From Gammaproteobacteria bacterium 53_120_T64 (GTDB lineage Bacteria; Pseudomonadota; Gammaproteobacteria; Pseudomonadales; Porticoccaceae): 64,000 bases of DNA. Below, in pieces: positions 1-64,000 of the stretch. Below the pieces are notes generated by a model. That model had not been told where the DNA came from. It was given only the letters and a program-made list of their open reading frames with translations, and searched no databases. The DNA lies in assembly GCA_002162815.1 (NCBI GenBank), contig MAAT01000039.1, positions 14,605-78,604 of the forward strand. Direction: 5' to 3'. Numbering within the stretch: the stretch's first letter is position 1; the number at the start of each line of letters is the position of its first letter. A program made the translations under genes and the position numbers.

Positions 1-708
1 TTGCACACGCGAAATTATCGTGAAAGTAGCCAGTTAGTGGATTTTTTTTCACGGGACTTTGGCCGTTTGCGTGCAGTAACGAAGGGTGGGCGGGGCAAGA
101 GGAAGGTGGGCGGCCATCAACTCCAGGCCTTTACGCCACTATTTTTGTCTTGGCGGGGCAAGGGTGACCTGAAAAATCTGACGGGGATTGAAGCGGCGGC
201 GAGCAGTGTTACCTTACGCGGTGAAATGTTGTATATCGGCTTATACCTCAATGAATTGCTGCTGCGTTTACTACCCGAGTATGTGCCTCACGAGATTTTG
301 TTTGATAGTTATGGTGAGCTTATCGTGGCGCTCGGCAGCGGTGCCGATCCCGAACCCCTGTTGCGCCGCTTTGAATTATTGCTGTTGAACGAACTGGGTT
401 ATGGCCTCGATCTCACCACTGAACATATAGAAGGTCATCCCGTGGTCGCCGGTGAGTACTATCAATTAAGCCCTGATCAGGGCTTAATTCGCATCGATAC
501 TGTATTAGGTCGACAACAAGAACTTGGTTTTTCCGGTGAGCATTTATTGGCGATCGCGGAGAATGACTATCGTTCGCGCGACGTTAGGCGTTGTGCGAAA
601 CGGCTATTGCGCGGCGCCTTGCAGGCTCAGCTCGGTGGCCGCCCGCTGTTGAGTCGGCAGTTATTTCGCCAAGCGAATGCTCTTCGGGGCACGGCTCAGG
701 GCATTTAA
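1..708 (+). CDS. recO: DNA repair protein RecO, 5'-truncated at the window edge (about 9 aa missing)
   Basis: Translation aligns along its length with E. coli RecO (…GRLRAVTKGGRGKRK…LLLNELGYGLDLT…). TAA stop at 706-708. Followed by acpS, as in the era-recO-(pdxJ)-acpS neighbourhood. Confidence 0.85.
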   Translation: MHTRNYRESSQLVDFFSRDFGRLRAVTKGGRGKRKVGGHQLQAFTPLFLSWRGKGDLKNLTGIEAAASSVTLRGEMLYIGLYLNELLLRLLPEYVPHEILFDSYGELIVALGSGADPEPLLRRFELLLLNELGYGLDLTTEHIEGHPVVAGEYYQLSPDQGLIRIDTVLGRQQELGFSGEHLLAIAENDYRSRDVRRCAKRLLRGALQAQLGGRPLLSRQLFRQANALRGTAQGI

Positions 709-721
709 GGGTGGAGAAGTG

Positions 722-1105
722 ATGGTAGTGGGTATCGGCAGTGATCTAGTGCATATTAGTCGAATAGAGGCTGTACTCGAACGTCGGGGTGAGGCCTTTG
801 CAAAGCGAATATTACGCGCCGAGGAGTTATTGTTTTTTTCTCAAAAAAAAACCAGTCGTCAGCGTGCTGTCTTTTTGGCGAAGCGCTTTGCCGCCAAAGA
901 AGCGTTGAGTAAGGCGTTGAAAACGGGCATTGGTAAAGTTTCCTGGCAGCATATTTTGGTGAATAATACTGCTAGTGGTGCTCCAGAAATCACTTTGTTT
1001 GACCATGCTCTCGATGTTTGTAGGGCCCTTGGTGCGGCAACGATTCACCTCAGTCTGTCAGATGAGCAAGATATGGCGTTAGCCTTTGTGGTTTTGAGTG
1101 ACTAA
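722..1105 (+). CDS. acpS: holo-[acyl-carrier-protein] synthase (4'-phosphopantetheinyl transferase)
   Basis: N-terminus MVVGIGSDLVHISRIEAV… and FLAKRFAAKEALSKA match the AcpS family. GGAGAA RBS precedes the ATG at 722. The ORF-track start at 677 overlaps recO and is rejected. Confidence 0.8.
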   Translation: MVVGIGSDLVHISRIEAVLERRGEAFAKRILRAEELLFFSQKKTSRQRAVFLAKRFAAKEALSKALKTGIGKVSWQHILVNNTASGAPEITLFDHALDVCRALGAATIHLSLSDEQDMALAFVVLSD

Positions 1106-1283
1106 TGGAGGGGGCTTGATCTGCCCCGACTCAGCGAGAGCGGTGTTTGTTAGCTGCGTGTTTCAGGTATGTGCGTAACGCCGGTTGATATAGCCAAGCC
1201 GTCTTAAGCCTTCGTCAGATTCAATCGATAGTAGGGGCCAGCGGGCTTAAAATAGAATTTTTTTGAGTGAGTAGAACGCTAAT

Positions 1284-2177
1284 ATGGAATATCCGACCAT
1301 AGAGTCCTGCATTGGTAATACGCCGCTGGTGCGCTTACAGCGTCTAAGTGCTGGGCACAACAATACAATACTACTGAAACTCGAAGGCAATAATCCTGCG
1401 GGCTCAGTTAAGGACCGTCCGGCCTTGAGTATGATTGCCCATGCCGAAAGTAGGGGCGCCATCAAGCCCGGAGATACGCTGATCGAGGCAACCAGCGGTA
1501 ATACCGGTATCGCCCTAGCGATGGTGGCGGCGATTAAGGGCTATCGAATGATTTTGATTATGCCCGACCATATGACCGAAGAGCGTAAGGAGGCGATGTT
1601 AGCCTACGGGGCTGACTTGATTTTAGTCAGCCAGAAGGAGGGCATGGAGGGCGCGCGCGATCTCGCCTTAAAAATGCAAGAGGATGGCAAGGGCCTTGTG
1701 CTCGATCAGTTTAATAATGCCGATAACCCCCGTGCCCATATTGAAGGCACGGGGCCTGAAATTTGGCAACAAACAGATGGTACTGTTACGCATTTTGTTG
1801 CAGCTATGGGCACAACGGGTACCATTATGGGTGTCTCACAAGCCTTAAAAACGCTTAATAAAGATATTCAGATTGTCGGCCTGCAACCGGCAGAGGGTGC
1901 CAGTATCCCCGGTATCCGTCGTTGGCCCGCGGCCTACCTCCCGGGTATTTTTGATGCGGCCAGTATCGATAGAACACTGGATATCGGCCAGCGTGAAGCC
2001 GAGGATACGATGCGCGATTTGGCCCGTAAAGAGGGCGTGTTTTGTGGTGTTTCATCCGGTGGAGCTGTCGCAGGTGCTTTGCGGCTGGGGAGCGAGTTGG
2101 AAAATGCCATCATTGTTGTTTCGATCTCTGATCGCGGTGATCGCTATCTCTCCTCGGGGCTATTCAGTGCCCAATAG
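1284..2177 (+). CDS. cysM: cysteine synthase B (O-acetylserine sulfhydrylase, PLP-dependent)
   Basis: 297 aa. Near-collinear with E. coli CysM (IGNTPLV…LEGNNPAGSVKDR…TSGNTGIALAM…GYRM…MPD…). Confidence 0.8.
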   Translation: MEYPTIESCIGNTPLVRLQRLSAGHNNTILLKLEGNNPAGSVKDRPALSMIAHAESRGAIKPGDTLIEATSGNTGIALAMVAAIKGYRMILIMPDHMTEERKEAMLAYGADLILVSQKEGMEGARDLALKMQEDGKGLVLDQFNNADNPRAHIEGTGPEIWQQTDGTVTHFVAAMGTTGTIMGVSQALKTLNKDIQIVGLQPAEGASIPGIRRWPAAYLPGIFDAASIDRTLDIGQREAEDTMRDLARKEGVFCGVSSGGAVAGALRLGSELENAIIVVSISDRGDRYLSSGLFSAQ

Positions 2178-2214
2178 CCTCCTTACTATCATGCCTTCAA
2201 TCTAGGAGCGGCCC

Positions 2215-4449
2215 TTGGTGCAAGTCCGAGAAATTCATGCCACCCTGGCACAGGGCCCTGAGGACCTGAACCTTTGGCTTGATAAAATAGTCGATAAATG
2301 TCAATTGGATGGGCCTTCCCGCCAGCGACTTCGACAGGCCGCCGATCTCGCTAAACAGACGGAGGTCAGTGCTTCATTAGTGGGTGAATCGGTTTTTCGT
2401 GGCAGTATTTTGCAAATGGGCCTTGAAATAGCCGATATTCTCTCCGACTTGCGAATGGATTGCGAGGGCCTGCAGGCGGGGATCTTGTATCGTGCGGTGC
2501 GCGAGGGGAAACTCGATATTAATGTGGTGCGCGATAAGTTCGGCGACACCGTCGCAACATTAATTGGCAACGTCTTGCGTATGGCGGTGATCAGTGGTTT
2601 GCGCAATGATTCGGTGGCAAATGTACTGGGCCAAGACGCCACACAGCAGGCCAATAAAGTTAGAGAAATGCTGGTTTCGATGATTGATGACGTGCGAGTT
2701 GCGCTGATTAAACTGGCCGAGCGCACCTGTGCCATCCGCATGGTTAAAACGGCCTCCGAGGAAAAACGCAGGCAGGTTGCCAGAGAGATTTTTGACGTTT
2801 ATGCGCCTCTGGCTGATCGACTGGGTATCGGGCAGTTAAAGTGGGAACTTGAAGATCTGGCTTTTCGTTATCTTGAGGCGGATGAGTACCAGCAAATCGC
2901 TCGTTTACTGGATGAGCGGCGCATCGATCGCCAGCAATATATCGAAACGGCCATCGCCACCATTCAAGGCGAGCTGGACAACATCGACAAGCGCAATGAG
3001 GTGACCGGGCGGGCAAAACACATATACAGTATTTGGCGCAAGATGCATCGTAAAGATATTGGCTTCTCGCAGGTTTACGATATTCGAGCGATTAGGGTGT
3101 TAGTGCCAAGCGTTAGCGACTGCTATGCAGTATTGGGCATCGTGCACAGCAAGTGGCGCAATATTCCCAATGAGTTTGATGACTACATCGCCTCACCCAA
3201 GGAAAATGGCTATCAATCGTTGCATACGGCGGTGATTGGTCCTGGGCGAAAAGTGGTAGAAATTCAGATTCGCACCTACGAAATGCACGACGAGTCTGAG
3301 CTGGGTATCTGTGCACATTGGCAGTATAAGGCCGGCGATAGTACTGCTGCTGACGAAAATTACGAAGGTAAAATCGCCTGGCTGAGACAGGTTTTGGAGT
3401 GGCATGAAAATCTAGATGATTTTATCGAGCTCGAAGGTAGTGTTGAACAGGTCTATGTATTCACTCCCGATGGCCACATCATCGACTTGCCGATGGGTGC
3501 AACCCCGATTGATTTTGCCTACCGGGTGCATACCCAAATTGGTCATCGCTGTCGTGGGGCAAAAGTTAATGGTGATATTGTTAGCTTAAATGCGACATTA
3601 AAAACCGGTGATCAGGTTGAAATAATTACGGGTCAAAGCGATGCGCCCCGCCACGATTGGCTGGTCAAATCACTGGGCTATTTACAGACGACGCGGGCCA
3701 GGGCTAGAGTTCAACAGTGGTTTCGGGCACAAAATCGCGAGCAAAACATCGAGGCTGGACAGCGTCTGCTCGAGCGTGAGTTTCGCCATCTGGGTATTGA
3801 TTTGGCACAGCTGGAGACGATCGCCGGCCAGTTTAATAAACAGGGCGTCGAGGGCCTATATGCCGCGATTGGCGCCGGTAATATCAGTACCAGTGAGATT
3901 GTTCGAGCCTCCCAGGGCCGTCTGGTAGTAGCGGGGCGCCCTGCGCCATCGCCCCAGTCAAATGCTAGCCGCTATGCTGACTCGGCATTTTATATTTACG
4001 GTGTGGGTGATTTGTTGACGCGGGTAGCGCTCTGCTGCGAACCACAACCGGGGGATGACATCATCGGTTATTTAACCGCCAAGCGTGGCGTGACGATACA
4101 TCGTACCGATTGTGAGGCCCTACAGAGTTTGCAGATTGAAGAGCCTCGCCGAGTATTAAAAGTCACCTGGGGTGGCGAGCCACGACAGCGTTATCCGGTA
4201 ATGATACAAGTGAGTTCTTACGATAGAACCGGTTTATTACACGACATCACTGGCTTGATTGATAGGGAAGGCCTGTTTATCGGTAGTTTAAAAAGTGTAG
4301 ATACAGACCAAGGTTTGATACAGACCGAGTTTTCTACCGAAGTGGTGAGCATCGAAGAGCTGAGCCTACTGCTTAGCAAATTATGTCAAATTGATAATGT
4401 CGTTGATGCCTGCCGTCTCGTCGAAGAGGAGGCCGCCGGTGAGGGCTGA
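2215..4449 (+). CDS. relA: GTP pyrophosphokinase / (p)ppGpp synthetase RelA
   Basis: 744 aa, collinear with E. coli RelA (…YAPLADRLGIGQLKWELEDLAFRYL…HIYSIWRKM…TGH-box…ACT). TTG/GTG start, with AGGAG RBS 7 nt upstream. Followed by mazG as in E. coli. Confidence 0.9.
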   Translation: MVQVREIHATLAQGPEDLNLWLDKIVDKCQLDGPSRQRLRQAADLAKQTEVSASLVGESVFRGSILQMGLEIADILSDLRMDCEGLQAGILYRAVREGKLDINVVRDKFGDTVATLIGNVLRMAVISGLRNDSVANVLGQDATQQANKVREMLVSMIDDVRVALIKLAERTCAIRMVKTASEEKRRQVAREIFDVYAPLADRLGIGQLKWELEDLAFRYLEADEYQQIARLLDERRIDRQQYIETAIATIQGELDNIDKRNEVTGRAKHIYSIWRKMHRKDIGFSQVYDIRAIRVLVPSVSDCYAVLGIVHSKWRNIPNEFDDYIASPKENGYQSLHTAVIGPGRKVVEIQIRTYEMHDESELGICAHWQYKAGDSTAADENYEGKIAWLRQVLEWHENLDDFIELEGSVEQVYVFTPDGHIIDLPMGATPIDFAYRVHTQIGHRCRGAKVNGDIVSLNATLKTGDQVEIITGQSDAPRHDWLVKSLGYLQTTRARARVQQWFRAQNREQNIEAGQRLLEREFRHLGIDLAQLETIAGQFNKQGVEGLYAAIGAGNISTSEIVRASQGRLVVAGRPAPSPQSNASRYADSAFYIYGVGDLLTRVALCCEPQPGDDIIGYLTAKRGVTIHRTDCEALQSLQIEEPRRVLKVTWGGEPRQRYPVMIQVSSYDRTGLLHDITGLIDREGLFIGSLKSVDTDQGLIQTEFSTEVVSIEELSLLLSKLCQIDNVVDACRLVEEEAAGEG

Positions 4450-5275
4450 AAATACGGCGTACACGCTTGAAAATTTGCTTTATTTAATGGCGCGTCTGCG
4501 CAATCCGGATACCGGCTGTCCCTGGGATGTTGAGCAGGATTTCCAGAGTATTGTGCCCCACACCCTTGAAGAGACCTACGAGGTGGTGGATGCCATCGAG
4601 CGGGGTGATTTTTCGCACTTGCGCGAAGAACTCGGTGATTTGTTGTTTCAAGTGGTTTTTTATAGTCAGCTGGCAAAAGAGCAGGAGCTGTTCGATTTCG
4701 ACGAAATTATTGATCAGCTCACGGCCAAATTACTGAGGCGCCACCCTCATGTGTTTCCAGAAGGTACTTTGCACAGCGAGCGGGCAAGCGCTTGTACGCC
4801 TGCGGAAGCAGCGATCCGCAGTACCTGGGAGCAAGCAAAAGCCAAAGACCGCTTTGATAAGGGCGAATTTGAGCGTTTAGCTGATATCCCCTTGGCCTTG
4901 CCAGCGCTAAGCCGTGCACTGAAATTACAAAAACGCGCGGCCAACCACGGTTTTGATTGGCCAGATTACCGGCCCGTTTTAGATAAAATTGATGAAGAGC
5001 TCGCCGAATTGCGCGAGGCCATTGATTTTAATGACGCGCAGCATGTGGACGAAGAGCTTGGCGATTTGATTTTTGCCTGTGTTAATTTGGGCCGTCATCG
5101 GGGGATTGACCTGGAAGCCTGTCTGCGACGAGCCAACCTGAAATTCGCCACTCGCTTTCGTGCCATGGAGGTAATAGCCGACAATAATAGCCTCGATTTT
5201 GAAGCATTGAGCTTGGCAGAGAAAAATGAGCTATGGCTGCAGGTCAAAAGTATGGAAAAGACATCTGTTAGTTAG
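4439..5275 (+). CDS. mazG: nucleoside triphosphate pyrophosphohydrolase MazG
   Basis: Matches E. coli MazG (RLRNPDTGCPWDVEQDFQSIVPHTLEETYEV…). Likely GTG start at 4439, preceded by GAGGAGG, overlapping the relA stop (4447-4449) by 11 nt. The ORF-track start at 4391 is probably too long. Confidence 0.85.
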   Translation: MRAENTAYTLENLLYLMARLRNPDTGCPWDVEQDFQSIVPHTLEETYEVVDAIERGDFSHLREELGDLLFQVVFYSQLAKEQELFDFDEIIDQLTAKLLRRHPHVFPEGTLHSERASACTPAEAAIRSTWEQAKAKDRFDKGEFERLADIPLALPALSRALKLQKRAANHGFDWPDYRPVLDKIDEELAELREAIDFNDAQHVDEELGDLIFACVNLGRHRGIDLEACLRRANLKFATRFRAMEVIADNNSLDFEALSLAEKNELWLQVKSMEKTSVS

Positions 5276-5455
5276 CGCTTCGTTGTTATTCCAGTGACTT
5301 GTAGAAAACCCTCATTCAGTGTAAGGTTCGGCTTTTTTTTTGGTGCCGTAATACCTTAATCAGTTGAAAAAACACCGGGATAACTGGCCAGCCCATGCCG
5401 GTGACCTGCGCTGTAATTTACTATTCGGTACCTACCCGCAAATCGGAGAACATTA

Positions 5456-6109
5456 ATGCGATTAATACTGCTAGGCCCACCCGGCGCTGGAAAAGGAACC
5501 CAGGCACAATATATTGCCAAAAAATACGGCATCCCTCAAATTTCGACGGGTGACATGCTGCGAGCCGCCGTTAAAGCCGGCACCGAGCTGGGCTTAAAAG
5601 CCAAAGATATTATGGCCTCGGGTGGTTTGGTTTCCGATGAGCTAATTATTGACCTCGTCAAAGAGCGTATTCAGCAGGCCGATTGCGTCAATGGTTTTCT
5701 GTTTGACGGTTTTCCCCGTACCATTCCACAAGCACAAGCACTGGTCGATGCCAGTATAGCGATTGACGTGGTTCTGGAAATTAGCGTTGCCGATAATGAA
5801 ATAGTATCTCGCTTGAGTGGTCGGCGTGTTCACGAGGGTTCCGGTCGCGTCTACCATGTCGCCCATAATCCACCCAAAAAAGAAGGTAGCGATGACGTTA
5901 CGGGTGAGGCATTGATTCAGCGTGTCGACGATAGTGAAGACACGGTGCGCAACCGTTTGAAGGTGTATCACGAGCAAACCGAACCGTTGGTTGCCTTTTA
6001 TGAGGCACTTTTGCAGGCCGGAGACAAGCCGGCACCGCGCAATACTCGTGTTGATGGTGTTGGTGCACTCGATGATGTGCAAAGTCGTATTACGGCAGCT
6101 CTAGCATAG
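5456..6109 (+). CDS. adk: adenylate kinase
   Basis: [18 protein letters not shown]-loop. 217 aa. Typical Adk with LID region. Confidence 0.9.
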
Positions 6110-6225
6110 GCTCGACCTATTTAGCTGCAACTGGCCTGTTGTTGGCGATAGCCAGTTGTAAGGGTCGGGGGCGATATTCTGATTGTTATAGAGCTGGCGC
6201 GAGTAAATAATAGAAAGCACATTCG

Positions 6226-7218
6226 TTGTCGGAGCAATCCTTGGCAAGAGAAAAAACTGCTGTCATTTTAGTTAATCTCGGTACACCGGCGGCGCCTAAT
6301 GCCCGCTCGGTGGCTCGTTATTTACGTGAATTTCTCTCTGACCCCCGAGTGGTTGAGGTGCCTCGCTTACTTTGGTGGGGGCTGCTAAATCTTCTTATCG
6401 TGCCCTTGCGCTGCCGTAAAGTGAGTGAAAACTATCGTTCTATTTGGTTGGATGAGGGTTCGCCGCTCAAAGTTATTACTGAAAGGCAGGTGGCGGCTTT
6501 ACAGCGGGTTCTCGATGAATGCAGTGCCGGGCAATTTATTACTACCTATGCCATGAGTTATGGCGATCAATCTCTGGCAGAGTCAGTGCGTGAGTTGAAT
6601 GACCAGGGCATCAATAAAATAATAGTCCTACCGCTATTTCCGCAATATTCCGCCAGTACCACTGCCGTGGTTTACGACCAGCTTGGTGAGCTGCTAAAGG
6701 ACTATCGCCATATACCGGATATCCGTATTGCCCACCATTATTATGACAGCTCCAGTTATATCGATGCCCTTGCTGATTCCGTCGAAAAACATTGGCAGGC
6801 CAATGGGCGTGCCGAGTGTTTGTTAATGTCTTTTCATGGCATCCCAAAAAAATACGTGGCGGCAGGTGATCCCTATTACCGACAATGTCAGGAAACGGCC
6901 CAGGCACTGGCGCTACGTCTTGGCTTGTCTTCTCAGCAGTGGGCCTATAGCTTTCAATCACGTTTTGGTCGGCTGGAATGGATAAAGCCTTATACCGACG
7001 TCGTTTTGCAATCGTGGGCGGGTCGAGGTCTCGACAGTGTCGATGTTATTTGCCCGGCCTTTTCCAGTGATTGCCTGGAAACACTGGAAGAAATTGACCA
7101 GCTTAATCGTCAGTTGTTTTTAGGCGCTGGGGGTAAGCAATTTTCAATGATCCCCTGTTTAAACGACTCGCCTTTACATATTAAAATGTTAAAAGATCTT
7201 GTTTATTCGCGACTTTGA
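6226..7218 (+). CDS. hemH: ferrochelatase
   Basis: N-terminus (ILVNLGTP…ARYLREFLSDPRVVEV…LLWWGLL…) is collinear with E. coli HemH. adk-hemH adjacency is conserved. TTG start. Confidence 0.85.
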   Translation: MSEQSLAREKTAVILVNLGTPAAPNARSVARYLREFLSDPRVVEVPRLLWWGLLNLLIVPLRCRKVSENYRSIWLDEGSPLKVITERQVAALQRVLDECSAGQFITTYAMSYGDQSLAESVRELNDQGINKIIVLPLFPQYSASTTAVVYDQLGELLKDYRHIPDIRIAHHYYDSSSYIDALADSVEKHWQANGRAECLLMSFHGIPKKYVAAGDPYYRQCQETAQALALRLGLSSQQWAYSFQSRFGRLEWIKPYTDVVLQSWAGRGLDSVDVICPAFSSDCLETLEEIDQLNRQLFLGAGGKQFSMIPCLNDSPLHIKMLKDLVYSRL

Positions 7219-7482
7219 ATGTCGATAAAAAACAATTCCAGCGCTGCCGTTTCAATGTGGCCTTATCCTTGTTTATTTCCCCAGTCCTGCGCTCTTGTCT
7301 ACTTTGTCTCAAATAATAAAACAATGAAAATTTTGATGTCGTGATGCCTTGTTTCAGAGGGTGTTTTGTGGACAGTCAAATGTTTATCAACTAAAATTCG
7401 CATACTTGGATATACCTTGTTTTTTAGATATTCCTTGTGTTTTTAATTTATTGTCTTAAATGATTATTTCGGGAGCATTTAT

Positions 7483-8538
7483 ATGCCACGCCCTGCAAGC
7501 AAAAAGAAGTCCGCAAAGCCGGCAGCAAAAAGCACTGTTGCCAGTACCGGGTCAGCTGCGGAAAAAGTATTGGAAAAAGCACTTAAGCAGCTGGATGCTC
7601 AAAGCGGGAAGTTAAGTATTGCTAGGGATAAGCTTCGTCAGAAAAGAGAGAACACAGCCAAAAATGCCACGGCGGCCAACACCGCTGCACTCGATAAGGC
7701 CTATGCGGCTGTCACGACTCAGTCTGTCGCCCTGACTGAGCTGGCGAATACGGTTCGTTTAGCGAAGGCTGACGTGCGTATTGAAACGGTTATGAAGAAG
7801 GTTGAGGGCGCTAAAGTGGCGTTACAGCTGAAACAAGCGAACGTTACCGAGAAAATGGCCGAGCAAGCAGCTTCGGATCTAAAAGCTGCGGTCGCTAAAT
7901 TTGAACAGCGTTGGTTAAAGCAGCGTGCTCAGGCGAATGGTAAAAAACTTAAATTGGCAGCGGCGCGTTCGCGCATCAAGATCAAAAGCCTTGAGAAAAA
8001 AGCTAAGGTTGAAGCCACGGCGATCAGTAAGCGTGCCAAAAAGCTCAGTGCTGTACCTGTAGCGACCCCCGGTCGCCCCGGTCGGCCTGCGGGATCTGTT
8101 GCCAAAACAGTGAAGGCGGGAGCGGCTCCTAAACGTAGAGGGCGTCCCGCGAAAGCCGTGACGGCAACTGCGGCTTCAGAACCTAAGCGTAGGGGTAGAC
8201 CAGCCAAAGCTGTGCCGGCAGTCGCCGCTTCAGAACCTAAGCGTAGGGGTAGACCAGCCAAAGCTGTGCCGGCAGTCGCCGCTACAGCGCCTAAGCGCAG
8301 AGGCAGGCCCCCTGCTAAAGTGGCAGCAACAGCAGCAACAGCTGCCGCAGAACCTAAGCGCAGGGGCCGGCCACCAAAGGCTGTAGTTGCTGTTAAAAAA
8401 GTCGCTTCCAGTGCGACCGTTAAAAGCGCCGATGCACCTAAAAAGCGCGGTCGGCCAGCAAAAGCTGCAGCAACAACGAGCACTCCGGACAGTGCTCCAA
8501 AAAGGCGTGGTCGTCCACCGAAGGCTAAGTCAGCCTAA
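7483..8538 (+). CDS. AT-hook repeat nucleoid-associated / histone H1-like protein (AlgP/PhaF-like architecture)
   Basis: N-terminal Ala/Lys-rich coiled coil. C-terminal seven copies of PKRRGRP(A/P)KA (RGRP AT-hook core). Preceded by an AT-rich upstream region and followed by a strong terminator. Confidence 0.7.
   Translation: MPRPASKKKSAKPAAKSTVASTGSAAEKVLEKALKQLDAQSGKLSIARDKLRQKRENTAKNATAANTAALDKAYAAVTTQSVALTELANTVRLAKADVRIETVMKKVEGAKVALQLKQANVTEKMAEQAASDLKAAVAKFEQRWLKQRAQANGKKLKLAAARSRIKIKSLEKKAKVEATAISKRAKKLSAVPVATPGRPGRPAGSVAKTVKAGAAPKRRGRPAKAVTATAASEPKRRGRPAKAVPAVAASEPKRRGRPAKAVPAVAATAPKRRGRPPAKVAATAATAAAEPKRRGRPPKAVVAVKKVASSATVKSADAPKKRGRPAKAAATTSTPDSAPKRRGRPPKAKSA
8173..8280 (+). repeat. 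perfect 54-bp tandem duplication (2 units) inside the AT-hook protein gene, flanked by diverged copies
   Basis: The unit gcttcagaacctaagcgtaggggtagaccagccaaagctgtgccggcagtcgcc occurs at 8173-8226 and again at 8227-8280, encoding ASEPKRRGRPAKAVPAVA twice. Confidence 0.9.
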
Positions 8539-8561
8539 GCCTGATTAAGTCTCGATAGAAG

Positions 8562-8588
8562 ATCCCCCTTTAATGGGGGATTTTTTTT
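8562..8588 (+). terminator. rho-independent terminator
   Basis: atccccc-tttaat-gggggat stem-loop followed by T8. Confidence 0.8.
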
Positions 8589-8729
8589 AGCACGCTTTCT
8601 TCTAATGTGATAAACCCTTGGTCAAATGTTTATAATTGAATAGATCTTCTATTTTGTCGGTGGTTATCGGCGTAGAGGGCAACTTTTGATGTACCCCTTT
8701 AATTAAGGCCCTTTTTAAGTCCGAATTTT

Positions 8730-9452
8730 ATGGTAACTATTCTCTCAATTGATACCTCTGGGGCCTGTTGTTCCGTTGCCTTGAGTATCGATGACAAACA
8801 CTTTCTACGACGCACCAATACACCAAGGGAGCATGCTCGCCTGGTACTACCAATGGTGGATGAGCTCCTCACCGAGGCTGCCATTCAACTCTCGTGTCTT
8901 GATGCCATCGCATTTACCCACGGCCCAGGCTCTTTTACGGGTTTGCGTATTGGCTTCGGTGTGGTGCAAGGTTTAGCTTTTGGTGCCGAGTTACCGGTTA
9001 TTGCACTTTCAAGTCTTCAGGTGATGGCGCAACGAGCTATGCGGCAGGAAAACCTCTCCAGCGATAGTATTATTATTCCCGCTATTGATGCCCGTATGGG
9101 TGAGCTGTACTGGGGGCTTTATAGCCAAAGCAACGGTCTTGCCAAGGCCCTTACTCCCGATGCACTGTGCCCGCAGCAGGAATTGTCGCTGCCCTTTTTT
9201 GAAGATCAATCATCGAACATGACACTTGTTGGTGTTGGTGATGGATGGCAGTACCAGCCGGAGTTGCGCCGGGGCAATGATGTCATCAAACCTAGTGTCG
9301 TCTACCAGAATACGGGCCCGGATGCCGAAGACATCCTCACCCTGGCGAAGGTGGCCTTACAAGAGGGGCGGGTCAGCGCCATTGAAAATGTCGAGCCGGT
9401 TTATCTACGCAACACGATTAGCTGGAAAAAACGTCAACGCTTAAATCCTTAA
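8730..9452 (+). CDS. tsaB: tRNA threonylcarbamoyladenosine biosynthesis protein TsaB (YeaZ)
   Basis: ILSIDTSG…HGPGSFTGLRIG…ALSSL signature of inactive Kae1/YgjD paralog. 240 aa. Confidence 0.8.
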   Translation: MVTILSIDTSGACCSVALSIDDKHFLRRTNTPREHARLVLPMVDELLTEAAIQLSCLDAIAFTHGPGSFTGLRIGFGVVQGLAFGAELPVIALSSLQVMAQRAMRQENLSSDSIIIPAIDARMGELYWGLYSQSNGLAKALTPDALCPQQELSLPFFEDQSSNMTLVGVGDGWQYQPELRRGNDVIKPSVVYQNTGPDAEDILTLAKVALQEGRVSAIENVEPVYLRNTISWKKRQRLNP

Positions 9453-9486
9453 GCAGCCTAATGAGATGTTCATAAGGGATTAATGT

Positions 9487-10293
9487 ATGGAAACAATCCA
9501 GGTATTTTTTTTGGCGCTGATTCAGGGCCTGACGGAGTATTTGCCAATTTCTAGCTCTGCTCACTTAATTTTGCCATCGCAGCTATTGGGCTGGCCGGAT
9601 CAGGGCCTGGCCTTTGATGTGGCCGTGCATATTGGCTCGCTACTGGCGGTTTGCAGCTATTTTCGAAAAGAGTTACAAGTTATTTTTAGCAGTTGCTGGG
9701 CGCAGTTATTTCACGGCCAAGCCAATGAACACAGTCGCTTGGGCTGGCTGCTGATATTCGCTACCTTTCCCGTGGGTCTTGCCGGTTTATTGTTCGGCGA
9801 TTTTATTGAGGAGCACCTGCGCTCAATAATGGTGATAGCCTTAACGACGATTGTCTTCGGTTTATTACTTGGCGTGGTCGATAAAAAGGGCTCCCAGCAA
9901 TTGACCATGGCGCAAATGAATTGGCGTTCCGCGATGTTAATAGGTCTGTCCCAGGCCTTGGCCCTGATACCCGGTACCTCGCGGTCTGGCATTACCATTA
10001 CGGCGGCTTTGGCCCTGGGCTACGACCGCCAAGCGGCGGCTCGTTTTTCCTTTCTTTTAGCCATCCCGGTGATTATTCTCAGTGGCGCTTATAAAGGGCT
10101 GCAGCTCGTCGGTGAGCCTAATACTGTCGCCTGGGGCGATATCTTTCTCGGCATTGGCCTTTCAGCGGTGACTGCATTTGCCTGCATCCATTTTTTCCTC
10201 GCCCTGGTTAATCGTATCGGCATGATGCCTTTTGTATGGTATCGGCTTATTCTCGGTGGGTATTTATGTACTTTGTTAGTCAATGGGAGTTAG
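9487..10293 (+). CDS. uppP: undecaprenyl-diphosphate phosphatase
   Basis: TEYLPISSSAHLIL… and PGTSRSG motifs. Polytopic membrane protein of 268 aa. Confidence 0.85.
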   Translation: METIQVFFLALIQGLTEYLPISSSAHLILPSQLLGWPDQGLAFDVAVHIGSLLAVCSYFRKELQVIFSSCWAQLFHGQANEHSRLGWLLIFATFPVGLAGLLFGDFIEEHLRSIMVIALTTIVFGLLLGVVDKKGSQQLTMAQMNWRSAMLIGLSQALALIPGTSRSGITITAALALGYDRQAAARFSFLLAIPVIILSGAYKGLQLVGEPNTVAWGDIFLGIGLSAVTAFACIHFFLALVNRIGMMPFVWYRLILGGYLCTLLVNGS

Positions 10294-10297
10294 CACA

Positions 10298-11188
10298 ATG
10301 ACGCAAAAAGTAGCCTTTCTCGGTCTTGGGGTAATGGGTTACCCGATGGCGGGTCATTTATCTCGCAAGGGCTTTGTGGTGACGGTTTACAATCGAACGC
10401 CAGCACGAGCCGAAGATTGGATTAAAGAATATTCTGGAAAAATGGCTTTGACACCTGCAGAGGCGGCATTAGATGCCGATATTGTCTTTGCCTGTGTTGG
10501 CCGGGATGAGGATGTACGGGCCGTCACTATCGGTCGCGAGGGGGCCTTCGAAACATTACGTAAAGGCGCTGTTTTTGTTGATCACACCACTGCTTCGGCG
10601 GCACTGGCCCGTGAGTTGGATCAGGCGTGCCAGCAGCGCGGCTGCCACTTTATCGATGCGCCGGTTTCCGGTGGCCAGCAGGGTGCCGAGAATGGCCGTT
10701 TAACCGTTATGTGTGGTGGCGAAGCCACTGTGTTTAGCAGGGTGACCCCGGTTATTGAAAGCTATGCACAAACCGTAAAATTATTGGGTCCACCGGGTAG
10801 CGGGCAATTATGCAAGATGGTCAATCAGGTGTGTATTGCCGGTTTGGTACAGGGGCTCGCAGAAGGCCTGCATTTTGCCGAAACCGCTGGCCTCGATGCC
10901 AGCAAGGTGATTGAAGTGATTTCTAAGGGGGCGGCACAATCCTGGCAAATGGAAAACCGTTATCAAACCATGTTGGCGAATGAGTTCGAACATGGCTTTG
11001 CCGTCGACTGGATGCGTAAAGATCTTGATATCGTTTTACAGGAAGCGCGACGCAACGGCTCGCAATTGCCGGTGACGGCATTAGTCGACCAATTCTATGC
11101 CGACATTCAAGTGGCGGGAGGAGGGCGCTGGGATACCTCCAGTTTGTTGACGCGTCTAAAGAGTCCAGCGAAACCCGATAAAAAATAG
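10298..11188 (+). CDS. NAD(P)-dependent oxidoreductase, 3-hydroxyisobutyrate/beta-hydroxyacid dehydrogenase family
   Basis: [17 protein letters not shown] Rossmann N-terminus plus 6PGDH-like C-terminal domain. Start moved to ATG 10298 (GGGAG RBS). Confidence 0.7.
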
Positions 11189-11205
11189 GCTTAGGTATCC
11201 GTAAA

Positions 11206-12516
11206 GTGAATAATCAAGATAGTTTTAATGATCAATTATTAGCCTTTTTAAAGGCCAGTCCCAGCCCCTTCCATGCCGTTGAGCAAATGGCCGCAAGGCT
11301 CGATGAGGCCGGTTTTGAATATCTTGCCGAGCAAGAGAGCTGGTCAATAGAAGCCGGTGGGCGCTACTACAGCACCCGTAATGACTCATCCATTATTGCC
11401 TTTAGCGCCGGAGATTTTAGCCAGGGTATACGCATGGTCGGTGCGCACACCGATAGCCCCTGTTTAATGGTGAAACCGCAGCCGGAAAAAGCGCAAGATT
11501 ATCTGCAGCTCGGTGTCGAGGTTTACGGTGGCGCGCTGTTAAACCCTTGGTTTGACCGAGACCTGTCTTTGGCTGGGCGAGTGATTTATCGCGATAAGGC
11601 CAGTGGCGAGTTAAAACAAAGCTTGCTCGATTTTGGCCGGGCGATAGCGACCATTCCCAGTTTGGCAATCCATCTCGATCGCGAAGCGAATAAAAACCGC
11701 ACGGTGAATCCACAAACCGATATTCCGCCCATATTGTGTACTCTTCATGGGCAGCGCAGCCGCGATTTTCGCGAGTCCTTGGCGATTGAGCTATTAGCGC
11801 AAAACCCCGAGCTTGGGGATGATGAGCAGGCCATCGAAGTGCTCGACTACGAGCTGTGTTTTTACGACGCTCAGCCCCCGGCAATTATTGGTTTGCATAA
11901 CGATTTTATTGCCTCGGCTCGGCTCGACAATTTACTCAGTTGTTTTACCGGTTTACAGGCGCTCTTGTCTAGCGCTGAAGGGCAGGCCTGCATGCTGGTT
12001 TGTAGCGATCACGAGGAGGTGGGCAGTGCCTCCGCTTGCGGTGCTCAGGGGCCGATGTTGGCATCTTTACTTGAGCGTTTACTGCCTGATGTCGGTGAAC
12101 GCACGCGCTGTCTGGCACGCTCCTTTATGGTGTCGGCGGACAATGCCCACGGCATACACCCGAATTACGCCAGCAAACACGATGCCAATCACGGTCCACT
12201 ACTGAACGCAGGGCCGGTAATTAAAATTAATGCCAATCAGCGCTATGCCACCAACAGCATAACGGCGGCGCTTTTCCGTGACTTATGTCAGCAGGCCAAT
12301 GTGCCCGTACAAAGCTTTGTCACCCGTACAGACCTAGGTTGCGGTAGCACCATCGGCCCCATTACTGCCAGTGGAATTGGTGTGCCGACCCTCGATGTTG
12401 GTGTGCCAACTTTTGCTATGCATTCGATAAGAGAGCTGGCCGGCAGCGATGACGCCTGGTCGCTGTTTAAGGTGTTGCGCCTACTTTATCAACAGACGGA
12501 AGCGGTTTCTATCTAG
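11206..12516 (+). CDS. M18 family (aspartyl) aminopeptidase
   Basis: 436 aa. …SPSPFHAV… and [11 protein letters not shown] motifs typical of M18 aminopeptidase 2. Confidence 0.75.
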
Positions 12517-12580
12517 CGGCAGTTTGATCAAAATCACGATAGTAATCTTACGCTTTTCATTCAAAAATAAGGAATCAATA

Positions 12581-13342
12581 ATGCGATTAGCAGGAAAAGT
12601 AGCACTCATCACCGGAGCCGGTGGCCCGATGGGTATGGGTGTGGCAAAGCGCTTCGCCGAAGAGGGCGCCTCACTGATTATGAGCGATATTTCAGGTACC
12701 CGGCTGGCGCAAGGTGTCGAGGAGGTGGAGCCTTCTCTCGTCCCCGGTGCGTCGATTTATTCTCAAAAAGGTAGTGTCTTGGTGGAGGCCGAAGTCGATG
12801 CCCTGCTCGAAGGCGCCCTCAAGCAATTCGAGCAAGTCGATATTATTATCAATGTTGTGGGGGGCTTATTTCTCGATGCTCGCTATACGCCGGTGCTGGA
12901 AGTACAGGAAGAGCGATGGGATATGTGTTTCACCGTTAATATGAAGGGTATTTTCTACCTTACCCGCAAGTTGGCGCCGGGTATGCTGGGGCGCAATTAC
13001 GGTAAGATTGTCAATGTCTCCTCTGTTGAATACTGCGGGGCAGCGGGCCATGCTGACTACGCCGCAGCCAAAGCCGGGGTCACGTCTTTAACCCGCAGTC
13101 TGGCCGAAGAGCTGGCACCCAATATCAATGTCAATTGCATCGCTCCGGGCATTATCCGCACGCTGGCCATTCGCGATGTCGGCGAGGATGTGGCGAAGGA
13201 ATTTACTGAGAAAAACCTGCTCAAGCGTATGGGCGAGCCGGAAGATATTGCCAATACCGCACTGTTTCTGGCAAGTGACGAATCTAGCTATATCACTGGT
13301 GTCACCATTCCTGTCTCTGGCGGACTCTGGCCAGCACTTTAA
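12581..13342 (+). CDS. SDR family oxidoreductase
   Basis: MRLAGKVALITGAGGPMG… TGxxxG motif and YxxxK region. The ORF-track start at 12449 overlaps the upstream gene and is rejected. Confidence 0.75.
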   Translation: MRLAGKVALITGAGGPMGMGVAKRFAEEGASLIMSDISGTRLAQGVEEVEPSLVPGASIYSQKGSVLVEAEVDALLEGALKQFEQVDIIINVVGGLFLDARYTPVLEVQEERWDMCFTVNMKGIFYLTRKLAPGMLGRNYGKIVNVSSVEYCGAAGHADYAAAKAGVTSLTRSLAEELAPNINVNCIAPGIIRTLAIRDVGEDVAKEFTEKNLLKRMGEPEDIANTALFLASDESSYITGVTIPVSGGLWPAL

Positions 13343-13565
13343 TGTTTGTCGCGCTGTAGCGCGTCGATTTATCGGCCGCACCTGTTTGCAGGGCGGTCGA
13401 TAAATCGACTTCTACAGTCAGCAGTTTGAGTTTGTCGAAGACATTTCCCCTTCTTTCTATCCCTCAAATCTATCGCTTCGTACTATCGCTACTTATTGTT
13501 GTCGATAGAGTAGTGCGAGCGCAGCAATTTCGTTAAAATACGCCGTTTTTAGGCGGCGCAATCCA

Positions 13566-14664
13566 ATGCTTGAAGTTAACCCGATCAGAAATACACTGGC
13601 CGACCTGCAAGCGCGAACTGACGTGCTCAGGGGGTATCTTTGACTATGTCGAGAAGAAAGACCGCCTCACTGAAGTAGAACTGGAACTCGCCGCCCCCGA
13701 AGTATGGAATGAACCCGCCCGCGCTCAGGCCCTGGGTAAAGAGCGCTCCTCTCTTGAGTTAGTGGTCGAGACCATTGAATCCCTCGACAGCGGCGTCGCG
13801 GAAAATAGCGAGCTACTCGAGATGGCTGCCGAAGAGGACGATGCCGACACTCTCGCCGATGTCGAATCTGAAATCGCCAGCTTGACCGCACGCCTCGAAA
13901 TACTGGAATTCCGCCGCATGTTTTCCGGCGAGATGGATGCCAACAGTGCCTATCTTGATATTCAGTCCGGTTCCGGCGGCACCGAAGCTCAGGACTGGGC
14001 CGAAATGCTATTGCGTATGTACTTGCGCTGGGGTGATCAAAAAGGCTTTAAGGTCGAGCTGATTGAAGCCTCTGCCGGTGATGTCGCCGGCATCAAAAGT
14101 GCCACTGTACACTTTCAAGGTGACTATGCCTTCGGTTGGTTGCGCACCGAGACCGGTGTACATCGCCTCGTTCGAAAATCGCCCTTTGACTCGGGGAGTC
14201 GCCGCCACACGTCTTTTTCTGCCGTTTTTGTCTCGCCTGAAATCGACGATGATATTGAAATTGAAGTCAGTAAAAGCGATGTGCGTGAAGATACCTACCG
14301 CGCCAGTGGTGCCGGTGGCCAGCACGTTAACAAAACCGACTCGGCGGTACGTTTGACCCACCTGCCTACGGGCACGGTGGTGCAGTGTCAGAACCAGCGC
14401 TCTCAGCATCAAAACCGCGACAACTGCTGGAAAATGCTGAAAGCGAAGCTGTATGAGCTGGAAGAATTACGCCGTAGAGAGAGTGCCCAGGTGGTGGAAG
14501 ACAATAAATCGGATATCGGTTGGGGCAGTCAGATTCGTTCCTACGTGCTCGATGATTCGCGTATTAAAGACCTGCGCACCAATATTGAAACCCACAATAC
14601 CCAGCAAATGCTCGATGGCGACATCGATAAATTTCTCGAAGCCAGTTTGAAGGCGGGGCTTTAA
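13566..14664 (+). CDS. prfB: peptide chain release factor 2, requiring programmed +1 ribosomal frameshift
   Basis: Short frame-0 ORF ATG13566…CTT TGA(13641-13643) encodes [25 protein letters not shown]. The +1 frame continues DYVEKK… through SPF and GGQ ([16 protein letters not shown]) motifs to 14664. Internal SD AGGGGG sits 3 nt upstream of CUU UGA C. Confidence 0.9.
13628..13646 (+). promoter_or_regulatory. prfB: RF2 autoregulatory +1 frameshift site (SD-like AGGGGGU + CUU UGA C)
   Basis: aggggg tat ctt tga c read directly in the sequence. This is the canonical prfB recoding cassette. Confidence 0.9.
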
Positions 14665-14732
14665 GCCGCTGTTTACAATTAATTAGCGAATTTTTCACTC
14701 CAACACCTACGACCAAACCTCGGAATATCCCC

Positions 14733-16217
14733 ATGAGTAAAGAACAAAGCCAGCCCGTCGATGAAAACAAGCTGATTGCCGAGCGCCGTAGCAAACTGGC
14801 AGCGATCCGTGAGAAGGGCCAGGCCTTTCCCAATGACTTTCGCCGCGAAGACTTTGCCAATAAGCTTCAGGAAGAATTTGCAGAGCAGACGAAAGCAGAG
14901 CTAGAAACGCTAGGCCACCAAACCAGTGTCGCGGGCCGTATTATGGCTAAACGCGGCCCCTTTATGGTGTTGCAAGATGTCTCGGGTTCTATTCAACTCT
15001 ACGCCGATAAAAGCACGCAACAGGATATTCGCGAGCGTTGGGGTAACTGGGATGTCGGTGACTTGGTCGGGGTGCGGGGCACACTGCAGCGCTCCGGGCG
15101 CGGCGACCTCTACGTCAATCTCGAGGAATATGACCTGCTGACGAAGTCACTGCGACCGCTACCGGAAAAATTCCACGGTCTTGCCGATCAGGAAATCCGT
15201 TATCGCCAGCGCTATGTCGATTTAATCGTCAATGAAGAGTCACGTAATGTCTTTCGTCTACGCTCAAAAATTGTCGACTTTATTCGCCACTACCTGAGTC
15301 AGCGTGACTTTATGGAAGTTGAAACGCCGATGATGCAGCTCATCCCCGGCGGCGCCACGGCCCGGCCCTTTGAGACCTTTCACAATGCCCTCGACCAGCC
15401 GATGTTCCTACGTGTGGCACCGGAGCTTTATTTGAAACGACTGGTGGTGGGTGGTTTCGAGCGAGTATTTGAAATTAATCGCAACTTCCGCAATGAGGGT
15501 CTGTCGACCCGACACAACCCCGAATTCACCATGCTCGAGTTTTATCAGGCCTATGCCGATTATCGCGACCTGATGGATTTAACCGAAGATATGCTGCGTC
15601 AATTATGTGAAGCCGTACTGGGCACCAGTAAAGTGACGTACCAGGGCAGTGAGCTTGACTTCGCCCAGCCTTTTGACCGCTATACCGTGGTTGAATCTAT
15701 TTTGCACTTTAATCCCGACTTATCACTGGCGGATATCGACAGCCTGGAGAGCGCTACAAAAATTGCTGAAGGTTTGGGCATTCCCCTTAAAGAAATCTGG
15801 GGTTTGGGTAAAATTCAGATTGAGATTTTTGAAAAAACCGTTGAACACCGGCTCGATAATCCGACCTTTATTACGGCTTACCCGACAGAGGTTTCACCCT
15901 TGGCACGCCGCAATGACAATGATCCCTTTGTCACCGACCGCTTTGAGTTTTTTGTTGGCGGGCGCGAAATTGCCAATGGTTTTTCGGAGTTAAATGACTC
16001 CGAAGATCAGGCCGAACGCTTCCTCGAGCAAGTGAAAGAAAAAGACTCTGGTGATGATGAGGCGATGCACTATGACGCTGATTATATACGCGCGCTGGAG
16101 TACGGTTTACCACCGACAGCGGGCGAGGGCATCGGTATCGACCGTTTGGTGATGCTGCTGACCGACGCGCCATCGATTCGCGATGTCTTGCTTTTCCCAC
16201 ACATGCGCGCCGAGTAG
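14733..16217 (+). CDS. lysS: lysine--tRNA ligase (class II)
   Basis: 494 aa with anticodon-binding OB fold plus class II motifs. prfB-lysS linkage as in E. coli. Confidence 0.9.
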
Positions 16218-16232
16218 TTTACTGGCGCTATA

Positions 16233-16928
16233 GTGGTGTTAAGCGATGAAAAAGGCGGCATTCAACTGGATGCCTCCTGGCGTACCGTGCTGGATGATGA
16301 GTTCGATAAACCCTACTTCCAAAGCCTCAACGACTTTCTTGTTGCAGAGCAAGCGCAAGGGAAAGTCATTTTCCCGGCTCGCCAGCACTGGTTCGCCGCG
16401 TTTAATAGCACGCCCTTCGAAGGGGTTAAAGTGGTGATTCTTGGACAGGACCCTTACCACGGGCCAGCACAGGCTCACGGTTTGTCATTTTCCGTTCCTC
16501 CCGATTTGAAAGTCCCGCCTTCACTAGTGAATATTTATAAAGAGCTGGCGACCGACCTGAATATGCCGATACCCACGCAGGGCTGTCTCGAGCACTGGGC
16601 AGAGCAGGGTGTGTTGCTGCTGAATGCGATCTTAACCGTCGAAAGTGGCCGGGCCGGCTCTCATCAAAAGAAGGGCTGGGAAATATTTACCGACCGCGCA
16701 ATACAGCGATTAAATGCACAGCGCGAAGGTCTGGTCTTTATTTTATGGGGCGCTTACGCACAAAAAAAAGGTGCCATCATTGATGGCGAGCGTCACTTAA
16801 TTATTCAGTCGCCACACCCTTCACCGCTGTCGGCCTATCGCGGGTTTTTGGGTAGCCGGCCCTTTTCTAAAGCCAATAGGTATTTAAGGTCTAACAACAA
16901 AAAAGCCATCGACTGGCAGCTTAACTGA
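16233..16928 (+). CDS. ung: uracil-DNA glycosylase
   Basis: VVILGQDPYHGPAQAHGLSFSV and HPSPLSA motifs. Confidence 0.85.
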   Translation: MVLSDEKGGIQLDASWRTVLDDEFDKPYFQSLNDFLVAEQAQGKVIFPARQHWFAAFNSTPFEGVKVVILGQDPYHGPAQAHGLSFSVPPDLKVPPSLVNIYKELATDLNMPIPTQGCLEHWAEQGVLLLNAILTVESGRAGSHQKKGWEIFTDRAIQRLNAQREGLVFILWGAYAQKKGAIIDGERHLIIQSPHPSPLSAYRGFLGSRPFSKANRYLRSNNKKAIDWQLN

Positions 16929-16969
16929 CAGTCGATGGCTCTAGTGTTGAGCGCTTAAGTACTCACATT

Positions 16970-18121
16970 TTAAGCTTTGATGGCTCCAGAGGCTTTCAAT
17001 GACGCAACCTTATCGGCACTAATGCCCCAGTCTGCCAAGACTTCATCGGTGTGAATGCCGGTAGCAGGCGTTGGCGACTTGATGGACGAGGGCGTGGCAC
17101 TAAAGCGTGGTGCCGGTGCGGGGTGCATGGCACCGTCAACTTCAACAAAAGAACCGCGTTCTTTGTTGTGCGCATAGTCGGGGGCTTCGGCCAAGCTTAG
17201 TACAGGGGCAAAGCAGATATCGGTATTTTCCATCAAGGCACACCACTCATCGCGGGTCTTGGTGAGAAAGATTTCTTTAAACTTCTCCTTCATGGCGGGC
17301 CAGCTTTCACGCTCCATTTGCGGTGGCAGTGAGTCAGGATCAAGGCCTATTTTTTCCAATAGCATAGCGTAGAACTTGGTCTCGATGGAGCCAATGGAAA
17401 CGTATTTGCCGTCGCGAGTTTCGTAGACGTTGTAAAAATGCGCGCCACTATCGAGGATGTTCGAAGCGCGTTCATCGCTTTGGTTACCGCCCCCGTGCAT
17501 GCCATAAATGGAGGTCATCAACGACAAGGCGCCGTCGACCATGCCGGCATCAACCACTTGGCCTTTACCCGAGTTTTTCACTTCGTTAAGGGCCGCGAGG
17601 ATACCGACGACGATGAACATGGTGCCGCCGCCGAAATCGCCGACCAAGTTCAGGGGTGGTGTTGGTGGCTCGTCATTACTGCGGCCAATGGCGTGCAGGG
17701 CGCCCGAAAGGGCGATGTAGTTGAGGTCGTGGCCAGCACTTTTTGACAGTGGGCCCTCTTGTCCCCAGCCCGTAACACGGCCGTAGACTAACTTGGGATT
17801 GCGCTCTAGGCAGACATCGGGGCCCATGCCCAAACGCTCCATAACACCGGGGCGGAAGCCTTCAATCACGATATCGGCTTTATCAATGAGGTCGAGCAGG
17901 GTTTCAATGCCATCGGGGTTTTTCAGATCGACGGCGATAGACTTGCGACCGCGACCGAGAAAGTTGAACTTCTTTGGCATGGGAATACCCAGGCCTGAAG
18001 CGGTGAGTCGGTCAACGCGAATAACCTCGGCACCCATATCTGACAGCATCATTGCCGCCATTGGCGCTGGGCCAATGCCCGCCAGTTCGATCACTTTTAA
18101 ACCCGTTAATGGACCACTCAT
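16970..18121 (-). CDS. CoA-transferase family III protein (CaiB/BaiF-type; acyl-CoA transferase or racemase-like)
   Basis: 383 aa. N-terminus GLKVIELAGIGPAPMAAMMLSDMGAEVIRV typical of family III CoA-transferases. Confidence 0.8.
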   Translation of the reverse strand: MSGPLTGLKVIELAGIGPAPMAAMMLSDMGAEVIRVDRLTASGLGIPMPKKFNFLGRGRKSIAVDLKNPDGIETLLDLIDKADIVIEGFRPGVMERLGMGPDVCLERNPKLVYGRVTGWGQEGPLSKSAGHDLNYIALSGALHAIGRSNDEPPTPPLNLVGDFGGGTMFIVVGILAALNEVKNSGKGQVVDAGMVDGALSLMTSIYGMHGGGNQSDERASNILDSGAHFYNVYETRDGKYVSIGSIETKFYAMLLEKIGLDPDSLPPQMERESWPAMKEKFKEIFLTKTRDEWCALMENTDICFAPVLSLAEAPDYAHNKERGSFVEVDGAMHPAPAPRFSATPSSIKSPTPATGIHTDEVLADWGISADKVASLKASGAIKA

Positions 18122-18431
18122 TTCTAATTCTCCTATTACTGTTGAGTCTTGCGACTGCGTTATTGTGGCAATAAAAAGCTATTCAGCCCCCCAAGGTATA
18201 GCGAAACTCTAGGCGTTGCAATCACGATAGAGAAATTGCTCAAATATCTTCACCAGACGCTGATAAGCAGGCTTGATGGCGCCCGATCCCGTTGGCCACG
18301 TTGTAGTAGGGGCTACCATGGGCGATAGCGTATAACAAATAGCCCGGGACTTTTTAGCCCTCAGAATGTAAAGTAACTGACTGAATTTTAAACGCCCATT
18401 TCAATATTTATCGCCATCACTGGAGGCTATT

Positions 18432-19634
18432 ATGGATTTCGATTATTCCGACAAAGTACGGGATCTGCAGCTGCGGGTTCAGGATTTTATGGACCGCGTC
18501 ATCTATCCCAACGAAGAACTTTTCTATCAGCAGCTCGAAGACGGTGGTCGCTGGTGTAAGCCCCCCATACTGGAAGAAATGAAGGACCAGGCCAAGCAAG
18601 AAGGGCTTTGGAACCTGTTTTTGCCCGAGAGTGAGCACGGCGCCGGTCTCACCAACCTTGAGTATGCCCCCCTCTGTGAAATTATGGGTAAGAGCAAGTT
18701 TGCCTCCGAGGTCTTTAACTGCTCGGCACCCGATACCGGCAATATGGAAACCATCGAGCGCTACGGTAGCGAAGAGCACAAAGAGAAGTGGCTGAAACCC
18801 TTGCTGAACGGTGAAATACGCTCCGCCTTTTGTATGACCGAGCCACTGGTTGCCTCCTCCGATGCCACCAATATTGAAACCAGTATCGTCCGCGACGGTG
18901 ATGAATATGTGATTAACGGCCGCAAGTGGTTTGCCTCCGGCGTGCACGAGCCCGATTGTAAGATCTGGATTGTGATGGGTAAAACGGATCCCACCGCAGC
19001 CAAGCACGTACAGCAGTCGATGATTCTGGTTGAGCCCGGTCTCCCCGGTATCACCGTCGAGCGCTGGTTGCCGGTATTCGGTTATGACGATGCGCCCCAC
19101 GGTCACGCCGAAGTGGTATTTAAGGACGTGCGCGTACCGGCATCCAATATTCTACTCGGCGAGGGCCGTGGTTTCGAAATCGCCCAGGGGCGTCTTGGCC
19201 CAGGCCGTATCCACCACTGCATGCGCGTGATTGGCGTCGCCGAGCGAGCGCTGGAGTTAATGTGTAAGAGAGCGATGAGTCGCGTTGCCTTTGGCAAGAA
19301 AATCTCCGAGCAAAGTGTCTGGTCAGAGCGTATTGCCGATGCCCGCATCAGCATTGAGATGACGCGCCTGCTGACACTGAAAGCGGCCCACATGATGGAC
19401 ACCGTGGGTAATAAGGTGGCTCGCGCTGAAATCGCCATGATCAAAGTCGCAGCGCCGATTGCTGCCCTAAAGATTATTGACGATGCCATTCAAGTTTACG
19501 GCGGTTGTGGTGTCACCGAAGATGTCGGCTTGGCTCGCGCCTATGCGCACACCCGAATCCTGCGTATTGCCGATGGCCCCGATGAAGTCCACCGCAATCA
19601 AATTGCCCGACTTGAGCTGAAAAAATATATGTAA
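18432..19634 (+). CDS. acyl-CoA dehydrogenase family protein (ACAD10/11-like dehydrogenase domain)
   Basis: 400 aa. N-terminus [13 protein letters not shown]… and C-terminus …[16 protein letters not shown] typical of the ACAD10/11-like subfamily. Divergent from the CoA-transferase gene. Confidence 0.8.
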
Positions 19635-19677
19635 TTTCCGATTCGATAAATTACTGATATTTACTGCACACTGTAAA

Positions 19678-19713
19678 AAGGCCTGCTTTCACTTGTAAAG
19701 CGGGCCTTTTTTT
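19678..19713 (+). terminator. rho-independent terminator
   Basis: ggcctgcttt…aaagcgggcc stem followed by T7. Confidence 0.65.
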
Positions 19714-19807
19714 ATTTATCCTGAGAAACCACTTTGTAATGGCTCGCCGATAATTAATAGAAGGGTTGAGCCTCTCAAACTTTTAATCAATTAAAAAGGA
19801 AAATAAA

Positions 19808-20581
19808 ATGAGTGCAATTCAGAATAGAGAGCCGAAAAGAGGCTATGCCTTAATCACCGGTGCCATTGGCGGTCTTGGTACGGCGATGACAAAACAGCTG
19901 ATTTCCGAGGGTATTGCGGTGATCGGCTGCGACCGTAAAGCCGACGAACTCGATGCCTGGCGTGCCCGGGAGCTAGATGAAGAGCAGAGTAAGATGGTCA
20001 CGCTTTTCCCCCTCGATATTACCAAGGAAGAGCTTGTTCAAGAGCTGGCGACAGAGCTAGAGCAGCGCGGTATTCATATCGCTTATCTGATTAATAATGC
20101 CGGTATTCAGGGTCCCGGCAAGGCCTGGGAGATGGACACCAAAACCTGGGATAGGGTGGTTAAAGTTAATATGTACGGCACCTTCTTCCTCTGTCGCGCA
20201 TTTTCCAAAGCTATGGTCGAAGCGGGTTTTGGGCGCATTCTTAATTTTGCCTCCCTTGCCGCTTATAACCCACCTAAAGACTGGGGTAGCTACGCCGCAG
20301 CCAAGGCTGGGGTACTCGGTTATACCCGCTCTTTGGCACTCGACTTGGCGCCGAATGGGGTTACAGTGAATGTCATCGTCCCCGGTTTAATTATGCACGA
20401 GGGTTTGCGCGAGACCATCACCGATCGTTTTGTGGAGAAAATGGAAGCCGCCGTGCCAATGAAACGCAGTGGTAAACCAGAGGAAATTGCTGCGGCAGCC
20501 TCCTTTTTTATGTCGGAGGGCTCCTCCTTTGTCACCGGCCAAACCATGCATGTTAATGGCGGTATGTTTTTACCGGGCTAA
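19808..20581 (+). CDS. SDR family oxidoreductase
   Basis: ITGAIGGLG glycine motif. NAG and YxxxK regions. Confidence 0.75.
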   Translation: MSAIQNREPKRGYALITGAIGGLGTAMTKQLISEGIAVIGCDRKADELDAWRARELDEEQSKMVTLFPLDITKEELVQELATELEQRGIHIAYLINNAGIQGPGKAWEMDTKTWDRVVKVNMYGTFFLCRAFSKAMVEAGFGRILNFASLAAYNPPKDWGSYAAAKAGVLGYTRSLALDLAPNGVTVNVIVPGLIMHEGLRETITDRFVEKMEAAVPMKRSGKPEEIAAAASFFMSEGSSFVTGQTMHVNGGMFLPG

Positions 20582-20637
20582 GCGTTTAAGCCCTATAGCA
20601 AAGTGGCCAATCTACAGCCACTTTGCTATTTAATCGT

Positions 20638-21516
20638 TTAATCTTGTAAATAAGCGAGAATTTTTGCATTGACCTCGTCGGGTCGCTCCAAATGCATAAA
20701 GTGTCCCGTGCCTTCCAGCACCACTTTTTCCAGGCCATTCGTGAAGAGATGGTCCATACCTTCAAAGGTTTCGAGGCGTCCCGGCCGGTCGCGCGTACCG
20801 TGAAAAGCCAGGCAGGGTACGGTGGTAGGTGCAGCTGCTTTTTGGTTCAGCTCTGCGAGCTTTGGATCTGCGCCGGCTGGATTAAAAGTGTGGCGATAAT
20901 AATTAATCGCGGCTGACAATGTGCCCTCATTGCGGAAGGTGTCTTTGACACCGGCAATCAGCTCAGCGGGGATAGTAAACTCCGGTGATGCGTCCTGCCA
21001 CCAGCGCTGGAGGAAGTCATAATCGTTGTGTGCCACGGCTTGCTCGGCGCTGGGCATTTGAAAGAAATAGGCGTGCCAGCCACCTTTAATGACCTCGTAA
21101 TCAAGACCCATTTTACCGAGTAGGGCGCCGGGGTGGGCGATGGCAATGGTCACTATTTTATCGATTTTCTCTGGCACAAAGGCCGCCGCGCTATAGGTGG
21201 CAAAGGCGCCCCAGTCATGGCCGATCACCGCAGCTGCATGGCCTGCGCCCAAGGTGTCAATTAAAGCGGCAACGTCAAGACCTAGGAGGGCCGCATCATA
21301 ACGACCATCGGGGGCGAGACCCGTCGGCGCATAGCCGCGCATAAAGGGCGCAACGGCGTGGTAGCCAGCAGCGGCCAGCAGTGGCAGCAGTGAACGGTAG
21401 GTATTGGCATTATCGGGGAAGCCGTGCATGCACAAGACCAGCGGGCCTTCACCCGCCTCTAAATAATGGAAGTCGATGCCATTGGCCTTTACCTTGCCGG
21501 TGATTATTTCACGCAT
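20638..21516 (-). CDS. alpha/beta-fold hydrolase (epoxide-hydrolase/haloalkane-dehalogenase-like)
   Basis: HGFPD motif, nucleophile elbow GHDWG, C-terminal cap. Confidence 0.7.
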   Translation of the reverse strand: MREIITGKVKANGIDFHYLEAGEGPLVLCMHGFPDNANTYRSLLPLLAAAGYHAVAPFMRGYAPTGLAPDGRYDAALLGLDVAALIDTLGAGHAAAVIGHDWGAFATYSAAAFVPEKIDKIVTIAIAHPGALLGKMGLDYEVIKGGWHAYFFQMPSAEQAVAHNDYDFLQRWWQDASPEFTIPAELIAGVKDTFRNEGTLSAAINYYRHTFNPAGADPKLAELNQKAAAPTTVPCLAFHGTRDRPGRLETFEGMDHLFTNGLEKVVLEGTGHFMHLERPDEVNAKILAYLQD

Positions 21517-21859
21517 TTTGTTGCCCTATTGTCATTATGAAGGTGGTTGACATAAATTATTTTGCCACAGCCGAGGGGGCGAGAAAACGTATTTTTTCGC
21601 ACTACCTTTGTTACTGCGAGACTACTATTTTATAGACATTGAGGACTTGCGTGAGCGGGTAAAAAAGCGTCGAACTCGAGATACAGGGTGTCTTTCCATC
21701 ACGGCCAAAAGGTTAAGGTAGAGGGATGAAAATAAGTTGGGGGGTCTTTTTCGCGGATATTTCTGTCTCTTCTCGGGGTCTGAGTTACTAGGCAGTTGCA
21801 CGACTGAATAGGGTCGCGCAGTATTTAATGACCCTTTTTTTCTTTGTTAAATCCCGATC

Positions 21860-21893
21860 AAAAAAAAGGGTGCCAATTGTAGGCACCCTTTTT
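21860..21893. terminator. bidirectional rho-independent terminator
   Basis: A8-gggtgcc-aattgta-ggcaccc-T5. Confidence 0.75.
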
Positions 21894-21908
21894 AATGCAA
21901 TGAAAAGC

Positions 21909-22988
21909 CTACTTTAACAGGGGCTCGCCGGGCATTTTGCGCAACTCGGGCAATACATCTTTAGCAAACAGGCGCAGGCTTTTTTCAACGTCTGCATAGG
22001 GCATGCCGCCGTAACTGAATACGCCGTTGTAGGCGCCGGCACCGGTGCGGGCGGTGAAGTCTTTAATGCGCTCCAGGCACTGCTCGGGTGTGCCGTAGAT
22101 TTGAATGCTCATAAAGAAGCGGATGGTCTCTTCCATATTTTTATTAATATGGTCGACCATGGCGCCGTAGGTTTCATAACCCTTGGTGGTTTTCAGGTGG
22201 TCGCTGGCCATTTCGTAGTGCTCAATCACCGAGCGGTAGTAGCCGCCGATGTATTTATAGGCCATTTCTTCGGCGCGGTCGGCACTTTCGTCACAGTAGG
22301 TCCAGCCACCGAGAATAGGAGCCGGAGCTTCTTCACCGTTGACTTCACGGTAAATGCTGCGGTAGTCGTCCAATTCTTTTTCGACGTGAGCCCAGGGCTT
22401 CTGCGGAATAATCAAAATACCGACACCCAGTTCGGCCATGATTTTCGATGACTCGGGGGAAACGGCAGCGGCGTAGGTGCGGCCTTTGAATGACTTATAG
22501 GGGCGCGGGCGAATTTCGCGACGGGCCTGTTTAATCTGCTTGCCGTCGGCTTCACAGAAGCCGCTCTCGAGACCATCAAGGATCATCGTCGCGCTTTCGG
22601 TGAAGGTTTCACGGCTGGCATTCATGTCTTTGCCAAAGCCTTCAAATTCAACGCGACCCAGGCCGCGACCGATGCCGAGAATCATCCGGCCATTGGACAT
22701 GTTGTCGAGCATGGAGATTTCTTCGGCAACGCGCATGGGATCGTGCCAAGGCAGGACGATAACCATCGAGCCAAGGCCGAGGTCGGGGTTGCGGCCGGCC
22801 CAGTAGGAAAGGTACTGGGTAACGTCGGGGCACATGGTGTAGTCGGTGAAGTGGTGCTCAACACCCCAGATGGATTGAAAGCCCAGCTCGCTGGCTAAAT
22901 CACCCATGCGCAGTTCGTTGGTGTAGACCTCGTGGTCGGTCGTGCCTGGGTCTACGCCCTGAAAAATCAGTGATAATCCTACATCCAT
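21909..22988 (-). CDS. LLM-class (luciferase-like) flavin-dependent monooxygenase/oxidoreductase
   Basis: 359 aa. TIM-barrel LLM signatures (…SIWGVEHHF…). Confidence 0.75.
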   Translation of the reverse strand: MDVGLSLIFQGVDPGTTDHEVYTNELRMGDLASELGFQSIWGVEHHFTDYTMCPDVTQYLSYWAGRNPDLGLGSMVIVLPWHDPMRVAEEISMLDNMSNGRMILGIGRGLGRVEFEGFGKDMNASRETFTESATMILDGLESGFCEADGKQIKQARREIRPRPYKSFKGRTYAAAVSPESSKIMAELGVGILIIPQKPWAHVEKELDDYRSIYREVNGEEAPAPILGGWTYCDESADRAEEMAYKYIGGYYRSVIEHYEMASDHLKTTKGYETYGAMVDHINKNMEETIRFFMSIQIYGTPEQCLERIKDFTARTGAGAYNGVFSYGGMPYADVEKSLRLFAKDVLPELRKMPGEPLLK

Positions 22989-23093
22989 TGTTCTACTCCT
23001 CTTCGGTTAATAAAAATTGTTAGTAATTTTGGTTTTATCTCAAGCTACAAGCTCTTGGTACTTAGGTGTCATCAATAATTGGCGTCGCTGTGA

Positions 23094-23858
23094 CTATTGA
23101 TTGAACATTCTCAAGCTAGCATCGAGGCGAATAACCTCGCCATTGAGCATTTTGTTCTGGCATATATCCCTCACCAAGGCGCCAAATTCATCCGGTTGGC
23201 CGAGACGTTTCGGGAAGGGTATTTCCTTGATGATTTCGTTCCACAGTGCTTCGGGTACGGTCTTGGTCAAGGGCGTTTCAAAGGCGCCGGGGGCGATAGC
23301 CATTACGCGGATGCCGTATTTTGCCAGATCTCGCGCCATTGGCAAGGTCATACCAATAACGCCAGCCTTTGAAGCGCCATAGGCGACCTGACCGGCGGGG
23401 GATTCGTAACCGGCGATGGAGGCGACATTAATGATAACGCCGCGTTCGCCGTCTTCATTCAGGGGCTCGGCATCGATCATTTGCTTGGCGGCGACGCGGG
23501 CGCAGCTGAAGGTGCCGGTGAGATTAACGTTGAGCATGTGCTGGAAATCGTCGAGACTGTGAATGCCCTTGCGACTGGCGGTTTTGGCAATGACATCGAC
23601 ACCCGCGGCATTGAGCAGAGCTCGCACAGGGCCATGCTCAGTTTTGATTTTTTCAAAGGCGGCAAACACGCTGTCTTCATTGGCGACATCACAAACTATT
23701 GCCGTTGCGCCAAGGGCTTTTGCTGTTTCCTGGGCCAGACTTTCGTTGCGATCGAGTATCACTACCTGGGCACCCGCAGCGCTGAGGACGCGGGCGGCAC
23801 CCGCGCCAAGACCCGATGCGCCGCCAGTGATGGCGACGATTTGATGATTGAGATCCAT
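23094..23858 (-). CDS. SDR family oxidoreductase (3-hydroxyacyl-CoA dehydrogenase type-2-like)
   Basis: VAITGGASGLGAGAA… glycine motif. 254 aa. Confidence 0.75.
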   Translation of the reverse strand: MDLNHQIVAITGGASGLGAGAARVLSAAGAQVVILDRNESLAQETAKALGATAIVCDVANEDSVFAAFEKIKTEHGPVRALLNAAGVDVIAKTASRKGIHSLDDFQHMLNVNLTGTFSCARVAAKQMIDAEPLNEDGERGVIINVASIAGYESPAGQVAYGASKAGVIGMTLPMARDLAKYGIRVMAIAPGAFETPLTKTVPEALWNEIIKEIPFPKRLGQPDEFGALVRDICQNKMLNGEVIRLDASLRMFNQ

Positions 23859-23914
23859 TGCTGAATTCCTTGTATTTATATTCTGTTTTTAAAGGACTGA
23901 GTTTTTAGCCATCC

Positions 23915-23952
23915 AAAAAAAACCCGAGTGCAAAGCAGCTCGGGTTTTTTTT
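23915..23952. terminator. bidirectional rho-independent terminator
   Basis: A8-cccgag-tgcaaagcag-ctcggg-T8. Confidence 0.8.
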
Positions 23953-23988
23953 ATTGCTACGCTGAGGCTAGCGAACTAGCCGTGCATC

Positions 23989-24756
23989 TTAGATCGCGAG
24001 GGACAAGCCGCCGTCGACAACAATGATGGCGCCAGTGATAAAGTCGGAAGCAGGGCTTGCCAGTAGTACTGACATACCTTGGAAGTCTTCGGGCTGACCG
24101 TAGGTGCCGGTCGCTGTTTTCGACACGGCGAAGTCAACGAGAGGAACTTTATTCTCGCCTTCACAGGGCATCATTTCAGTGTTGACCAAGCCGGGTAGCA
24201 GGGCGTTAACGGTAATGCCGTGTTTGCCCCAGCCCTGTGCCAGACTCTGCGTCATATGATCCATGCCGCCCTTGGCTGCTGCGTAGTGCACCAATTTGCC
24301 AAAGCCAAGCTTGGTGATGATGGAGCCAACATTGACGATTTTACCGCCGCCGGCTTCAACCATGTGGGGGAATACCGCCCGGCAAGTCAGGAAGCAAGAG
24401 GTCAGGTTAATGGCAATAAAATTATTCCACTCGTCGAGTGTCATTGTTTCAGGGGGGATGCCCCAGCTGATGGCGGCATTGTTAAAGAGGATGTCGATGC
24501 GGCCATAGTGCTCGGCAACAGCAGAAACCATTGCGTTAACCTCATCTTCTTTCGATACATCGCACTTCACACCAAAGGCCGTAGCACCGTCGCCTTCGAG
24601 GACTTTGACGGCGTTATCAATTTTGTCCTGATTGCGGCCAACAACGGCAACCTTGGCGCCAGCTTCAGCCAGACCTCTGGCGATACCCAGCCCGAGTCCA
24701 CCGTTACCGCCGGTGATAATGGCGACTTTGCCCGTTAAATCAAATTTGCTGTTCAT
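23989..24756 (-). CDS. SDR family oxidoreductase (gluconate-5-dehydrogenase/KduD-like), paralog A
   Basis: LTGKVAIITGGNGGLGLGIA… 255 aa. Confidence 0.75.
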   Translation of the reverse strand: MNSKFDLTGKVAIITGGNGGLGLGIARGLAEAGAKVAVVGRNQDKIDNAVKVLEGDGATAFGVKCDVSKEDEVNAMVSAVAEHYGRIDILFNNAAISWGIPPETMTLDEWNNFIAINLTSCFLTCRAVFPHMVEAGGGKIVNVGSIITKLGFGKLVHYAAAKGGMDHMTQSLAQGWGKHGITVNALLPGLVNTEMMPCEGENKVPLVDFAVSKTATGTYGQPEDFQGMSVLLASPASDFITGAIIVVDGGLSLAI

Positions 24757-24858
24757 TTACTTATCTCCAAAAAAACACTACGTCGCGCATTGATTGAGCC
24801 CGCGTTTGGCCGTAGTGGTCGATCTTGTAGGGTTAGGTATTTAAACCTGTTGCGAGGT

Positions 24859-25626
24859 TTAAATACCCAGGGTCATGCCGCCATCGGCAACGATGATGGA
24901 GCCGGTGATAAATTTAGAGGCATCGCTCGAGAGCAAAATTGAGAGGCCTTCGAAATCATCGGGCATGCCATGGCGACCCACCGGGGTTTTCTTGGTGATG
25001 TAGTCGACGACAGGGCCAATTTTGTTTTCGCCGAAGCAGGGCATCATCTCGGTGTGTACCAGGCCAGGTAGAATGGCATTGACTTGAATGTTGTCCTTGC
25101 CCCAGGCCAGTGCCAGGCTCTGGGTCATCTTGTCCATACCACCTTTTGCGGCTGCGTAGTGCACCAGTTTGCCCATGGCTTTTTCGGAGATGGCAGAGCC
25201 GACATTAATGATTTTGCCGCCGCCAGCCTTCACCATTTCAGGGTACACGGCTTTCGAGCAGAGGAAGCCGGAGGTGAGGTCGATGGCAATAAATTGATCC
25301 CAGTCTTCGATGCTGAGCTTCTCGGGAGCAACGCCCCAGCTGATCGCTGCGTTGTTAAAGAGAATATCGACGCGACCGAGTTGCTCAACAGTTTCGGCAA
25401 CCATGCGATTGACGTCGGCTTCTTTTGAAACGTCAGCCTGTACGCCAATGGCTTTGGCGCCGAGTTCTGTCATTACGGCGACAGCTTTGTCGATTTTGTC
25501 CTGGTTGCGGCCCACGAGGGCTACCGCACAACCTTCCGATGCCAGGCCTTTGGCAATGCCGAGGCCAAGGCCGCCGTTACCGCCGGTGATAATGGCTACT
25601 TTTCCTGTTAAATCAAAACACTTCAC
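24859..25626 (-). CDS. SDR family oxidoreductase, paralog B (tandem duplicate of 23989-24756)
   Basis: Same length (255 aa) and near-identical motif layout to its neighbour. Confidence 0.75.
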   Translation of the reverse strand: MKCFDLTGKVAIITGGNGGLGLGIAKGLASEGCAVALVGRNQDKIDKAVAVMTELGAKAIGVQADVSKEADVNRMVAETVEQLGRVDILFNNAAISWGVAPEKLSIEDWDQFIAIDLTSGFLCSKAVYPEMVKAGGGKIINVGSAISEKAMGKLVHYAAAKGGMDKMTQSLALAWGKDNIQVNAILPGLVHTEMMPCFGENKIGPVVDYITKKTPVGRHGMPDDFEGLSILLSSDASKFITGSIIVADGGMTLGI

Positions 25627-26452
25627 TTGCTTACCTCCAATCGTCTTACGTGTACGAACTGAATTAGATGTTGAATGCTGGAACCGATCTCGCTGTCGCC
25701 AAGGCTAGAAATCTCGACCCTACTTAAACGAGCTGGCAATAACCCCGCCTAGTCTTTTTCTGACTACCGCTTTGCTGCGCAGCCTGCGATTTAACAGGCT
25801 GCGTATTTTGTAGGCGTGGATAGTCGCATTTTTCCGTTTGAAAAGGAACTGTTTTTTACCAACTGGTAACATTTGGGTCTCGGCAGATGGGACAAGTGAT
25901 TGACTTAGTTTCTTAAGGCCGCGCTAAGGTTGCGTTTCCCCTGCGCCTTATTGTGTCGACGAGGGTGTTGCGCCAGCTCTAAATTTATATGAAAAATATA
26001 TTATCTACTTGTTATAAATCAATTAGTTAATACACTATATTAACTTTATATCTACGCTGTGTTTGAGCTCTTTTCGAAGCTCTACGCTAGCCATAAAAAG
26101 GCCTCAAGTAGCTACCTTACAGCCTAGCAAGCGAACAATAATCGAGTTTTAAACACTGATTTTCGCTCTGTATTAAGCTGATAAGACGGCGCGGCTATAG
26201 ATAGAGAGTGAATCACTAGTAACCTAGTTATCACTTGATCGAGGGCTAGGTGATGAGCTCGCCTGCAGGGTTTGAGTTTAGTTTAAGAGGGTGATAGAGA
26301 AGTAGGGACAAGCTACGGAGGGGTCTTTGCAGCCTGTCTTTTCTGAGTGGCTTTATTGTATAGTTTCAAGCCGCTTTGTAATGGTAGTCATAGCGGCGAG
26401 TGATATTAATTATAAAAGTCTGCCGTGTAGTAAAAATAATCAGGGGAAAGCA

Positions 26453-27457
26453 ATGAGCACATACCGTCTCGATACGGTGGATGAGTACGGCCACCAGCCC
26501 ACCGACGATAGTAATTTTAACGAGAGTGTTTACGTCAACGGCTGGGACCCCGAGCAGAAGATGGGCTTGTGGATGCGCTTGGGGAATCGCGTTAATGAGG
26601 GCCATGCCGAGCTGTCGGTGTGTATTTACCTACCCGACGGCCGTGTCGCCTGCCAATTTTTGCGCCCCGATATCGACACCAATGAGCGCCATAGCGCCGG
26701 TGGTCTCGACTATCAAGTGCAAGAGCCCTTTAAAGCGGTGAGCATGACGTACTCGGGTGAGGCGATGATTCTCGACGACCCGCAAATATTGCGCGAAGCC
26801 CGTAAGATGTTTAAAACCGCGCCCCGTGTTCAGGCTGAAGTGAGTTTACACCTTGCCGGCCTGTCGCCCATGAACGGCGGCGAACCCACCGACCCGGAAA
26901 CAGAAACCATGTACGGCCGCGATTTTTCCATTGGCCACTTTAACCAGCACACCCGTATTAGCGGCAAGATTACCCTGGGTGACGAGAGCTGGGACTTGCA
27001 GGGTTTCGGTTGGCGCGATCATTCCTGGGGGCCGCGTTACTGGACCAATATTAATTTCTACCGTTTGTTTATCGCCAACTTTGGTGAAGATCGCGGCATT
27101 ATGATGCTCAAACGTACCGACCGCGAAATGCAGGTGCACCGTCGCGGTGTGCTGATGTACGACGGTAAATACGAAGAAATTATCGACATGGATGTAATGA
27201 CCGAGTGGGATGAGAACAAAGACCCGAAAGCGGTTCGCCTCGGTGTGCGCACGGCCAATCGAGCAGTCGAGTTGAATGGCAAAATCATCACCATGGCACC
27301 GCTGCGTAACCATCGCCAAATTGACGGGGAAACCGTTGAGAGCCGCATTGCCGAGGGCTTTACGGAATGGGTTTGGGACGACGGTCGACCGGGTATTGGT
27401 ATTACCGAGTATATTGAGCGCCTTGAAGACGGCGAGCCAGTGGGCTTTCCGCTTTGA
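26453..27457 (+). CDS. hypothetical protein (about 334 aa, no family recognised)
   Basis: Start set at ATG 26453 with AGGGGAAA RBS. The ORF-track start at 26327 lacks an RBS. The 3' end sits 43 bp from the phosphotransferase gene. Confidence 0.5.
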   Translation: MSTYRLDTVDEYGHQPTDDSNFNESVYVNGWDPEQKMGLWMRLGNRVNEGHAELSVCIYLPDGRVACQFLRPDIDTNERHSAGGLDYQVQEPFKAVSMTYSGEAMILDDPQILREARKMFKTAPRVQAEVSLHLAGLSPMNGGEPTDPETETMYGRDFSIGHFNQHTRISGKITLGDESWDLQGFGWRDHSWGPRYWTNINFYRLFIANFGEDRGIMMLKRTDREMQVHRRGVLMYDGKYEEIIDMDVMTEWDENKDPKAVRLGVRTANRAVELNGKIITMAPLRNHRQIDGETVESRIAEGFTEWVWDDGRPGIGITEYIERLEDGEPVGFPL

Positions 27458-27500
27458 TTAGCGCTATTAACACCATTCGCTTAAGGCAGGCTCGTCGGTA

Positions 27501-28520
27501 ATGGCTGAACTTACTGAACAGCAGGCCTTACTTGATAGTATCGTTGCCAAGCTCGAGCTAGCCCTACAGCGGCGCTACGGGCAGGCCGCTCGTGTCGAAA
27601 ATGTGTCTATCGCCACCCTCGGTGCATCGAATCGAACCTTGTTGTTCGATTTAGTCGAGCCCGCTGGTCGACGTCGATTGGTGTTGCGCCAGGAAACATT
27701 AAAATCGGAAGTGTCGCCCTTTATTTCGCCCCACGATCAATTCGAAATTTTAAAAGTGGTCTATCGTCACGGTGTGTTAGTACCCGAGCCAATATTTGAG
27801 CTCGAGCCGCAAGACGATCTTGATGTCGGTTATGTGATGGCCTGTGTGGAGGGGGAGACCCTGCCGAAAACTCTGCTCAATGCGCCAGAGTTCGAGGTGG
27901 CGAGACAGCGCTTCGCGGCGCAGACCGGCGAAATCTTCGCCAAGCTACACGCCATTGACCCCAGTGAAGTGGCCTTTCTGGAAAAGGTTGTCGATAGCGT
28001 TGACCCCTTGGCCGCACAAATCAGCCGTTACGATGCCTACTGCGAATATCATCCCGGCCTCGATGTCGGCATTCGCTGGCTGGAAAATAATCGCCCTAAG
28101 GATAAGCCTCGGGTGTTTGTCCACGGCGACTACCGCAATGGTAATGTCATTCTCAGTCCCGACGGTATTGAAGCGGTGCTCGACTGGGAGTGCGCCCATA
28201 TTGGCAGTGCCATGGAAGACTTCGGCTGGGTTTGCCTGCGCGCCTGGCGCTTTGGCAATATCGACCAGCCCGTGGGGGGCTTTGGCCCCCGCGATGAGTT
28301 TTACCAGGCCTATACCAGCAATGGTGGGCAGGCGATTGATGAAGAAGAAATTCGCTGGTGGGAGATTTTTGGTTCCCTGCGCTGGGCGGTGCTGAATATG
28401 ATGCAGGCCGACGGTCACATTAGTGGTGTGAGGCGTTCACTGCCTTTTGCCTGCTGCGGGCGCAATACCAGCATGATCGAATACGATATGCTGATGACCA
28501 TTAAAGGGCATTTCACCTAG
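27501..28520 (+). CDS. phosphotransferase-family protein (APH/choline-kinase-like kinase fold)
   Basis: VHGDYRNGNVIL (catalytic HGD…N) and DWE motifs. Often a partner or fusion of ACAD10/11-type dehydrogenases. Confidence 0.7.
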   Translation: MAELTEQQALLDSIVAKLELALQRRYGQAARVENVSIATLGASNRTLLFDLVEPAGRRRLVLRQETLKSEVSPFISPHDQFEILKVVYRHGVLVPEPIFELEPQDDLDVGYVMACVEGETLPKTLLNAPEFEVARQRFAAQTGEIFAKLHAIDPSEVAFLEKVVDSVDPLAAQISRYDAYCEYHPGLDVGIRWLENNRPKDKPRVFVHGDYRNGNVILSPDGIEAVLDWECAHIGSAMEDFGWVCLRAWRFGNIDQPVGGFGPRDEFYQAYTSNGGQAIDEEEIRWWEIFGSLRWAVLNMMQADGHISGVRRSLPFACCGRNTSMIEYDMLMTIKGHFT

Positions 28521-28577
28521 TGTCGGTGGCCTGCCTCAGCGTAGTAGATTAATGCAGCGGATAAGCACGATGTTGAA

Positions 28578-28985
28578 ATGTCAGTTCGTCAATATAAGAG
28601 AGTGGGAGTAGCCGGTTTGAGTCAGGATAAACCCGATATAAAAGAAATTCTTGTCACCGTAAAACAACTGCTAGAGAGCATCGCCAATAAGTCCAAGGGT
28701 AGCGAGCGCTACGATGCTTTATGCGGCGCATTTCTACTCAGTGTGGTCGATAGAGAGCTTGACTTTGGCGAGCGGCAGGACGAGAGCCAAAGTGGCGAGC
28801 TACAACAACTACTCTGGGGGGAGGGCTCTTTAAGCGACCTTTACCGCCAGTTTTGCCAGCAAGTTCGCGCTGGCGAATTGGACGAACAGTGGCCTGCGGC
28901 CTTTGATTTTGCCTTTAAACAGGTGGTCGATAAAGTGAGCGTCACCAACCCTAAATACCTTGCCGAGATGCATCGGACTGACTAA
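28578..28985 (+). CDS. hypothetical protein (135 aa; small helical partner of the phosphotransferase, possibly DUF6285-like)
   Basis: Clean ORF 57 bp downstream of the kinase-like gene. No recognisable motif. Confidence 0.45.
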   Translation: MSVRQYKRVGVAGLSQDKPDIKEILVTVKQLLESIANKSKGSERYDALCGAFLLSVVDRELDFGERQDESQSGELQQLLWGEGSLSDLYRQFCQQVRAGELDEQWPAAFDFAFKQVVDKVSVTNPKYLAEMHRTD

Positions 28986-29052
28986 GGCCACAAATTGAAT
29001 TTTACAAACTGATTTTTCGTTCATTTTTTAATAAAAGAGAGGAGTTATTCTT

Positions 29053-29817
29053 ATGACAGGACGAGTAGAGGGGCAGGTGGTTATCGTTACCGGTGCCAGT
29101 GGTGGTATTGGCCGTGCGGCGAGTGAGATTTTTGCCCGCGAGGGGGCCAGTGTTGTTGTCGCCGATATGAATGTCGTCGGCGGTGAAGAAACGGCCCACA
29201 TTATCGAGCAGGCCGGTGGAAAAGCCATCTTTGTTAAAACTGACGTCTCCAGCGCGGCCGATACTGAGGCGATGGTTGCTGCAGCCGTCGCAGAGTTCGG
29301 CAAACTGAACTGTGCCTTTAACAATGCCGGTGTCGAGGGTGAGCAGGCGCTGGCGGCCGATGCCACCGAAGAAAACTTCATGCTCAACTACAAGGTCAAC
29401 ATGCTTGGCGTTTGGTTGTGTATGAAATATCAAATTAAACAAATGATGGTACAAGGCACGGGTGGGGCGATTGTTAATACCGCTTCCGATGCCGGCTTGA
29501 TCGGTGTTAAAGGTCTCGGGCACTACTCGGCTGCCAAACATGCGGTTATTGGTTTAACCAAGTCGACCGCACTGGATTACGCCACTAAGAACATCCGTGT
29601 CAACGCAGTTTGCCCCGGCCCCATTCGCACGCAAATGCTCGAGCGGGTATTTGAAGAAAACCCCAAGTTTGCCGATGCGATGATTTCAGCCCAGCCGGTC
29701 AAGCGCTTGGGTGAGCCCCATGAGATTGGCGATGCAGCCGTTTATTTGTGCTCCGATGCCGCCAGTTACATCACTGGCCACGCGCTGCCCGTCGATGGCG
29801 GCTACATGGCCACCTAA
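29053..29817 (+). CDS. SDR family oxidoreductase
   Basis: VVIVTGASGGIGRA… Strong RBS AGAGGAG. Confidence 0.75.
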   Translation: MTGRVEGQVVIVTGASGGIGRAASEIFAREGASVVVADMNVVGGEETAHIIEQAGGKAIFVKTDVSSAADTEAMVAAAVAEFGKLNCAFNNAGVEGEQALAADATEENFMLNYKVNMLGVWLCMKYQIKQMMVQGTGGAIVNTASDAGLIGVKGLGHYSAAKHAVIGLTKSTALDYATKNIRVNAVCPGPIRTQMLERVFEENPKFADAMISAQPVKRLGEPHEIGDAAVYLCSDAASYITGHALPVDGGYMAT

Positions 29818-29922
29818 TAAAAGTCGCTAAAAAATCGACTTCCCAGGGCCATTCCACTTTGTGTAGTATGGCTCGGGTTTATTAACAACTAGCCCGTCTT
29901 TTTACGGGTAGGGAGAAACTGA

Positions 29923-31029
29923 ATGAAAATTAAGGCCGCAGTATTACGCGGAGTAGATCAGCCTTTCGAGATCGAAGAGCTGGAACTCGCTCCACCAAAA
30001 GAAAATGAAGTGCTGGTAAAAACCACCGCCAGTGGCATTTGTCACAGTGACTACTCCGTCGCTCACGGCATCTTGAATTGCCCCTTTCCCATCGTCCTAG
30101 GCCATGAAGGCGCTGGTGTTGTCGAGGCCGTTGGCCCCGGCGTTACCGATTTGAAACCCGGTGACAAGGTGATTGCAGCGCTGACACCCAGCTGTGGCAA
30201 TTGCACCATGTGTAAGGAAGGCAAAGAGTTTATGTGCTCAGGCATGGGCAAACTGCTCACCGATTGCACCCAGCTCGACGGCACGACGCGTCATAAAACC
30301 GCTAGCGGTGAAGATGTTTTCGCCCTATGTGGCGTTGGTTCCTTCGGTGAATACATGGTGATGCCAGCGGGCTCAGCCATTAAAGTGCCGGAAGATACCC
30401 CCCTCGATATTACCTGCCTGATCGGTTGTGGTGTGACTACGGGTACTGGCGCGGCGCTGAATACCGCCAATGTCCAGCCCGGTGAAGCGACTGCGGTTAT
30501 CGGTTGTGGTGGTGTTGGCTTATCCATTATTCAGGGCTGCCGCATCGGTGGTTCAACCATCATTATTGCCATCGACCCGATGGAAGAGAAGCGCGAGCTG
30601 GCCCTGTCTCTGGGTGCGACTCACGCGATTAACCCCTTTGAGGAAGATGCCGCCGCTAAGGTTAAAGAGCTGACCGGTGGTCTGGGTGTGCACTATGCCT
30701 TTGAAGCACTGGGTCGCGTTGAAACCATGGCGCAAACCTGGGACATGATTCGTCCCACCGGTACCTGCGTGATTGTTGGTGTTGCATCGCTGGACCAGTC
30801 GGTGAAAATCCCCTCAGCCGGTCTATTGGCTGAGTATGAAATCCAGGGTTCTTGCTACGGATCATCGACACCGAAGAAAGATATTCCCCGTTTCGTTGAA
30901 CTGTATAAGAGCGGTGAGCTAAAGCTGGACGAAATGATTACCCAGCGTATTGGCCTGGAAGATATCGATCGTGCCTTTGATGAAATGGGTCGAGGCGAAG
31001 GTGCCCGCTCCGTGATCATGTACGGTTAA
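29923..31029 (+). CDS. zinc-dependent alcohol dehydrogenase (class III/NDMA-ADH-like), paralog 1
   Basis: GICHSD catalytic-zinc motif, structural-zinc Cys cluster (C…C..C…C), GxGxxG (VIGCGGVGL). Confidence 0.8.
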   Translation: MKIKAAVLRGVDQPFEIEELELAPPKENEVLVKTTASGICHSDYSVAHGILNCPFPIVLGHEGAGVVEAVGPGVTDLKPGDKVIAALTPSCGNCTMCKEGKEFMCSGMGKLLTDCTQLDGTTRHKTASGEDVFALCGVGSFGEYMVMPAGSAIKVPEDTPLDITCLIGCGVTTGTGAALNTANVQPGEATAVIGCGGVGLSIIQGCRIGGSTIIIAIDPMEEKRELALSLGATHAINPFEEDAAAKVKELTGGLGVHYAFEALGRVETMAQTWDMIRPTGTCVIVGVASLDQSVKIPSAGLLAEYEIQGSCYGSSTPKKDIPRFVELYKSGELKLDEMITQRIGLEDIDRAFDEMGRGEGARSVIMYG

Positions 31030-31089
31030 TAAACCCATTTACAGTTTAATTTCGAATGTCGGCCCAAGGGTTCGACGGGGAGAGAAATA

Positions 31090-32193
31090 ATGAAAACAAA
31101 AGCCGCAGTGCTTTATGAAATCGGTTCGCCTTTGGTTATTGAAGAGCTGGAATTGGAAGGCCCGAAAGAAAATGAAATTTTAGTGAACTACACCGCCAGT
31201 GGTATTTGCCACAGCGATTACTCCTTTGCTCATGGCGTACTGCCAACGCAATTGCCAGCCGTACTCGGTCACGAGGGCGCGGGTATCGTTGAAGAAGTCG
31301 GCGCCAATGTCACCAACGTAAAAGTTGGCGATCATGTTGTTGCCGCTCTGACTCCCGCCTGTGGTAAGTGTACTTTCTGCTTGGAGAGCAAGCCTTTTCT
31401 CTGTGCTGAAATGTCCAGTGTTATTTGGGAAGGTTGCCTGCTCGATGGCACCAAACGCTTTAAAAACAGCAAGGGCGAAGATGTTGGCCAGCTGGTATGT
31501 GTTGGCACCTTTTCTGAGCGTTCGGTTATTCCCGCCGGCATGGCGATTAAGGTGGATGACAAAGCCCCTCTCGACACCATTTGCTTGATCGGTTGTGGTG
31601 TGACCACCGGTGTTGGCGCAGCATTGAATACCGTCGACATTAAAGAGGGTGACAGCTGTGCTGTTATTGGCTGTGGTGGTGTTGGCTTGTCGATTATTCA
31701 AGGCTGTCGTATTGCCGGTGCCGGTCAGATCATTGCTATCGACCCGGTTGCTGAAAAGCGTGAGCTGGCACTGAGTATGGGTGCAACGATCGCTATCGAC
31801 CCCACTGATATCAATATTGTTAAAGAGATCCGTAAGGTCAGCAAGGGCGGTGTTCACTTTGCCTTTGAAGCACTCGGTTTGAAAGTGACTATCGAGCAAG
31901 CCTGGGCCATGCCTCGCGTTACCGGTACTGCAGTGATTGTTGGCGTGCCGAAAATGGATACCGAGCTTGAATTACCCGTATTAGGCTTCTTCGGTGAGAA
32001 GCACTTTAAGGGTTCTGCCTACGGTAGCTCCGTACCTTCAAAGGACATCCCCAAGTTTGTCGACCTGTATATGAAGGGCGAATTACAGCTTGACGAGATG
32101 ATCACCAAGCGCATTAAACTTGAAGACGTGAATACTGCCTTTGACGAAATGGGTCGTGGTGAAGGTGCGCGTTCAGTCATTATGCACGGCTAA
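31090..32193 (+). CDS. zinc-dependent alcohol dehydrogenase, paralog 2 (tandem duplicate)
   Basis: Same motifs and length (367 vs 368 aa) as its neighbour. Confidence 0.8.
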   Translation: MKTKAAVLYEIGSPLVIEELELEGPKENEILVNYTASGICHSDYSFAHGVLPTQLPAVLGHEGAGIVEEVGANVTNVKVGDHVVAALTPACGKCTFCLESKPFLCAEMSSVIWEGCLLDGTKRFKNSKGEDVGQLVCVGTFSERSVIPAGMAIKVDDKAPLDTICLIGCGVTTGVGAALNTVDIKEGDSCAVIGCGGVGLSIIQGCRIAGAGQIIAIDPVAEKRELALSMGATIAIDPTDINIVKEIRKVSKGGVHFAFEALGLKVTIEQAWAMPRVTGTAVIVGVPKMDTELELPVLGFFGEKHFKGSAYGSSVPSKDIPKFVDLYMKGELQLDEMITKRIKLEDVNTAFDEMGRGEGARSVIMHG

Positions 32194-32274
32194 CTAGTCA
32201 CTTTTTAAACGTAGAGAGACCTGCATATAGGCGTGAATAAGCCCTATGTGCGGGTTTTAAACAGGGAAAAAATA

Positions 32275-33129
32275 ATGAAAGAATTAACATCAAGCCCATT
32301 TGTTGATGGCTTTGTTTTTCTCGAAGGCCCGCGCTGGCACGACGGCAAGCTCTGGGTTTCTGACATGTTCGATAATACTGTGTTTACAATAAGCACTGAC
32401 GGCCAGCGCACGCCAATGGCGACTTTGCCCAATCGTCCCTCTGGCATTAACTTTATGCCCGATGGCTCAGTGGTTGTTGTTTCAATGGCTGATCGCAAGT
32501 TGATGACGCTGGCTGAAGATGGCTCTTTAAGCGAGTACGCTGATTTATCCGCAAATCTTGAATACGATATCAACGACTGTGTTTGTGCGCCGAATGGCAA
32601 TATTTATGTCGGTACTTTTGGTTACGACGTATTTGCTCATGACGAGCCCAAGCCTGCGACACTGACTCTGGTTAGAACTGACGGCACCATTCAAACGGTT
32701 GCCGAAGACATGCACTTCCCCAATGGTGCGTGTATTACCTCCGACGGAAAAACGCTGATCGTGGCGGAAACCTTCGTTGGTCGTATCACCGCATTTACCA
32801 TTGAAGCCGATGGTACTTTGTCCGGGCGTCGGGTCTTTGCCGACTTGGGCGCCTACACTCCCGACGGTATTTGTCTCGATCAAGAGGGTGCTGTCTGGGT
32901 GGCCGCTTTCGAAAATGGTGAGTTTCTTCGCGTGCTGGATGGCGGCGAGATCACCCATAAAATCGATACTGGTGATCGTCGTGCCGTCGCCTGTAACCTC
33001 GGTGGCGCCGATGGAAAAACACTGTATTGCCTGATTTATGACGGCGATTTGGACGATATTCCAGCGGGTAAGCGCAATGCAAAAATCGAAACAGTAACCG
33101 TTGACGTTGCCGGTGCAGCTTCACCCTAG
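32275..33129 (+). CDS. SMP-30/gluconolactonase/LRE-family protein (beta-propeller hydrolase)
   Basis: …LEGPRWHDGKLWVSD… six-bladed propeller signature. Start placed at ATG 32275. Confidence 0.65.
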   Translation: MKELTSSPFVDGFVFLEGPRWHDGKLWVSDMFDNTVFTISTDGQRTPMATLPNRPSGINFMPDGSVVVVSMADRKLMTLAEDGSLSEYADLSANLEYDINDCVCAPNGNIYVGTFGYDVFAHDEPKPATLTLVRTDGTIQTVAEDMHFPNGACITSDGKTLIVAETFVGRITAFTIEADGTLSGRRVFADLGAYTPDGICLDQEGAVWVAAFENGEFLRVLDGGEITHKIDTGDRRAVACNLGGADGKTLYCLIYDGDLDDIPAGKRNAKIETVTVDVAGAASP

Positions 33130-33187
33130 TTTTGTCATAAGCTAGGGTAGAGCGTTATCGCGATAACGCTGTTCGCGTCTGTATCAA

Positions 33188-33220
33188 AAGGCCGGAGGTA
33201 ATACCTCCGGCCTTTTTTTA
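33188..33220 (+). terminator. rho-independent terminator
   Basis: ggccggagg-taata-cctccggcc followed by T7. Confidence 0.85.
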
Positions 33221-33830
33221 TCTGGCGCATTCAAGCCTGATGATAATGCTTGGTTGTCATCCTTATTCTATGATGTTTTGAAAAATGGCGTGCCATTTGA
33301 TGAGATGTTTTCCTGCTTTGTATGAGGGCATCTAATCCTATTTACTGCACAGGCTGAGCCGATTACAGGTCATGGCCACGGCTGTTGTTAGGCTTTTAAT
33401 AGCACTGTATGGGCAGGAATAATCTTATGCTTAACGTGGTATTTAAAACACCGGTCACATTTGTAAGTGATGGTTGTCCCCAGTGCATGTCCGTAACGCA
33501 TACTTGGTTGACTCCTGCCCCCCTGATAGACAAATATACCTTATCTAAGGGTGCCGAGATATCAGCCGCCTTTAAAGTAGTGAGACACTTTCCATAATAG
33601 CCGTACGACGTCCTGACCACTACAGTCCGAGGCCGAAAGATAAACGGCCGTTGTCGAAAAATGCGCTAACCCGAGAATATGCTCCAGAACACGGGGTGTA
33701 TATAATCAGTAAGACTGGCTGCAGAAGAGTCGTAGCAGAGGCGCTAAGGTTTTGGCAAGGTTAAGGAATTCCCAGTGCTCTGAGCGCACTCATCAGGGTT
33801 TGAAGCAGCATAAATATAGGGAGGTAGACA

Positions 33831-34523
33831 ATGTTGGTGCTTTTGATGTCCGAGAGTTTGGATCCGTTTTATCAGAATATTTCTTCATTTCCGACGGCAT
33901 TTTTTACCTTTTTTCTACTTATCACCGTATTGTTTTGGCTCGTGGCTGTCCTGGGTTTTGTCGATATCGATATTTTAGATTTTGACAGCGCAGGGGGGAG
34001 TGGCGCTTTAACGGTCAATCAGGATGGTGCTTTATCAAGCCCGGAGGTCTTGGCCGGCTTGTTGTTGCGCTTTGGACTGCAAGGTGTGCCACTCACTGTC
34101 ATTATCTCTTTGGTCTCGCTTGTTGGCTGGTTGCTTTGCTATTACGCCGTGCATTTTTTTTTCGGGGCAATAGCGGGCGGCCTACTGCGTTTTATCGTCG
34201 GCTTTATCGTTTTACTTGTAGCGCTGTATCTGGCCGTTATCGGTACAGCCCTTCTGATCAAGCCACTGCGGCCTTTATTTAAAAGCGCTCAACAAGGCAC
34301 AGCCAAGTCTATGCTGGGTAAAACGGTGCTGGTGCGCACCTCGCGTGTCGATCGGGACTTTGGTGAGGCCACCTTAGAGGATGGTGGCGCAGGTCTTGTG
34401 CTGAAAATTAGAGCGGATGGTGAGAATACATTTTCGAAGAGTGAACGGGTTGTATTGCTGGAATACATCGAGGAAAAAAATGTGTACCGGGTTATTTCGG
34501 AAAAAGAATTCTTAGGTCAATAG
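33831..34523 (+). CDS. NfeD-like / YqiJ-like inner-membrane protein (N-terminal TM helices + C-terminal OB-fold)
   Basis: About four hydrophobic helices, then a beta-rich C-terminus (GKTVLVRTSRVD…GLVLKIRADGEN…ERVVLLEY). GGGAGG RBS. Immediately upstream of a flotillin gene, as in yqiJ-yqiK / nfeD-floT pairs. Confidence 0.6.
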   Translation: MLVLLMSESLDPFYQNISSFPTAFFTFFLLITVLFWLVAVLGFVDIDILDFDSAGGSGALTVNQDGALSSPEVLAGLLLRFGLQGVPLTVIISLVSLVGWLLCYYAVHFFFGAIAGGLLRFIVGFIVLLVALYLAVIGTALLIKPLRPLFKSAQQGTAKSMLGKTVLVRTSRVDRDFGEATLEDGGAGLVLKIRADGENTFSKSERVVLLEYIEEKNVYRVISEKEFLGQ

Positions 34524-34628
34524 TGTATTAGCAGGTCTATATCGATCTGCCAATGCCAAGCATGAATAGATAAAAAATTATTCAATCATTACGGCTAGAT
34601 TTGTTAATTAACACATGGAGTGAACACT

Positions 34629-36551
34629 ATGGCTGATTTATCAGTACTTATGCCCATCTTGACGAGCGTTGGCGTCTTCTTCGTTATTCTATTAGGGCTT
34701 GCGGCCTTATTTAAAGCCTTCTATATCAAGGTTGATCAGGGTACTGCGTTGATTGTTAATGATATGAGTTCACAACCCAAGGTGCATTTTACCGGTGCTT
34801 TGGTCTACCCGATAATTTACAGAAGGGAATTAATGAAGGTCTCCTTGATTACCCTGGAGGTGGATAGACGGGGTAAAGATGGTTTGATTTGCGCTGATAA
34901 TATGCGTGCCGATATAACAGTGGCCTTTTATCTGCGAGTTAATGAAACCGCAGAAGATGTCTTGAAAGTTGCAAAATCCCTGGGCGCAGGTCGAGCCTCG
35001 GATAAAGACGCGGTCAACCAACTTTTTAATGCTAAGTTTTCTGAGGCCTTGAAAACCGTGGGTAAGCAGATTGACTTTGTCAATTTATTTGAGAACCGCC
35101 AGGAGTTTCGCGAAAAAATTATTGAGGTGATTGGTGATGATCTCAACGGTTATATCTTGGAAGATGTGGCGATTGATTACCTGGAGCAAACGCCGAAGTC
35201 CTCTCTGGACCCGACAAATATACTTGACGCCGAGGGTATTAAAAAAATCACCGAATTAACGGCTAAGCAAAATGTTAACACCAATATTTTGGAGCGCAAT
35301 GAAGAGTTAGCGATCAAGAAAAAGGACGTTGAAACCGTTGAGGCGATGTTGGAATTAAAGCGCCAGCAGGCCGATGCCGAGGCCAAGCAAGAGAGAGAGG
35401 TTCTTACAATCAGGGCTCGGGAAGAGGCCGAAACGACAAAAGTTCAGGAGGAAGAGCGCCAGAGAGCGGAGGAAGCGACGATCCGGGTGAATCAGGAGTT
35501 ATCCGTCAAGACAGAGAATCAACAGCGTGAAATTGAAGTTGCCGCGCAAAACCGTCAACGCGCGGTTGCTATTGAAGAGGAAAAAGTAGTGCGAGCGCGT
35601 GATCTAGAAATTGTGTCTAGAGAGAAAGAGGTGGACCTACAGAAAATAGCCGCAGAGAAATCCCTGGAAATTGAAAGAAAAGAAATAGCCAATGTAATTC
35701 GCGAGCGTGTTGTCGTCGATAAGACAGTGGCTATCGAGGAAGAGAAAATTAATGAGGTGCGAGAGGTTTCCGAGGCGGATCGTGCCAAGCAGGTCAAAGT
35801 GCTCGCTGCTGAGGCTCTTGCCGAAGAGGACAAAGTCAAACAGGTAAAAGCTGCCGAAGCAGAGGAACAGGCTGCTAAACACAAGGCCAGTGAGGTGATT
35901 ACGCTGGCCCAGGCCGATTTGGAAGCGGCGGAAAAAGGCGCGGAAGCTAAGAAGAAGCTGGCAGAGGGGATTCAGGCCGAAGAGGCTGCAACGGGCTTAT
36001 CTGAGGCGAGGGTACAGGCCGCCAAGGCGGAGTCCCTTGAAAAAGAAGGCTTGGCCGAAGCCAGTGTTATTCAGGCCAAAGGTAATGCCGAAGCAGACGC
36101 ACTGTTACATACCGGCAAGGCACAAGCGGATGTCACGTTAGCCCAGTTTAAGGCTGAAGCGGATGGTTTGACCGACAAGTTTACGGCTATGAATAATATG
36201 GATGAGGACTCAAGGGCTCACGAAGAATTCCGTATGAGCCTCGAGACCGCGCTTAAAGAAGCACTGGCGGCAATAGAGGCGGGCAAGGATATTGCGAAGG
36301 AAAATGCTGAGGTACTAGCCGTTGCCCTGGCTACGGCGAAAATTGATATCGTCGGCGGCGAAGATCATTTCTTCAATAATTTTGGCAAGGCGCTTTCAAT
36401 GGGTAAAGCGATTGATGGCTTAGTAGAAAAAAGTGGCACCCTTTCAGCCGTTATAAACCGCGTCATTGAGGGCAAGCCCCTGCTTGATACAGAGCAAAGT
36501 GAAAGGCAAGGGACCGATAGGAAAGACGCAGAATGCTCCCCGGCAGAGTGA
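34629..36551 (+). CDS. flotillin / SPFH (band-7) family protein, YqiK/FloT-like
   Basis: N-terminal TM anchor, an SPFH domain (…ALIVNDMSSQ…VSLITLEVDRRGKDGLICADNMRADITVAFYLRVNE…), then a long Glu/Ala/Lys-rich coiled-coil flotillin tail. Confidence 0.8.
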   Translation: MADLSVLMPILTSVGVFFVILLGLAALFKAFYIKVDQGTALIVNDMSSQPKVHFTGALVYPIIYRRELMKVSLITLEVDRRGKDGLICADNMRADITVAFYLRVNETAEDVLKVAKSLGAGRASDKDAVNQLFNAKFSEALKTVGKQIDFVNLFENRQEFREKIIEVIGDDLNGYILEDVAIDYLEQTPKSSLDPTNILDAEGIKKITELTAKQNVNTNILERNEELAIKKKDVETVEAMLELKRQQADAEAKQEREVLTIRAREEAETTKVQEEERQRAEEATIRVNQELSVKTENQQREIEVAAQNRQRAVAIEEEKVVRARDLEIVSREKEVDLQKIAAEKSLEIERKEIANVIRERVVVDKTVAIEEEKINEVREVSEADRAKQVKVLAAEALAEEDKVKQVKAAEAEEQAAKHKASEVITLAQADLEAAEKGAEAKKKLAEGIQAEEAATGLSEARVQAAKAESLEKEGLAEASVIQAKGNAEADALLHTGKAQADVTLAQFKAEADGLTDKFTAMNNMDEDSRAHEEFRMSLETALKEALAAIEAGKDIAKENAEVLAVALATAKIDIVGGEDHFFNNFGKALSMGKAIDGLVEKSGTLSAVINRVIEGKPLLDTEQSERQGTDRKDAECSPAE

Positions 36552-36635
36552 TATGCCCCAAGTATAAAAAAGCCATTAGCTAAAGCTTATGGCTCAGGGC
36601 ATTAGACTCACATATTCCGTTGAAAGGAGAGCCGC

Positions 36636-39600
36636 ATGGTGGAGCAAAATCGCTCTGATAATATCGATAGCGAACTTGTCGCGAGTGCCGTTGCCGATGG
36701 CAGTGCGTATGAGGTCATTCGCAAACGCCTGATTGCACAGGGGAACAATCTCGATCAAAAAACGCGTCAGCTCAATGAGGCGCGTTTGGAGGAGTTCGGT
36801 CGTTCTGATATGAACGTACTGACTCGTGTCCGGGTGCGCACTGAAAATAATTGTGTGGCCAGAGATATTGTTCAAGTTGGTGGGCATTTATTATTTGGTT
36901 ACAACGTTTTCATTGGCCTCAAAAAAGAAACCAAGATTGAAGATGTTTTTGCACTTTTTGATGTCCGTGAAACGGATAGTACTTATGAGATGAAGCCGGT
37001 ATCCATGGCCGGTACTTTTCTAACTGACAGTGATTTTGTCAATGACTTTAATGAGCTGTACCGCTATTACAAGCACACCAAACTCGTCGAGTTGACAATA
37101 AATAGAGGGGTGCTGCTGGCGGGTTTTCAAATTGGTGAGCGGCTTGATGATCTTCGCGTTTTCCGCTGGTCACTATCGGCCGATGGTGGCGATGTTACAT
37201 ACATCGATAATCGTGGTGAGCGCAATATCGAGCTACCGCCGGCCTATGACTTTGAATGGCTGAGCACTAGCCACGATGACACGGTTCATGGTCGTCATGC
37301 CCATGTCAATATTCTCGATACGGTGTTTGTCGAAACGCTCAATGGCGAGCTCACCATCAAAGTTGAAAATAACACCGAAGACGGCCTGGGTATCTATCGC
37401 GAACCGGTCGAGGATAAAACCCAGTCGATTGATGACGCCGAAATCAGCTATGTGGCTGTCGGTAGTTTAATTTTATTGCAGGTCTGTCCCTATCGTGAAG
37501 AGCGTCCACGCTACCTGATTTATAACACCGTGACGCAAGAGGTGCTGCGTGTCGATGCTATTGGTCAGTCTTGCGTGCAATTACCGGAAGACCACGGGAT
37601 TATTTTCCCCGGTGGCTATTACCTGCAAAGCGGTGAATACAAAACTTTTGACCAGGAGTTCAATGGGCTAACGTTTAAACGTTCAATCCCTTCCCCTAAT
37701 GGCGAAGATATTCTCTATGTGTTTTACGACCCGCTAGAAGGTGCCCTCGGCTTATTCCCCTATAACATGATTGATAAGCAGCTAAATAAGCCTATTTTTG
37801 CCCATGGTTATGCCCTGGCTGAAAATGGTCAGCTAGTGATTTTTTCTGCGGAGGCCGAGCCGACGCGCATACATCCCATGCAAATTTGGCAAACGCCTTA
37901 TGTCAGCGATGAATTTGCCAGCCAGGTGCCTGACAGTCAGACCTTCCTGGGGCGTATTGGTAATGCTGAGCTCGTTCGCGGGGTGTCAGACCTCTATAGC
38001 ATTAGCCGTTTAATTGATAATCAATCGGTCACTTCACGCTTGTATGAGGAGCTTAATAACAACTCAAAAAAAATATTTGAGGACCATTACTGGATTGATA
38101 GAGAAGAAGTGCAAGGTGTTGCCACTGTCTTAAAGGACGTTTCAGCAACGGCTGAATTGGTGATCGATGAGTTTGAAAAGGTTGAGGGTATTCGTCAGCA
38201 GTCTGCTAAAACCCTGTTGCTAGCTGAGCGAGAGCAGCAGAATTTGATCCTCTCGATCCGCCCCGAAAACTGGGAAAGTGCTGAGGACTATGTCGATGCC
38301 CTTGGTAAGCTGCGCCGTCAACGGGGCCATTTAGCCACGGTTAAAGATCATCGCTATATGGATGTTGCCCGCATCGAACATCTGGACAAGGAATTACAGG
38401 ATGTCGATGCGTCCCTGAGTGTGCAAATCCTAGATTTTCTTTCCGATGAAAGGGCTCTTGAACCCTATCGCCATAAAATTGCAGCTTTAGATAAGGACCT
38501 TGCAAGGGCCGAGAGCATCGTCGAACTTTCTCCTATCATTGTCGCCATTGAGGGCGTCGCCTCTGGCTTGGACTTACTCTCTGAATTAATGACCAGTTTG
38601 AAAGTAGACGATGCGACCGTGCGCACGGGTATTATTGACACAATTTCCGAAGTCTATGCAAGGTTAAATCAAAGTAAGGCCAGCGCTAAGCATCGGCAAA
38701 AAAACCTCGGTTCTGAGGAAGCCATTGCCCAGTTTAGTGCACAATTTAAATTGTTCACTCAAAGTATTACCAATGCTCTGGGCTTGGCGAGCAGCCCAGA
38801 GCAATGTGATGAGCAGCTGTCACGGCTCCTGGTTCAACTTGAAGAGCTGGAAAGTCAGTTCACCGACTTTGACCAGTTTCTAGCCGACATCGTTGGCAAG
38901 CGCGAAGAGATTTACGAAGCTTTTGAAAGCCACAAACAACAATTGATGGATGAGCGTCAACGCAAGGCGCAATCTGTGGCCGATGCCGCCGATCGTATTT
39001 TATCAAGTATTAGCAAACGCTCGCTAAAATTTACCGATGCTGATGAATTAAATACCTACTTTGCGGCGGATGCCTTGGTGATGAAGGCTCGCGATTTGGT
39101 GGAACGCTTACGTGAGCTGGATAGTGCCGTTAAAGCGGACGATGTTGAGTCGCGTCATAAAGCCATTGTCGAGCAAGCCCTGCGCTCACTGCGAGATAAG
39201 TCGGATATCTTTGAGGATGGCGGCAAGATCATCAGGCTGGGGCCACGGCATAAGTTTTCAGTCAACAAGCAGGAACTGGATTTAACCATCATTCCACGGG
39301 ATGGTGAGCTGAGTCTTCATTTGACCGGCACCAATTATTACGAGCCGATTGTCCACCCCGAATTATTGGCTGCGCGAGATTATTGGCAAATGTCGCTGGA
39401 GTCTGAAACCCGGAAGGTCTACCGGGGAGAGTTTTTAGCCGCGTTGATCATGGACGCCGCCCAGGTACAGCAGCAGGGTTTATCGATTGATGCTCTCAAT
39501 ACTGCGTTGCTTGACGACGCGGAGTTAGAAAAACTGGTGAGGAATTTCGCTAGCCCACGCTACAAAGAGGGTTATGAAAAGGGCGTGCATGACCACGATG

Positions 39601-41993
39601 CAGCGCTACTTATTAAGCAATTAATGCCTGCGATCAAGCGTGCAGACCTACTACGGTATGACCCCTTAAGTCGAGGGTTGGCGCAAGTATTTTGGGCGAA
39701 TATTAAGGGTGGCGCGAAGAGAAACACCGCAGGCTTATCGAAGGTGGGTGGCGAGGGTTATATTGGCAGAGACTGGCTTCCCCACGATACTTGGCCCGAA
39801 CGCGCTCAGTCGGCAACACAGATGCAATCGGTGTTTGCCAGCGCCGAGGCACTTGAACTCTTAGCCGTGGAAGTGCGTCAGCAATTAACGGCCTTTATTG
39901 ACCAGCACCCGATCGCCGTTAATGTGCTGGATATCCGCCGCGCTGCGGATTATTTGGTGGCCGAGCTGGGTCGTGAACGCCTGGAGTTTATTGGTAGTAA
40001 ATACGCCCTTCAGCTTGTCGATCTGTTGAAAGGCTCTATGGACGACGATACTTGGCGTCGTTACCAGGCTTCGCTGCAGAAGATGCTGGGTTGGCCCGCC
40101 GAGCGCTGGCAACTAAGTACCGCCTGGTTCCAGGCCTTATTGTTTGATAGTGCCTCGAATGCGGCTGGTTTAGACCAACAGCGGGCCGGCCAATTGGCAC
40201 GATATATCCCGGAAGCGGTGGCGCTGATCAATGCCGATGAGCGCCTGGAGCGTCGCCTTACCGAGGTGGATGTTGAATTGACGGTGACGGGTTTATTGGG
40301 CGAACACGCTAGTATTGAAAAACGCACGCTAACTTTTGCCTTGGATGCCTACCTGCAACGTATGGAAGAGCACCGTTTTGAGGTGCTGCCTGGTTATAAA
40401 AACTACCTTCAGCTTCGGCAGGACTTTATTGTCGAGAAGCGTGGCGAGTTGCGCCTTGAGCAATTTAAGGCGCGCCCCTTAAGCTCCTTTGTGCGCAATC
40501 GTTTGATTAATGAATCTTACCTGCCCTTGATTGGCGATAACTTTGCCAAGCAAATGGGCACCGTGGGGGAGAATAAGCGCACCGACCTGATGGGCTTGCT
40601 GATGCTCATCTCCCCTCCGGGCTACGGTAAAACCACCCTCATGGAGTACGTCGCGAACCGGCTGGGCTTGATCTTTATGAAGATTAACTGCCCGTCACTG
40701 GGGCACGATGTCCTTTCTCTTGACCCCGAGCAGGCACCGAACGCGACGGCTCGTCAGGAGCTGGAAAAATTAAACCTGGCCTTGGAAATGGGTAATAACG
40801 TCATGCTTTACCTTGACGATATCCAGCATACCCACCCGGAGTTCCTGCAAAAATTCATCTCATTATGTGATGGTACGCGTCGTATCGAAGGTGTTTGGCG
40901 AGGGGAGCCCAAGACTTACGATATGCGCGGCCGCAAGTTTGCCGTCGTTATGGCGGGCAACCCCTATACCGAATCCGGCGAGTTGTTCAAAGTACCGGAT
41001 ATGCTGGCCAACCGAGCCGATATTTATAACCTGGGTGATATTCTCGGCGGTATGGATGAGCAGTTCTCCCTCAGTTATATCGAGAACGCACTGACCTCCC
41101 ACCCGGTATTGGCGCCATTGGCCCTTAGGGAAATGGATGACGTCTATCAGTTGATCGACTTGGCGAAGGGGCGGAGTGTTACAAGCAGTGAGTTAAGCCA
41201 TCAATACAGTGCCGGTGAAATTAACGAAATCACCGGCATCTTCAAAAAGTTGTTCGTTATTCAGGGCCTCGTATTGAAGATCAACCAACAATACATTAGC
41301 TCCGCCGCCCAGAATGACCAATATCGTATTGAACCGGCATTCAAGTTGCAGGGTAGTTATCGCAATATGAATAAGATGACGGAAAAGGTTTCCACGGTGA
41401 TGAACGACGCCGAGTTGATGCAAATGATTGTCGATCACTATTTAGGCGAAGCGCAACTATTGACGACCGGCGCGGAAGACAATTTATTGAAGCTGGCTGA
41501 ATTGCGGGGCAATATCAGCACGGAGGAGTCGACGCGCTGGGAACAGATTAAAGCAGATTTTCTGCGTAATAAAGCCATCGGTGGTGACGAAGCGGATGTC
41601 GGTGGCAAGGTGATAGCCCAGCTCGCGGATCTGGTGGCCGGTGTGCAGGGCTTGAGTACAGTGTCATCGCGAGCTGGCCCCGTGACACCCGATACGACAG
41701 CGGAGTTATCGGCGTCATCGGCGTCGCTAGTGGCTGTACTGGATAAGCTGACGGCCGTCGTTGCACAGGGCCGACCGCATGTAGAGGTGGTTAATCAGCC
41801 CGTGCCGGGTATGGATAAAATCATGAGCGTTCTCGCCAATACGATTATCTATAGTATTTTCCCCTTGGTGCGCAGTATGGATAAAAAGCTCGATATGGAC
41901 CTGCGCAGCCATGACCAAATGCAAGATATCTCCCAGCAGTTGCGTGACCTGGAGTCTGGGGTGGCTGGCAAGCCCGCGAAAACTACTGAGTAG
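36636..41993 (+). CDS. giant (1785 aa) uncharacterised protein with one AAA_5-like (dynein/midasin/MoxR-type) ATPase domain near the C-terminus
   Basis: Uninterrupted 5.36-kb ORF. AAAGGAGAG RBS. Walker A LISPPGYGKTT (about nt 40611-40637), Walker B MLYLDDIQ (about 40804-40826), sensor-1 AVVMAGNPY (about 40941-40967), and a RF-x-IY-type box PDMLANRADIYNLG (about 41000-41040). Only one P-loop is present in the whole protein. The N-terminal roughly 1250 aa show no recognisable family. Confidence 0.75.
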   Translation: MVEQNRSDNIDSELVASAVADGSAYEVIRKRLIAQGNNLDQKTRQLNEARLEEFGRSDMNVLTRVRVRTENNCVARDIVQVGGHLLFGYNVFIGLKKETKIEDVFALFDVRETDSTYEMKPVSMAGTFLTDSDFVNDFNELYRYYKHTKLVELTINRGVLLAGFQIGERLDDLRVFRWSLSADGGDVTYIDNRGERNIELPPAYDFEWLSTSHDDTVHGRHAHVNILDTVFVETLNGELTIKVENNTEDGLGIYREPVEDKTQSIDDAEISYVAVGSLILLQVCPYREERPRYLIYNTVTQEVLRVDAIGQSCVQLPEDHGIIFPGGYYLQSGEYKTFDQEFNGLTFKRSIPSPNGEDILYVFYDPLEGALGLFPYNMIDKQLNKPIFAHGYALAENGQLVIFSAEAEPTRIHPMQIWQTPYVSDEFASQVPDSQTFLGRIGNAELVRGVSDLYSISRLIDNQSVTSRLYEELNNNSKKIFEDHYWIDREEVQGVATVLKDVSATAELVIDEFEKVEGIRQQSAKTLLLAEREQQNLILSIRPENWESAEDYVDALGKLRRQRGHLATVKDHRYMDVARIEHLDKELQDVDASLSVQILDFLSDERALEPYRHKIAALDKDLARAESIVELSPIIVAIEGVASGLDLLSELMTSLKVDDATVRTGIIDTISEVYARLNQSKASAKHRQKNLGSEEAIAQFSAQFKLFTQSITNALGLASSPEQCDEQLSRLLVQLEELESQFTDFDQFLADIVGKREEIYEAFESHKQQLMDERQRKAQSVADAADRILSSISKRSLKFTDADELNTYFAADALVMKARDLVERLRELDSAVKADDVESRHKAIVEQALRSLRDKSDIFEDGGKIIRLGPRHKFSVNKQELDLTIIPRDGELSLHLTGTNYYEPIVHPELLAARDYWQMSLESETRKVYRGEFLAALIMDAAQVQQQGLSIDALNTALLDDAELEKLVRNFASPRYKEGYEKGVHDHDAALLIKQLMPAIKRADLLRYDPLSRGLAQVFWANIKGGAKRNTAGLSKVGGEGYIGRDWLPHDTWPERAQSATQMQSVFASAEALELLAVEVRQQLTAFIDQHPIAVNVLDIRRAADYLVAELGRERLEFIGSKYALQLVDLLKGSMDDDTWRRYQASLQKMLGWPAERWQLSTAWFQALLFDSASNAAGLDQQRAGQLARYIPEAVALINADERLERRLTEVDVELTVTGLLGEHASIEKRTLTFALDAYLQRMEEHRFEVLPGYKNYLQLRQDFIVEKRGELRLEQFKARPLSSFVRNRLINESYLPLIGDNFAKQMGTVGENKRTDLMGLLMLISPPGYGKTTLMEYVANRLGLIFMKINCPSLGHDVLSLDPEQAPNATARQELEKLNLALEMGNNVMLYLDDIQHTHPEFLQKFISLCDGTRRIEGVWRGEPKTYDMRGRKFAVVMAGNPYTESGELFKVPDMLANRADIYNLGDILGGMDEQFSLSYIENALTSHPVLAPLALREMDDVYQLIDLAKGRSVTSSELSHQYSAGEINEITGIFKKLFVIQGLVLKINQQYISSAAQNDQYRIEPAFKLQGSYRNMNKMTEKVSTVMNDAELMQMIVDHYLGEAQLLTTGAEDNLLKLAELRGNISTEESTRWEQIKADFLRNKAIGGDEADVGGKVIAQLADLVAGVQGLSTVSSRAGPVTPDTTAELSASSASLVAVLDKLTAVVAQGRPHVEVVNQPVPGMDKIMSVLANTIIYSIFPLVRSMDKKLDMDLRSHDQMQDISQQLRDLESGVAGKPAKTTE

Positions 41994-42319
41994 GTTCTGA
42001 CTCGTGCCTGTAGATCAAATGGCTGCCAACTATACTAGCCCGATGTGGCTGTAAACTTGGCCGGGTGAGAGGGCGCAATCCAGTGAGTGTTCTTTTAGGC
42101 AGCCATTCTTGGCCTGTATCCCTTCCGAGTGAATACCAGCCCTTGCCGGCCCTGGCGAATGGTCTCCGCGTCTCGTGAAAATGCGACCTGTTAACGGTGT
42201 GTATTGACGGTAGTCTGCTATAGTTCAAAAAAATTGGTTATACATCAGATTATTAATAGTATTTAACCTATTGATTTGTAGTCGTTTCTACACCCTGTAG
42301 AGTAAGAGTCGAGCCCGAT

Positions 42320-43972
42320 ATGCAAAATATAAGTCCCCAGGTACTGGAGTTTATTGGCCACGAGTACAAGTCGGTGCTGCAATCTGTCAACGGCTTAGTA
42401 CAGCGACTGACCATCGCTCACTTAGAAGAGCTTAATGAGCAGCTACTAGAGCTACGCGGTGCCGCACAGATGGCCCAGCTTGCGGGTATGAGTCGCTTGT
42501 TTGCCGAGATGGCGAGGGCTGTAGACGCGGTGATTAGTGGCGATAAGGCCATTGACGAGCTGCAACCCTTGCTTGACCAGGCCCTGCTGCTGGCGGACGG
42601 TTTGATCGCCAGTATTGTTGAGCAAAAATCTGAGAACCCCTGCGTGCTTCTTCCCGAAATGACGGCGCTGCGCCGCTTCAGGGGCGCGCCTCCGCTCTAT
42701 GAATACCACTTGCTGAAGGACATCACTTGGCCACCCTTTGCCAGCCTGACTCAAGATGAAGACATAATAGGCCCGCAAACGGAGGGGCTGAAACGCTGGC
42801 ACCACCTCTATCAACTGGGGCTACTGGATATTATCCGCAATAATAATCGCCAAAAAGCCTTGTTCAATTTATTTCGAGTCGCGGGGCGTTTACAAAAAGT
42901 CGCCATATCTGCGCGAGAAAGTGATTACTGGTGGGTGTTTGCGCTCACCATCAAAGGCTTTGCCGAAAAGAAATTGAGTTTGCAGCCAGAGCGTATTCGC
43001 CTACTTGCGGCGGTGGAGAAACAATTGCGTTTGTTGGTGGCAACGGATCAGGTGGGAGCGCGAAACCCCTACCCTGAAGGCCTATGGCGCGCCTTTGTTA
43101 GCTTGTTGGCGATGACGGATATGTCCAGTGACCCGCGCGCGAAGCAGATTGGTGTGCCCAAATTAATGTTTTCTGACTCGGCTATATCCTCGGTGCGCAA
43201 CGCCATCACTGGTGAGTTGGATGCCGATAAAAGCATCCTTGAATCCATGGCGCTGTCGGCGGCGACCTTGCGTACATTGCTGGATAACGGCCCGGAATCT
43301 GCCTCCCTGCTTAACGGCGATAAACTGCAAGAGTTGAGTGTGGGTTTTACGGCATTGGCTGAAGAATGTGAGCAGGCCGGTTTTCGAGGTTTGTCGCGCC
43401 AGTACCAGCAGTTTTGCTCACGCTTACAGAGTTGCTCCGATGGTGAGTTACCCGCTGAATTACTCGCAGAATTTACCGATGCGGTGCTCCATGTCGAGTG
43501 CGCACTGGCCGATTTCTATGGCAAAACACCGCAGGCAGAGCAAATTAAAGCCTGGGAAGCTCAACCCTTGATGAGCATCTTGCAAAAGAGTTTATTAAAG
43601 ACGGCACAGGTTGCCGTGGTGAATGAGACTGCGGCCCGACTGGGTGATATCAAACAACTGGTGGACAATGTCGCCTCGGGGTATGCCTCGGCTGAAGTCA
43701 CCCCCGAGCTCGAGCTAGCCTTTGCCGAAATCGAAGGTAGCGCCAGTATGCTCAATATGGTTCGTTTTGCGAGTCTGGCAGATCGTTGTTTAATGCTCGC
43801 AAAAGAAGTGCTCTTCACCGATACCAATGGCGATGATGGCAAGCCGATTGAGGTGTTTGCCGATACCATTGTCTGTCTAGAGTATTTCCTCGATGGTTGT
43901 ATGGTGGGTGATACTATCGATGAGAGCTCTCTCGATGTCGCCAATGAGTGTTTGTCGTCACTCGGTGCCTAA
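42320..43972 (+). CDS. hypothetical alpha-helical protein (550 aa)
   Basis: Clean ORF after a 326-bp spacer. Leu/Ala/Glu/Gln-rich. No catalytic motif recognised. Possibly a FimL/ChpA-N-terminus-like scaffold, but this is speculative. Confidence 0.55.
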   Translation: MQNISPQVLEFIGHEYKSVLQSVNGLVQRLTIAHLEELNEQLLELRGAAQMAQLAGMSRLFAEMARAVDAVISGDKAIDELQPLLDQALLLADGLIASIVEQKSENPCVLLPEMTALRRFRGAPPLYEYHLLKDITWPPFASLTQDEDIIGPQTEGLKRWHHLYQLGLLDIIRNNNRQKALFNLFRVAGRLQKVAISARESDYWWVFALTIKGFAEKKLSLQPERIRLLAAVEKQLRLLVATDQVGARNPYPEGLWRAFVSLLAMTDMSSDPRAKQIGVPKLMFSDSAISSVRNAITGELDADKSILESMALSAATLRTLLDNGPESASLLNGDKLQELSVGFTALAEECEQAGFRGLSRQYQQFCSRLQSCSDGELPAELLAEFTDAVLHVECALADFYGKTPQAEQIKAWEAQPLMSILQKSLLKTAQVAVVNETAARLGDIKQLVDNVASGYASAEVTPELELAFAEIEGSASMLNMVRFASLADRCLMLAKEVLFTDTNGDDGKPIEVFADTIVCLEYFLDGCMVGDTIDESSLDVANECLSSLGA

Positions 43973-44198
43973 CGCAATGTAGCTTCGCTCAGAGCCAGCA
44001 TGCGGTATCGCCTAGATCGGCCCCTTGGCTACCAGATAATTTTTCACTACACACCTAAATCTTAAAACCATCAAAATTTCTGCCGCGCCGGCACTGGGGC
44101 GCGCCGATATCAGTTAGAATTGTGCGCTTTACTTCCCTAACCGTATTACATAGATAACAGACTGGCTGAGTATTAGAGGCCATCGACAGAGGTGTTTT

Positions 44199-45254
44199 TT
44201 GGAATTTTTAAGTGAATATGGGCTTTTTCTTGCCAAATCATTAACCGTGGTGGTAGTTGTCGCTGTGCTTGCCGGCATACTCGCCAGCCTTGGCCAGCGG
44301 GGTAAAAGGCACGATAAGGGCCATATTGACGTGCTGTCATTTAACGACACGATTGCCGATATGAGCGATGCTTTAGCCGATGTCGTGGTGTCTGACGAAG
44401 CCCGTAAAGCGCTATTAAAAGCCGAGAAAAAAGAGAAGAAAGCTCAGCAGAAAGCCGACAAAAAGGCCTCCAAGAGTGGCGATGCTCCGGTCGCTAAAAA
44501 ACGTGTTTTTGTACTGGATTTTCACGGTGATATACGCGCCTCTGCGGTGGCAAGTTTCCGTGAAGAAATTACCACAGTACTCAGCCTCGCCAGTAGCCAT
44601 GATGAAATTGTGGTGCGTCTAGAAAGTGGCGGCGGCATGGTGCCGAGCTACGGTCTTGCCGCCAGCCAGCTCGATCGCATTACAAAGAAAAGTATTCCGC
44701 TCACCGTGTGTATCGATAAAGTCGCGGCCAGTGGCGGTTATATGATGGCCTGTGTGGCCGATCAAATCCTCGCTGCGCCCTTCGCGGTAATTGGCTCGAT
44801 TGGCGTGGTGGCACAGATCCCCAACGTACATCGTTTGTTAAAAAAGCACGATGTCGACATCGAGTTGATGACGGCCGGTAAATACAAACGCACCCTTACT
44901 ATGCTCGGTGAAAATACTGAGGAGGGACGAGAGAAGTTTCGCGAGGAATTAGAGGATACCCACGAGCTGTTTAAAACCTTTGTCGGCGAGCATCGCCCCG
45001 GCCTCGATGTTGAAGAGATAGCCACGGGTGAGGTTTGGTACGGCGCGCCTGCCGTTAAGAAGGGCTTGGTTGACGATACTAAAACCAGCGATGAGTACCT
45101 AATCGCTCAGCTCGACAGTGCCGATATTTATACGGTGGCCTACGTTCATAAAAAAACCCTACCGGAGAAGTTTGGCTTTGCTCTGGAGAGTAGCGGTGAC
45201 CGTTTTGTGATGCGCTGGGTGCGGCGTTTAATGGGGCCTGTTCCTCTGGCCTAA
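44199..45254 (+). CDS. sohB: S49 family inner-membrane peptidase SohB
   Basis: Collinear with E. coli SohB (MELLSEYGLFLAK…VLDFKG…LRLESPGGMV…DKVAASGGYMMACVAD…GENTEEGREKFREEL…). TTG start. Confidence 0.85.
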   Translation: MEFLSEYGLFLAKSLTVVVVVAVLAGILASLGQRGKRHDKGHIDVLSFNDTIADMSDALADVVVSDEARKALLKAEKKEKKAQQKADKKASKSGDAPVAKKRVFVLDFHGDIRASAVASFREEITTVLSLASSHDEIVVRLESGGGMVPSYGLAASQLDRITKKSIPLTVCIDKVAASGGYMMACVADQILAAPFAVIGSIGVVAQIPNVHRLLKKHDVDIELMTAGKYKRTLTMLGENTEEGREKFREELEDTHELFKTFVGEHRPGLDVEEIATGEVWYGAPAVKKGLVDDTKTSDEYLIAQLDSADIYTVAYVHKKTLPEKFGFALESSGDRFVMRWVRRLMGPVPLA

Positions 45255-45291
45255 GGCCGACTGCGGATTGATTGGGGTGTTAAGGCCCCGA

Positions 45292-46458
45292 TTAATCGCG
45301 GCGCAGAGAATCCTTAATGGCTATCGGGTTGGGGAAGTTGAAAATCACCACATAACTCGATAATAGAAAGGTCAAAATTGCAGCGGCTTGAATCAGGTGG
45401 GATGCCAGCACACCGATCAATGAGGCGTTTAAGGCGACATAGGCAATCAGTAGGGAGAACTCACTGATTTGCCCAAGGCGGCAGCCAATGTCCCAGGCGA
45501 AGTGGTTGTTCTCACTTTGGCGACGCAATAAAAAACGAAAACAGATGGGTTTAATTAGCAGCATCGCAAGACCAAGAACCACTACCGGAATGATGATCTC
45601 GGGCAGTAAGCCAAGGTTGAACTGAGCGCCGAGGGAAAAGAAAAACATCACTAAAAAAAAGTCGCGCAGTGGTTTTAAGCTCAAGGCAATGTATTGCGCG
45701 ATGGGGCTGGTAGCGATGGTAATGCCAGCGAGGAAGGCGCCAATTTCTGCCGATAAACCCAGGTGTTCCGCTATTGCCGAGACGCCTAGGCACCAGCCAA
45801 TGGCGAGTAAGAAGACGTATTCACCGATGCGGTCAAAGCGCGTAAATAGCGGCAGTAATATATAGCGCACGATGCCGATACAGGCGATTATCAATAGCGG
45901 CAGGGCGAGCAGGGTAATACCAACTTGGCTCAGGTTAATTTGTCCGTTGTCGCCGCTGAGCAAAATCAGCAGTACAAAGATCGCAATAAAATCCTGCATC
46001 AACAACATGCCTACCATCATTTCGCCGATATGGCGGTGGTGAAGAATGGTGGTAGGTAGTAGCTTGATACCAATAATGGTACTGGAAAACATCATCGCCG
46101 CGCCGATGATCAGGTTTTCAAGGTGGGTAAAGCCAAACAGGTAGGCGATGCCGTAGCCCGTCGCGGCAAAAATAACAGAACTGATGAAGGTGACATGGGT
46201 GACTTTTTTCAACACGCTAAACAGGGACTGGGGCTGCATATCCAGGCCCAGTAGAAAGAGCAGAAGAATGATGCCGATGTGGGAGATTTCAGCAATTAAA
46301 TCGACGTCGTGAATCATCCCCGTGCCGTAGGGGCCGAGAATGGCACCGAGCACGATGTAGGCAACTAAGAGGGGTTGGCGCCCGAATAGGGCGAGCGATG
46401 CAACAACAGCGGCACCGCTAAAAATCAGTACGAACGAATGAAAAACCTCACTACCCAT
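45292..46458 (-). CDS. cation:proton antiporter (CPA1/Kef-type Na+/H+ exchanger core)
   Basis: 388 aa. About 11-12 TM helices. Confidence 0.75.
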   Translation of the reverse strand: MGSEVFHSFVLIFSGAAVVASLALFGRQPLLVAYIVLGAILGPYGTGMIHDVDLIAEISHIGIILLLFLLGLDMQPQSLFSVLKKVTHVTFISSVIFAATGYGIAYLFGFTHLENLIIGAAMMFSSTIIGIKLLPTTILHHRHIGEMMVGMLLMQDFIAIFVLLILLSGDNGQINLSQVGITLLALPLLIIACIGIVRYILLPLFTRFDRIGEYVFLLAIGWCLGVSAIAEHLGLSAEIGAFLAGITIATSPIAQYIALSLKPLRDFFLVMFFFSLGAQFNLGLLPEIIIPVVVLGLAMLLIKPICFRFLLRRQSENNHFAWDIGCRLGQISEFSLLIAYVALNASLIGVLASHLIQAAAILTFLLSSYVVIFNFPNPIAIKDSLRRD

Positions 46459-46525
46459 AAACGCTTATTCTCCTTGCCGAGTGCTATTTTGCCCTCGGGT
46501 AGGGGGGGTAGTGCAAGTTTTATCC

Positions 46526-47032
46526 CTATCGACGGCGAAATAGTGGTTGTTCTTGATTGACGCAGGCTTGGTAGGTGACGCTGAACGCCGCCAGATAGTC
46601 TTCTAGCTGGTGGTGTGGCTCGGCTTCATCACCGAGGGATAGGGCATCAAGACAAAAAGCGTCAAAACCACAGCGCGATAGGTAAAACAGTTGGTCGGGC
46701 ACAATGTGGCCAATGGCGCGAAGCTCACCGGTAAACTGATAGCGTTCGCGAATCAGGCGGGCGATGGAAAAGCCACGGCCGTCCATAAAGCTGGGGAAAT
46801 TCACCGCTAGGTGTCGGAGCTTTTCTATATCACCGGCGAATTTCTCGGGCTCCTGATCGGCGTCTAGCCAAACGCCAATCGTGTCTGGGTTTTGCAGTGA
46901 CTCTTTGTTCGCCAGCCAATAGTTGAGGGGCACAAAACAGGGCGCGTCCGGCAGCGAGCCAGAGAAGTCCTTGGGTAGTACCTGCCAGCCATTGTCGACC
47001 AGGCTTTTGTCTTTAAGCAGCTTTGGCATAGA
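46526..47032 (-). CDS. DUF934-family protein (conserved partner of assimilatory sulfite reductase)
   Basis: Start placed at MPKLLKDKS… (ATG at 47032). The longer ORF-track version overlaps cysI. Start overlaps the cysI stop by 20 nt, so the two genes are probably translationally coupled. Confidence 0.6.
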   Translation of the reverse strand, partial: SMPKLLKDKSLVDNGWQVLPKDFSGSLPDAPCFVPLNYWLANKESLQNPDTIGVWLDADQEPEKFAGDIEKLRHLAVNFPSFMDGRGFSIARLIRERYQFTGELRAIGHIVPDQLFYLSRCGFDAFCLDALSLGDEAEPHHQLEDYLAAFSVTYQACVNQEQPLFRRR

Positions 47033-48677
47033 TAAACTCCTTGAAAGGGGCGGTGCCAATACGGCGATGGGTGTCGAGAAAGGTCTCGCCCTCGATACGC
47101 CGGTCGACATAGATGTTGAGAATGCTTTCCAGTACGTCGGGGATTTCGCGGGCGTAGAAGGAGGGGCCGAGTACCTTGCCCAGCGATGCGTCGTCGAGGG
47201 CGCTGCCGCCGAGCTGCACCTGGTAAAACTCTTCGCCCTTCTTATCAACGCCGAGGATACCGATATTGCCGACATGGTGGTGGCCGCAGGCGTTCATGCA
47301 GCCGGAGATGTTGAGCTTGATATCGCCCAGGTCGTAGAGGTAGTCGAGATCGTCAAAGCGGCGCTGAATCGCCTCGGCGACGGGGATGGACTTGGCATTG
47401 GCGAGTGAGCAAAAGTCACCGCCGGGGCAGCAAATCATATCGACCAGAGTGCCGATGCTGGGCGTTGCGAAACCCAGTTGTTTGGCGGCTTGCCAGAGTT
47501 CGGGCAGGTCGCTCAATTTGACGTCGCCGAGCACCAGGTTTTGGTGGTGGGTGACCCGCACCTCGTCGAAAGAGTAGCGCTCGGCGAGATCGGCAATTGC
47601 TTCAAGCTGGCTGTCGGTGACATCACCTGGGGCAACGCCGGTGGGTTTGAGTGATAGGTGGACGGCGCAGTATCCGGCGACTTTATGAGTGACAACATTC
47701 CTGTCGCGCCATTTACCAAAGGCAATTTGCTCGCTGGCCAGTTGTTGCAGCGCCGCCTCGCAGCTGGCGACATCGACGCTTTCATAACTTGGGCTGGTAA
47801 AGAAGGCTTCGGCGTGGGCAATGACCTCGTCGGTCAGTGTCGACGGGCTGTCGATCTGTTGTAGCCATTCTTGCTCGACCTTGTCGGCGAAGACTTCGGC
47901 AGTCCAGGCCTTGAGGAGAATTTTAATACGTGCCTTGTACTTATTGTCGCGGCGCCCATAGCGGTTATAGACGCGCAAAATTGCTTCGAGATAGGTTAAT
48001 AAGTGTTTGGCGGGCAGAAAGTCTTTAATCACTTCGCCGATGGCGGGGCTACGACCCAGGCCGCCACCCACTAGCACCTTAAAGCCGACTTCATCATCGG
48101 CATTTTTCAGTACCTGCAAGCCGATGTCGTGTACCTGAATAGCCGCTCTGTCACTTTTAGAGCCACTGACCGCGATCTTAAATTTGCGCGGTAAAAAGGC
48201 AAATTCGGGGTGTAGGGTCGACCACTGGCGGATAATCTCACACCAGGGGCGGGGGTCTACAATTTCGTCGGCGCTAATGCCGGCAAATTCATCGGAGGTG
48301 ACGTTGCGAATACAGCTGCCACTGCTCTGTATACCCTGCATCTCTACAGCCGCCAATTCGGCGAGAATATCGGGGACTTCTTCAAGCTGGGGCCAGTTGA
48401 GCTGGATGTTCTGGCGGGTGGTAAAGTGGGCATAGCCCTTGTCGTACTTGCGGGTAATACCGGCCAGGGCGCGAAGCTGGGTGGCCGAAACCATGCCGTA
48501 GGGAATATTGATGCGCAGCATGGGTGCGAGGCGTTGTACATAGAGACCATTTTGCAGGCGCAGAGGTAGAAACACCGCATCGGGAATCTTACCCGCCAAG
48601 TAATCGTCTGTTTGGCGGCGATATTGGGCGACGCGTTCACCAATCAGGGTTTTGTCATGTTGGTCGTATATGTACAT
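47013..48677 (-). CDS. cysI: assimilatory sulfite reductase hemoprotein (nitrite/sulfite reductase family, siroheme-[4Fe-4S])
   Basis: 554 aa. Cluster-binding Cys motifs CPGGDFC…ISGCMNACGHHHVGNIGILG. Confidence 0.8.
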   Translation of the reverse strand: MYIYDQHDKTLIGERVAQYRRQTDDYLAGKIPDAVFLPLRLQNGLYVQRLAPMLRINIPYGMVSATQLRALAGITRKYDKGYAHFTTRQNIQLNWPQLEEVPDILAELAAVEMQGIQSSGSCIRNVTSDEFAGISADEIVDPRPWCEIIRQWSTLHPEFAFLPRKFKIAVSGSKSDRAAIQVHDIGLQVLKNADDEVGFKVLVGGGLGRSPAIGEVIKDFLPAKHLLTYLEAILRVYNRYGRRDNKYKARIKILLKAWTAEVFADKVEQEWLQQIDSPSTLTDEVIAHAEAFFTSPSYESVDVASCEAALQQLASEQIAFGKWRDRNVVTHKVAGYCAVHLSLKPTGVAPGDVTDSQLEAIADLAERYSFDEVRVTHHQNLVLGDVKLSDLPELWQAAKQLGFATPSIGTLVDMICCPGGDFCSLANAKSIPVAEAIQRRFDDLDYLYDLGDIKLNISGCMNACGHHHVGNIGILGVDKKGEEFYQVQLGGSALDDASLGKVLGPSFYAREIPDVLESILNIYVDRRIEGETFLDTHRRIGTAPFKEFIYAKAA

Positions 48678-48997
48678 AAATTCTTGTTTCCTTCCCTAAC
48701 TATCGGAAATTCAGAGCTATTCAGGTATTTTCTGCGACGCGAATCATAGCCTTTTAAGGTTTTGATGTGAAAAACCCTTTCTGCATATTTCCGTCCAAAA
48801 AGGGCATAAGCGTGTCCAGAAGAATCGGGACACCTCCGTCGTGGGCTGTTAGAATGCGCGTCGTTTTACTGTCCCGACCCAGAAAATCGCGTCACAAGAT
48901 TCAATGGAGCGGCTACGGGCAGAGCCCCATTTTATTTATCAGCTGTCTATCAGGGTTTTACCCCGGATTGATAGCATCAAGCCAAAGAGGAACGAAT

Positions 48998-49111
48998 ATG
49001 AGTGATCAAGATAAAACCGAGCAGGGCGATAGTTTTGCCGATGCCCTGGCCGCCCTGGCCATTATTTCATTAGCCGTGCTCAGCGCCGTTATTTTTCTCA
49101 GTAATCAATAG
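48998..49111 (+). CDS. possible small membrane protein (37 aa)
   Basis: MSDQDKTEQGDSFADALAALAIISLAVLSAVIFLSNQ with a strong AAGAGGAA RBS 7 nt upstream. Single predicted TM helix. Weak T-rich hairpin downstream. Confidence 0.3.
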   Translation: MSDQDKTEQGDSFADALAALAIISLAVLSAVIFLSNQ

Positions 49112-49318
49112 GCCTTGATTGAGCGCATTATAAATACGCTGCCATGAAGCGGGGTGAATAGGTCGGCAGACCTTGGCTAAAAAGCCAGCATCCCGACAGA
49201 AGAGTCGATCCGTAAGGGTCGGCTTTTTTATTGCCTCGGTTTTAATCTCTGGCTTTTAAGCTCGCGGCGAAGGCTGGTTTTAGATGTTACATTAGCGCCT
49301 TCTAAATAATTGTTGCGA

Positions 49319-50518
49319 GTTATGACAGTAGCAAATAACGTTTGGCTGTTTATGCTTTGCCAGGCGCTGACGATGTCGATTGCGTCCTTTGTGATTTTTG
49401 TCGGCAGTATTATCGGCAAAACACTGGCTCCGGAGCCTAGTTTGGCGACGATGCCTGTTGCCGCCTTCATCCTCGGCTCCGCGCTGGCGACACTGCCGGT
49501 GATCCTGTCGATGCGCCGCTATCAGCGCAAGCGGGTGTTCCTTTGCTGTGCGCTTATCGCCGGGCTTGGTTGCCTCCTGGCGATGTATGCCCTGCAATTG
49601 CAAAGTTTTAGCGTCTATCTTATTGCCGTGGTAGTGCTGGGTATTGGTCTGGCGGCCGGTCAACAGTACCGTTTTGCGGCGATGGAAAGCGTCGCATCGC
49701 CGGAGGCTCCCAAGGCGGCCTCGCGGGTCTTAATTGGAGGTATTGGCGCAGCATTTTTGGGGCCAGAGTTGGCGGTGCGTGGCGAGCACTTAACCATGAC
49801 GGCCTATCAGGGTTCATTTGCTCTGCTGATGGTGGTGGCCATTGCGGTCTTTTTTGTACTGTTTTTGTTTGTCGAACCGCCGCGTGACGAGCAGCAAAGT
49901 GATGCTGGCGGTCGGCCGCTGTTAGAAATTCTCGCCCAGCCAGTGATTCTGGTGGCGGTTATTTCGGGTTGTGCAGGCTTCGCGATAATGAGCTTGGTGA
50001 TGACGTCAACACCGCTGCACATGCATTTTGATAATGGCCATAGCCTAGTGGATACCAAGTGGGTGATTCAAAGTCATATTGTGGCGATGTTTTTACCGTC
50101 TTTTTTTGTCCCGTGGATTATTCGCCGGATTGGTGTGCAGGGCTTGATTAGCCTCGGTATTGTTGCCTTGCTGATGATGGTTGTCGTGGTTTTTTCGGAG
50201 TATGCCTTTGTCAATTACTGGCTGTCGTTAGTGCTGCTCGGCATTGGCTGGAACTTTTTGTTTGTTGGCGGCACCACGCTGTTGCCTGAGGGTTATGGTG
50301 AATCGGAACGCTTTAAAGTACAGGCCTTGAATGACTTTACTATTTTCGGGATTCAGGCTGTCGGGGCACTGCTGGCGGGGTGGATATTGAGCACACTTGG
50401 TTGGCAAACCCTGTTGTTAATTAGCTTGCCGATACTGGCGCTGCTGATCGCAACCTTGATTTACTGGCGCAGAGGTAGGCATCAGCAGATGGCTGGTACG
50501 CGGAAAGAAGTGGCTTAA
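49319..50518 (+). CDS. MFS transporter
   Basis: 12-TM topology with MFS loop motifs. Start placed at ATG 49319. Confidence 0.75.
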   Translation, partial: VMTVANNVWLFMLCQALTMSIASFVIFVGSIIGKTLAPEPSLATMPVAAFILGSALATLPVILSMRRYQRKRVFLCCALIAGLGCLLAMYALQLQSFSVYLIAVVVLGIGLAAGQQYRFAAMESVASPEAPKAASRVLIGGIGAAFLGPELAVRGEHLTMTAYQGSFALLMVVAIAVFFVLFLFVEPPRDEQQSDAGGRPLLEILAQPVILVAVISGCAGFAIMSLVMTSTPLHMHFDNGHSLVDTKWVIQSHIVAMFLPSFFVPWIIRRIGVQGLISLGIVALLMMVVVVFSEYAFVNYWLSLVLLGIGWNFLFVGGTTLLPEGYGESERFKVQALNDFTIFGIQAVGALLAGWILSTLGWQTLLLISLPILALLIATLIYWRRGRHQQMAGTRKEVA

Positions 50519-50622
50519 AACTGTTGCGGCTGGATTGCCGGCCGATAAGATACTGACGGATAGAAAAAAATAACAAAAAAAGCTCCGCCAACAGGCAGAG
50601 CTCATTAAAGTCGGGCTTGGCC

Positions 50623-51420
50623 TTAGCCAATCATGCTGTAACCACCGCTGGCACTGAGTACCTGTCCGGTGATATAGCCTGCAACCTGCTGGGAGGATAA
50701 AAACACCACGGCATTGGCGACATCCTGGGGCTTGCCGATACGCTTCAGTGGCAGCGTCTTGGCAATGGCCGCGAATTGGTCCTCGGTAAACATCGCATCC
50801 TTTTCCTTCCACATACTGTTTTCACTGGTTTCGTCAGTGGTCTCGGGCACGGTGACACCGGGGCAAACGCAGTTGCAGCGAATATTGTAACGGCCGTTTT
50901 CCTTGGCGATGGTTTTCATAAAGCTATTAGTGGCTGCTTTTAAACCGCCGTAAACCGCTTCGCGGGGCTCGCCCTGACGGCTGGCGTCAGAGCTAATGGA
51001 AACCATAGAACCACCGCCGTTGGGTACCATGTGGGCCAGTGCGACTTTGGTGCAGTTCAGCAAGCCAACGTAGTTAATAGCGATCAGCTTCTGCCATAGC
51101 TCGGGCGTGGTTTTGGTGAAGAACATCATGTCGTCCCAGCCGACGTTGTTGACGATGGCTTCAGCGATACCAAAGGTGGCGGCAACGGTATCGAAGAGGT
51201 TTTCGACACTGTTCAAATCGGTGATATCGGTTTTAATAACCTGAGCATCGGCGGCGCCGGCTTCTCTTGCCAGCGCGGCTACCCTTTCGCCGCTCTCAAT
51301 ATCGAGGTCGGCAATCGTGACCTTGGCGCCTTCTTCGGCAAATTTCAGAGCGATGGCGCGGCCAATGTTAGAGGCGGCTCCGGTGACGATAACTGAGCGG
51401 CCTTTTAAATCGAGATCCAT
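50623..51420 (-). CDS. SDR family oxidoreductase (possible BadH-like 2-hydroxyacyl-CoA dehydrogenase)
   Basis: VIVTGAASNIGRAIA… Last gene of a four-gene minus-strand operon. Confidence 0.75.
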   Translation of the reverse strand: MDLDLKGRSVIVTGAASNIGRAIALKFAEEGAKVTIADLDIESGERVAALAREAGAADAQVIKTDITDLNSVENLFDTVAATFGIAEAIVNNVGWDDMMFFTKTTPELWQKLIAINYVGLLNCTKVALAHMVPNGGGSMVSISSDASRQGEPREAVYGGLKAATNSFMKTIAKENGRYNIRCNCVCPGVTVPETTDETSENSMWKEKDAMFTEDQFAAIAKTLPLKRIGKPQDVANAVVFLSSQQVAGYITGQVLSASGGYSMIG

Positions 51421-51465
51421 AATAAAATCCTTAAAAAATAGTTAATTGCAGAATAAACTTAATAT

Positions 51466-52248
51466 TTATTTTACATATTTTCTGAAGTCGGGCTTACGCT
51501 TTTCAGCCAGCGCATTAACGCCTTCGCGGGACTCTTCTGAATCGTAATAGAGACGCAATGCTTCAAGACCGAGGTTGGCGATACCGCGAATGTTTTCGGT
51601 GGCCGCGTTAAAGGAGCGCTTGCCGATGGAGATCGCGGTGGGGCTGCGTTGTTCGAGCTCAGCACACCAGGCATCGACCTCGGCATCGAGCTGATCGTTG
51701 GGCACCACCTTATTCACCAGGCCCATTTCCTGGGCTTCGGCTGCGGTGTAGCGACGGCACATATACCAGATTTCCTTGGCTTTTTTGTCGCCGACAATTT
51801 GTGCCAGTAGGGCGGTGCCAAAGCCGGGATCAATAGAGCCCATTTTTGGGCCGACCTGGCCAAACTGAGCGTCTTCACCGGCGATAGTGAGATCGCAAAT
51901 GGTCGCCAGCACGTTGCCGCCGCCGATGGCGTAACCTTGTACTTTGGCGATAACGGGCTTGGGCACATCGCGAATAACGGTGTGCAGTTCTTCGACGGGT
52001 AGGCCGATGGTGCCGCGACCATCGTATTGACCGTCGTGGGAGGACTGATCGCCACCGGTACAAAAGGCTTTGTCGCCCGCGCCGGCAAGAACAATCACGC
52101 CGATGCTGTTATTCCAACCGGCTTTCTGGAAAGCATGGATCAGTTCATCGCAGGTGGTGCCGCGAAAGGCGTTGTAAACCTCGGGACGATTGATGGTGAT
52201 ATGGGCGGTTGCGCCCTTAACTTCGACGATAATATCTTGATAATCCAT
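51466..52248 (-). CDS. MenB/BadI-subfamily crotonase (1,4-dihydroxy-2-naphthoyl-CoA synthase-like; candidate 2-ketoacyl-CoA ring hydrolase)
   Basis: 260 aa. Very MenB-like motifs (AFCTGGDQ…, VQGYAIGGGNVLATICDLTIA, FGQVGPKMGSIDPGFG, EGVNALAEKRKPDF) but no men genes nearby. This length and context are typical of BadI. Confidence 0.7.
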   Translation of the reverse strand: MDYQDIIVEVKGATAHITINRPEVYNAFRGTTCDELIHAFQKAGWNNSIGVIVLAGAGDKAFCTGGDQSSHDGQYDGRGTIGLPVEELHTVIRDVPKPVIAKVQGYAIGGGNVLATICDLTIAGEDAQFGQVGPKMGSIDPGFGTALLAQIVGDKKAKEIWYMCRRYTAAEAQEMGLVNKVVPNDQLDAEVDAWCAELEQRSPTAISIGKRSFNAATENIRGIANLGLEALRLYYDSEESREGVNALAEKRKPDFRKYVK

Positions 52249-52409
52249 GGTGACACTTGCCTCTACTTGGCGCTCTGCGCATTGGGGTGAAGGTGCTTGA
52301 CCAAAAGCCTGCTACCAGGAGTTGACTACTGGGCGCTGATCAGCGTGGTCGAGTGTAGCAATTATTGTTGGTGTGGTGTCTAGTGTACGGGCCTTGCCAG
52401 AGCTGCGAT

Positions 52410-53186
52410 TTAGCTGAATTTAGGCGCTCGTTTTTCAGTAAAGGCCTGTAAGCCCTCGCTGACCGCAGCGCTGCGCAGCGCCGGGGTGGCGAGATCCAGT
52501 TCCAGCATTAGGCCCTGCTCGAGGGGCATGTCGAGGCCGCGATCGGTCAGTTGCTTCATTAAGGCCAGCCCGCGAGAGCTGCGTTGGCTGAGTTGTTGGC
52601 AGTAGGCGAGGGCGCTGTCGAGCAGCTTGTCATCTGCAACCACATAGTTCACCAGGCCGAAATCAAGGGCTTCATCGGCATTCAGCCAGCGGGCGCTGAG
52701 CATCAGTTCAAGAGCACGGCGGCGACCGATTAAGCGAGGCAGGCGTTGGCTGCCACCCCAGCCGGGTATCAAGCCAAACTGTGCATGTTGGTCGCCGAGT
52801 CGTGCGCTTTTACCGGCAAACACCACATCCCCAGCGAGTAGTAGCTCGAGCCCGCCCGCTAGTGCCAGGCCCTGTTGGGCGATAACCACGGGCAGGGGCG
52901 AGGTTTCCAACTTGCGGAGGGTGTCGAGTCCGGTTTCGAGAAAGGCGCGGATATCTTCATCGCTGTCGCGAAAACCGCTGACCTCTTCGAGATCGGCCCC
53001 GGTGCAGAAGTTTTTGCCATTGGCGGCGATCAGTACGGCGCGAATACTCGGCTCGATTTCAAATTGCTCTATCGCCTCGTAGAGGGCTTCATGCAGCGCC
53101 ATAGACAGGCAGTTAAATTGCTCTGGACGGTTTAAGGTGATGATGCCAACCGCGTCTTGCTGGCTGATTTCAATGACAGGTGACAT
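52410..53186 (-). CDS. enoyl-CoA hydratase/isomerase family protein
   Basis: ITLNRPEQFN…FCTGADL crotonase fold. Confidence 0.75.
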   Translation of the reverse strand: MSPVIEISQQDAVGIITLNRPEQFNCLSMALHEALYEAIEQFEIEPSIRAVLIAANGKNFCTGADLEEVSGFRDSDEDIRAFLETGLDTLRKLETSPLPVVIAQQGLALAGGLELLLAGDVVFAGKSARLGDQHAQFGLIPGWGGSQRLPRLIGRRRALELMLSARWLNADEALDFGLVNYVVADDKLLDSALAYCQQLSQRSSRGLALMKQLTDRGLDMPLEQGLMLELDLATPALRSAAVSEGLQAFTEKRAPKFS

Positions 53187-53245
53187 AGGCTATCTCTTTA
53201 ATGTTGTTAGGTAACGAGGTGTTATATGGATTTTATTATTGAATA

Positions 53246-54403
53246 TTAACCGGGTTTGCCAACGTAACTACGGGCGATCACCATCTTCATGATCTGCGCG
53301 GTACCGTCGCCAATTTGCATGCCGAGGACATCGCGCAAGCGCTGTTCAAAGGGCAGTTCATTACTGTAGCCTCCGTGACCGTGGGTCAACAGACACTGCT
53401 GGGTAATATCAAAGGCCAGCTTCGGCGCCCACCATTTGGCCATTGCCGCCTCTTTAGTGTGGTCTTTACCTTGGGCCTTTAACCACAAGGCTTTTAGGCA
53501 GACTAGGCGCGCACCTTCGAGGTGGGTTTCGGCTTCTGCGAGCGGGAAGGTAACCCCTTGATTGACGGCGAGAACCTTGCCGAAAGTTTTGCGTTCCTGA
53601 ATATATTGCCAGGTCTCATCCAGGCATTTACGGGCGAGGGCGAGGCATTGCAAGCCGATAAGCGCACGGCTGAAATCAAAACCCTGCATCACTTGCACAA
53701 AGCCTTTGCCCTCGTCGCCAATGCGATATTTCTCGTCAATCCGCACATCGTCAAAGAATAGGGAGCCGCGGCCGACGGATTTTTCACCAACGTCCTCAAA
53801 GCGAGTGCGAGTGATACCTGGGGCCGTGAGGTCAACGAGAAAGGCGGAGACGCCATGGGCCTTTTCTTCAACAGTGCCGGTGCGGGCAAAAACTAGGCAA
53901 AGGTCGGCTTGCTGGGCCATTGAGATGGAGGTTTTTTCACCGTTTAAGCGATAGAAATTGCCTGCCTCACTGGTATGCCGTGTCGCCTTTAGAGCGACAC
54001 CGGCCGCATCAGAACCGCCTCGGGGTTCGGTGAGGCCGATACAGGCGATGGCGTCGCCACTGCAGATGCGCGGCATGATTTCCTCTACCACCTCGGGCTG
54101 GGCGTGACTGAGAATACAATTGCCGACTAATGATGCGTTGATCGGTACATAGGCGATATTCATATCACCTTCGGCAATGGCTTCGGTAATAAGGCCTGAG
54201 GTCAAGGCATCGAGCCCGCTGCCGCCGTATTGCTCCGACGCCTCTGGGGCGATAAAGCCGAGTTGCCCCATTTCTGCTATTAAGGTTCGGTTAAAGGCGC
54301 AGGACTTGTCGCCGGCCTGGTACTCTGGGGCGAGTTTGTCGCTGGCAAAACGCCGGGCGCTATCGAGTAGTGAGCGTTGAAAATCGGTGAGCCCGAAATC
54401 CAT
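53246..54403 (-). CDS. acyl-CoA dehydrogenase
   Basis: Start at MDFGLTDFQ (AAGGA RBS). C-terminal …RIGDGTAQIMKM… is typical of ACADs. Confidence 0.8.
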   Translation of the reverse strand: MDFGLTDFQRSLLDSARRFASDKLAPEYQAGDKSCAFNRTLIAEMGQLGFIAPEASEQYGGSGLDALTSGLITEAIAEGDMNIAYVPINASLVGNCILSHAQPEVVEEIMPRICSGDAIACIGLTEPRGGSDAAGVALKATRHTSEAGNFYRLNGEKTSISMAQQADLCLVFARTGTVEEKAHGVSAFLVDLTAPGITRTRFEDVGEKSVGRGSLFFDDVRIDEKYRIGDEGKGFVQVMQGFDFSRALIGLQCLALARKCLDETWQYIQERKTFGKVLAVNQGVTFPLAEAETHLEGARLVCLKALWLKAQGKDHTKEAAMAKWWAPKLAFDITQQCLLTHGHGGYSNELPFEQRLRDVLGMQIGDGTAQIMKMVIARSYVGKPG

Positions 54404-54588
54404 AATATTGTCCTTGCCTGCGGCTGTTGGGCGCTGTGGCTGAAAGTTATTGTTATGTGGCACATTTGTTCGAATGAACCGCGATTTGCGTCTTAAAAAC
54501 TGGTCTCGAAACGTGTCAACGAAGAGGCGTTTAAGGTATTATTGATTGTCATAATAATACTTACATCAACCCTCCTTGGTAAGGTTAT

Positions 54589-55047
54589 ATGCTAGAAAAT
54601 GACGAATTAAGTTCGGATATCCCCCTCAAACTGTTCTTTCGTTTGTATCAGGCAATGAACCTCTCTTTGCGTAGGGCGGCGGAGGTGCTCAGTGAATTTG
54701 ATATGAGCGCTCAGCAGTGGTCGATCCTCGATTCTCTAACGCGACCGGGTTATGAAAAGGGTATGACGGTTAACGGTCTGGTGGAATACCTGATGGTGAG
54801 TCGCCAGAGCCTTAACGGCGTGCTGCGGCGCATGGAAGAGTCGGGATATATCGAGCGCGTGGTGAACCCCGATGATTTGCGCTCGCGACAAATTCGCCTT
54901 ACCCCCTATGGACGAGACGTGTGTAAAAAGGTCGAACCCAAGGTCAAAAAGTTTTACCACGACAGTGTGCGGCATATGTCGGAAGAAGAGAGGATCAACA
55001 GCCTCAATATGCTGAATCAAATCCTCGGTAATATGCGTAAAAAATAG
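54589..55047 (+). CDS. MarR-family transcriptional regulator (divergent from the ACAD operon)
   Basis: 152 aa with winged-HTH core (…SAQQWSILDSL…GMTVNGLVEYLMVSRQSLNGVLRRMEESGYIER…). Confidence 0.75.
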   Translation: MLENDELSSDIPLKLFFRLYQAMNLSLRRAAEVLSEFDMSAQQWSILDSLTRPGYEKGMTVNGLVEYLMVSRQSLNGVLRRMEESGYIERVVNPDDLRSRQIRLTPYGRDVCKKVEPKVKKFYHDSVRHMSEEERINSLNMLNQILGNMRKK

Positions 55048-55134
55048 TTTGCCCCGTAGTCTAAATATTATTCACCATCATCGCGTCGCCAATGGCGCGG
55101 TATCTTTATAGCTGAGTACCATGCTAGACAAGCA

Positions 55135-55593
55135 ATGCTAGATGATCACCAATGGATGAGCCAAGCCATGACATTGGCGCGGCGTGCCGAGGCTGTCGAG
55201 GAAGTACCCGTTGGAGCCTTGCTCGTCATCGACGGGCAGATGATTGGTGCTGGCTGGAATTGCCCCATCGGCGAGTCTGACCCCACGGCACACGCCGAGA
55301 TTCAGGCCCTGAGGGCAGCGGCAAAGGTTCGCAATAATTACCGTCTACCGGGCGCGACTCTCTATGTCACGCTGGAACCCTGCGCCATGTGCTTGGGGGC
55401 GATGATTCACGCGCGGGTGACGCGTCTTGTTTTTGCCGCCTACGAGCCACGTGCCGGGGCGGTTGTCAGTCATATGCAGTTACTCGACCAGCAGCACTTT
55501 AATCACCGTATCGAATGGTTGGGCGGTATTCTGCAAGAGGAGAGTAGCGCGCTATTGAAAAGTTTTTTTCGTCGCCGGCGGGCTAAGCGCTGA
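55135..55593 (+). CDS. tadA: tRNA-specific adenosine deaminase
   Basis: HAEIQAL…PCAMCLGAM zinc-binding motifs. Adjacent divergent mltF as in E. coli. Confidence 0.85.
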   Translation: MLDDHQWMSQAMTLARRAEAVEEVPVGALLVIDGQMIGAGWNCPIGESDPTAHAEIQALRAAAKVRNNYRLPGATLYVTLEPCAMCLGAMIHARVTRLVFAAYEPRAGAVVSHMQLLDQQHFNHRIEWLGGILQEESSALLKSFFRRRRAKR

Positions 55594-55607
55594 ATATCTA
55601 GCGAGCT

Positions 55608-57089
55608 TTATAGCGATAGCGGCAGACTATTGGGCGACAGAGTGGGCGCCGAGGAGGTTGTCAGTTGGCGGCGCGCTGTTTTTAGCTGAGCCTGTTCAAT
55701 GCGAGATTTCTCAATCTCGTGCCAGCGCAGGATGGAGTGAAAATGGCGAATGTTTTGTACGTATTGCACCGGCTCTCGGCCCCGGGCAAAGCCGTACCGC
55801 AGGGTGCTGTAGTATTTTTTCTGCTGCAGTAGGGGCAGATAGTCGCGGATATCTTGCCAGCGGTCGGGGTCGCCACCGTGTCGCTCGGTCAATACCCTGG
55901 CATCTTCTAGGTGACCGAGACCGATATTATAGGCTGCCAGGGCGAGCCAAGTGCGGTCGGGCTCGAGGATATCCTGGGGTATACGCTTGCGCAGTTGTAA
56001 GAAGTACTCGGTGCCACCGCGCAGGCTTTGCTCGGGATCAAGACGGTTACTAACGCCCATTTCCTTTGCCGTGTTCAAGGTTAGCATCATCAGGCCTCGC
56101 ACACCGGTGGGTGACTTGGCGCGGGGATTCCAGTGTGACTCCTGATAGGCGATAGCCGCGAGGAGTTGCCAGTCGACCTGGTGTTGCTCGGCGGTGCGGG
56201 TAAACAGGGTTTTATAGTTGGCCAGCCGACTGTCGATACGATGGCGGAAAAGTTGTGATCCGCCAACGCTGAAATTATCGGTGTGGCCGAAAAACCGATC
56301 CTGTAAATGCTGTAATTTGCCACTGGCGGCGTAGCTGTTGAGGAAGCGGTTAGCCGCTAGCAATAAACTGTTATCACCGTGGGCCGGGAAAGCCCAGGCG
56401 ATGGGCTCCTCCGTCGATAAATCGAAGGCCTGGCGGGCGCGGGGATAGAGCCCGCGATTGACATCAAAAGCCGATGAATCAACCACCGTATAGTCGGCCT
56501 CGCCATCGTGCACCATCTGCATTAAACCGAGCATCTCCGCATCGTCAATGGCCTCCCATTGCAAGTCGGGATAAGCGCTCTGTTGCAGTTCCTTAAGCCG
56601 TTCAATATGCGAACTACCTGGCACGACAACTAATCGTCCCCCCGCGATATCGTCCAAGGTTTTGGGTCGACGCTGACCGAGACGATAGACCAGCAGTTGA
56701 CGCACCGAATTGTAGGCTTGACTGAAGCGAACGAATTGCAGACGTTCTTTGCTAGCCGTTAGGCCGGCGCTGGCAAAATCCCCTTTTGGCCCGCCTGCGG
56801 CATTGAGTATCGCGGGTAGGTCGTCCATTACCGTGACGTCGAGTCGGACATTCAGTTGCTGGGCAAATTGCTTGGCGAGGAGGTATTCGAAGCCGTTGTC
56901 ACCCTTGGCATCTTGAAAGTAGATGGTTGGCCCAATCATTGAAATGACACGCAGCACCCCTTCGTCGAGTATTGACTCTAGTGTTGTCTTGGCACGGCTG
57001 GTCGTTAAGTTGAGACACAGCACGAATAGCACTGTTACCAGGCCTAGACGGTAGAAGGGGCGTTTAATGCGGAGTAAAACAACATTCAT
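55608..57089 (-). CDS. mltF: membrane-bound lytic murein transglycosylase F
   Basis: 493 aa. N-terminal periplasmic solute-binding-like domain plus C-terminal SLT domain (…ESHWNPRAKSPTGVRGLMMLT…). Confidence 0.8.
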   Translation of the reverse strand: MNVVLLRIKRPFYRLGLVTVLFVLCLNLTTSRAKTTLESILDEGVLRVISMIGPTIYFQDAKGDNGFEYLLAKQFAQQLNVRLDVTVMDDLPAILNAAGGPKGDFASAGLTASKERLQFVRFSQAYNSVRQLLVYRLGQRRPKTLDDIAGGRLVVVPGSSHIERLKELQQSAYPDLQWEAIDDAEMLGLMQMVHDGEADYTVVDSSAFDVNRGLYPRARQAFDLSTEEPIAWAFPAHGDNSLLLAANRFLNSYAASGKLQHLQDRFFGHTDNFSVGGSQLFRHRIDSRLANYKTLFTRTAEQHQVDWQLLAAIAYQESHWNPRAKSPTGVRGLMMLTLNTAKEMGVSNRLDPEQSLRGGTEYFLQLRKRIPQDILEPDRTWLALAAYNIGLGHLEDARVLTERHGGDPDRWQDIRDYLPLLQQKKYYSTLRYGFARGREPVQYVQNIRHFHSILRWHEIEKSRIEQAQLKTARRQLTTSSAPTLSPNSLPLSL

Positions 57090-57506
57090 TACAGCGTGAG
57101 TCTATCTCTCTAATATAGGGAACTGCGGCGATTTCTCTAATACTAGCAGTTTGGCGCAGGGCTTTTCTTCTGAGCCCTTGCTAGGGTGAACGAATCGATG
57201 TTGTCGACAATTTAGTGAAGATAGCTTTACCAGCGAGCGCACTAGCGAGTGTTAGGGTTCATACCGGCCCTTGGTAAATAGCATATTGATAAAGCCTTGG
57301 GCAGAGATAATTATATGACTATCAAGTCGAGAATAGTCATTGTATGTTGTTGGCCTGCCACTTAGGCTGCCTGCTGACACTGCCCTCAAGCCATAAAATA
57401 AAGTAGCTGGCGACATGACAAGGGGTCAAGATTAGAAAGGGCCAAGATTTTTTAATGCTGAGTTGAAAGACAAGGCACACCATTTGATAGACCATCTGGG
57501 GGCGGT

Positions 57507-58670
57507 ATGGACTTTAATATTTCTGAAGAACAACGCATGATCCATGAATACGGTAACAGTCTCAGTAAGACTTACGACCGTGCCTACTGGATGGAGAATG
57601 CTGAAATTCACCGCTTTCCCGAGGAAATGTATCAACAGGTCGCCGCTGACGGTTTTCTCGGCACCATGGTACCCGAGGCCTTTGGTGGCGCCGGTTTGGG
57701 CATGCTTGAAATGCTCTTGTTTCAGGAGGGTATAGCCAATCAAGGTATACCGCTGCTAAGTCTGGTGGTCGGTGCCTGTATGACCATGTCGGTACTGGCG
57801 GGCCATGGCAGTGATGCCCAGCGCAATAATTATTTACCCGCTGCCTGCAAGGGCGATATCCGCTTTTGCTTTGCCATTACCGAAGCCAACGCCGGCACTA
57901 ACACTATCAATATAGGCACCCTTGCCAAGCCAACGGCGCAGGGCGGGTTTAAGCTCAACGGCAATAAGACGTTTATTACCGATGCGGCCGAATCCGATTA
58001 CGCCCTAGTCGTGGCGCGCACCACACCCTTGAGTGAAACCAAGCGCAAGACCGATGGCTTCACCCTGTTTATTGTGCCCACCAAGGCGAAAGGCGTAGAG
58101 ATGCAGCCTATTCCGGTGAGTATTGCCCTGCCCGAATTACAATATCAGGTGTTTTTTGATGACGTAGAACTGGGGCCAGAGAATGTCCTCGGTGAGGTCG
58201 GCAAAGGCTTTAATATCCTTTTCGATTCCCTCAATCCCGAGCGCATACTCGGTGGTGCTATTTGCACCGGCATTGGCCGCTTTGCGATGGACAAAGCTGT
58301 CGCCTATGCTAATGATCGAGTGGTGTTTAATGGCCCCATCGGGGCTTATCAAGCTTTACAGCATCCCTTGGCAATCGCAAAGACTGAAATTGAAATGGCT
58401 TCTTTAATGGCGCGCAAGGCAGCTTGGTTATTTGACAATGGTGAGCCCTGTGGTGCGGAGGCCAATATGGCCAAGCTGGCGGCCTCCGAAGCGGGTATTA
58501 AAGCGGTGGATGCCTCTTTACAGTGTTTTGGCGGTAATGGCTTTACGAAAGAATACGGCATTTTTGATCTCTACCCACTGGTGCGCTTAACTAAAACGGC
58601 GCCCATTAATAATGAAATGATCCACAATTATATTGCTGAACACGTGATGGGCTTGCCGCGTTCGTACTAG
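57507..58670 (+). CDS. acyl-CoA dehydrogenase, tandem paralog 1 of 5
   Basis: 387 aa. MDFNISEEQ…CFAITE…GTNT…QCFGGNGFTKEYGIFDLYP… GGGGG RBS. Confidence 0.8.
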   Translation: MDFNISEEQRMIHEYGNSLSKTYDRAYWMENAEIHRFPEEMYQQVAADGFLGTMVPEAFGGAGLGMLEMLLFQEGIANQGIPLLSLVVGACMTMSVLAGHGSDAQRNNYLPAACKGDIRFCFAITEANAGTNTINIGTLAKPTAQGGFKLNGNKTFITDAAESDYALVVARTTPLSETKRKTDGFTLFIVPTKAKGVEMQPIPVSIALPELQYQVFFDDVELGPENVLGEVGKGFNILFDSLNPERILGGAICTGIGRFAMDKAVAYANDRVVFNGPIGAYQALQHPLAIAKTEIEMASLMARKAAWLFDNGEPCGAEANMAKLAASEAGIKAVDASLQCFGGNGFTKEYGIFDLYPLVRLTKTAPINNEMIHNYIAEHVMGLPRSY

Positions 58671-58722
58671 CTTTTTCGAACGGCAGCTCAAATTAAGCCA
58701 CCAACCAAGCGGAGCGTAGACA

Positions 58723-59886
58723 ATGGATTTTTCCCTTTCCGAAGAACAGCAGATGATCTATGGCTATGGCGCTAATCTGGCCAAAACCTTTGATCGCAAG
58801 CACTGGTTGGAATACGCCGACAAGGCGCGCTTTCCCACAGAGATGTATCAGCAGGTTGCCCAAGATGGTTTTGTTGGTGTCATGGTGCCCGAAGCCTACG
58901 GTGGTTCTGGCCTTGGCATGATGGAAATGGGACTCTTAAACGAAGGCCTTTCAGAGCAGGGTATTCCGCTACTGAGCTTGGTGATTGGCGCGACCATGGG
59001 CCTGAGTCTGATTTCCAGCTTCGGCAGCGAAGAGCAAAAGCAGTACTACCTGCCCGATGCCTGTAGCGGTAAAACGCGTTTTTGCTTTGCCATTACCGAG
59101 CCAAACGCCGGCACCAACACCATTAAAACCAATACCATGGCCAAAGCGACGGGTGATGGCCGCTTTAAAATTAATGGTGCGAAGACCTTTATTACCGATG
59201 CCGCTGAATCTGATTATATGCTGCTGGTGACCCGCACCACAGCTCATACCGAGGTTGAACGCAGTACCGATGGCTTTACCTTATTTATAGTGCCGACCAA
59301 GGCCAAGGGTATAGAAATGCAGCCCATCCCTGTCAGTATTAAAATTCCGGAAGTGCAGTATCAAGTGTTTTTTGATGACGTCGATGTTGGCCCTGAACAT
59401 GTACTCGGCGAAGTTGGCAAAGGTTTCCGCGTACTGTTTGATGCCCTCAATCCCGAACGTATTTTGGTGGGTTTTATCTGTGCCGGATTGGGCCGTTATG
59501 CCATGGAACGAGCCGTGGAATATGCCAATGAGCGCGTAGTGTTTAACGGCCCCATCGGCGCTTATCAAGCACTGCAACACCCCTTAGCGAAAGCGAAAAC
59601 AGAAATTGAACTGGCGAGCTTAATGGCGAAAAAGGCCGCTTGGCTATTTGATAAGGGTGAGTCCTGCGGTGGTGAATCCAACATGGCCAAGTTTGCCGCT
59701 GCCGAAGCGGCCTGTAATGCTATCGATGCCTCGCTGCAATGTTTTGGCGGTAATGGCTTTACGGCGGAATACGGTATTTTTGACCTGTACCCCCTGGCGC
59801 GCTTGCTGAAAACGATCCCGCTGAACAACGAAATGGTACTTAATTACGTGGCTGAGTATGTACTTGGCTTACCCCGCAGTTATTGA
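58723..59886 (+). CDS. acyl-CoA dehydrogenase, tandem paralog 2 of 5
   Basis: 387 aa, collinear with paralog 1. Confidence 0.8.
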   Translation: MDFSLSEEQQMIYGYGANLAKTFDRKHWLEYADKARFPTEMYQQVAQDGFVGVMVPEAYGGSGLGMMEMGLLNEGLSEQGIPLLSLVIGATMGLSLISSFGSEEQKQYYLPDACSGKTRFCFAITEPNAGTNTIKTNTMAKATGDGRFKINGAKTFITDAAESDYMLLVTRTTAHTEVERSTDGFTLFIVPTKAKGIEMQPIPVSIKIPEVQYQVFFDDVDVGPEHVLGEVGKGFRVLFDALNPERILVGFICAGLGRYAMERAVEYANERVVFNGPIGAYQALQHPLAKAKTEIELASLMAKKAAWLFDKGESCGGESNMAKFAAAEAACNAIDASLQCFGGNGFTAEYGIFDLYPLARLLKTIPLNNEMVLNYVAEYVLGLPRSY

Positions 59887-59926
59887 TGACTAACAATAAA
59901 TAGCCCTGTTACTGGAGATTTGATCA

Positions 59927-61090
59927 ATGGATTTTAATTTATCCGACGAACATAAAATGATTTACGAGTACGGCAATAGCCTGGCGAAAAGCTATGATCG
60001 TAAATACTGGATGGAGTGTGCCGAGCGCCGCGCCTTCCCCAAAGAGATGTACCAGCAGTCTGCGGCGGATGGTTTTGTTGGCACTATGGCACCCGAAGCC
60101 TACGGCGGTGCAGGCCTTGGCATGCTTGAAATGGAGCTGTTTACCGAAGGCTTGGCGAATAATGGGATTCCACTTTTAACCTATGTTATTGGCTCGGTGA
60201 TGTCCCTGGGCCCCATTGGCGACCACGGCACGGAAGCGCAAAAACAGCGCTACCTGCCCGATGCCTGCGCCGGTAAAACGCGCTTTTGTTTTGCGATTAC
60301 CGAAGCGGATGCTGGCACCAATACCATGCAGGCCAAAACCTTCGCTAAAAAAACCGCCGATGGTCGTTTTAAATTGAATGGCAATAAAACGTTTATTACC
60401 GACTGGGCTGAATCTGACTACGCATTGGTCGTCTCGCGTACCACGAGTCTCGCCGATGCCAGTAAAAAGACCGAAGGTTTCACCTTATTTATTGTCGATA
60501 CCAAGGCCAAAGGCATAGAGTGGCAGCCCATTCCCGTCAGTGTGCCGGTGCCGGAAATGCAATATCAGGTATTTTTTGATGATGTCGATCTCGGCCCGGA
60601 AGATGTATTGGGTGAAGTGGATAAGGGTTTTGAAATCCTTTTCGAATGCCTCAACCCCGAGCGCATTATGGTCGGCGCCATCGGTGCCGGTCTCGGTCGT
60701 TTTGCTATGGACAAAGCTGTCGCATACGCCAATGAGCGCGTGGTGTTTAAAGGCCCCATCGGTGCCTATCAGGCACTGCAGCACCCACTAGCCAAAGCCA
60801 AAACCGAAATCGAAATGGCGTCATTAATGACCCGTAAAGCCGCCTGGTTATTTGATAAGGGCGAGCACTGCGGTGCCGAAGCCAATATGGCCAAGTGTGC
60901 GGCGGCCGAGGCATCCATTCATGCCGTCGATGCCTCGCTACAATGCTTTGGCGGTAATGGCTTTACCAAGGAGTACGGCATTTTTGACATTTACCCGATG
61001 GTACGGCTGTTTAAAACAGCGCCATTAAATAATGAAATGGTGCTTAACTATATTGGTGAGCACGTGATGGGTCTGCCGCGCTCTTATTAA
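59927..61090 (+). CDS. acyl-CoA dehydrogenase, tandem paralog 3 of 5
   Basis: 387 aa, collinear with paralog 1. Confidence 0.8.
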   Translation: MDFNLSDEHKMIYEYGNSLAKSYDRKYWMECAERRAFPKEMYQQSAADGFVGTMAPEAYGGAGLGMLEMELFTEGLANNGIPLLTYVIGSVMSLGPIGDHGTEAQKQRYLPDACAGKTRFCFAITEADAGTNTMQAKTFAKKTADGRFKLNGNKTFITDWAESDYALVVSRTTSLADASKKTEGFTLFIVDTKAKGIEWQPIPVSVPVPEMQYQVFFDDVDLGPEDVLGEVDKGFEILFECLNPERIMVGAIGAGLGRFAMDKAVAYANERVVFKGPIGAYQALQHPLAKAKTEIEMASLMTRKAAWLFDKGEHCGAEANMAKCAAAEASIHAVDASLQCFGGNGFTKEYGIFDIYPMVRLFKTAPLNNEMVLNYIGEHVMGLPRSY

Positions 61091-61188
61091 AGAAAGCTGG
61101 CGCCTATTTTTGTACGCCTGGTTTTTATTTGTATTTTCTGTTCGTGCTTTCTGTTTGTAATGCGCGACTAACCAAGAGATAAGGCTTT

Positions 61189-62352
61189 ATGGATTTTTCC
61201 CTTAGCGACGAACAAAACATGATTTATGACTACGGCCAAAGTTTGGCTAAGTCTTACGACCGCAAGTACTGGATGGAGTGTGCCGACGCCGGTCGTTTCC
61301 CGGAGGAAATGTATAAACAAGTCGCGGCAGATGGTTTCGTTGGCACCATGGTACCCGAAGCCTACGGTGGTGCCGGCCTGGGTTTGGTCGAAATGGATCT
61401 GTTCATGGAAGGCCTGTCCAACCAGGGGATCCCTCTATTAAGCTTGGTGATTGGCGCCACCATGTCGATGGCACCGATTGGTGACCACGGTACCGAGGAG
61501 CAAAAGCAGCAGTACTTACCCGACGCCTGTGCCGGTAAAACACGCTTTTGCTTTGCCATCACCGAGTCCGGTGCCGGCACCAATACCATTAAGGCAGCGA
61601 CCATTGCCAAGCAAACCCCGGACGGTCGTTTTAAATTGAACGGTAATAAGACCTTTATTACCGACTTCGTCGAATCGGATTATGCCCTGGTGGTCGCACG
61701 CACCACTCCTCACACCGAGGTCGAGCGTAAAACCGATGGCTTTACGCTGTTTATTGTCGACACCAAAGCCAAGGGCGTTACGGCGAATCAGATACCGGTA
61801 AGTATCCCCATTCCCGAGCTGCAATACGAAGTGTTCTTTGACGATGTCGAACTAGGGCCAGAGCATGTGCTCGGTGAAGTTGGCAAGGGCTTTAATATTC
61901 TTTTTGAATCCCTCAATCCCGAGCGCGTTCTTGTCGGTGCTATTTGCACGGGTGTTGGTCGCTACGCCATGGAGAAGGCCGTTGAATATGCCAACGACCG
62001 CGTGGTCTTTAATGGCCCCATCGGTGCCTACCAGGCCTTGCAGCATCCCTTGGCAAAAGCAAAAACTGAAATCGAATTGGCGTCGTTAATGACCCGCAAG
62101 GCTGCATGGCTGTTTGATCGGGGTGAAGCCTGTGGCGGTGAGTCGAATATGGCGAAATACGCGGCGGCAGAAGCGGCACTGCACGCTGTCGATGCTTCAC
62201 TACAATGCTTTGGTGGCAACGGCTTTACCAAAGAATACGGTATCTTTGATATTTATCCGATGGTACGTCTCTTTAAAACCGCGCCCCTGAACAGTGAAAT
62301 GATACTCAACTATATCGGCGAACATGTTCTCGGTTTGCCACGTTCTTATTAA
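61189..62352 (+). CDS. acyl-CoA dehydrogenase, tandem paralog 4 of 5
   Basis: 387 aa, collinear with paralog 1. Confidence 0.8.
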   Translation: MDFSLSDEQNMIYDYGQSLAKSYDRKYWMECADAGRFPEEMYKQVAADGFVGTMVPEAYGGAGLGLVEMDLFMEGLSNQGIPLLSLVIGATMSMAPIGDHGTEEQKQQYLPDACAGKTRFCFAITESGAGTNTIKAATIAKQTPDGRFKLNGNKTFITDFVESDYALVVARTTPHTEVERKTDGFTLFIVDTKAKGVTANQIPVSIPIPELQYEVFFDDVELGPEHVLGEVGKGFNILFESLNPERVLVGAICTGVGRYAMEKAVEYANDRVVFNGPIGAYQALQHPLAKAKTEIELASLMTRKAAWLFDRGEACGGESNMAKYAAAEAALHAVDASLQCFGGNGFTKEYGIFDIYPMVRLFKTAPLNSEMILNYIGEHVLGLPRSY

Positions 62353-62427
62353 TGGTTTTTTACAACAGGGCCGTTTAATGACGGCGCACTTAACTGCCAG
62401 TGCAGTTATTACTTATTGGAGTTGATA

Positions 62428-63591
62428 ATGGATTTTAATCTTAGCGAAGAGCAGGAAATGATTTATCAGTACGGGACAAATCTTGCCAAAGATTTTGATC
62501 GCAAGTACTGGACGGATTGCGCCGAGCGCCGCGAGTTCCCCACGGCGATGTACCAAAAAGTCGCGGATGATGGCTTTGTCGGCCTGATGGTGCCCGAAGC
62601 GTACGGTGGTGCGGGCTTGGGTATGACCGAAATGGTGCTCTTTCAGGAGGGTTTGTCGAACCAGGGTATACCCTTGTTGAGTTTGGTGGTTGGTGCCACC
62701 ATGTCTCTTGGCCCCATTGGTGAGCACGGTACAGAAGAGCAAAAGCAAAAGTATTTACCCGCAGGTTGTCGTGGTGATATTCGCTTCTGTTTTGCCATTA
62801 CCGAGCCGACGGCCGGCACCAATACCATGAAAACCAACACCATGATCAGAGAAACGGGTGATGGTCGCTATAAATTAAACGGTGCTAAAACCTTTATCAC
62901 CGATGCCGGGGGCTCCGACTATATGCTAGTCGTCAGCCGTAATAAGGCCTTTGAAGAGGTCGACCGCAAGACCGACGGCTTTACGATTTTAATCGTCGAC
63001 AGAAAAGCCCCCGGGGTTTCCGTACAGCCCATCGATGTCAGCATTCCTATTCCTGAATTACAGTATCAAGTGTTTTTTGACGATGTCGATATCGGCCCCG
63101 AGCATGTGCTTGGCGAAGTCGGCAAGGGTTTTGATATTCTCTTTGAATCCCTCAATCCCGAGCGCATTATTCTCGCTGCAGTGGCCAACGGTTTGGGTCG
63201 CTATGCGATGGAGAGGGCGGTTGAATACGCCAATGAGCGCGTAGTGTTTAATGGCCCGATCGGTGCCTACCAAGCCCTGCAACACCCCTTGGCCAAGGCG
63301 AAAACTGAAATCGAAATGTCCTCGCTGATGACCCTTAAAGCGGCAAGCCTGTTCGACAAAGGTGAGCCCTGTGGCGCAGAGGCGAATATGTCCAAGTACT
63401 CGGGCGCAGAGGCGGCGATGCATGCCATTGATGCCTCGTTACAGTGTTTTGGCGGTAATGGTTTCACCAAGGAATACGGTATTTTTGACCTGTATCCGGT
63501 TGCGCGACTGTTAAAAACAGCGCCGCTGAATAGTGAAATGGTCTTGAACTATATTGCCCAACACGTGATGGGCCTGCCAAAGTCCTATTGA
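62428..63591 (+). CDS. acyl-CoA dehydrogenase, tandem paralog 5 of 5
   Basis: Start at ATG 62428 (MDFNLSEEQ). 387 aa. Confidence 0.8.
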   Translation: MDFNLSEEQEMIYQYGTNLAKDFDRKYWTDCAERREFPTAMYQKVADDGFVGLMVPEAYGGAGLGMTEMVLFQEGLSNQGIPLLSLVVGATMSLGPIGEHGTEEQKQKYLPAGCRGDIRFCFAITEPTAGTNTMKTNTMIRETGDGRYKLNGAKTFITDAGGSDYMLVVSRNKAFEEVDRKTDGFTILIVDRKAPGVSVQPIDVSIPIPELQYQVFFDDVDIGPEHVLGEVGKGFDILFESLNPERIILAAVANGLGRYAMERAVEYANERVVFNGPIGAYQALQHPLAKAKTEIEMSSLMTLKAASLFDKGEPCGAEANMSKYSGAEAAMHAIDASLQCFGGNGFTKEYGIFDLYPVARLLKTAPLNSEMVLNYIAQHVMGLPKSY

Positions 63592-63630
63592 TTTTTTGTA
63601 GGCTGATTGTTTCAGTCTGATACGTTAAAG

Positions 63631-63657
63631 CCGAGCAGGAGACTGTTCGGTTTTTTT
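63631..63657 (+). terminator. rho-independent terminator after the ACAD array
   Basis: ccgagcag-gaga-ctgttcgg followed by T7. Confidence 0.65.
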
Positions 63658-63783
63658 GGTTGTTTTAATTGTTTTACGGCGGTGGTTTATTCGCAATGGC
63701 GCTGGTATTTTCTGGTAATTAAAACGCTGTTGATACCCGTGCCTATCAGTAAGATGAATGGATAGGCTGTAAATTTAAGTCAT

Positions 63784-63817
63784 AAAAAAGCCCCGCTGTT
63801 ACCAGCGGGGCTTTTTT
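63784..63817. terminator. bidirectional rho-independent terminator
   Basis: A6-gccccgctg-ttac-cagcggggc-T6. Confidence 0.8.
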
Positions 63818-63837
63818 ATGGTTTCAGTTTTGCTGTT

Positions 63838-64000
63838 TTAAAACTGATTCATGGTGTTGTCTTTACCCGAGGCTTTCAATGCCTGGTCACCGGAGAAGTA
63901 CTCTTTGTGGGCGTCGCCCATGTCGGAGCCAGCCATGTTTTGGTGCTTAACGCAGGCGATACCCTGACGGATTTCTTTGCGCTGTACGCCGGCAACATAA
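63838..64000 (-). CDS. 3' end of an unidentified gene running off the window (C-terminus …GDQALKASGKDNTMNQF*)
   Basis: Open frame to the window edge on the minus strand. Stop at 63838-63840, immediately followed by the bidirectional terminator. Confidence 0.4.
   Translation of the reverse strand, partial: YVAGVQRKEIRQGIACVKHQNMAGSDMGDAHKEYFSGDQALKASGKDNTMNQF

Follow-up and report, generated by a model that had tools for sequence, protein, structure and literature searches.

The window analyzed here is a stretch of 64,000 nt from Gammaproteobacteria bacterium 53_120_T64 (Porticoccaceae; MAAT01000039.1, positions 14,605-78,604, forward strand). On its plus strand, three co-directional genes follow each other where the initial annotation had placed them: p1 (33831-34523, 230 aa), the flotillin gene p2 (34620-36551, opening at a GTG, 643 aa) and p3 (36636-41993), which encodes a giant ATPase of 1785 aa. 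For p2, database entries and the ribosome binding site favored a start at ATG 34629, leading to a protein of 640 aa. The spacers amounted to 105 bp between p1 and p2 (34524-34628) and to 84 bp between p2 and p3 (36552-36635), and the motifs GGAGG, GGAG and AGGAG were located 7-8 nt ahead of the starts of p1, p2 and p3, respectively. A fourth reading frame, p4 (42320-43972, 550 aa), begins 326 bp after p3; a terminator search in this gap (41994-42319) found none. Upstream of p1, a gene of the SMP-30/gluconolactonase family is closed by an intrinsic terminator (33186..33216, plus strand) that has a 14-bp stem, 8 of its pairs being G-C, and then a T-run. The unit is bounded by it on the 5' side. 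The strong ribosome binding sites, short spacers and strong upstream terminator described initially were all recovered, with a leader of 614 instead of 615 nt.

This non-coding leader (33217..33830, plus strand) is presumed to hold the promoter and regulatory region. Compared with its closest relative (L001, 84% identity), conservation came in patches, such as the blocks near 33436-33476 and 33503-33535. No Rfam family was matched by the leader, and a scan of 33000-44300 returned sub-threshold terminator-like matches only. A promoter was looked for in the leader and none could be established; TGGCGTGCCATTTGA near 33290, picked out by eye as a candidate sigma-54 promoter, was dropped because it lacks the -12 GC. 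Small ORFs in the leader showed no conservation. An ORF of 62 aa at 33409-33597, considered as a conserved leader peptide, was found to be disrupted in L001 by an 11-nt indel.

The p1 product (33831..34523) is an inner-membrane protein of the YqiJ/YuaF type (DUF1449, NfeD2-like), with about three transmembrane segments within residues 16-147 and a C-terminal OB-like domain. A relation to YqiJ, as initially proposed, was supported by profile-profile comparison: the family profile A1 aligned with E. coli YqiJ in hhalign at a probability of 89.8% (E=1.8e-6, 131 columns), and NCBI names the protein DUF1449. The OB domain of YuaF (2k14) gave a weak match in the right region (E=0.19), and both alignments span the C-terminal OB region of p1. 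No match was obtained in Pfam, even at E<=10 and with the NfeD and YqiJ_OB models included, nor in NCBIfam or PADLOC.

The p2 product (34629..36551, plus strand) is a flotillin of the YqiK type, as initially proposed, consisting of a single predicted N-terminal transmembrane helix, an SPFH/band-7 domain, a long coiled coil rich in E, A and K and a divergent C-terminus. BLASTP aligned it to E. coli YqiK with 29% identity over 449 aa (E=9e-44), the first three of these elements pairing with YqiK residues 10-439. The transmembrane and SPFH part by itself still matched at 30% identity (E=6e-32), in a region of YqiK that is Band_7-positive. JGI likewise names p2 homologues YqiK. In Pfam, p2 had no Band_7 match even at E<=10, and NCBIfam and PADLOC were blank as well; its orthologue from Spirochaetota passed Band_7 with 49 bits. 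The Pfam Flot C-terminal model found no match in p2, and the extreme C-terminus is therefore considered divergent. Against the PDB, phmmer returned nothing for p2, and its family profile gave only a weak coiled-coil match to QmcA. The protein is 45-52% identical across phyla.

The product of p3 (36636..41993, plus strand) combines a beta-propeller, a coiled coil and an AAA+ module. It is soluble, no transmembrane segment being predicted, whereas p1 and p2 are membrane-anchored. Pfam recognized DUF3686 (E=8e-197), DUF7902 and an AAA module, the latter with 27.5 bits for AAA_5, 29.4 for AAA and 30.8 for AAA_22, all exceeding the cut-offs. Of the four proteins, p3 was the only one with a Pfam match. 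AlphaFold2 models (pLDDT 82 and 80) placed the domains in the order propeller, long helices, MoxR-like AAA+ module. The N-terminal propeller (DUF3686, aa 39-485; 36750..38090) contains 27 strands within aa 60-420, which leaves room for about seven four-stranded blades. Its Foldseek matches in the PDB were WD40 proteins, prolyl-oligopeptidase, Vps18, Elp1 and IFT-A, with E values from 1e-7 to 1e-4; phmmer against the PDB returned nothing for p3. The adjoining region of about 420 residues (aa ~437-858; 37944..39209), with DUF7902 at 607-689, forms long helices of up to 58 residues according to DSSP on the model.

The AAA+ module of p3 (aa ~1313-1560; 40572..41315) is single, as first described. 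Its core is closest to MoxR/midasin/dynein (AAA_5) modules, and the nearest structural relatives are the MoxR-type activases CbbQ and NorQ. Walker A and B, sensor-1 and arginine residues are invariant, with a Walker B that reads D-D in place of the usual D-E. A second, degenerate AAA domain ahead of the active one was also considered; aa 901-1230 are nearly all helical in the model and nothing was detected there. More than 5000 homologues of p3 exist in many phyla, under the database name 'DNA repair ATPase'. Literature searches on DUF3686, PF12458, DUF7902 and IPR020958 yielded no papers.

Comparison of genomes revealed that p1, p2 and p3 form a real, deeply conserved three-gene unit whose linkage is tight and ancient. 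Among the best 80 of 205 genome matches, a sample skewed to Gammaproteobacteria, 78 loci were informative for p2 and 75 for p1; p2 preceded p3 in 75 of the former, and p1 was present in 72 of the latter. Seven further loci outside these 80 (L082-L088), from other phyla and from plasmids, all showed the order p1-p2-p3 on one strand, as in the window. This order recurred in Planctomycetota, Acidobacteriota, Verrucomicrobiota, Spirochaetota, Lentisphaerota, Myxococcota (L054) and Bacteroidota, and on the Pseudomonas plasmid pQBR103. The cassette is hence kept across Gammaproteobacteria and seven other phyla, eight in all. The initial annotation had made its proposal depend on such a consistent linkage of the giant gene to SPFH/NfeD genes, and on this point the proposal stood. 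The divergence of the three proteins from the window copies was correlated as well (r ~0.9 over 68 loci). Three giant genes stood without a flotillin neighbor (L048 beside clpB, L074, and L076 beside gidA), so the ATPase does not strictly need a flotillin gene next to its own. Complete E. coli genomes gave no megablast match with the region as query.

The fourth gene, which had been suggested to belong to the unit, is not part of it. Pfam (also at E<=10), NCBIfam and PADLOC were all blank for p4, and phmmer against the PDB gave only chance matches to interleukin-34. In other species, p4 followed the giant gene in the closest relative L001 only and was absent from this position in 79 of the 80 loci (best 80 of 205). 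Since it occurred there together with sohB, its presence is attributed to local synteny.

Other genes do recur around the cassette. They are all co-directional with it, all have membrane-related functions and, taken together, have the character of membrane-stress genes. Directly upstream of p1 we found, where present, DUF2170/YjfI (25 loci) and PspA/IM30 (26 loci); rhomboid (20 loci), PLD-like (26 loci) and TelA (15 loci) genes lay nearly always downstream of p3 (all counts among the best 80 of 205). On pQBR103, a whole PspA operon of the yjfJKLMC type is located upstream of the cassette. In B. subtilis, recruitment of PspA to the membrane requires an SPFH protein (PMC8581546). A tblastn search of the 64-kb window found no homologue of PspA, DUF2170/YjfI, PLD, rhomboid, Zn-ribbon or TelA proteins, and the link to PspA therefore rests here on other genomes.

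The gene neighborhood is not new, although the initial annotation had taken the system to be undescribed. It was reported from comparative genomics by Ravi, Anantharaman, Aravind, Gennaro et al. (mSystems 2024, PMC11237479; bioRxiv 2020.09.24.301986) as an operon, predicted in silico, that encodes a protein of the YqiJ/YuaF type, one of the band-7/coiled-coil/flotillin type and a third termed "novel AAA+ ATPase with beta-propeller and coiled-coil"; CesT/Tir–PspA and a PLD hydrolase often accompany them. These authors proposed a function in ATP-dependent membrane dynamics and also listed abbreviated operons consisting of flotillin, YqiJ/YuaF and AAA+ ATPase only. The locus in the window is this abbreviated three-gene form: its proteins are those of the published core, in the published order, and neither the CesT/Tir-PspA pair nor the PLD hydrolase of the full form is present. 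As a surrogate for their exemplar from Dokdonia donghaensis, where the ATPase lies next to ANH61663.1, a locus from Hymenobacter sp. DG25B (L088, Bacteroidota) reproduced the published Bacteroidetes architecture, with a LexA-like regulator on the opposite strand followed by a Tir chaperone, PspA, DUF1449, a flotillin-like protein and an ATPase sharing 41% identity with p3 across 93% of its length. The paper leaves the ATPase without a Pfam name, a structure, an AAA+ clade or figures on linkage, and only hints at a role as remodeller of flotillin cages. Literature searches on YqiK with PspA (from 2022) and on SPFH and NfeD with gene neighborhood and ATPase retrieved nothing relevant.

What, then, might such a unit do? 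An ATP-driven machine coupled to flotillin, as suggested initially, appears to be the most reasonable reading. We infer that the ATPase and the flotillin physically interact, that the scaffold is the substrate and that the unit acts under stress. With its N-terminal helix as anchor and the YqiJ-like protein as helper, the flotillin would oligomerize into a large scaffold lining the inner membrane on its cytoplasmic side. The p3 protein might dock onto this scaffold via its propeller, its coiled coil or both and, as a MoxR-like ring, use ATP hydrolysis for assembling, disassembling or remodelling it. In genomes that also encode PspA, next to the cassette or at another place, PspA/ESCRT-III-like polymers could be a target too, during envelope or membrane stress. 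The action of Vps4 on ESCRT-III, or of FtsH inside HflK/C cages, would be the parallel. We give somewhat better than even credence to this reading, in which the module serves the ATP-driven assembly, disassembly or remodelling of scaffolds made of flotillin (and PspA) when the envelope is stressed. More generally, inner-membrane remodelling or repair is the probable task of the unit.

A bolder version, which we consider doubtful and put forward tentatively, would see in p3 an ATP-driven machine devoted to remodelling the flotillin (SPFH) cages of bacteria, and the first of this kind. A coat-like arm of propeller and long helices would grip the cage and a MoxR-like ring would disassemble or reshape it. 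Together with PspA/ESCRT-III, p3 would serve to repair membranes or to form vesicles, in a system that would be ancient and present in at least eight phyla.

The resemblance of the AAA+ module to CbbQ and NorQ could also be read in another way. The flotillin might do no more than concentrate client membrane proteins. In that case, p3 would be a MoxR-style chaperone for the maturation, insertion or extraction of a third-party client complex, much as NorQ and CbbQ act for NorB and Rubisco, or FtsH for membrane proteins, and would not remodel flotillin or PspA itself. A beta-propeller is a typical platform for binding clients or peptides, and HflK/C-FtsH is an established case of an SPFH cage that encloses its AAA+ partner. 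However, no VWA-domain partner was found among the recurrent neighbors (best 80 of 205) or the Pfam-annotated neighbors in L082-L086, nor did the conserved neighbors include a recurrent client gene. Those that do recur (PspA, PLD, rhomboid and TelA) are themselves membrane-shaping or lipid-acting. We therefore regard a third-party client as rather unlikely.

A role in defence, raised by the initial annotation, fared less well. The flotillin/YqiJ pair would sense the perturbation of the membrane by a phage and p3 would be the effector or switch of a response resembling abortive infection. The compactness of the cassette with its large multidomain proteins, the TelA or TerB genes near some loci, copies on megaplasmids such as pQBR103 and a slightly lower GC content over the cassette would fit such a conflict system. 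Yet PADLOC (PADLOC-DB 2.0) yielded only weak LmuB matches, of two models to the coiled coil of p3 (E=0.0016 and 0.022), and the proteins lack an effector domain of the nuclease, protease, toxin or NAD-consuming type. A homologue search of phage genomes found none carrying a copy, and sequence identity follows taxonomy, as vertical inheritance predicts. The flanks consist of housekeeping genes, with neither integrase nor defence genes, and a defence island was rejected on this ground. An anti-phage function is accordingly improbable. That p3 should be a DNA-repair ATPase with an incidental flotillin neighbor is far less probable still: the Pfam text on DUF3686 ('ATPase involved in DNA repair'), the NCBI name and weak RuvB_N and RuvB matches point that way, but the RuvB similarity is generic for AAA+ proteins and ranks under CbbQ/NorQ, p3 has no DNA-binding or nuclease domain, no repair genes occurred in any neighborhood examined, and linkage to membrane-protein genes holds in ~96% of loci (best 80 of 205) and in eight phyla, so that the name carried across databases is unfounded according to this analysis.

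Bacterial flotillins are widespread and are not known to have an ATPase devoted to building up or taking down their assemblies. The cassette is an obvious candidate for encoding one, given its linkage in ~96% of the sampled loci and in eight phyla, the recurring PspA, PLD, rhomboid and TelA genes and the intact ATPase motifs. To the published prediction our data add the Pfam identity of the ATPase (DUF3686/DUF7902), a structural model, its AAA+ clade, linkage numbers and tractable hosts. The latter comprise Pseudomonas fluorescens SBW25 with plasmid pQBR103, Aquipseudomonas alcaligenes NBRC 14159, Vibrio nigripulchritudo, Cellvibrio and Psychrobacter.

Compared with known systems, the first two genes resemble yqiJK of E. 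coli and yuaF-floT of B. subtilis, where a small multi-transmembrane protein with an OB-fold tail likewise precedes a flotillin with transmembrane helix, SPFH domain and coiled coil. They constitute, however, a distinct subfamily that is missed by the Pfam models YqiJ, Band_7 and Flot, and nothing like the giant ATPase follows yqiK in E. coli, unlike in the window. Members of the MoxR family (CbbQ, NorQ, RavA) have about 250-500 aa and a VWA partner, whereas p3 has 1785 aa, a propeller and long helices, and lacks a VWA neighbor. In HflK/C-FtsH and in prohibitin with the m-AAA protease, an SPFH scaffold is functionally coupled to a membrane AAA+ machine, as may be the case for p2 and p3; FtsH, however, is a membrane-embedded protease of the classical AAA clade, while p3 is a soluble protein of the MoxR/midasin-like clade that lacks a protease domain. 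The comparison with Vps4 acting on ESCRT-III or PspA-Vipp1 polymers is conceptual, a ring ATPase remodelling a membrane-bound polymer, and in 26 of the 80 loci (best 80 of 205) PspA genes stand directly upstream of the cassette.

The three plus-strand ORFs of the cassette, p1 (33831-34523, 230 aa), p2 (34620-36551) and p3 (36636-41993, 1785 aa), and the ORF behind them, p4 (plus strand, 42320-43972, 550 aa), lie exactly where the initial annotation had placed them. The spacers it reported, 105 bp (p1/p2) and 84 bp (p2/p3), and its strong ribosome-binding sites were borne out by the sequence, which has GGAGG before p1 and AGGAG before p3. So were the strong upstream terminator (plus strand, 14-bp stem, 33186-33216) and the long leader of 614 nt that comes next. 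The p2 ORF opens at a GTG; the ATG at 34629, with GGAG 8 nt upstream, is the likely start and fits the 640-aa database entry. The leader (33217-33830) matched no Rfam family, and none of its small ORFs is conserved. It shares short blocks with L001, the closest relative, near 33436-33476 and 33503-33535; an inverted repeat, TCAC-N8-GTGA, lies in one of these blocks and a -35-like hexamer, TTGACT, in another, and they may be an operator and a promoter. GC content drops to 0.47-0.49 from the leader through p1 and p2 to halfway through p3 (32001-40000), versus 0.51-0.53 in the flanks, and no mobile-element genes were found nearby. The flanks encode alcohol dehydrogenases, a lactonase, SohB, a Na+/H+ exchanger and sulfite reductase. 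Of the genes upstream, two adjacent zinc-dependent alcohol dehydrogenase paralogues, of 368 and 367 aa, and the SMP-30/gluconolactonase-family gene that comes after them (29923-32193) have no relation to the cassette.

The curated libraries Pfam, NCBIfam and PADLOC gave no match for p1, p2 or p4. Residues 8-451 of p2, a protein with a single N-terminal hydrophobic helix, align with E. coli YqiK at 29% identity (E=9e-44), and the TM and SPFH part alone does so at 30% (E=6e-32). YqiK itself matched Pfam Band_7 and Flot, a Spirochaetota orthologue of p2 passes Pfam Band_7, and JGI labels p2 homologues 'YqiK'. p1, with about three hydrophobic segments, showed no similarity to YqiJ by BLAST. Its family profile, built from 21 sequences, matched YqiJ over the TM and OB regions (hhalign probability 89.8%, E=1.8e-6) and, weakly, the YuaF OB-domain structure (E=0.19); NCBI names the protein DUF1449, which is what the YqiJ family is called. 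The YqiK alignments and the profile match with the NCBI name uphold the flotillin and NfeD/YqiJ-like labels first proposed.

p3 carries DUF3686 (aa 39-485, E=8e-197), DUF7902 (aa 607-689) and, around aa 1320-1445, a single AAA module, with no TM segment predicted, in agreement with its first description as a cytoplasmic protein with one AAA_5 module. A database protein of 'Gammaproteobacteria bacterium 53_120_T64' is 100% identical to it, and this source bacterium seems to be related to Porticoccaceae and Cellvibrionales. AlphaFold2 models, built in two parts from a 48-sequence multi-phylum alignment, reached a pLDDT of 82 (aa 1-960) and 80 (aa 901-1785). They predict an N-terminal helix (aa 24-54), 27 beta-strands sufficient for about seven four-stranded blades (aa 60-420), very long helices (aa 437-858), a small beta unit (aa 865-905), another helical stretch (aa 901 to about 1230), and then the AAA+ core with a helical tail of partly low confidence. 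Foldseek matched the N-terminal part to the beta-propellers of WD40 proteins, prolyl oligopeptidase, Vps18, Elp1 and IFT-A (E 1e-7 to 1e-4). Walker A GYGKTT (1329-1334), Walker B D1394-D1395, N1442, R1460 and R1576 are invariant in 48/48 sequences; the ATPase is presumably active.

The initial annotation had made its proposal depend on linkage of the giant gene to SPFH/NfeD genes across genomes, and this linkage was found. We clustered the ORFs of 80 genome loci encoding p3 relatives (the best 80 of 205), mostly from Gammaproteobacteria. In 75/80, or 75/78 once two loci cut at a contig end are set aside, the gene immediately before the giant one is of p2 type and runs in its direction; p2 is in turn preceded by a p1-type gene in 72/80 (72/75 without five cut loci). 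The three exceptions are giant DUF3686 genes lacking a flotillin or YqiJ neighbour: they lie beside clpB in Moraxella boevrei (L048), among unrelated genes in 'Bacterium UASB14' (L074) and beside gidA in a Thiomargarita MAG (L076). Because the set was mostly gammaproteobacterial, other phyla were sampled as well. The order small gene, ~700-aa gene, giant gene is kept in Planctomycetota, Acidobacteriota, Verrucomicrobiota, Spirochaetota and Lentisphaerota, at 23-29% (p1), 45-52% (p2) and 42-43% (p3) identity to the window copies; it recurs in a Nannocystaceae locus (L054), in Hymenobacter (Bacteroidota) and on plasmid pQBR103. Divergence of p1, p2 and p3 from the window copies is correlated across 68 loci (r about 0.9, much of it driven by shared phylogeny), which shows joint inheritance of the three proteins. 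DUF3686 itself comprises 719 clusters at 50% identity, including members from Actinomycetota, Bacteroidota, and Deinococcus and Streptomyces plasmids; it is N-terminal in nearly all full-length members listed, mostly of 1600-1900 aa. No p3 homologue was found in the phage genomes searched.

Genes joining the cassette in the 80 loci are co-directional: DUF2170/YjfI (25 loci) and PspA/IM30 (26) directly upstream of p1, and a rhomboid (20), a PLD-like hydrolase (26) and a zinc-ribbon protein (15) downstream. TelA occurs in 15 loci, from Vibrionaceae and Neptuniibacter. These recurrent accessory genes are membrane-shaping or lipid-acting and point to membrane biology; the 64-kb window has no DUF2170/YjfI, PspA, rhomboid, PLD, zinc-ribbon or TelA gene. 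On pQBR103 of P. fluorescens SBW25 (L087, record 85112-97641) the cassette comes after an entire PspA-rhomboid-YjfK-YjfL-YjfM-YjfC-type operon (PspA, rhomboid, DUF2491, DUF350, DUF1190, glutathionylspermidine-synthase family). In this arrangement the two classes of PspA operon described by Ravi et al. are merged, and the well-studied megaplasmid offers a tractable experimental system. The Verrucomicrobiota (L084, 2345-4018) and Lentisphaerota (L086, 2975-5159) loci encode a further protein of the classical AAA type (PF00004, ~560-590 aa) two genes ahead of p1; the gene after it is of HEAT-repeat type in L084 and TerB-like in L086.

p4, initially considered a possible member of the unit, is a soluble 550-aa protein that matched nothing in Pfam, NCBIfam, PADLOC or PDB. 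The cluster to which it belongs at 90% identity is confined to the 53_120_T64 MAG, its sister MAG 54_18_T64 and a single MAG of the Porticoccaceae. Since L001 alone among the 80 loci has p4 and sohB behind the giant gene, we regard p4 as local synteny and not as a fourth component. Transcription from p3 may run on into p4, as the 326-bp gap (41994-42319) showed no plus-strand terminator.

The system cannot be called undescribed, as it was at first: the neighbourhood was published by Ravi, Anantharaman, Chen, Brenner, Datta, Aravind and Gennaro (mSystems 2024, PMC11237479; bioRxiv 2020.09.24.301986) as an operon of CesT/Tir-PspA and three more proteins (YqiJ/YuaF, a band-7/coiled-coil/flotillin protein and an AAA+ ATPase with beta-propeller and coiled coil), with a PLD hydrolase in some Proteobacteria. 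The authors also mention abbreviated operons that consist of these three proteins alone. For Dokdonia donghaensis, their Table S3 (row indexed by PspA protein ANH61663.1) lists an opposite-strand cHTH+protease gene, then CesT_Tir, YqiJ-YuaF, Band-7+coiled-coil+flotillin and Betapropeller+coiled-coil+AAA-ATPase. Hymenobacter sp. DG25B has exactly this layout, with an opposite-strand LexA-family regulator ahead of genes for a Tir chaperone, PspA, DUF1449, a protein of 722 aa and a 'DNA repair ATPase'; this last protein shares 41% identity with p3 across 93% of its length. The window cassette is therefore the abbreviated form of this published, purely predicted system, a known predicted neighbourhood and not a new discovery. 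Other work ties PspA to SPFH and NfeD proteins, and the ATPase goes unmentioned there (PMC9239133, PMC2636767); in B. subtilis, the SPFH protein YdjI was shown experimentally to be needed for PspA recruitment to the membrane (PMC8581546). Literature searches by name returned no paper using DUF3686 or DUF7902.

A membrane-anchored flotillin and a YqiJ-type partner are thus co-inherited with a soluble propeller/long-helix/MoxR-like AAA+ protein whose motifs are intact. We are highly confident of the identification; the specific mechanism, remodelling of flotillin and PspA, is tentative and somewhat short of an even chance, and both taken together we consider on balance probable. The MoxR-like core would also suit a chaperone whose third-party client sits on the scaffold, which we think unlikely. 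A conflict or defence role, raised initially, found no support and is improbable. True DNA repair by p3 is scarcely credible: neither domains nor gene context support 'DNA repair ATPase' (NCBI) or 'ATPase involved in DNA repair' (Pfam), misleading names that look like an inherited misnomer. Of the first interpretation, three points stand (the gene identities, their linkage and, as an idea, an ATP machine coupled to flotillin) and three do not (novelty, p4 membership and defence). The cassette is a good target for experiment. In the remodelling mechanism, p3 would dock on the cytoplasmic flotillin scaffold and, under envelope stress, spend ATP on building it up, taking it apart or remodelling it, possibly acting on PspA polymers too. 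Such an action would parallel that of Vps4 with ESCRT-III and of FtsH within HflK/C.

Follow-up and report, generated by a model that had tools for sequence, protein, structure and literature searches.

The closest described system is an AAA+ ATPase with a β-propeller and a coiled coil, which was described computationally together with its operon (Ravi et al., mSystems 2024, PMC11237479). The operons in that study comprise PspA, CesT/Tir, YqiJ/YuaF and band-7/flotillin proteins; a chaperone-like or remodelling role was proposed, including ATP-dependent membrane remodelling, and an "abbreviated operon" was found to be widespread. A literature search for DUF3686, DUF7902 or a flotillin-linked "DNA repair ATPase" revealed nothing beyond this PspA comparative-genomics paper. 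The domain order and the gene order (YqiJ-like protein, flotillin, ATPase) of the locus analysed here are the same as in those operons. The locus corresponds to the abbreviated operon; the 64-kb window (the whole stretch of DNA that was analysed, 64,000 nucleotides) lacks the PspA, CesT/Tir and PLD genes that the long form carries. The operons yqiJ-yqiK of E. coli and yuaF-floT of B. subtilis also pair an NfeD-like protein with a flotillin, in the same order as the two upstream genes here; a third gene, for an ATPase, is missing from the E. coli operon. No homologue of the ATPase was found in the E. coli genomes searched.

Several pairs of an SPFH scaffold and an AAA+ machine are known, including HflK/C with FtsH, prohibitin with the m-AAA protease, and SLP2-PARL-YME1L; the mechanistic role of the bacterial flotillins is still unclear. 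In the pairs of the HflK/C-FtsH type, an SPFH oligomer in the membrane is linked genetically or physically with an AAA+ machine, and a genetic coupling of this kind is found here. However, the present ATPase differs from the FtsH-type partners, as it contains neither a protease domain nor a membrane segment, and its AAA+ module falls outside the classical FtsH clade. Other AAA+ proteins act with polymers of the ESCRT-III type, such as Vps4 with ESCRT-III and PspF with PspA. The AAA+ protein studied here is linked to PspA/IM30 in 39/84 loci, but it belongs to a different AAA+ clade from Vps4 and PspF, and has no MIT or sigma-54 interaction element.

The upstream genes and their conservation

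The genes for a YqiJ-like protein and a flotillin are located immediately 5' of the ATPase gene (Table 1), a context that was missed in an earlier interpretation made without database searches (the sequence-only reading). On its upstream side, the three-gene unit is bounded by a terminator-like hairpin, after which comes a non-coding leader of ~600 nt. Except for this hairpin, the promoter and terminator scans remained at background level, and the Rfam search of the window found nothing. The neighbours of the module in the window are housekeeping genes.

The YqiJ-like protein has hydrophobic segments (aa 16-52 and 73-147) and a soluble β domain at the C-terminal. It matched a DUF1449 protein from Hymenobacter (BLASTP, E 5e-11). 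Direct BLASTP comparison with E. coli YqiJ was not significant, and the family profile A5 was needed for this match (hhalign 89.8%, E 1.8e-6). The flotillin is composed of an N-terminal membrane segment, the SPFH domain, a long coiled coil rich in E and A, and a C-terminal cap region. It shares 51% identity over 594 aa with a "flotillin family protein" from Streptomyces. Neither Pfam, including the Band_7 and flotillin models, nor the PDB profile search gave a match for this protein; its identity rests on the hhalign comparison of the family profile A4 with E. coli YqiK (99.9%, E 1e-34, 387 columns).

Synteny was compared in 84 related loci, of which 81 could be tested for the upstream flotillin, as three contigs begin inside the ATPase gene. 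The flotillin gene was found directly 5' of the ATPase gene and on the same strand in 81/81 testable loci (tblastn); the median distance between the two genes is 92 nt. Synteny was counted by tblastn because simple ORF calling picked antisense ORFs inside the GC-rich flotillin genes. These loci span the Gamma-, Beta- and Zetaproteobacteria, Myxococcota, Actinomycetota, Bacteroidota, Deinococcota, and one Clostridia MAG. A YqiJ-like homologue is located 5' of the flotillin gene in 75/84 loci. The other recurrent neighbours, mostly on the same strand, include PspA (39/84, within 8 kb and often together with DUF2170), DUF2170 (38/84), which is the CesT/Tir-like protein of Ravi et al., PLD (15/84), TelA (13/84), and rhomboid (12/84). 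The rhomboid gene recalls the trio of SLP2 (SPFH), PARL (rhomboid) and YME1L (AAA+). The linkage with PspA is facultative; whereas the linkage with flotillin occurs in every testable locus.

Table 1. Coordinates of the three-gene unit and of the regions within the ATPase gene (positions in the window)
Feature	Position	Strand	Extent	Basis or remark
Intrinsic-terminator-like hairpin, strong, closing the preceding gene	33186..33216	+		14-bp stem, 8 GC pairs, T run
YqiJ/YuaF-type (DUF1449, NfeD-like) polytopic membrane protein	33831..34523	+	230 aa	BLASTP, profile
YqiK-type flotillin	34620..36551	+	643 aa	N-terminal TM aa 3-39, SPFH domain, profile match
DUF3686-family ATPase gene (β-propeller, helical arm, AAA+)	36636..41993	+	1785 aa	ATG start
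β-propeller, DUF3686 core	36813..37895	+	aa 60-420	~29 strands (AF2), pLDDT about 80-90
Long-helix arm	37908..39203	+	aa 425-856	AF2 helices up to ~50 residues, 18.8% D+E, DUF7902 inside
Small conserved β domain	39228..39350	+	aa 865-905	AF2 strands 865-904
Helical domain	39357..40385	+	aa 908-1250	AF2 and alignment
AAA+ module with lid	40473..41435	+	aa ~1280-1600	Best-conserved region of the family
Walker A, SPPGYGKT	40611..40634	+	aa 1326-1333	K1332; invariant (A1, 78 sequences)
Walker B, MLYLDDIQH	40803..40829	+	aa 1390-1398	D1394, D1395, I1396, Q1397, H1398 invariant
Predicted β-hairpin before sensor 1	40881..40922	+	aa 1416-1429	AF2 strands 266-271, 274-279
Sensor-1 region and candidate arginine finger, MAGNPYTESG..F.VPDMLANRADIYNLG	40950..41036	+	aa 1439-1467	Invariant residues
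Lid with candidate sensor-2 R1576, LQGSYRNMNK	41346..41375	+	aa 1571-1580	Q1572 to M1578 invariant, role inferred
C-terminal helical extension and variable tail	41436..41990	+	aa 1601-1785	AF2 and alignments

Integrity and domain anatomy of the ATPase

The ATPase shares 100% identity with a protein that NCBI lists under "Gammaproteobacteria bacterium 53_120_T64" and that is labelled "DNA repair protein" in GenBank. Thousands of full-length homologues share 40-84% sequence identity with it (65-84% between genera, 40-55% between phyla). The family was found in at least about 600 species, and the carriers include Stenotrophomonas maltophilia, Proteus mirabilis, Pseudomonas, Myxococcus and Streptomyces. 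The identical protein and the full-length homologues indicate that this is a real gene, and neither a chance ORF nor a frameshift artefact; a frameshift or sequencing error had been named as one way in which the reading of the ORF could fail. The proposal of an intact ORF of 1785 aa, interrupted by no ORF of 100 aa or longer, was borne out, as all the overlapping ORFs on either strand are shorter (the largest are 97, 93, 88, 81 and 81 aa). The P-loop is also solitary, as had been claimed, and GK[ST] occurs once across the 1785 aa. The motifs quoted in the sequence-only reading were all located in the protein: LISPPGYGKTT (1324-1334), KINCPSLGHDVLSLDP (1349-1364), MLYLDDIQ (1390-1397), AVVMAGNPY (1436-1444), and PDMLANRADIYNLG (1454-1467). 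Its description of a β-rich start followed by long acidic helices agrees with the propeller and the arm in Table 1. However, the N-terminal two-thirds were wrongly said to match nothing: Pfam assigned aa 39-485 to DUF3686 (654.5 bits with a gathering cutoff of 25, E 8.4e-197, model positions 2-448 of 448), and aa 607-689 to DUF7902 (93.7 bits). The NCBIfam search returned no family. The present copy is an ordinary and well-conserved member of a Pfam-listed family that was computationally described in 2024.

In the AF2 models, a β-propeller of about seven blades is followed by long helices, a small β domain, a helical domain, and the AAA+ module. The N-terminal region was modelled with a pLDDT of 80.8; the number of blades follows from the ~29 strands, and a helix (aa 9-54) precedes the propeller. 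For the propeller region, the Foldseek search of the PDB matched exclusively β-propeller proteins. The combination of a propeller and a helical arm superficially recalls the coat or nucleoporin-type proteins. The conserved residues in the small β domain include G869, H872, F874, H895 and T899. Within the helical domain, aa 975-990 are conserved (RY.EGY.KG.HD.DA), and aa 1000-1250 are variable with indels; conservation of the last ~70 residues of the protein is limited to the gammaproteobacterial members. No membrane segment was predicted in the ATPase, and therefore it should be cytoplasmic. In the PDB sequence searches, which used the single protein and the family profile, Rix7, NVL, p97 and RuvB were matched at the P-loop only, and no solved relative was found.

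The AAA+ module

The invariance of motifs was judged in the alignment A1 and in a family alignment of 78 divergent sequences. Besides the residues in Table 1, the motifs Y.DDIQH, PDMLANR and QGSYRNM are invariant in both. The Walker A motif carries S at the position where AAA+ proteins usually have G, and the Walker B is D1394-D1395 instead of the usual D-E form. The sensor-1 and candidate arginine finger residues are N1442 and R1460, in a region where the AF2 confidence is low. The strands of the predicted hairpin before sensor 1 are numbered within the model of aa 1151-1785. The invariance of the Walker A, the Walker B, the sensor-1 region and the candidate arginine finger suggests that the ATPase is catalytically constrained.

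The top AAA+ structure matches of the module are the MoxR proteins NorQ and CbbQ. The Pfam scores are 27.5 bits for AAA_5 (cutoff 22; 2-125 of 139 positions), 30.8 for AAA_22, and 29.4 for AAA, and all 19 members compared show this pattern. The hhalign comparison of the AAA+ region gave RuvB (95.6%), Lon (88.8%) and RavA (16.7%), all over short stretches, and aligned FtsH and ClpX at the P-loop only; the templates were single E. coli AAA+ sequences, which are too weak for clade assignment. The MoxR likeness that had been proposed is supported by the fold, which is closest to NorQ and CbbQ, but is not shown at the sequence level, where RavA scores poorly and the Walker B has the DD form. The classical AAA clade (PF00004, including FtsH, p97 and Vps4) was also considered and rejected, since the module does not combine a full-length PF00004 match, with the second region of homology, and the absence of a pre-sensor-1 hairpin. 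An McrB-like family had been named as another possible identity; hhalign to E. coli McrB gave 67% over 23 P-loop columns only, and no McrC-like gene was found among the neighbours examined. The MoxR proteins (NorQ, CbbQ and RavA) have ~250-500 aa and a VWA partner; whereas here a propeller and a helical region of 900 residues precede the module, which is C-terminal in a protein of 1785 aa, with DD in the Walker B and no VWA partner among the annotated neighbours. Some JGI annotations name the homologues "MoxR-like ATPase".

Possible role at flotillin assemblies and other readings

The ATPase most likely acts on flotillin membrane scaffolds, because the flotillin gene sits just upstream in all the testable loci. 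It seems reasonably probable that the ATPase is a dedicated cytoplasmic AAA+ protein that remodels flotillin assemblies when the cell handles envelope stress. In this reading we infer that the ATPase and the flotillin interact physically, and we likewise infer the oligomeric state, the substrate, and the direction in which the scaffold is remodelled. The YqiJ-like protein, the YqiK-type flotillin and the ATPase would form a membrane module, in which the MoxR-like AAA+ module might mediate oligomerisation of the ATPase, probably into a hexamer. Through its long helical arms and its terminal propellers, the ATPase may bind the flotillin (SPFH) assembly in the cytoplasm; the flotillin membrane segment and YqiJ would anchor this assembly. 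ATP hydrolysis could then assemble, remodel or disassemble the scaffold, or extract clients from it. Such remodelling might contribute to a response that deals with envelope stress or maintains the membrane, and that in many genomes would include PspA. The ATPase family appears to represent a genetically obligate, predicted ATP-consuming partner for one flotillin subfamily. Since the carriers named above are tractable, an "active flotillin cycle" is directly testable.

A more elaborate picture, which is tentative and on balance rather doubtful, is an ATP-driven membrane-scaffold machine formed by the ATPase and the flotillin. A hexameric MoxR-like motor with six propeller-tipped arms would grip flotillin cages at the inner membrane face; it might actively open, close or recycle them, and possibly pass clients to rhomboid, PLD or PspA. 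If true, the bacterial flotillins would gain an energy-dependent cycle, comparable with mitochondrial SLP2-PARL-YME1L or with Vps4 and ESCRT-III.

Alternatively, the ATPase might be a Vps4-like partner of PspA that disassembles or recycles PspA polymers on the damaged membrane, with flotillin merely as a platform. The PspA linkage described above is in line with this, and Ravi et al. drew the ESCRT analogy. Moreover, an SPFH protein of B. subtilis is described as needed for the membrane localisation of PspA (Scholz et al. 2021). However, more than half of the loci lack PspA, as does the present window, whereas flotillin is present in every testable locus; an MIT-like domain is absent from the ATPase, and its AAA+ module resembles MoxR and not the classical Vps4 clade. 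This alternative is unlikely, although it is compatible with remodelling of flotillin and the two are not mutually exclusive.

A membrane-acting anti-phage or conflict system is considerably less likely still. The large multidomain NTPase, with its propeller, could serve as the sensor, and the PLD or rhomboid proteins, whose genes adjoin the ATPase gene in some loci, could serve as membrane effectors of abortive infection. Some copies are carried on megaplasmids (pQBR103, and plasmids of Streptomyces, Deinococcus and Hymenobacter); however, the ATPase occurs on 13/72,556 plasmid records, several of which are chromosomes or chromids. The sole PADLOC match was LmuB (E 1.6e-3), confined to the coiled coil, and the phage genomes searched gave no match to the ATPase. 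The unusually high conservation, with fixed architecture and gene order, is unlike fast-evolving defence genes, and the housekeeping neighbours in the window also argue against such a system.

The database label, which implies a DNA repair ATPase of the SMC, RecN or Rad50 type, is highly improbable as a description of function. The label originates from the Pfam description line and propagated names, and the weak coiled-coil similarity to LmuB might be added in its favour. However, the sole NTPase motif set is in the C-terminal AAA+ module and not in a head of the ABC type with a coiled coil inserted in it; Pfam detected no nuclease or DNA-binding domain, and a DNA-repair gene was a neighbour in 0/84 loci, where the conserved neighbours are membrane proteins. 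No literature support was found for the name. The label "DNA repair ATPase/protein" is therefore unsupported for these proteins of 1600-1800 aa, and "flotillin-associated AAA+ ATPase" is proposed instead.

The suggestion that a MoxR-type ATPase works with a VWA/MIDAS partner, encoded by the downstream 550-aa gene, could draw on the NorQ/CbbQ-like fold and on the JGI annotations, but it is hardly credible and this partner is refuted: the 550-aa protein matched neither VWA nor any other Pfam family even at E<=10, its "DSAIS" reads D-S-A-I-S and is not a DxSxS motif, and the annotated part of the recurrent neighbour clusters contained no VWA family. The 550-aa gene follows the ATPase gene after a gap of 326 nt, and is syntenic in 1/84 loci, the sister genome only. 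Its homologues carry PF27543, PF26379 and sometimes PF01627 (Hpt), which indicates an Hpt-like protein.

Flotillin context of the ATPase gene

In a unit that begins after a strong terminator, the ATPase gene comes third (Table). Among the 84 related loci compared for synteny, the flotillin gene was directly upstream of the ATPase gene and on the same strand in 81, with a median gap of 92 nt; in the other three, the contig start falls within the ATPase gene. The YqiJ-like gene was found in 75 loci. The ATPase is strictly coupled genetically to the membrane-anchored flotillin and YqiJ-like protein, a decisive context that the sequence-only reading overlooked. In many cases flotillin shows stronger conservation than the ATPase (e.g. 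95% versus 84% in locus L005).

The 230-aa YqiJ-like protein matched a Hymenobacter homologue in BLASTP (E 5e-11), and its family profile matched E. coli YqiJ (89.8%, E 1.8e-6). The 643-aa protein shares 51% identity with a Streptomyces 'flotillin family protein', and its family profile aligned with E. coli YqiK in hhalign (99.9% probability, E 1e-34). It gave no match in a PDB profile search, nor in Pfam even at E<=10, so the Band_7/flotillin models miss this ATPase-paired subfamily. The non-coding leader of about 600 nt has no match in Rfam, and holds a 56-codon ORF with a CPQC motif (start ~33427).

Recurrent and mostly co-directional neighbours include PspA/IM30 (39 of 84 loci), DUF2170 (38), PLD-like (15), TelA (13), rhomboid (12) and zinc-ribbon (9) genes, none of which is within the 64-kb window. 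Variable accessory genes adjoin the ATPase gene in L013, L020, L035, L044, L066 and other loci. Rhomboid, PLD-like, TelA and MscK-like mechanosensitive channel genes are found there on its downstream side, as is a zinc-ribbon gene in the majority of cases; in L066 the latter directly precedes the ATPase gene. These accessory genes are all membrane or envelope-stress themed, and linkage to envelope-stress genes is frequent.

Operons joining CesT/Tir-PspA with three genes, in some cases also a PLD gene, were described by Ravi et al. (mSystems 2024, PMC11237479), who also found widespread abbreviated operons with flotillin and YqiJ/YuaF only, sometimes with the ATPase. A Hymenobacter plasmid locus has the same gene order as they gave; the window represents the abbreviated form. 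The ATPase family is therefore known, described so far by computation only, and the window copy adds nothing past the 2024 description. The literature search found no paper mentioning DUF3686, PF12458 or DUF7902.

Features of the ATPase locus and surrounding genes
Feature	Position (nt)	Strand	Residues (aa)	Remarks
Zinc-dependent alcohol dehydrogenase paralogues	29923..31029, 31090..32193	+		Tandem; 368 and 367 aa
SMP-30/gluconolactonase-like gene	32233..33129			After alcohol dehydrogenase pair
Terminator	33186-33216			Strong
Leader	33217..33830			Between terminator and YqiJ-like gene
YqiJ-like gene	33831..34523	+		First of unit; polytopic membrane protein, DUF1449/YqiJ-related
Flotillin gene	34620..36551	+		Second of unit; one N-terminal TM segment
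ATPase gene	36636..41993	+		ATG start, 1785 codons
N-terminal helix			9-54	AlphaFold2
DUF3686			39-485	Pfam ('ATPase involved in DNA repair'), E 8.4e-197
About 29 strands			60-420	AlphaFold2
Very long helices			425-856	AlphaFold2
DUF7902			607-689	Pfam, E 8e-27
Small beta domain			865-905	AlphaFold2
Helical domain			908-1200	AlphaFold2 (model ends at aa 1200)
Walker B	40803..40829		1390-1398	DD (D1394, D1395), not usual DE; invariant across family
Beta-hairpin			1416-1429	AlphaFold2; between helix 3 and strand 4
C-terminal tail	41778..41990		1715-1785	Last ~70 residues; includes a helix
550-aa protein	42320..43972	+		No match in Pfam copy used
SohB	44199..45254	+		S49 family ClpP-fold protease; NCBIfam equivalog PRK11778, E 1.6e-149
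DUF934 ORF	46526..47275	-		From first start codon
Sulfite/nitrite reductase gene	47013..48677	-		Upstream of DUF934 ORF

Integrity, family and anatomy of the ATPase

The ATPase gene is real and intact, because the ORF is as first described, its product matches an NCBI protein with 100% identity ('DNA repair protein', 'Gammaproteobacteria bacterium 53_120_T64'), and there are many full-length homologues. Its coordinates were exactly as proposed, and neither strand carries an overlapping ORF of >=100 aa. The best 120 of more than 5000 scored homologues share 65-84% identity over the full length. An exhaustive search with aa 1-1200, covering 1.84 billion cluster representatives, gave 443 clusters at E<=1e-30, typically of 1550-1900 aa. 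The family occurs in at least 597 species genomes, and ranges over Gamma-, Beta- and Zetaproteobacteria, Myxococcota, Actinomycetota, Bacteroidota, Deinococcota and one Clostridia MAG. Two PLSDB 'plasmids', L085 (NZ_OL790812.1) and NZ_OL790811.1, are 4.08-Mb Proteus mirabilis records and evidently chromosomes, so plasmid counts for the family are inflated.

The N-terminal region had been called unassigned, which is wrong: two Pfam families match there (Table). AlphaFold2 models were built from a 51-sequence alignment for aa 1-1200 (mean pLDDT 80.8) and aa 1151-1785 (mean 70.6, with low confidence at aa 1444-1464). Foldseek comparison of the former with the PDB returned beta-propeller proteins only, some with helical extensions, including nucleoporins, IFT-A, Elp1, WD40, paraoxonase and prolyl oligopeptidase (E-values 1e-5 to 1e-3, identity ~10%). 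This marks the fold as a generic propeller, without a specific relative.

The latter model contains an AAA+ core, a lid and additional helices. Conservation across 78 divergent relatives peaks in the AAA+ module (~70% identity), with invariant SPPGYGKT, Y.DDIQH, MAGNPYTESG, PDMLANR and QGSYRNM; aa 1000-1250 and 1650-1785 are variable. All five motifs quoted earlier were located at aa 1324-1467, and GK[ST] occurs just once in the entire protein; the Walker A motif is present, with its exact reading corrected to SPPGYGKT. The AAA_5-like call was reasonable; the AAA_5 match in Pfam is weak and about equal to AAA_22 and AAA, a pattern that recurs across 19 divergent members. In hhalign, E. coli RavA reached only 16.7%, and was outscored by RuvB and Lon over short stretches; PDB sequence searches detect the P-loop alone. 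Walker B departs from the usual DE, and no VWA partner was found among the annotated neighbours. The ATPase is soluble, and no membrane segment was predicted in it. Its end contains a hydrophobic or amphipathic helix, PVPGMDKIMSVLANTIIYSIFPLVRSMDKKL, which is conserved in gammaproteobacterial members only and is absent or unalignable in distant ones. This helix may serve in binding to the membrane or to a partner.

Proposed function and alternatives

The ATPase would oligomerise via its MoxR-like module, the propeller and helical arm would engage the cytoplasmic flotillin assembly, and ATP would be spent on remodelling this assembly or handling its clients during membrane stress. This proposal is considered somewhat probable. 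SPFH proteins are paired with AAA+ proteins in HflK/C-FtsH, prohibitin with the m-AAA protease, and SLP2-PARL-YME1L. The proposed flotillin-ATPase pair parallels these, and the last is notable because a rhomboid gene sometimes neighbours the ATPase gene.

The main alternative, which is compatible with the flotillin proposal, is that PspA is the ATPase substrate in a Vps4-like manner; this is rather unlikely. A defence system is very improbable, because matches in PADLOC (beyond a weak coiled-coil LmuB) and to phages are lacking, and the conservation of the ATPase is very high. A MoxR-type ATPase with a VWA partner has essentially no support, and the 'DNA repair' label likewise has essentially none. 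The family is widely mis-annotated, and offers a good way into the function of bacterial flotillins.

Downstream and other window genes

The 550-aa protein, raised by the sequence-only reading as a possible VWA/MIDAS partner, has no Pfam match at E<=10, and its 'DSAIS' is not a DxSxS motif. Of the 84 related loci, just the one in the sister genome has this protein and SohB beside the unit, as the window does. Its 46 homologues, mostly from Porticoccaceae-like gammaproteobacteria, contain PF27543 and PF26379, which are newer Pfam entries, and in some cases Hpt (PF01627). The absence of a Pfam VWA match, the Hpt-like homologues and the synteny ruled it out as a VWA partner or a part of the system. 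From its homologues, the protein looks like a degenerate Hpt-domain signalling protein, presumably similar to FimL/ChpA-N-terminal-like proteins. SohB has an NfeD-related protease fold; its nearness to the flotillin operon appears coincidental, given that SohB adjoins the unit in these two genomes only.

The DUF934 ORF as listed overlaps the sulfite/nitrite reductase gene by ~260 nt. Its true start probably lies further downstream, since the Pfam match covers aa 133-245 only.

Follow-up and report, generated by a model that had tools for sequence, protein, structure and literature searches.

A 64,000-nucleotide stretch of DNA (the window) from the genome of Candidatus Reddybacter/Porticoccaceae, a marine oil degrader, carries an array of acyl-CoA dehydrogenase (ACAD) paralogs, A1 to A5, that is stably inherited and whose copies are old and intact. 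Based on their sequences, these proteins fall in a subfamily of soluble FAD-dependent ACADs that is uncharacterised and has no functional name in any database. We favor the interpretation, with a probability of roughly 55%, that the array is a battery of isozymes with diversified pockets, acting on branched or alicyclic-derived acyl-CoAs (substrates that we infer).

The five ORFs lie in succession on the forward strand at 57507-63591, and every one encodes exactly 387 aa: A1 (57507-58670), A2 (58723-59886), A3 (59927-61090), A4 (61189-62352, the copy chosen for modelling) and A5 (62428-63591). All have the three ACAD domains (Acyl-CoA_dh_N, _M and _1, with E values of 1e-17 to 1e-33), and the spacers between them measure 52, 40, 98 and 75 bp, confirming the initial annotation of five consecutive, same-strand ACAD paralogs of about 387 aa set 40-98 bp apart. 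Its claim that each gene has its own RBS is also consistent with our reading of the sequence, as Shine-Dalgarno-like purine runs precede all five starts (GGGGG, GGAG, GGAG, AAGG and GGAG for A1 to A5, respectively). The terminal motifs it described are less uniform than proposed: only A2 and A5 match MDF[NS]LSEEQ exactly, with MDFNISEEQ in A1, MDFNLSDEH in A3 and MDFSLSDEQ in A4, and the C-terminal GLPRSY of A1 to A4 reads GLPKSY in A5. The ORF listing begins A5 at 62416, with a TTG; an ATG at 62428 yields 387 aa, has a GGAG 6 nt ahead and is the start in public records. No frameshift, truncation or loss of a catalytic residue was found in any of the five copies.

A single regulated promoter upstream of A1 probably drives all five genes as one transcript, which would end at terminators after A5; the evidence for this expectation is the short gaps between genes and the lack of a convincing terminator within the array. 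A consensus scan gave a sigma-70-like promoter candidate, TTGATA-17-AATTAT, at 57286-57314 (+). This candidate is weak alone, because the region holds no more sites of this kind than expected from shuffling, and it is supported solely by lying directly 5' of a conserved operator-like motif. The candidate operator, TGACTATCAAGTCGAGAATAGTCA (57316-57339, strand-neutral), was recognized by its inverted repeat, which is perfect (ATGACTAT-N10-ATAGTCAT, 57315-57340), and by its conservation, as it is the only well-conserved island in the otherwise divergent 5' region of eight Reddybacter-group species. The motif TGACNANCARGTCNNNNATAGTCA occurs once in the window (0.01 chance matches expected) and is present upstream of A1 in loci L001, L003-L010, L019 and L031 and absent elsewhere among 85 loci. 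On the 3' side, an intrinsic-terminator-like hairpin with a T-run (63627-63654, +) is situated 36 nt past the A5 stop codon, and a strong bidirectional terminator hairpin (63779-63822, strand-neutral) is common to the array and a convergent gene, identified from L001 and by tblastn as isocitrate lyase. Rfam matches to this second hairpin were weak and sub-threshold, and were rejected as reflecting the hairpin. The terminators initially described as bracketing the array are present on this 3' side only; none was found between A1 and the divergent mltF gene.

We aligned the family using MAFFT with authentic, sequence-verified IVD, MCAD, LCAD, CaiA and YdiO. The canonical J-K-loop Glu (MCAD E376) aligns with Pro in every family member, and IVD E254, the counterpart of LCAD Glu291, aligns with an invariant Glu in an LNPER motif. 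Among known ACADs, IVD and LCAD alone have the catalytic base on helix G (PMC10925408). Glu245 and Arg246 are invariant in 199/199 family members examined, as are the FAD contacts Arg271, Gln282, Gly343 and Glu370, and position 158 (Thr158) is Thr or Ser across all 199. The initial annotation had raised loss of the catalytic Glu as a sign of pseudogenes. The canonical Glu is indeed Pro in all five copies, but since all carry the alternative IVD/LCAD-type helix-G Glu they are not pseudogenes, and we predict that they are catalytically complete isozymes. The AF2 model of A4 (pLDDT 84.6, pTM 0.85) has the canonical ACAD fold, with TM values of 0.86-0.91 against many ACADs.

A recent assembly-level duplication, also raised initially, would leave near-identical copies, which these are not. 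Pairwise identities among A1 to A5 are 69-79% (amino acid) and 67-74% (DNA), with only 41-53% at third positions; synonymous sites are saturated (pS of 0.63-0.78), the longest exact DNA match between any copies is 24 nt, and no gene-conversion tracts were found. The amino acid identities, the saturation and the lack of conversion tracts indicate that A1 to A5 are old paralogs and not an assembly artefact. Each is under strong purifying selection, with omega values against orthologs of 0.008-0.030 at dS 0.5-3 (A1, 0.013-0.025; A2, 0.016-0.020; A3, 0.017-0.030; A4, 0.008-0.024; A5, 0.009-0.019). The Porticoccaceae copies are monophyletic (bootstrap 100) and resolve into ortholog groups for A1 (93), A2 (86), A3 (100) and A4 (100), the A3 group being sister to A4, along with an A5 superclade (95) to which the additional A6 and A7 copies found in sister genera also belong. 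Gene order, A1-A2-A3-A4-A5(-A6-A7), is maintained from genus to genus. Arrays of the family have 3-7 copies in Porticoccaceae, 2-3 in Betaproteobacteria and 1 in Alphaproteobacteria; hence the amplification cannot be called uncommon, as it had been, within Porticoccaceae, where 3-7 copies are the rule. Tandem duplication in Porticoccaceae probably took the gene to four copies or more ahead of the divergence of the genera, and to five to seven thereafter.

Inspection of the substrate pocket, as recommended initially, showed that fixed differences between the copies are enriched at acyl-cavity positions. Of the 387 sites, 18 are strictly paralog-discriminating, comprising 4 of 17 cavity positions versus 14 of 370 positions elsewhere (odds ratio 7.8, p = 0.005), an enrichment that is significant only with this strict site definition (looser versions gave p = 0.03 and p = 0.07). 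The 17 positions were fixed in advance and mapped onto the family through a sequence alignment (~25% identity) rather than through coordinates. In IVD, L258 sets the pocket depth and Gly374/Ala375 make room for the branch (PMC12369846); in A4 numbering, we assigned position 249 as the depth position, 160 as near the flavin and 365 as the branch-room position. The resulting signatures are Gly249/Ala160/Ala365/Ile367 in A1, Val249/Ala160/Ile365 in A2, Val249/Trp160/Ala365 in A3 (Phe or Trp at 160 in its orthologs), Val249/Phe160/Ala365 in A4 and Leu249/Ala160/Ala365 in A5. Based on this divergence at 249, 160 and 365, each copy would take an acyl-CoA of different size or shape. Copies that are diverged, intact, individually constrained and different at the acyl cavity fit the substrate-range battery suggested by the initial annotation.

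A bad/ali-like ring-opening module (50623-54463, -) is located 3 kb upstream of the array. It includes genes for a BadH-like SDR (50623-51420, -; NCBIfam BadH 214 bits versus a cut-off of 431), a BadI-like hydrolase (51466-52248, -; BadI 456 versus 468), an enoyl-CoA hydratase (52410-53186, -) and an AliB-like ACAD (53246-54403/54463, -; AliB 548 versus 575), and a MarR gene (54589-55047) is divergent from it. We consider the module a probable functional partner of the array and not part of it; tadA and mltF stand between the two gene sets. In Alpha- and Betaproteobacteria, and also on Roseobacter plasmids, the single-copy family gene is clustered with orthologs of the AliB-like ACAD (51-57% identity) and of the SDR (65%). 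AliB-like, BadH-like and BadI-like genes accompany the family in both of these classes, as in the window. In Alphaproteobacteria, the single-copy family gene is directly followed by genes for a carboxyltransferase (CT) of the MCC-beta type (MCC beta 570-632 bits, GCC beta 434, PCC beta 230-266) and a biotin carboxylase (BC). The order on Roseobacter-group plasmids is AliB-like ACAD, ECH, family ACAD, CoA ligase, CT, BC and HMG-CoA lyase. The window has no carboxylase or lyase gene, and arrays of other Porticoccaceae genera are flanked by housekeeping genes, e.g., ccm, VIT1 and MFS, so the carboxylase link is seen in Alphaproteobacteria alone; a biotin carboxylase beside one Porticoccaceae array (L029) was rejected, as the gene is a pyruvate carboxylase. 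Candidatus Reddybacter is a reported methylcycloalkane degrader that blooms on methylcyclohexane and methylcyclopentane. The initial proposal of branched or alicyclic substrates fits this growth, the adjacent module and the linkage of single-copy relatives to MCC-type carboxylase and HMG-CoA lyase, associations from which we infer the function.

The same neighbourhood could point instead to dicarboxylyl-CoA ring-opening products of the module (pimeloyl-, adipyl- and methyl analogues), and not beta-methyl-branched monocarboxylic acyl-CoAs, as the substrates of the battery, which we regard as rather unlikely. AliB-, BadK-, BadI- and BadH-like genes are close by, co-clustering with bad/ali-like genes spans three proteobacterial classes and is wider than the carboxylase link, and such products are the expected yield of methylcycloalkane oxidation via cycloalkane-carboxylates, a predicted pathway. 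However, the residues lining the cavity are hydrophobic, and none is a conserved Arg or Lys that could hold a distal (omega-)carboxylate, which argues against these substrates. In addition to the genes intervening between the module and the array, the array's operator motif is missing from the MarR/AliB-like promoter region, and the family scores only 83-107 bits with PimC/PimD models and 176-183 with glutaryl-CoA dehydrogenase, against cut-offs of at least 470.

The favored battery of isozymes has IVD/LiuA and LCAD among its closest counterparts. In addition to the catalytic Glu, the family has small residues in place of MCAD Tyr375-Glu376, shares a QCFGGNG motif with IVD and, like liuA, precedes an MCC-type carboxylase in Alphaproteobacteria and on Roseobacter plasmids. 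Unlike IVD, it is multi-copy, has Pro and not Ala/Gly at the E376 position and differs in its pocket-depth residue; it is ~25% identical to human IVD, with no IVD-type model match, and its clusters also hold alicyclic-type (AliB-like, BadI-like) genes, which liu operons lack. In the acyclic terpene utilisation (Atu) pathway, AtuD and PA1535 reportedly act as citronellyl-CoA dehydrogenases. The likeness to AtuD is in proposed role and in gene neighbourhood: the family would likewise make a 3-methyl-2-enoyl-CoA as the substrate of a geranyl-CoA/MCC-type carboxylase, with hydration and cleavage by a lyase as the next steps, and the family ACAD is found with CT, BC, ECH, SDR and CoA ligase genes, along with HMG-CoA lyase on plasmids. 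In contrast to Atu, the linked carboxyltransferase is nearer MCC beta than GCC beta, and the loci have alicyclic-pathway genes and no atuA-/atuB-type genes.

Hydrocarbon and lipid degraders have multi-copy fadE/ACAD sets, and the 17 ACADs per Candidatus Reddybacter genome are comparable; adjacent, co-transcribed ACAD genes are known for FadE26-27 and FadE28-29, which are alpha2beta2 steroid ACADs. The array differs from such sets in being 5-7 members of one tight subfamily, in tandem and in conserved order, all catalytically complete. Steroid ACAD pairs consist of two distant subunits, one alone catalytic (PMC10925408). Heteromers, initially suggested as a possibility, found no support here, and it is unlikely that A1 to A5 are likewise subunits of one or a few complexes, either obligate heterotetramers (as for FadE26-FadE27 or PimCD) or mixed tetramers, and not five enzymes. 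Co-location, probable co-transcription and conserved order would suit such complexes, and the best-conserved stretches among the copies (approximately residues 265-296 and 335-355) are FAD-binding and dimer-contact helices, which makes cross-assembly sterically plausible. Yet known alpha2beta2 ACADs have one subunit without FAD binding and the catalytic base, whereas all 199 family members, A1 to A5 included, retain Glu245, Arg246 and every FAD contact examined. A copy number of 1-7 by lineage, with a single-copy form that is evidently functional alone, is hard to reconcile with an obligate complex of fixed stoichiometry, though some facultative mixing may occur. Fused double-ACAD proteins (770-814 aa) exist among distant relatives, but are only 26-34% identical.

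The nearest named models to the family are those of the CaiA/YdiO/AcrC clade (PRK03354, PRK12341 and NF042972), and the top NCBIfam matches are PRK12341 (YdiO type), AcrC and CaiA. The MDF(N/S)L N-terminus, the helix-G Glu, 'FIT' for 'WIT' and G-x-P before helix E are common to both groups. It is nevertheless very unlikely that A1 to A5 run reductively, as ETF-dependent enoyl-CoA reductases like CaiA (crotonobetainyl-CoA reductase), YdiO and clostridial AcrC: scores are 158-228 bits, under half of the cut-offs (537-640), the proteins are only 26-30% identical to CaiA and YdiO, none of the inspected loci has ETF (fixAB/ydiQR type) or ferredoxin-like genes flanking the array, the associated carboxylase, lyase, hydratases and CoA ligases are catabolic, and the host is an aerobic hydrocarbon degrader.

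Use of the ACAD fold for chemistry other than acyl-CoA alpha,beta-dehydrogenation (an oxidase, desulfinase, monooxygenase or acyl-carrier-protein dehydrogenase) is highly improbable. The Pro in place of the canonical Glu, departures from the ACAD consensus ('YP' replaces 'RD' of MRDAK, and the G-x-R-x-S loop motif is lost) and weak NCBIfam similarity to 3-sulfinopropanoyl-CoA desulfinase, PigA/RedW and SfnB/DszC models could be read in this way; however, the IVD-type Glu-Arg pair is invariant, all of these models are far under cut-off, and, in four lineages, the genes alongside encode enzymes of CoA thioesters (CoA ligases, hydratases, thiolase, acyl-CoA carboxylase and HMG-CoA lyase). Least credible is an array serving dosage of one enzyme, or a decaying remnant of amplification, without functional differentiation, since, although tandem amplification is the usual first step in dosage adaptation and length, termini and core motifs are common to all copies, the copies are saturated, unhomogenised and undamaged, with constrained 1:1 orthologs arranged in the same order in other genera, and with group-specific fixed substitutions at cavity positions.

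Under the isozyme-battery interpretation, each enzyme would most likely perform standard alpha,beta-dehydrogenation of an acyl-CoA, with helix-G Glu245 as the proton-abstracting base, as in IVD and LCAD, and not a J-K-loop residue. The replacement of the MCAD Tyr-Glu by a small residue (Ala; Ile in A2) and Pro may give lateral room for a branch at C3, as such an arrangement does in IVD. The family's ancestral job would be the dehydrogenase step in a pathway for branched, ring-derived acyl-CoAs that also had an AliB-like ring dehydrogenase, an MCC/GCC-type carboxylase and an HMG-CoA-lyase-type enzyme, in which a 3-methyl-2-enoyl-CoA would be formed, its methyl carboxylated and, after hydration, the branch cleaved off. 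In Porticoccaceae, the copies would then have diverged chiefly at cavity-lining positions, to handle branched or alicyclic-derived acyl-CoAs out of petroleum cycloalkanes and isoprenoids. The array is not a new kind of system, but is of interest to enzymologists.

The array spans positions 57507–63591 of the window and consists of five successive plus-strand ORFs of exactly 387 codons each, A1 (57507–58670), A2 (58723–59886), A3 (59927–61090), A4 (61189–62352) and A5 (62428–63591), separated in order by gaps of 52, 40, 98 and 75 bp. These ORFs, and the Pfam acyl-CoA dehydrogenase (ACAD) domains found in each, confirm the five consecutive same-strand ACAD genes described in the initial annotation, which had also credited each gene with its own ribosome binding site; a purine-rich Shine-Dalgarno-like run indeed precedes every start. 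Two other details of that description stood in part. The proposed N-terminus MDF[NS]LSEEQ is exact only in A2 and A5, and the proposed C-terminus GLPRSY is that of A1–A4, with GLPKSY in A5. Terminators said to bracket the array were found 3′ of A5, as a terminator-like hairpin (63627–63654) and a strong bidirectional terminator-like hairpin (63779–63822); the 5′ flank, from which mltF runs divergently, had none, and the array itself contained none that was convincing. An Rfam scan upstream of and between the array genes found no riboswitch or leader RNA, the only matches being sub-threshold ones at the 3′ terminator hairpin. Also 3′ of the array is a convergent isocitrate lyase gene, whose 3′ end lies at 63841–63999. 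Just past the 3′ end of the window, isocitrate lyase is followed by Tex, a tyrosine-type integrase and small ORFs lacking a Pfam match (L001 12650–18235), a region that possibly marks the boundary of an integrated element.

The five copies are 69–79% identical to one another in amino acids and 67–74% in DNA, with third codon positions just 41–53% identical, and the pS values between paralogs (0.63–0.78, Nei-Gojobori) are saturated. There was no sign of gene conversion among A1–A5, where exact DNA matches between copies reach no more than 24 nt, and independent public assemblies also hold the five-gene array. Near-identical copies, as expected of a recent duplication or an assembly artefact, had been named at the outset as evidence against the array; both origins are excluded by the third-codon identity, the saturated dS and the presence in independent assemblies. 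Compared with its orthologs in related species, each of A1–A5 has an omega of 0.008–0.030 at dS 0.5–3, indicating strong purifying selection on each gene. We regard the integrity, age and selection of the array as essentially certain.

All five proteins contain PF02771, PF02770 and PF00441 (E 1e-17 to 1e-33), the N-terminal helical, middle beta-sheet and C-terminal helical domains that make up the three-domain architecture of the soluble, ~43 kDa tetramer-type ACAD superfamily. An AlphaFold (AF2) model of A4 (pLDDT 84.6, pTM 0.85) matched >50 ACAD chains in Foldseek with TM scores of 0.86–0.91, and these neighbors were all about equally distant, with no subfamily favored. At the sequence level, A1–A5 reached no NCBIfam equivalog (best were the YdiO type, AcrC and CaiA, 158–228 bits against cut-offs of 537–640), and the best solved structures were ~30% identical over the aligned region. 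Beyond the family itself (that is, A1–A5 and their homologs, of which 199 were aligned), a library of 1.84 billion representatives contained relatives of at most 48% identity. Database names for these proteins were only the generic "acyl-CoA dehydrogenase family protein" and, once, "fadE12". The array proteins are not orthologs of isovaleryl-CoA dehydrogenase (IVD) or LiuA: they have ~25% identity to human IVD and reach no IVD equivalog, and the match to 1ivh (114 bits) is below those to many other ACADs. Nor are they members of AliB (cyclohexanecarboxyl-CoA dehydrogenase, TIGR03207), scoring 127–151 bits against a cut-off of 575.

The initial annotation had allowed that several copies could be pseudogenes with a lost catalytic Glu. 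The J-K loop is the site of the catalytic base in all known ACADs with the exception of IVD and long-chain ACAD (LCAD), in which the base is on helix G (PMC10925408). We aligned the family by MAFFT with human IVD, medium-chain ACAD (MCAD) and LCAD (100% matches to 1ivh, 1ege, and 8w0t) and with Escherichia coli CaiA and YdiO. The canonical J-K-loop Glu used by most ACADs is absent from the family: the MCAD Glu376 position is Pro366 (A4 numbering, here and below) except in a single member with Gln, and lies in the motif T-A/I-P-x-N. However, a J-K-loop test for a lost catalytic Glu would wrongly call the copies dead, since the helix-G Glu is invariant; IVD Glu254 (LCAD Glu291) has its counterpart in the Glu of LNPER, an invariant motif, Glu245-Arg246 being present in 199/199 members, and pseudogenes by this route are excluded. 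An "inactive" call by annotation pipelines should not be made for a missing canonical Glu before the helix-G position has been checked. With reference to the FAD contacts of IVD (T168, R280, Q291, G352, and E379; PMC12369846), Arg271, Gln282, Gly343, and Glu370 are invariant in 199/199 members and Thr158 varies only to Ser. The relation of the helix-E Pro to LCAD Pro132 is ambiguous, as Pro82 of the family falls two residues upstream in the MAFFT alignment. From the conservation of these residues we infer that A1–A5 are catalytically complete in the manner of IVD.

We favor, with a probability of roughly 0.55, the reading that the array encodes five pocket-diversified, independently active isozymes of a subfamily with an IVD-like mechanism, whose ancestral role would be in a pathway for branched or alicyclic-derived acyl-CoAs. 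In IVD, small residues at the positions of MCAD Tyr375-Glu376 give the branched chain room, and Leu95 and Leu258 cap the depth of the pocket (PMC12369846). Inspection of the substrate-pocket residues, which the initial annotation had proposed, revealed differences that are fixed within ortholog groups (A6 and A7 being extra copies in sister genera). The IVD depth site, 249, is Gly in A1 (17/17), Val in A2–A4, Leu in A5 and A6, and Ile in A7. Position 365, which corresponds to the branch room, is Ile in A2 alone (19/19) and Ala in all other groups, and position 160, two residues past the flavin-contacting Thr, is Phe or Trp in A3, Phe in A4 and Ala in the rest. Under a strict definition, by which each of A1–A5 is at least 90% fixed in its own ortholog group and the five are not all identical, 18 of the 387 sites discriminate the paralogs. 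These sites included four of 17 cavity positions, chosen in advance from the residues listed for the LCAD cavity and from the IVD determinants, versus 14 of the 370 other positions (odds ratio 7.8, one-sided Fisher p = 0.005); looser site definitions gave the same direction more weakly (p = 0.03 and 0.07). Since the cavity positions were transferred by alignment at ~25% identity, this enrichment is suggestive, not conclusive, of paralog divergence being concentrated in the substrate pocket. It is likely that specificities differ among A1–A5.

The gene neighborhoods of relatives bear on the substrate class. In Alphaproteobacteria, a single family gene is followed directly by genes for a 538-aa carboxyltransferase and a 665-aa biotin carboxylase/BCCP, beyond which are a BadH-like SDR, hydratases and a CoA ligase; on its 5′ side are CoA ligases, a hydratase, a thiolase with a DUF35 partner and an ACAD 51–57% identical to the AliB-like protein of the window. 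By its scores (570–632 bits to the beta subunit of methylcrotonyl-CoA carboxylase [MCC], 434 to that of geranyl-CoA carboxylase [GCC] and 230–266 to that of propionyl-CoA carboxylase), this carboxyltransferase is of the MCC type. Conjugative plasmids of Sulfitobacter, Paracoccus, and other members of the Roseobacter group (e.g., L086, Sulfitobacter NZ_CP040754, and L087, Paracoccus NZ_CP115758; several are from diatom-associated strains) carry a 61% identical homolog that keeps the GIPLL, LNPER, TAPVN, and GLPRSY motifs. The plasmid operon encodes an AliB-like ACAD (53% identical to that of the window), an ECH, the family ACAD, a CoA ligase, a carboxyltransferase (64% to that of Afipia), a biotin carboxylase, an HMG-CoA lyase, an SDR, a citryl-CoA-lyase-like protein, a further ACAD and a MaoC dehydratase, with a 2,4-dienoyl-CoA reductase gene divergent from it. 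An acyl-CoA mutase gene is also present in this operon, which appears to represent an uncharacterized catabolic pathway for a branched or cyclic acid.

In the Liu pathway for leucine and the Atu pathway for acyclic terpenes, an ACAD produces a 3-methyl-2-enoyl-CoA, a carboxylase then carboxylates its methyl group, and the branch is finally removed by a hydratase and a lyase. The alphaproteobacterial and plasmid clusters that hold the family ACAD have the same gene logic. The comparison with the AtuD-type citronellyl-CoA dehydrogenase is one of gene context only, with GCC genes in that system versus an MCC-beta-like carboxylase beside the relatives here. The carboxylase link holds for single-copy relatives only, given that the 64-kb window contains no carboxylase, that arrays in other Porticoccaceae genera stand alone between ccm/VIT1 genes and MFS genes, and that the one carboxylase beside a Porticoccaceae array (L029), considered as a partner, proved to be a pyruvate carboxylase of two subunits. 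Association with AliB-like genes extends over Alpha-, Beta-, and Gammaproteobacteria. Our reasoned guess is that the substrates are beta-methyl-branched acyl-CoAs from cycloalkane or isoprenoid breakdown.

In the window itself, a module on the opposite strand (49310–55047) lies 3 kb upstream of the array, with tadA and mltF between. It comprises an MFS transporter, a BadH-like SDR (65% identical to the SDR of the Afipia cluster), a BadI-like hydrolase (456 bits versus a cut-off of 468), a hydratase, an AliB-like ACAD (53246–54463; 548 bits versus a cut-off of 575, with Asp at the catalytic position) and a divergent MarR gene, and would represent near-complete cyclohexanecarboxyl-CoA ring opening of the bad/ali type. 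Given this module, the array substrates could instead be dicarboxylyl-CoAs released by ring opening, which we consider unlikely; the PimC and PimD models gave A1–A5 83–107 bits against cut-offs above 620. A4 is identical to a protein of Gammaproteobacteria bacterium 53_120_T64. The module suggests that Candidatus Reddybacter, the name (Porticoccaceae) borne by proteins 98–99% identical to A4, could degrade methylcycloalkanes via cycloalkane-carboxylates. This genus was described as one that blooms in seawater of the Gulf of Mexico on methylcyclohexane and methylcyclopentane; its published reconstruction makes a lactone route central and does not emphasize a cycloalkane-carboxylate route, and the genus paper counts 17 ACAD genes per genome and does not mention the array.

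A heteromeric assembly of A1–A5, facultative mixing included, had been suggested by the tandem arrangement, and we hold it to be somewhat less probable again. Every subunit is complete and copy number ranges from 1 to 7, and the hallmark of alpha2beta2 heteromers of the FadE26-27 or PimCD type, one subunit without the catalytic base and FAD site, is absent, with the helix-G Glu and the FAD-contact residues kept in all copies. Six relatives of 770–814 aa (P0128, P0141, P0154, P0167, P0177, and P0187; 26–34% identity) each consist of two fused ACAD units, and such natural tandem fusions may bear on the question. A reductive, CaiA-like function has in its favor that CaiA and YdiO align with the same arrangement as the family at the two catalytic-Glu positions; we give it a small chance, as A1–A5 do not belong to the CaiA/YdiO reductases (158–228 bits versus cut-offs of 537–540). 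No dedicated ETF genes were found within ±10 kb of the family genes in five loci (L001, L080, L081, L086, and L087). Chemistry other than dehydrogenation, in proteins that keep the FAD contacts and have Pro in the J-K loop, we rate slightly lower still.

Scanning a single genome for each GTDB species yielded 77 loci. In all Porticoccaceae loci the family forms same-strand tandem arrays: those of the Reddybacter group have five copies, L010, L025, and L034 have six, L011, L012, L014, and L080 have seven, another group has four and L018 has three. Two betaproteobacterial loci have 2–3 copies each, and all alphaproteobacterial loci (Bradyrhizobium, Afipia, Rhodopseudomonas, and Xanthobacteraceae) have one; 192 of the 199 family genes are exactly 387 codons long. 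In a neighbor-joining tree (200 bootstraps) the Porticoccaceae copies were monophyletic (bootstrap 100), with ortholog groups A1 (93), A2 (86), A3 (100), and A4 (100; sister to A3, 69) and an A5 superclade (95) that also contains the extra A6 and A7 copies. Chromosomal gene order mirrors the tree. Among individual loci, L010 (5142–12435), a close relative, has a sixth, A6-type copy between A3 and A4, the sister-genus L012/L080 (6254–15093) has A1–A7 in order, and L081 has four copies, then a dienelactone-hydrolase-family gene and a fifth 387-aa ACAD. The ortholog groups and conserved order indicate that at least four copies predate the split of the genera and that each has been kept in place since. 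Such retention is expected for functionally distinct isozymes and not for dosage, making pure dosage the least probable of the alternatives.

The 417 bp upstream of A1 are poorly conserved over eight Reddybacter-group species, except for one island. This island, TGACyAnCArGTCnnnnATAGTCA (57316–57339), contains a perfect 8-bp inverted repeat, ATGACTAT-N10-ATAGTCAT, with a 10-nt spacer, and lies ~190 bp 5′ of A1, just 3′ of a weak promoter-like site. Eleven loci, among them L031 from another genus, have the motif 5′ of A1, and it was absent from all other positions in 85 loci and in the window. This conserved palindrome is plausibly an operator for a regulator. An operator shared with the MarR/AliB-like promoter is excluded by the uniqueness of the motif in the window.

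Elsewhere in the window, genes at 16970–25626 encode a family III CoA-transferase, an ACAD (400 aa), an alpha/beta-hydrolase, a luciferase-like (possibly type II Baeyer-Villiger) monooxygenase and four SDRs, and those at 29053–33129 an SDR, two Zn-dependent alcohol dehydrogenases and an SMP-30/lactonase-like protein; both sets are consistent with the metabolism of cyclic alcohols, ketones and lactones. A 1785-aa protein (36636–41993) with DUF3686 ("ATPase involved in DNA repair"), DUF7902 and AAA domains is flanked by ORFs of 643 and 550 aa without a Pfam match, and GC content dips to 0.47–0.49 between about 32 and 40 kb. The region 34620–43972 may be a defense or mobile module.

ACADs and ACAD-rich hydrocarbon degraders are already known, and the array as such would be no surprise to a specialist. 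What appears new is a subfamily with no characterized member and 60–70% identity across three proteobacterial classes, compared with AtuD by gene context alone, together with the regular association of this subfamily with genes for AliB-like proteins and MCC-type carboxylases and its tandem diversification in Porticoccaceae, which is 3–7-fold and ordered. We found no description in the literature of the array or of a pathway combining BadI with an MCC/GCC-type carboxylase. Among the components of petroleum, methylated cycloalkanes and naphthenic acids are plentiful, toxic and little understood, and we know of no enzymes for their branched isomers after ring opening. The array provides a concrete group of enzymes, five here and up to seven elsewhere, that are closely related and in which a few cavity substitutions (160, 249, and 365) may set specificity, a natural experiment in the evolution of ACAD specificity, and the link of an uncharacterized subfamily to MCC-type carboxylase and bad/ali-like genes points to an undescribed pathway variant. 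More tentatively, it is possible that the family is an unrecognized, widespread dehydrogenase class for beta-branched or alicyclic-derived acyl-CoAs that, with an AliB-like dehydrogenase, a BadI-like hydrolase, an MCC-type carboxylase and an HMG-CoA-lyase-type enzyme, forms an undescribed pathway that opens the ring and removes the branch of substituted cycloalkane and terpenoid acids, and that its tandem diversification is a key adaptation of Porticoccaceae. If so, this diversification would let Porticoccaceae consume many methylated-cycloalkane isomers in seawater after oil input.
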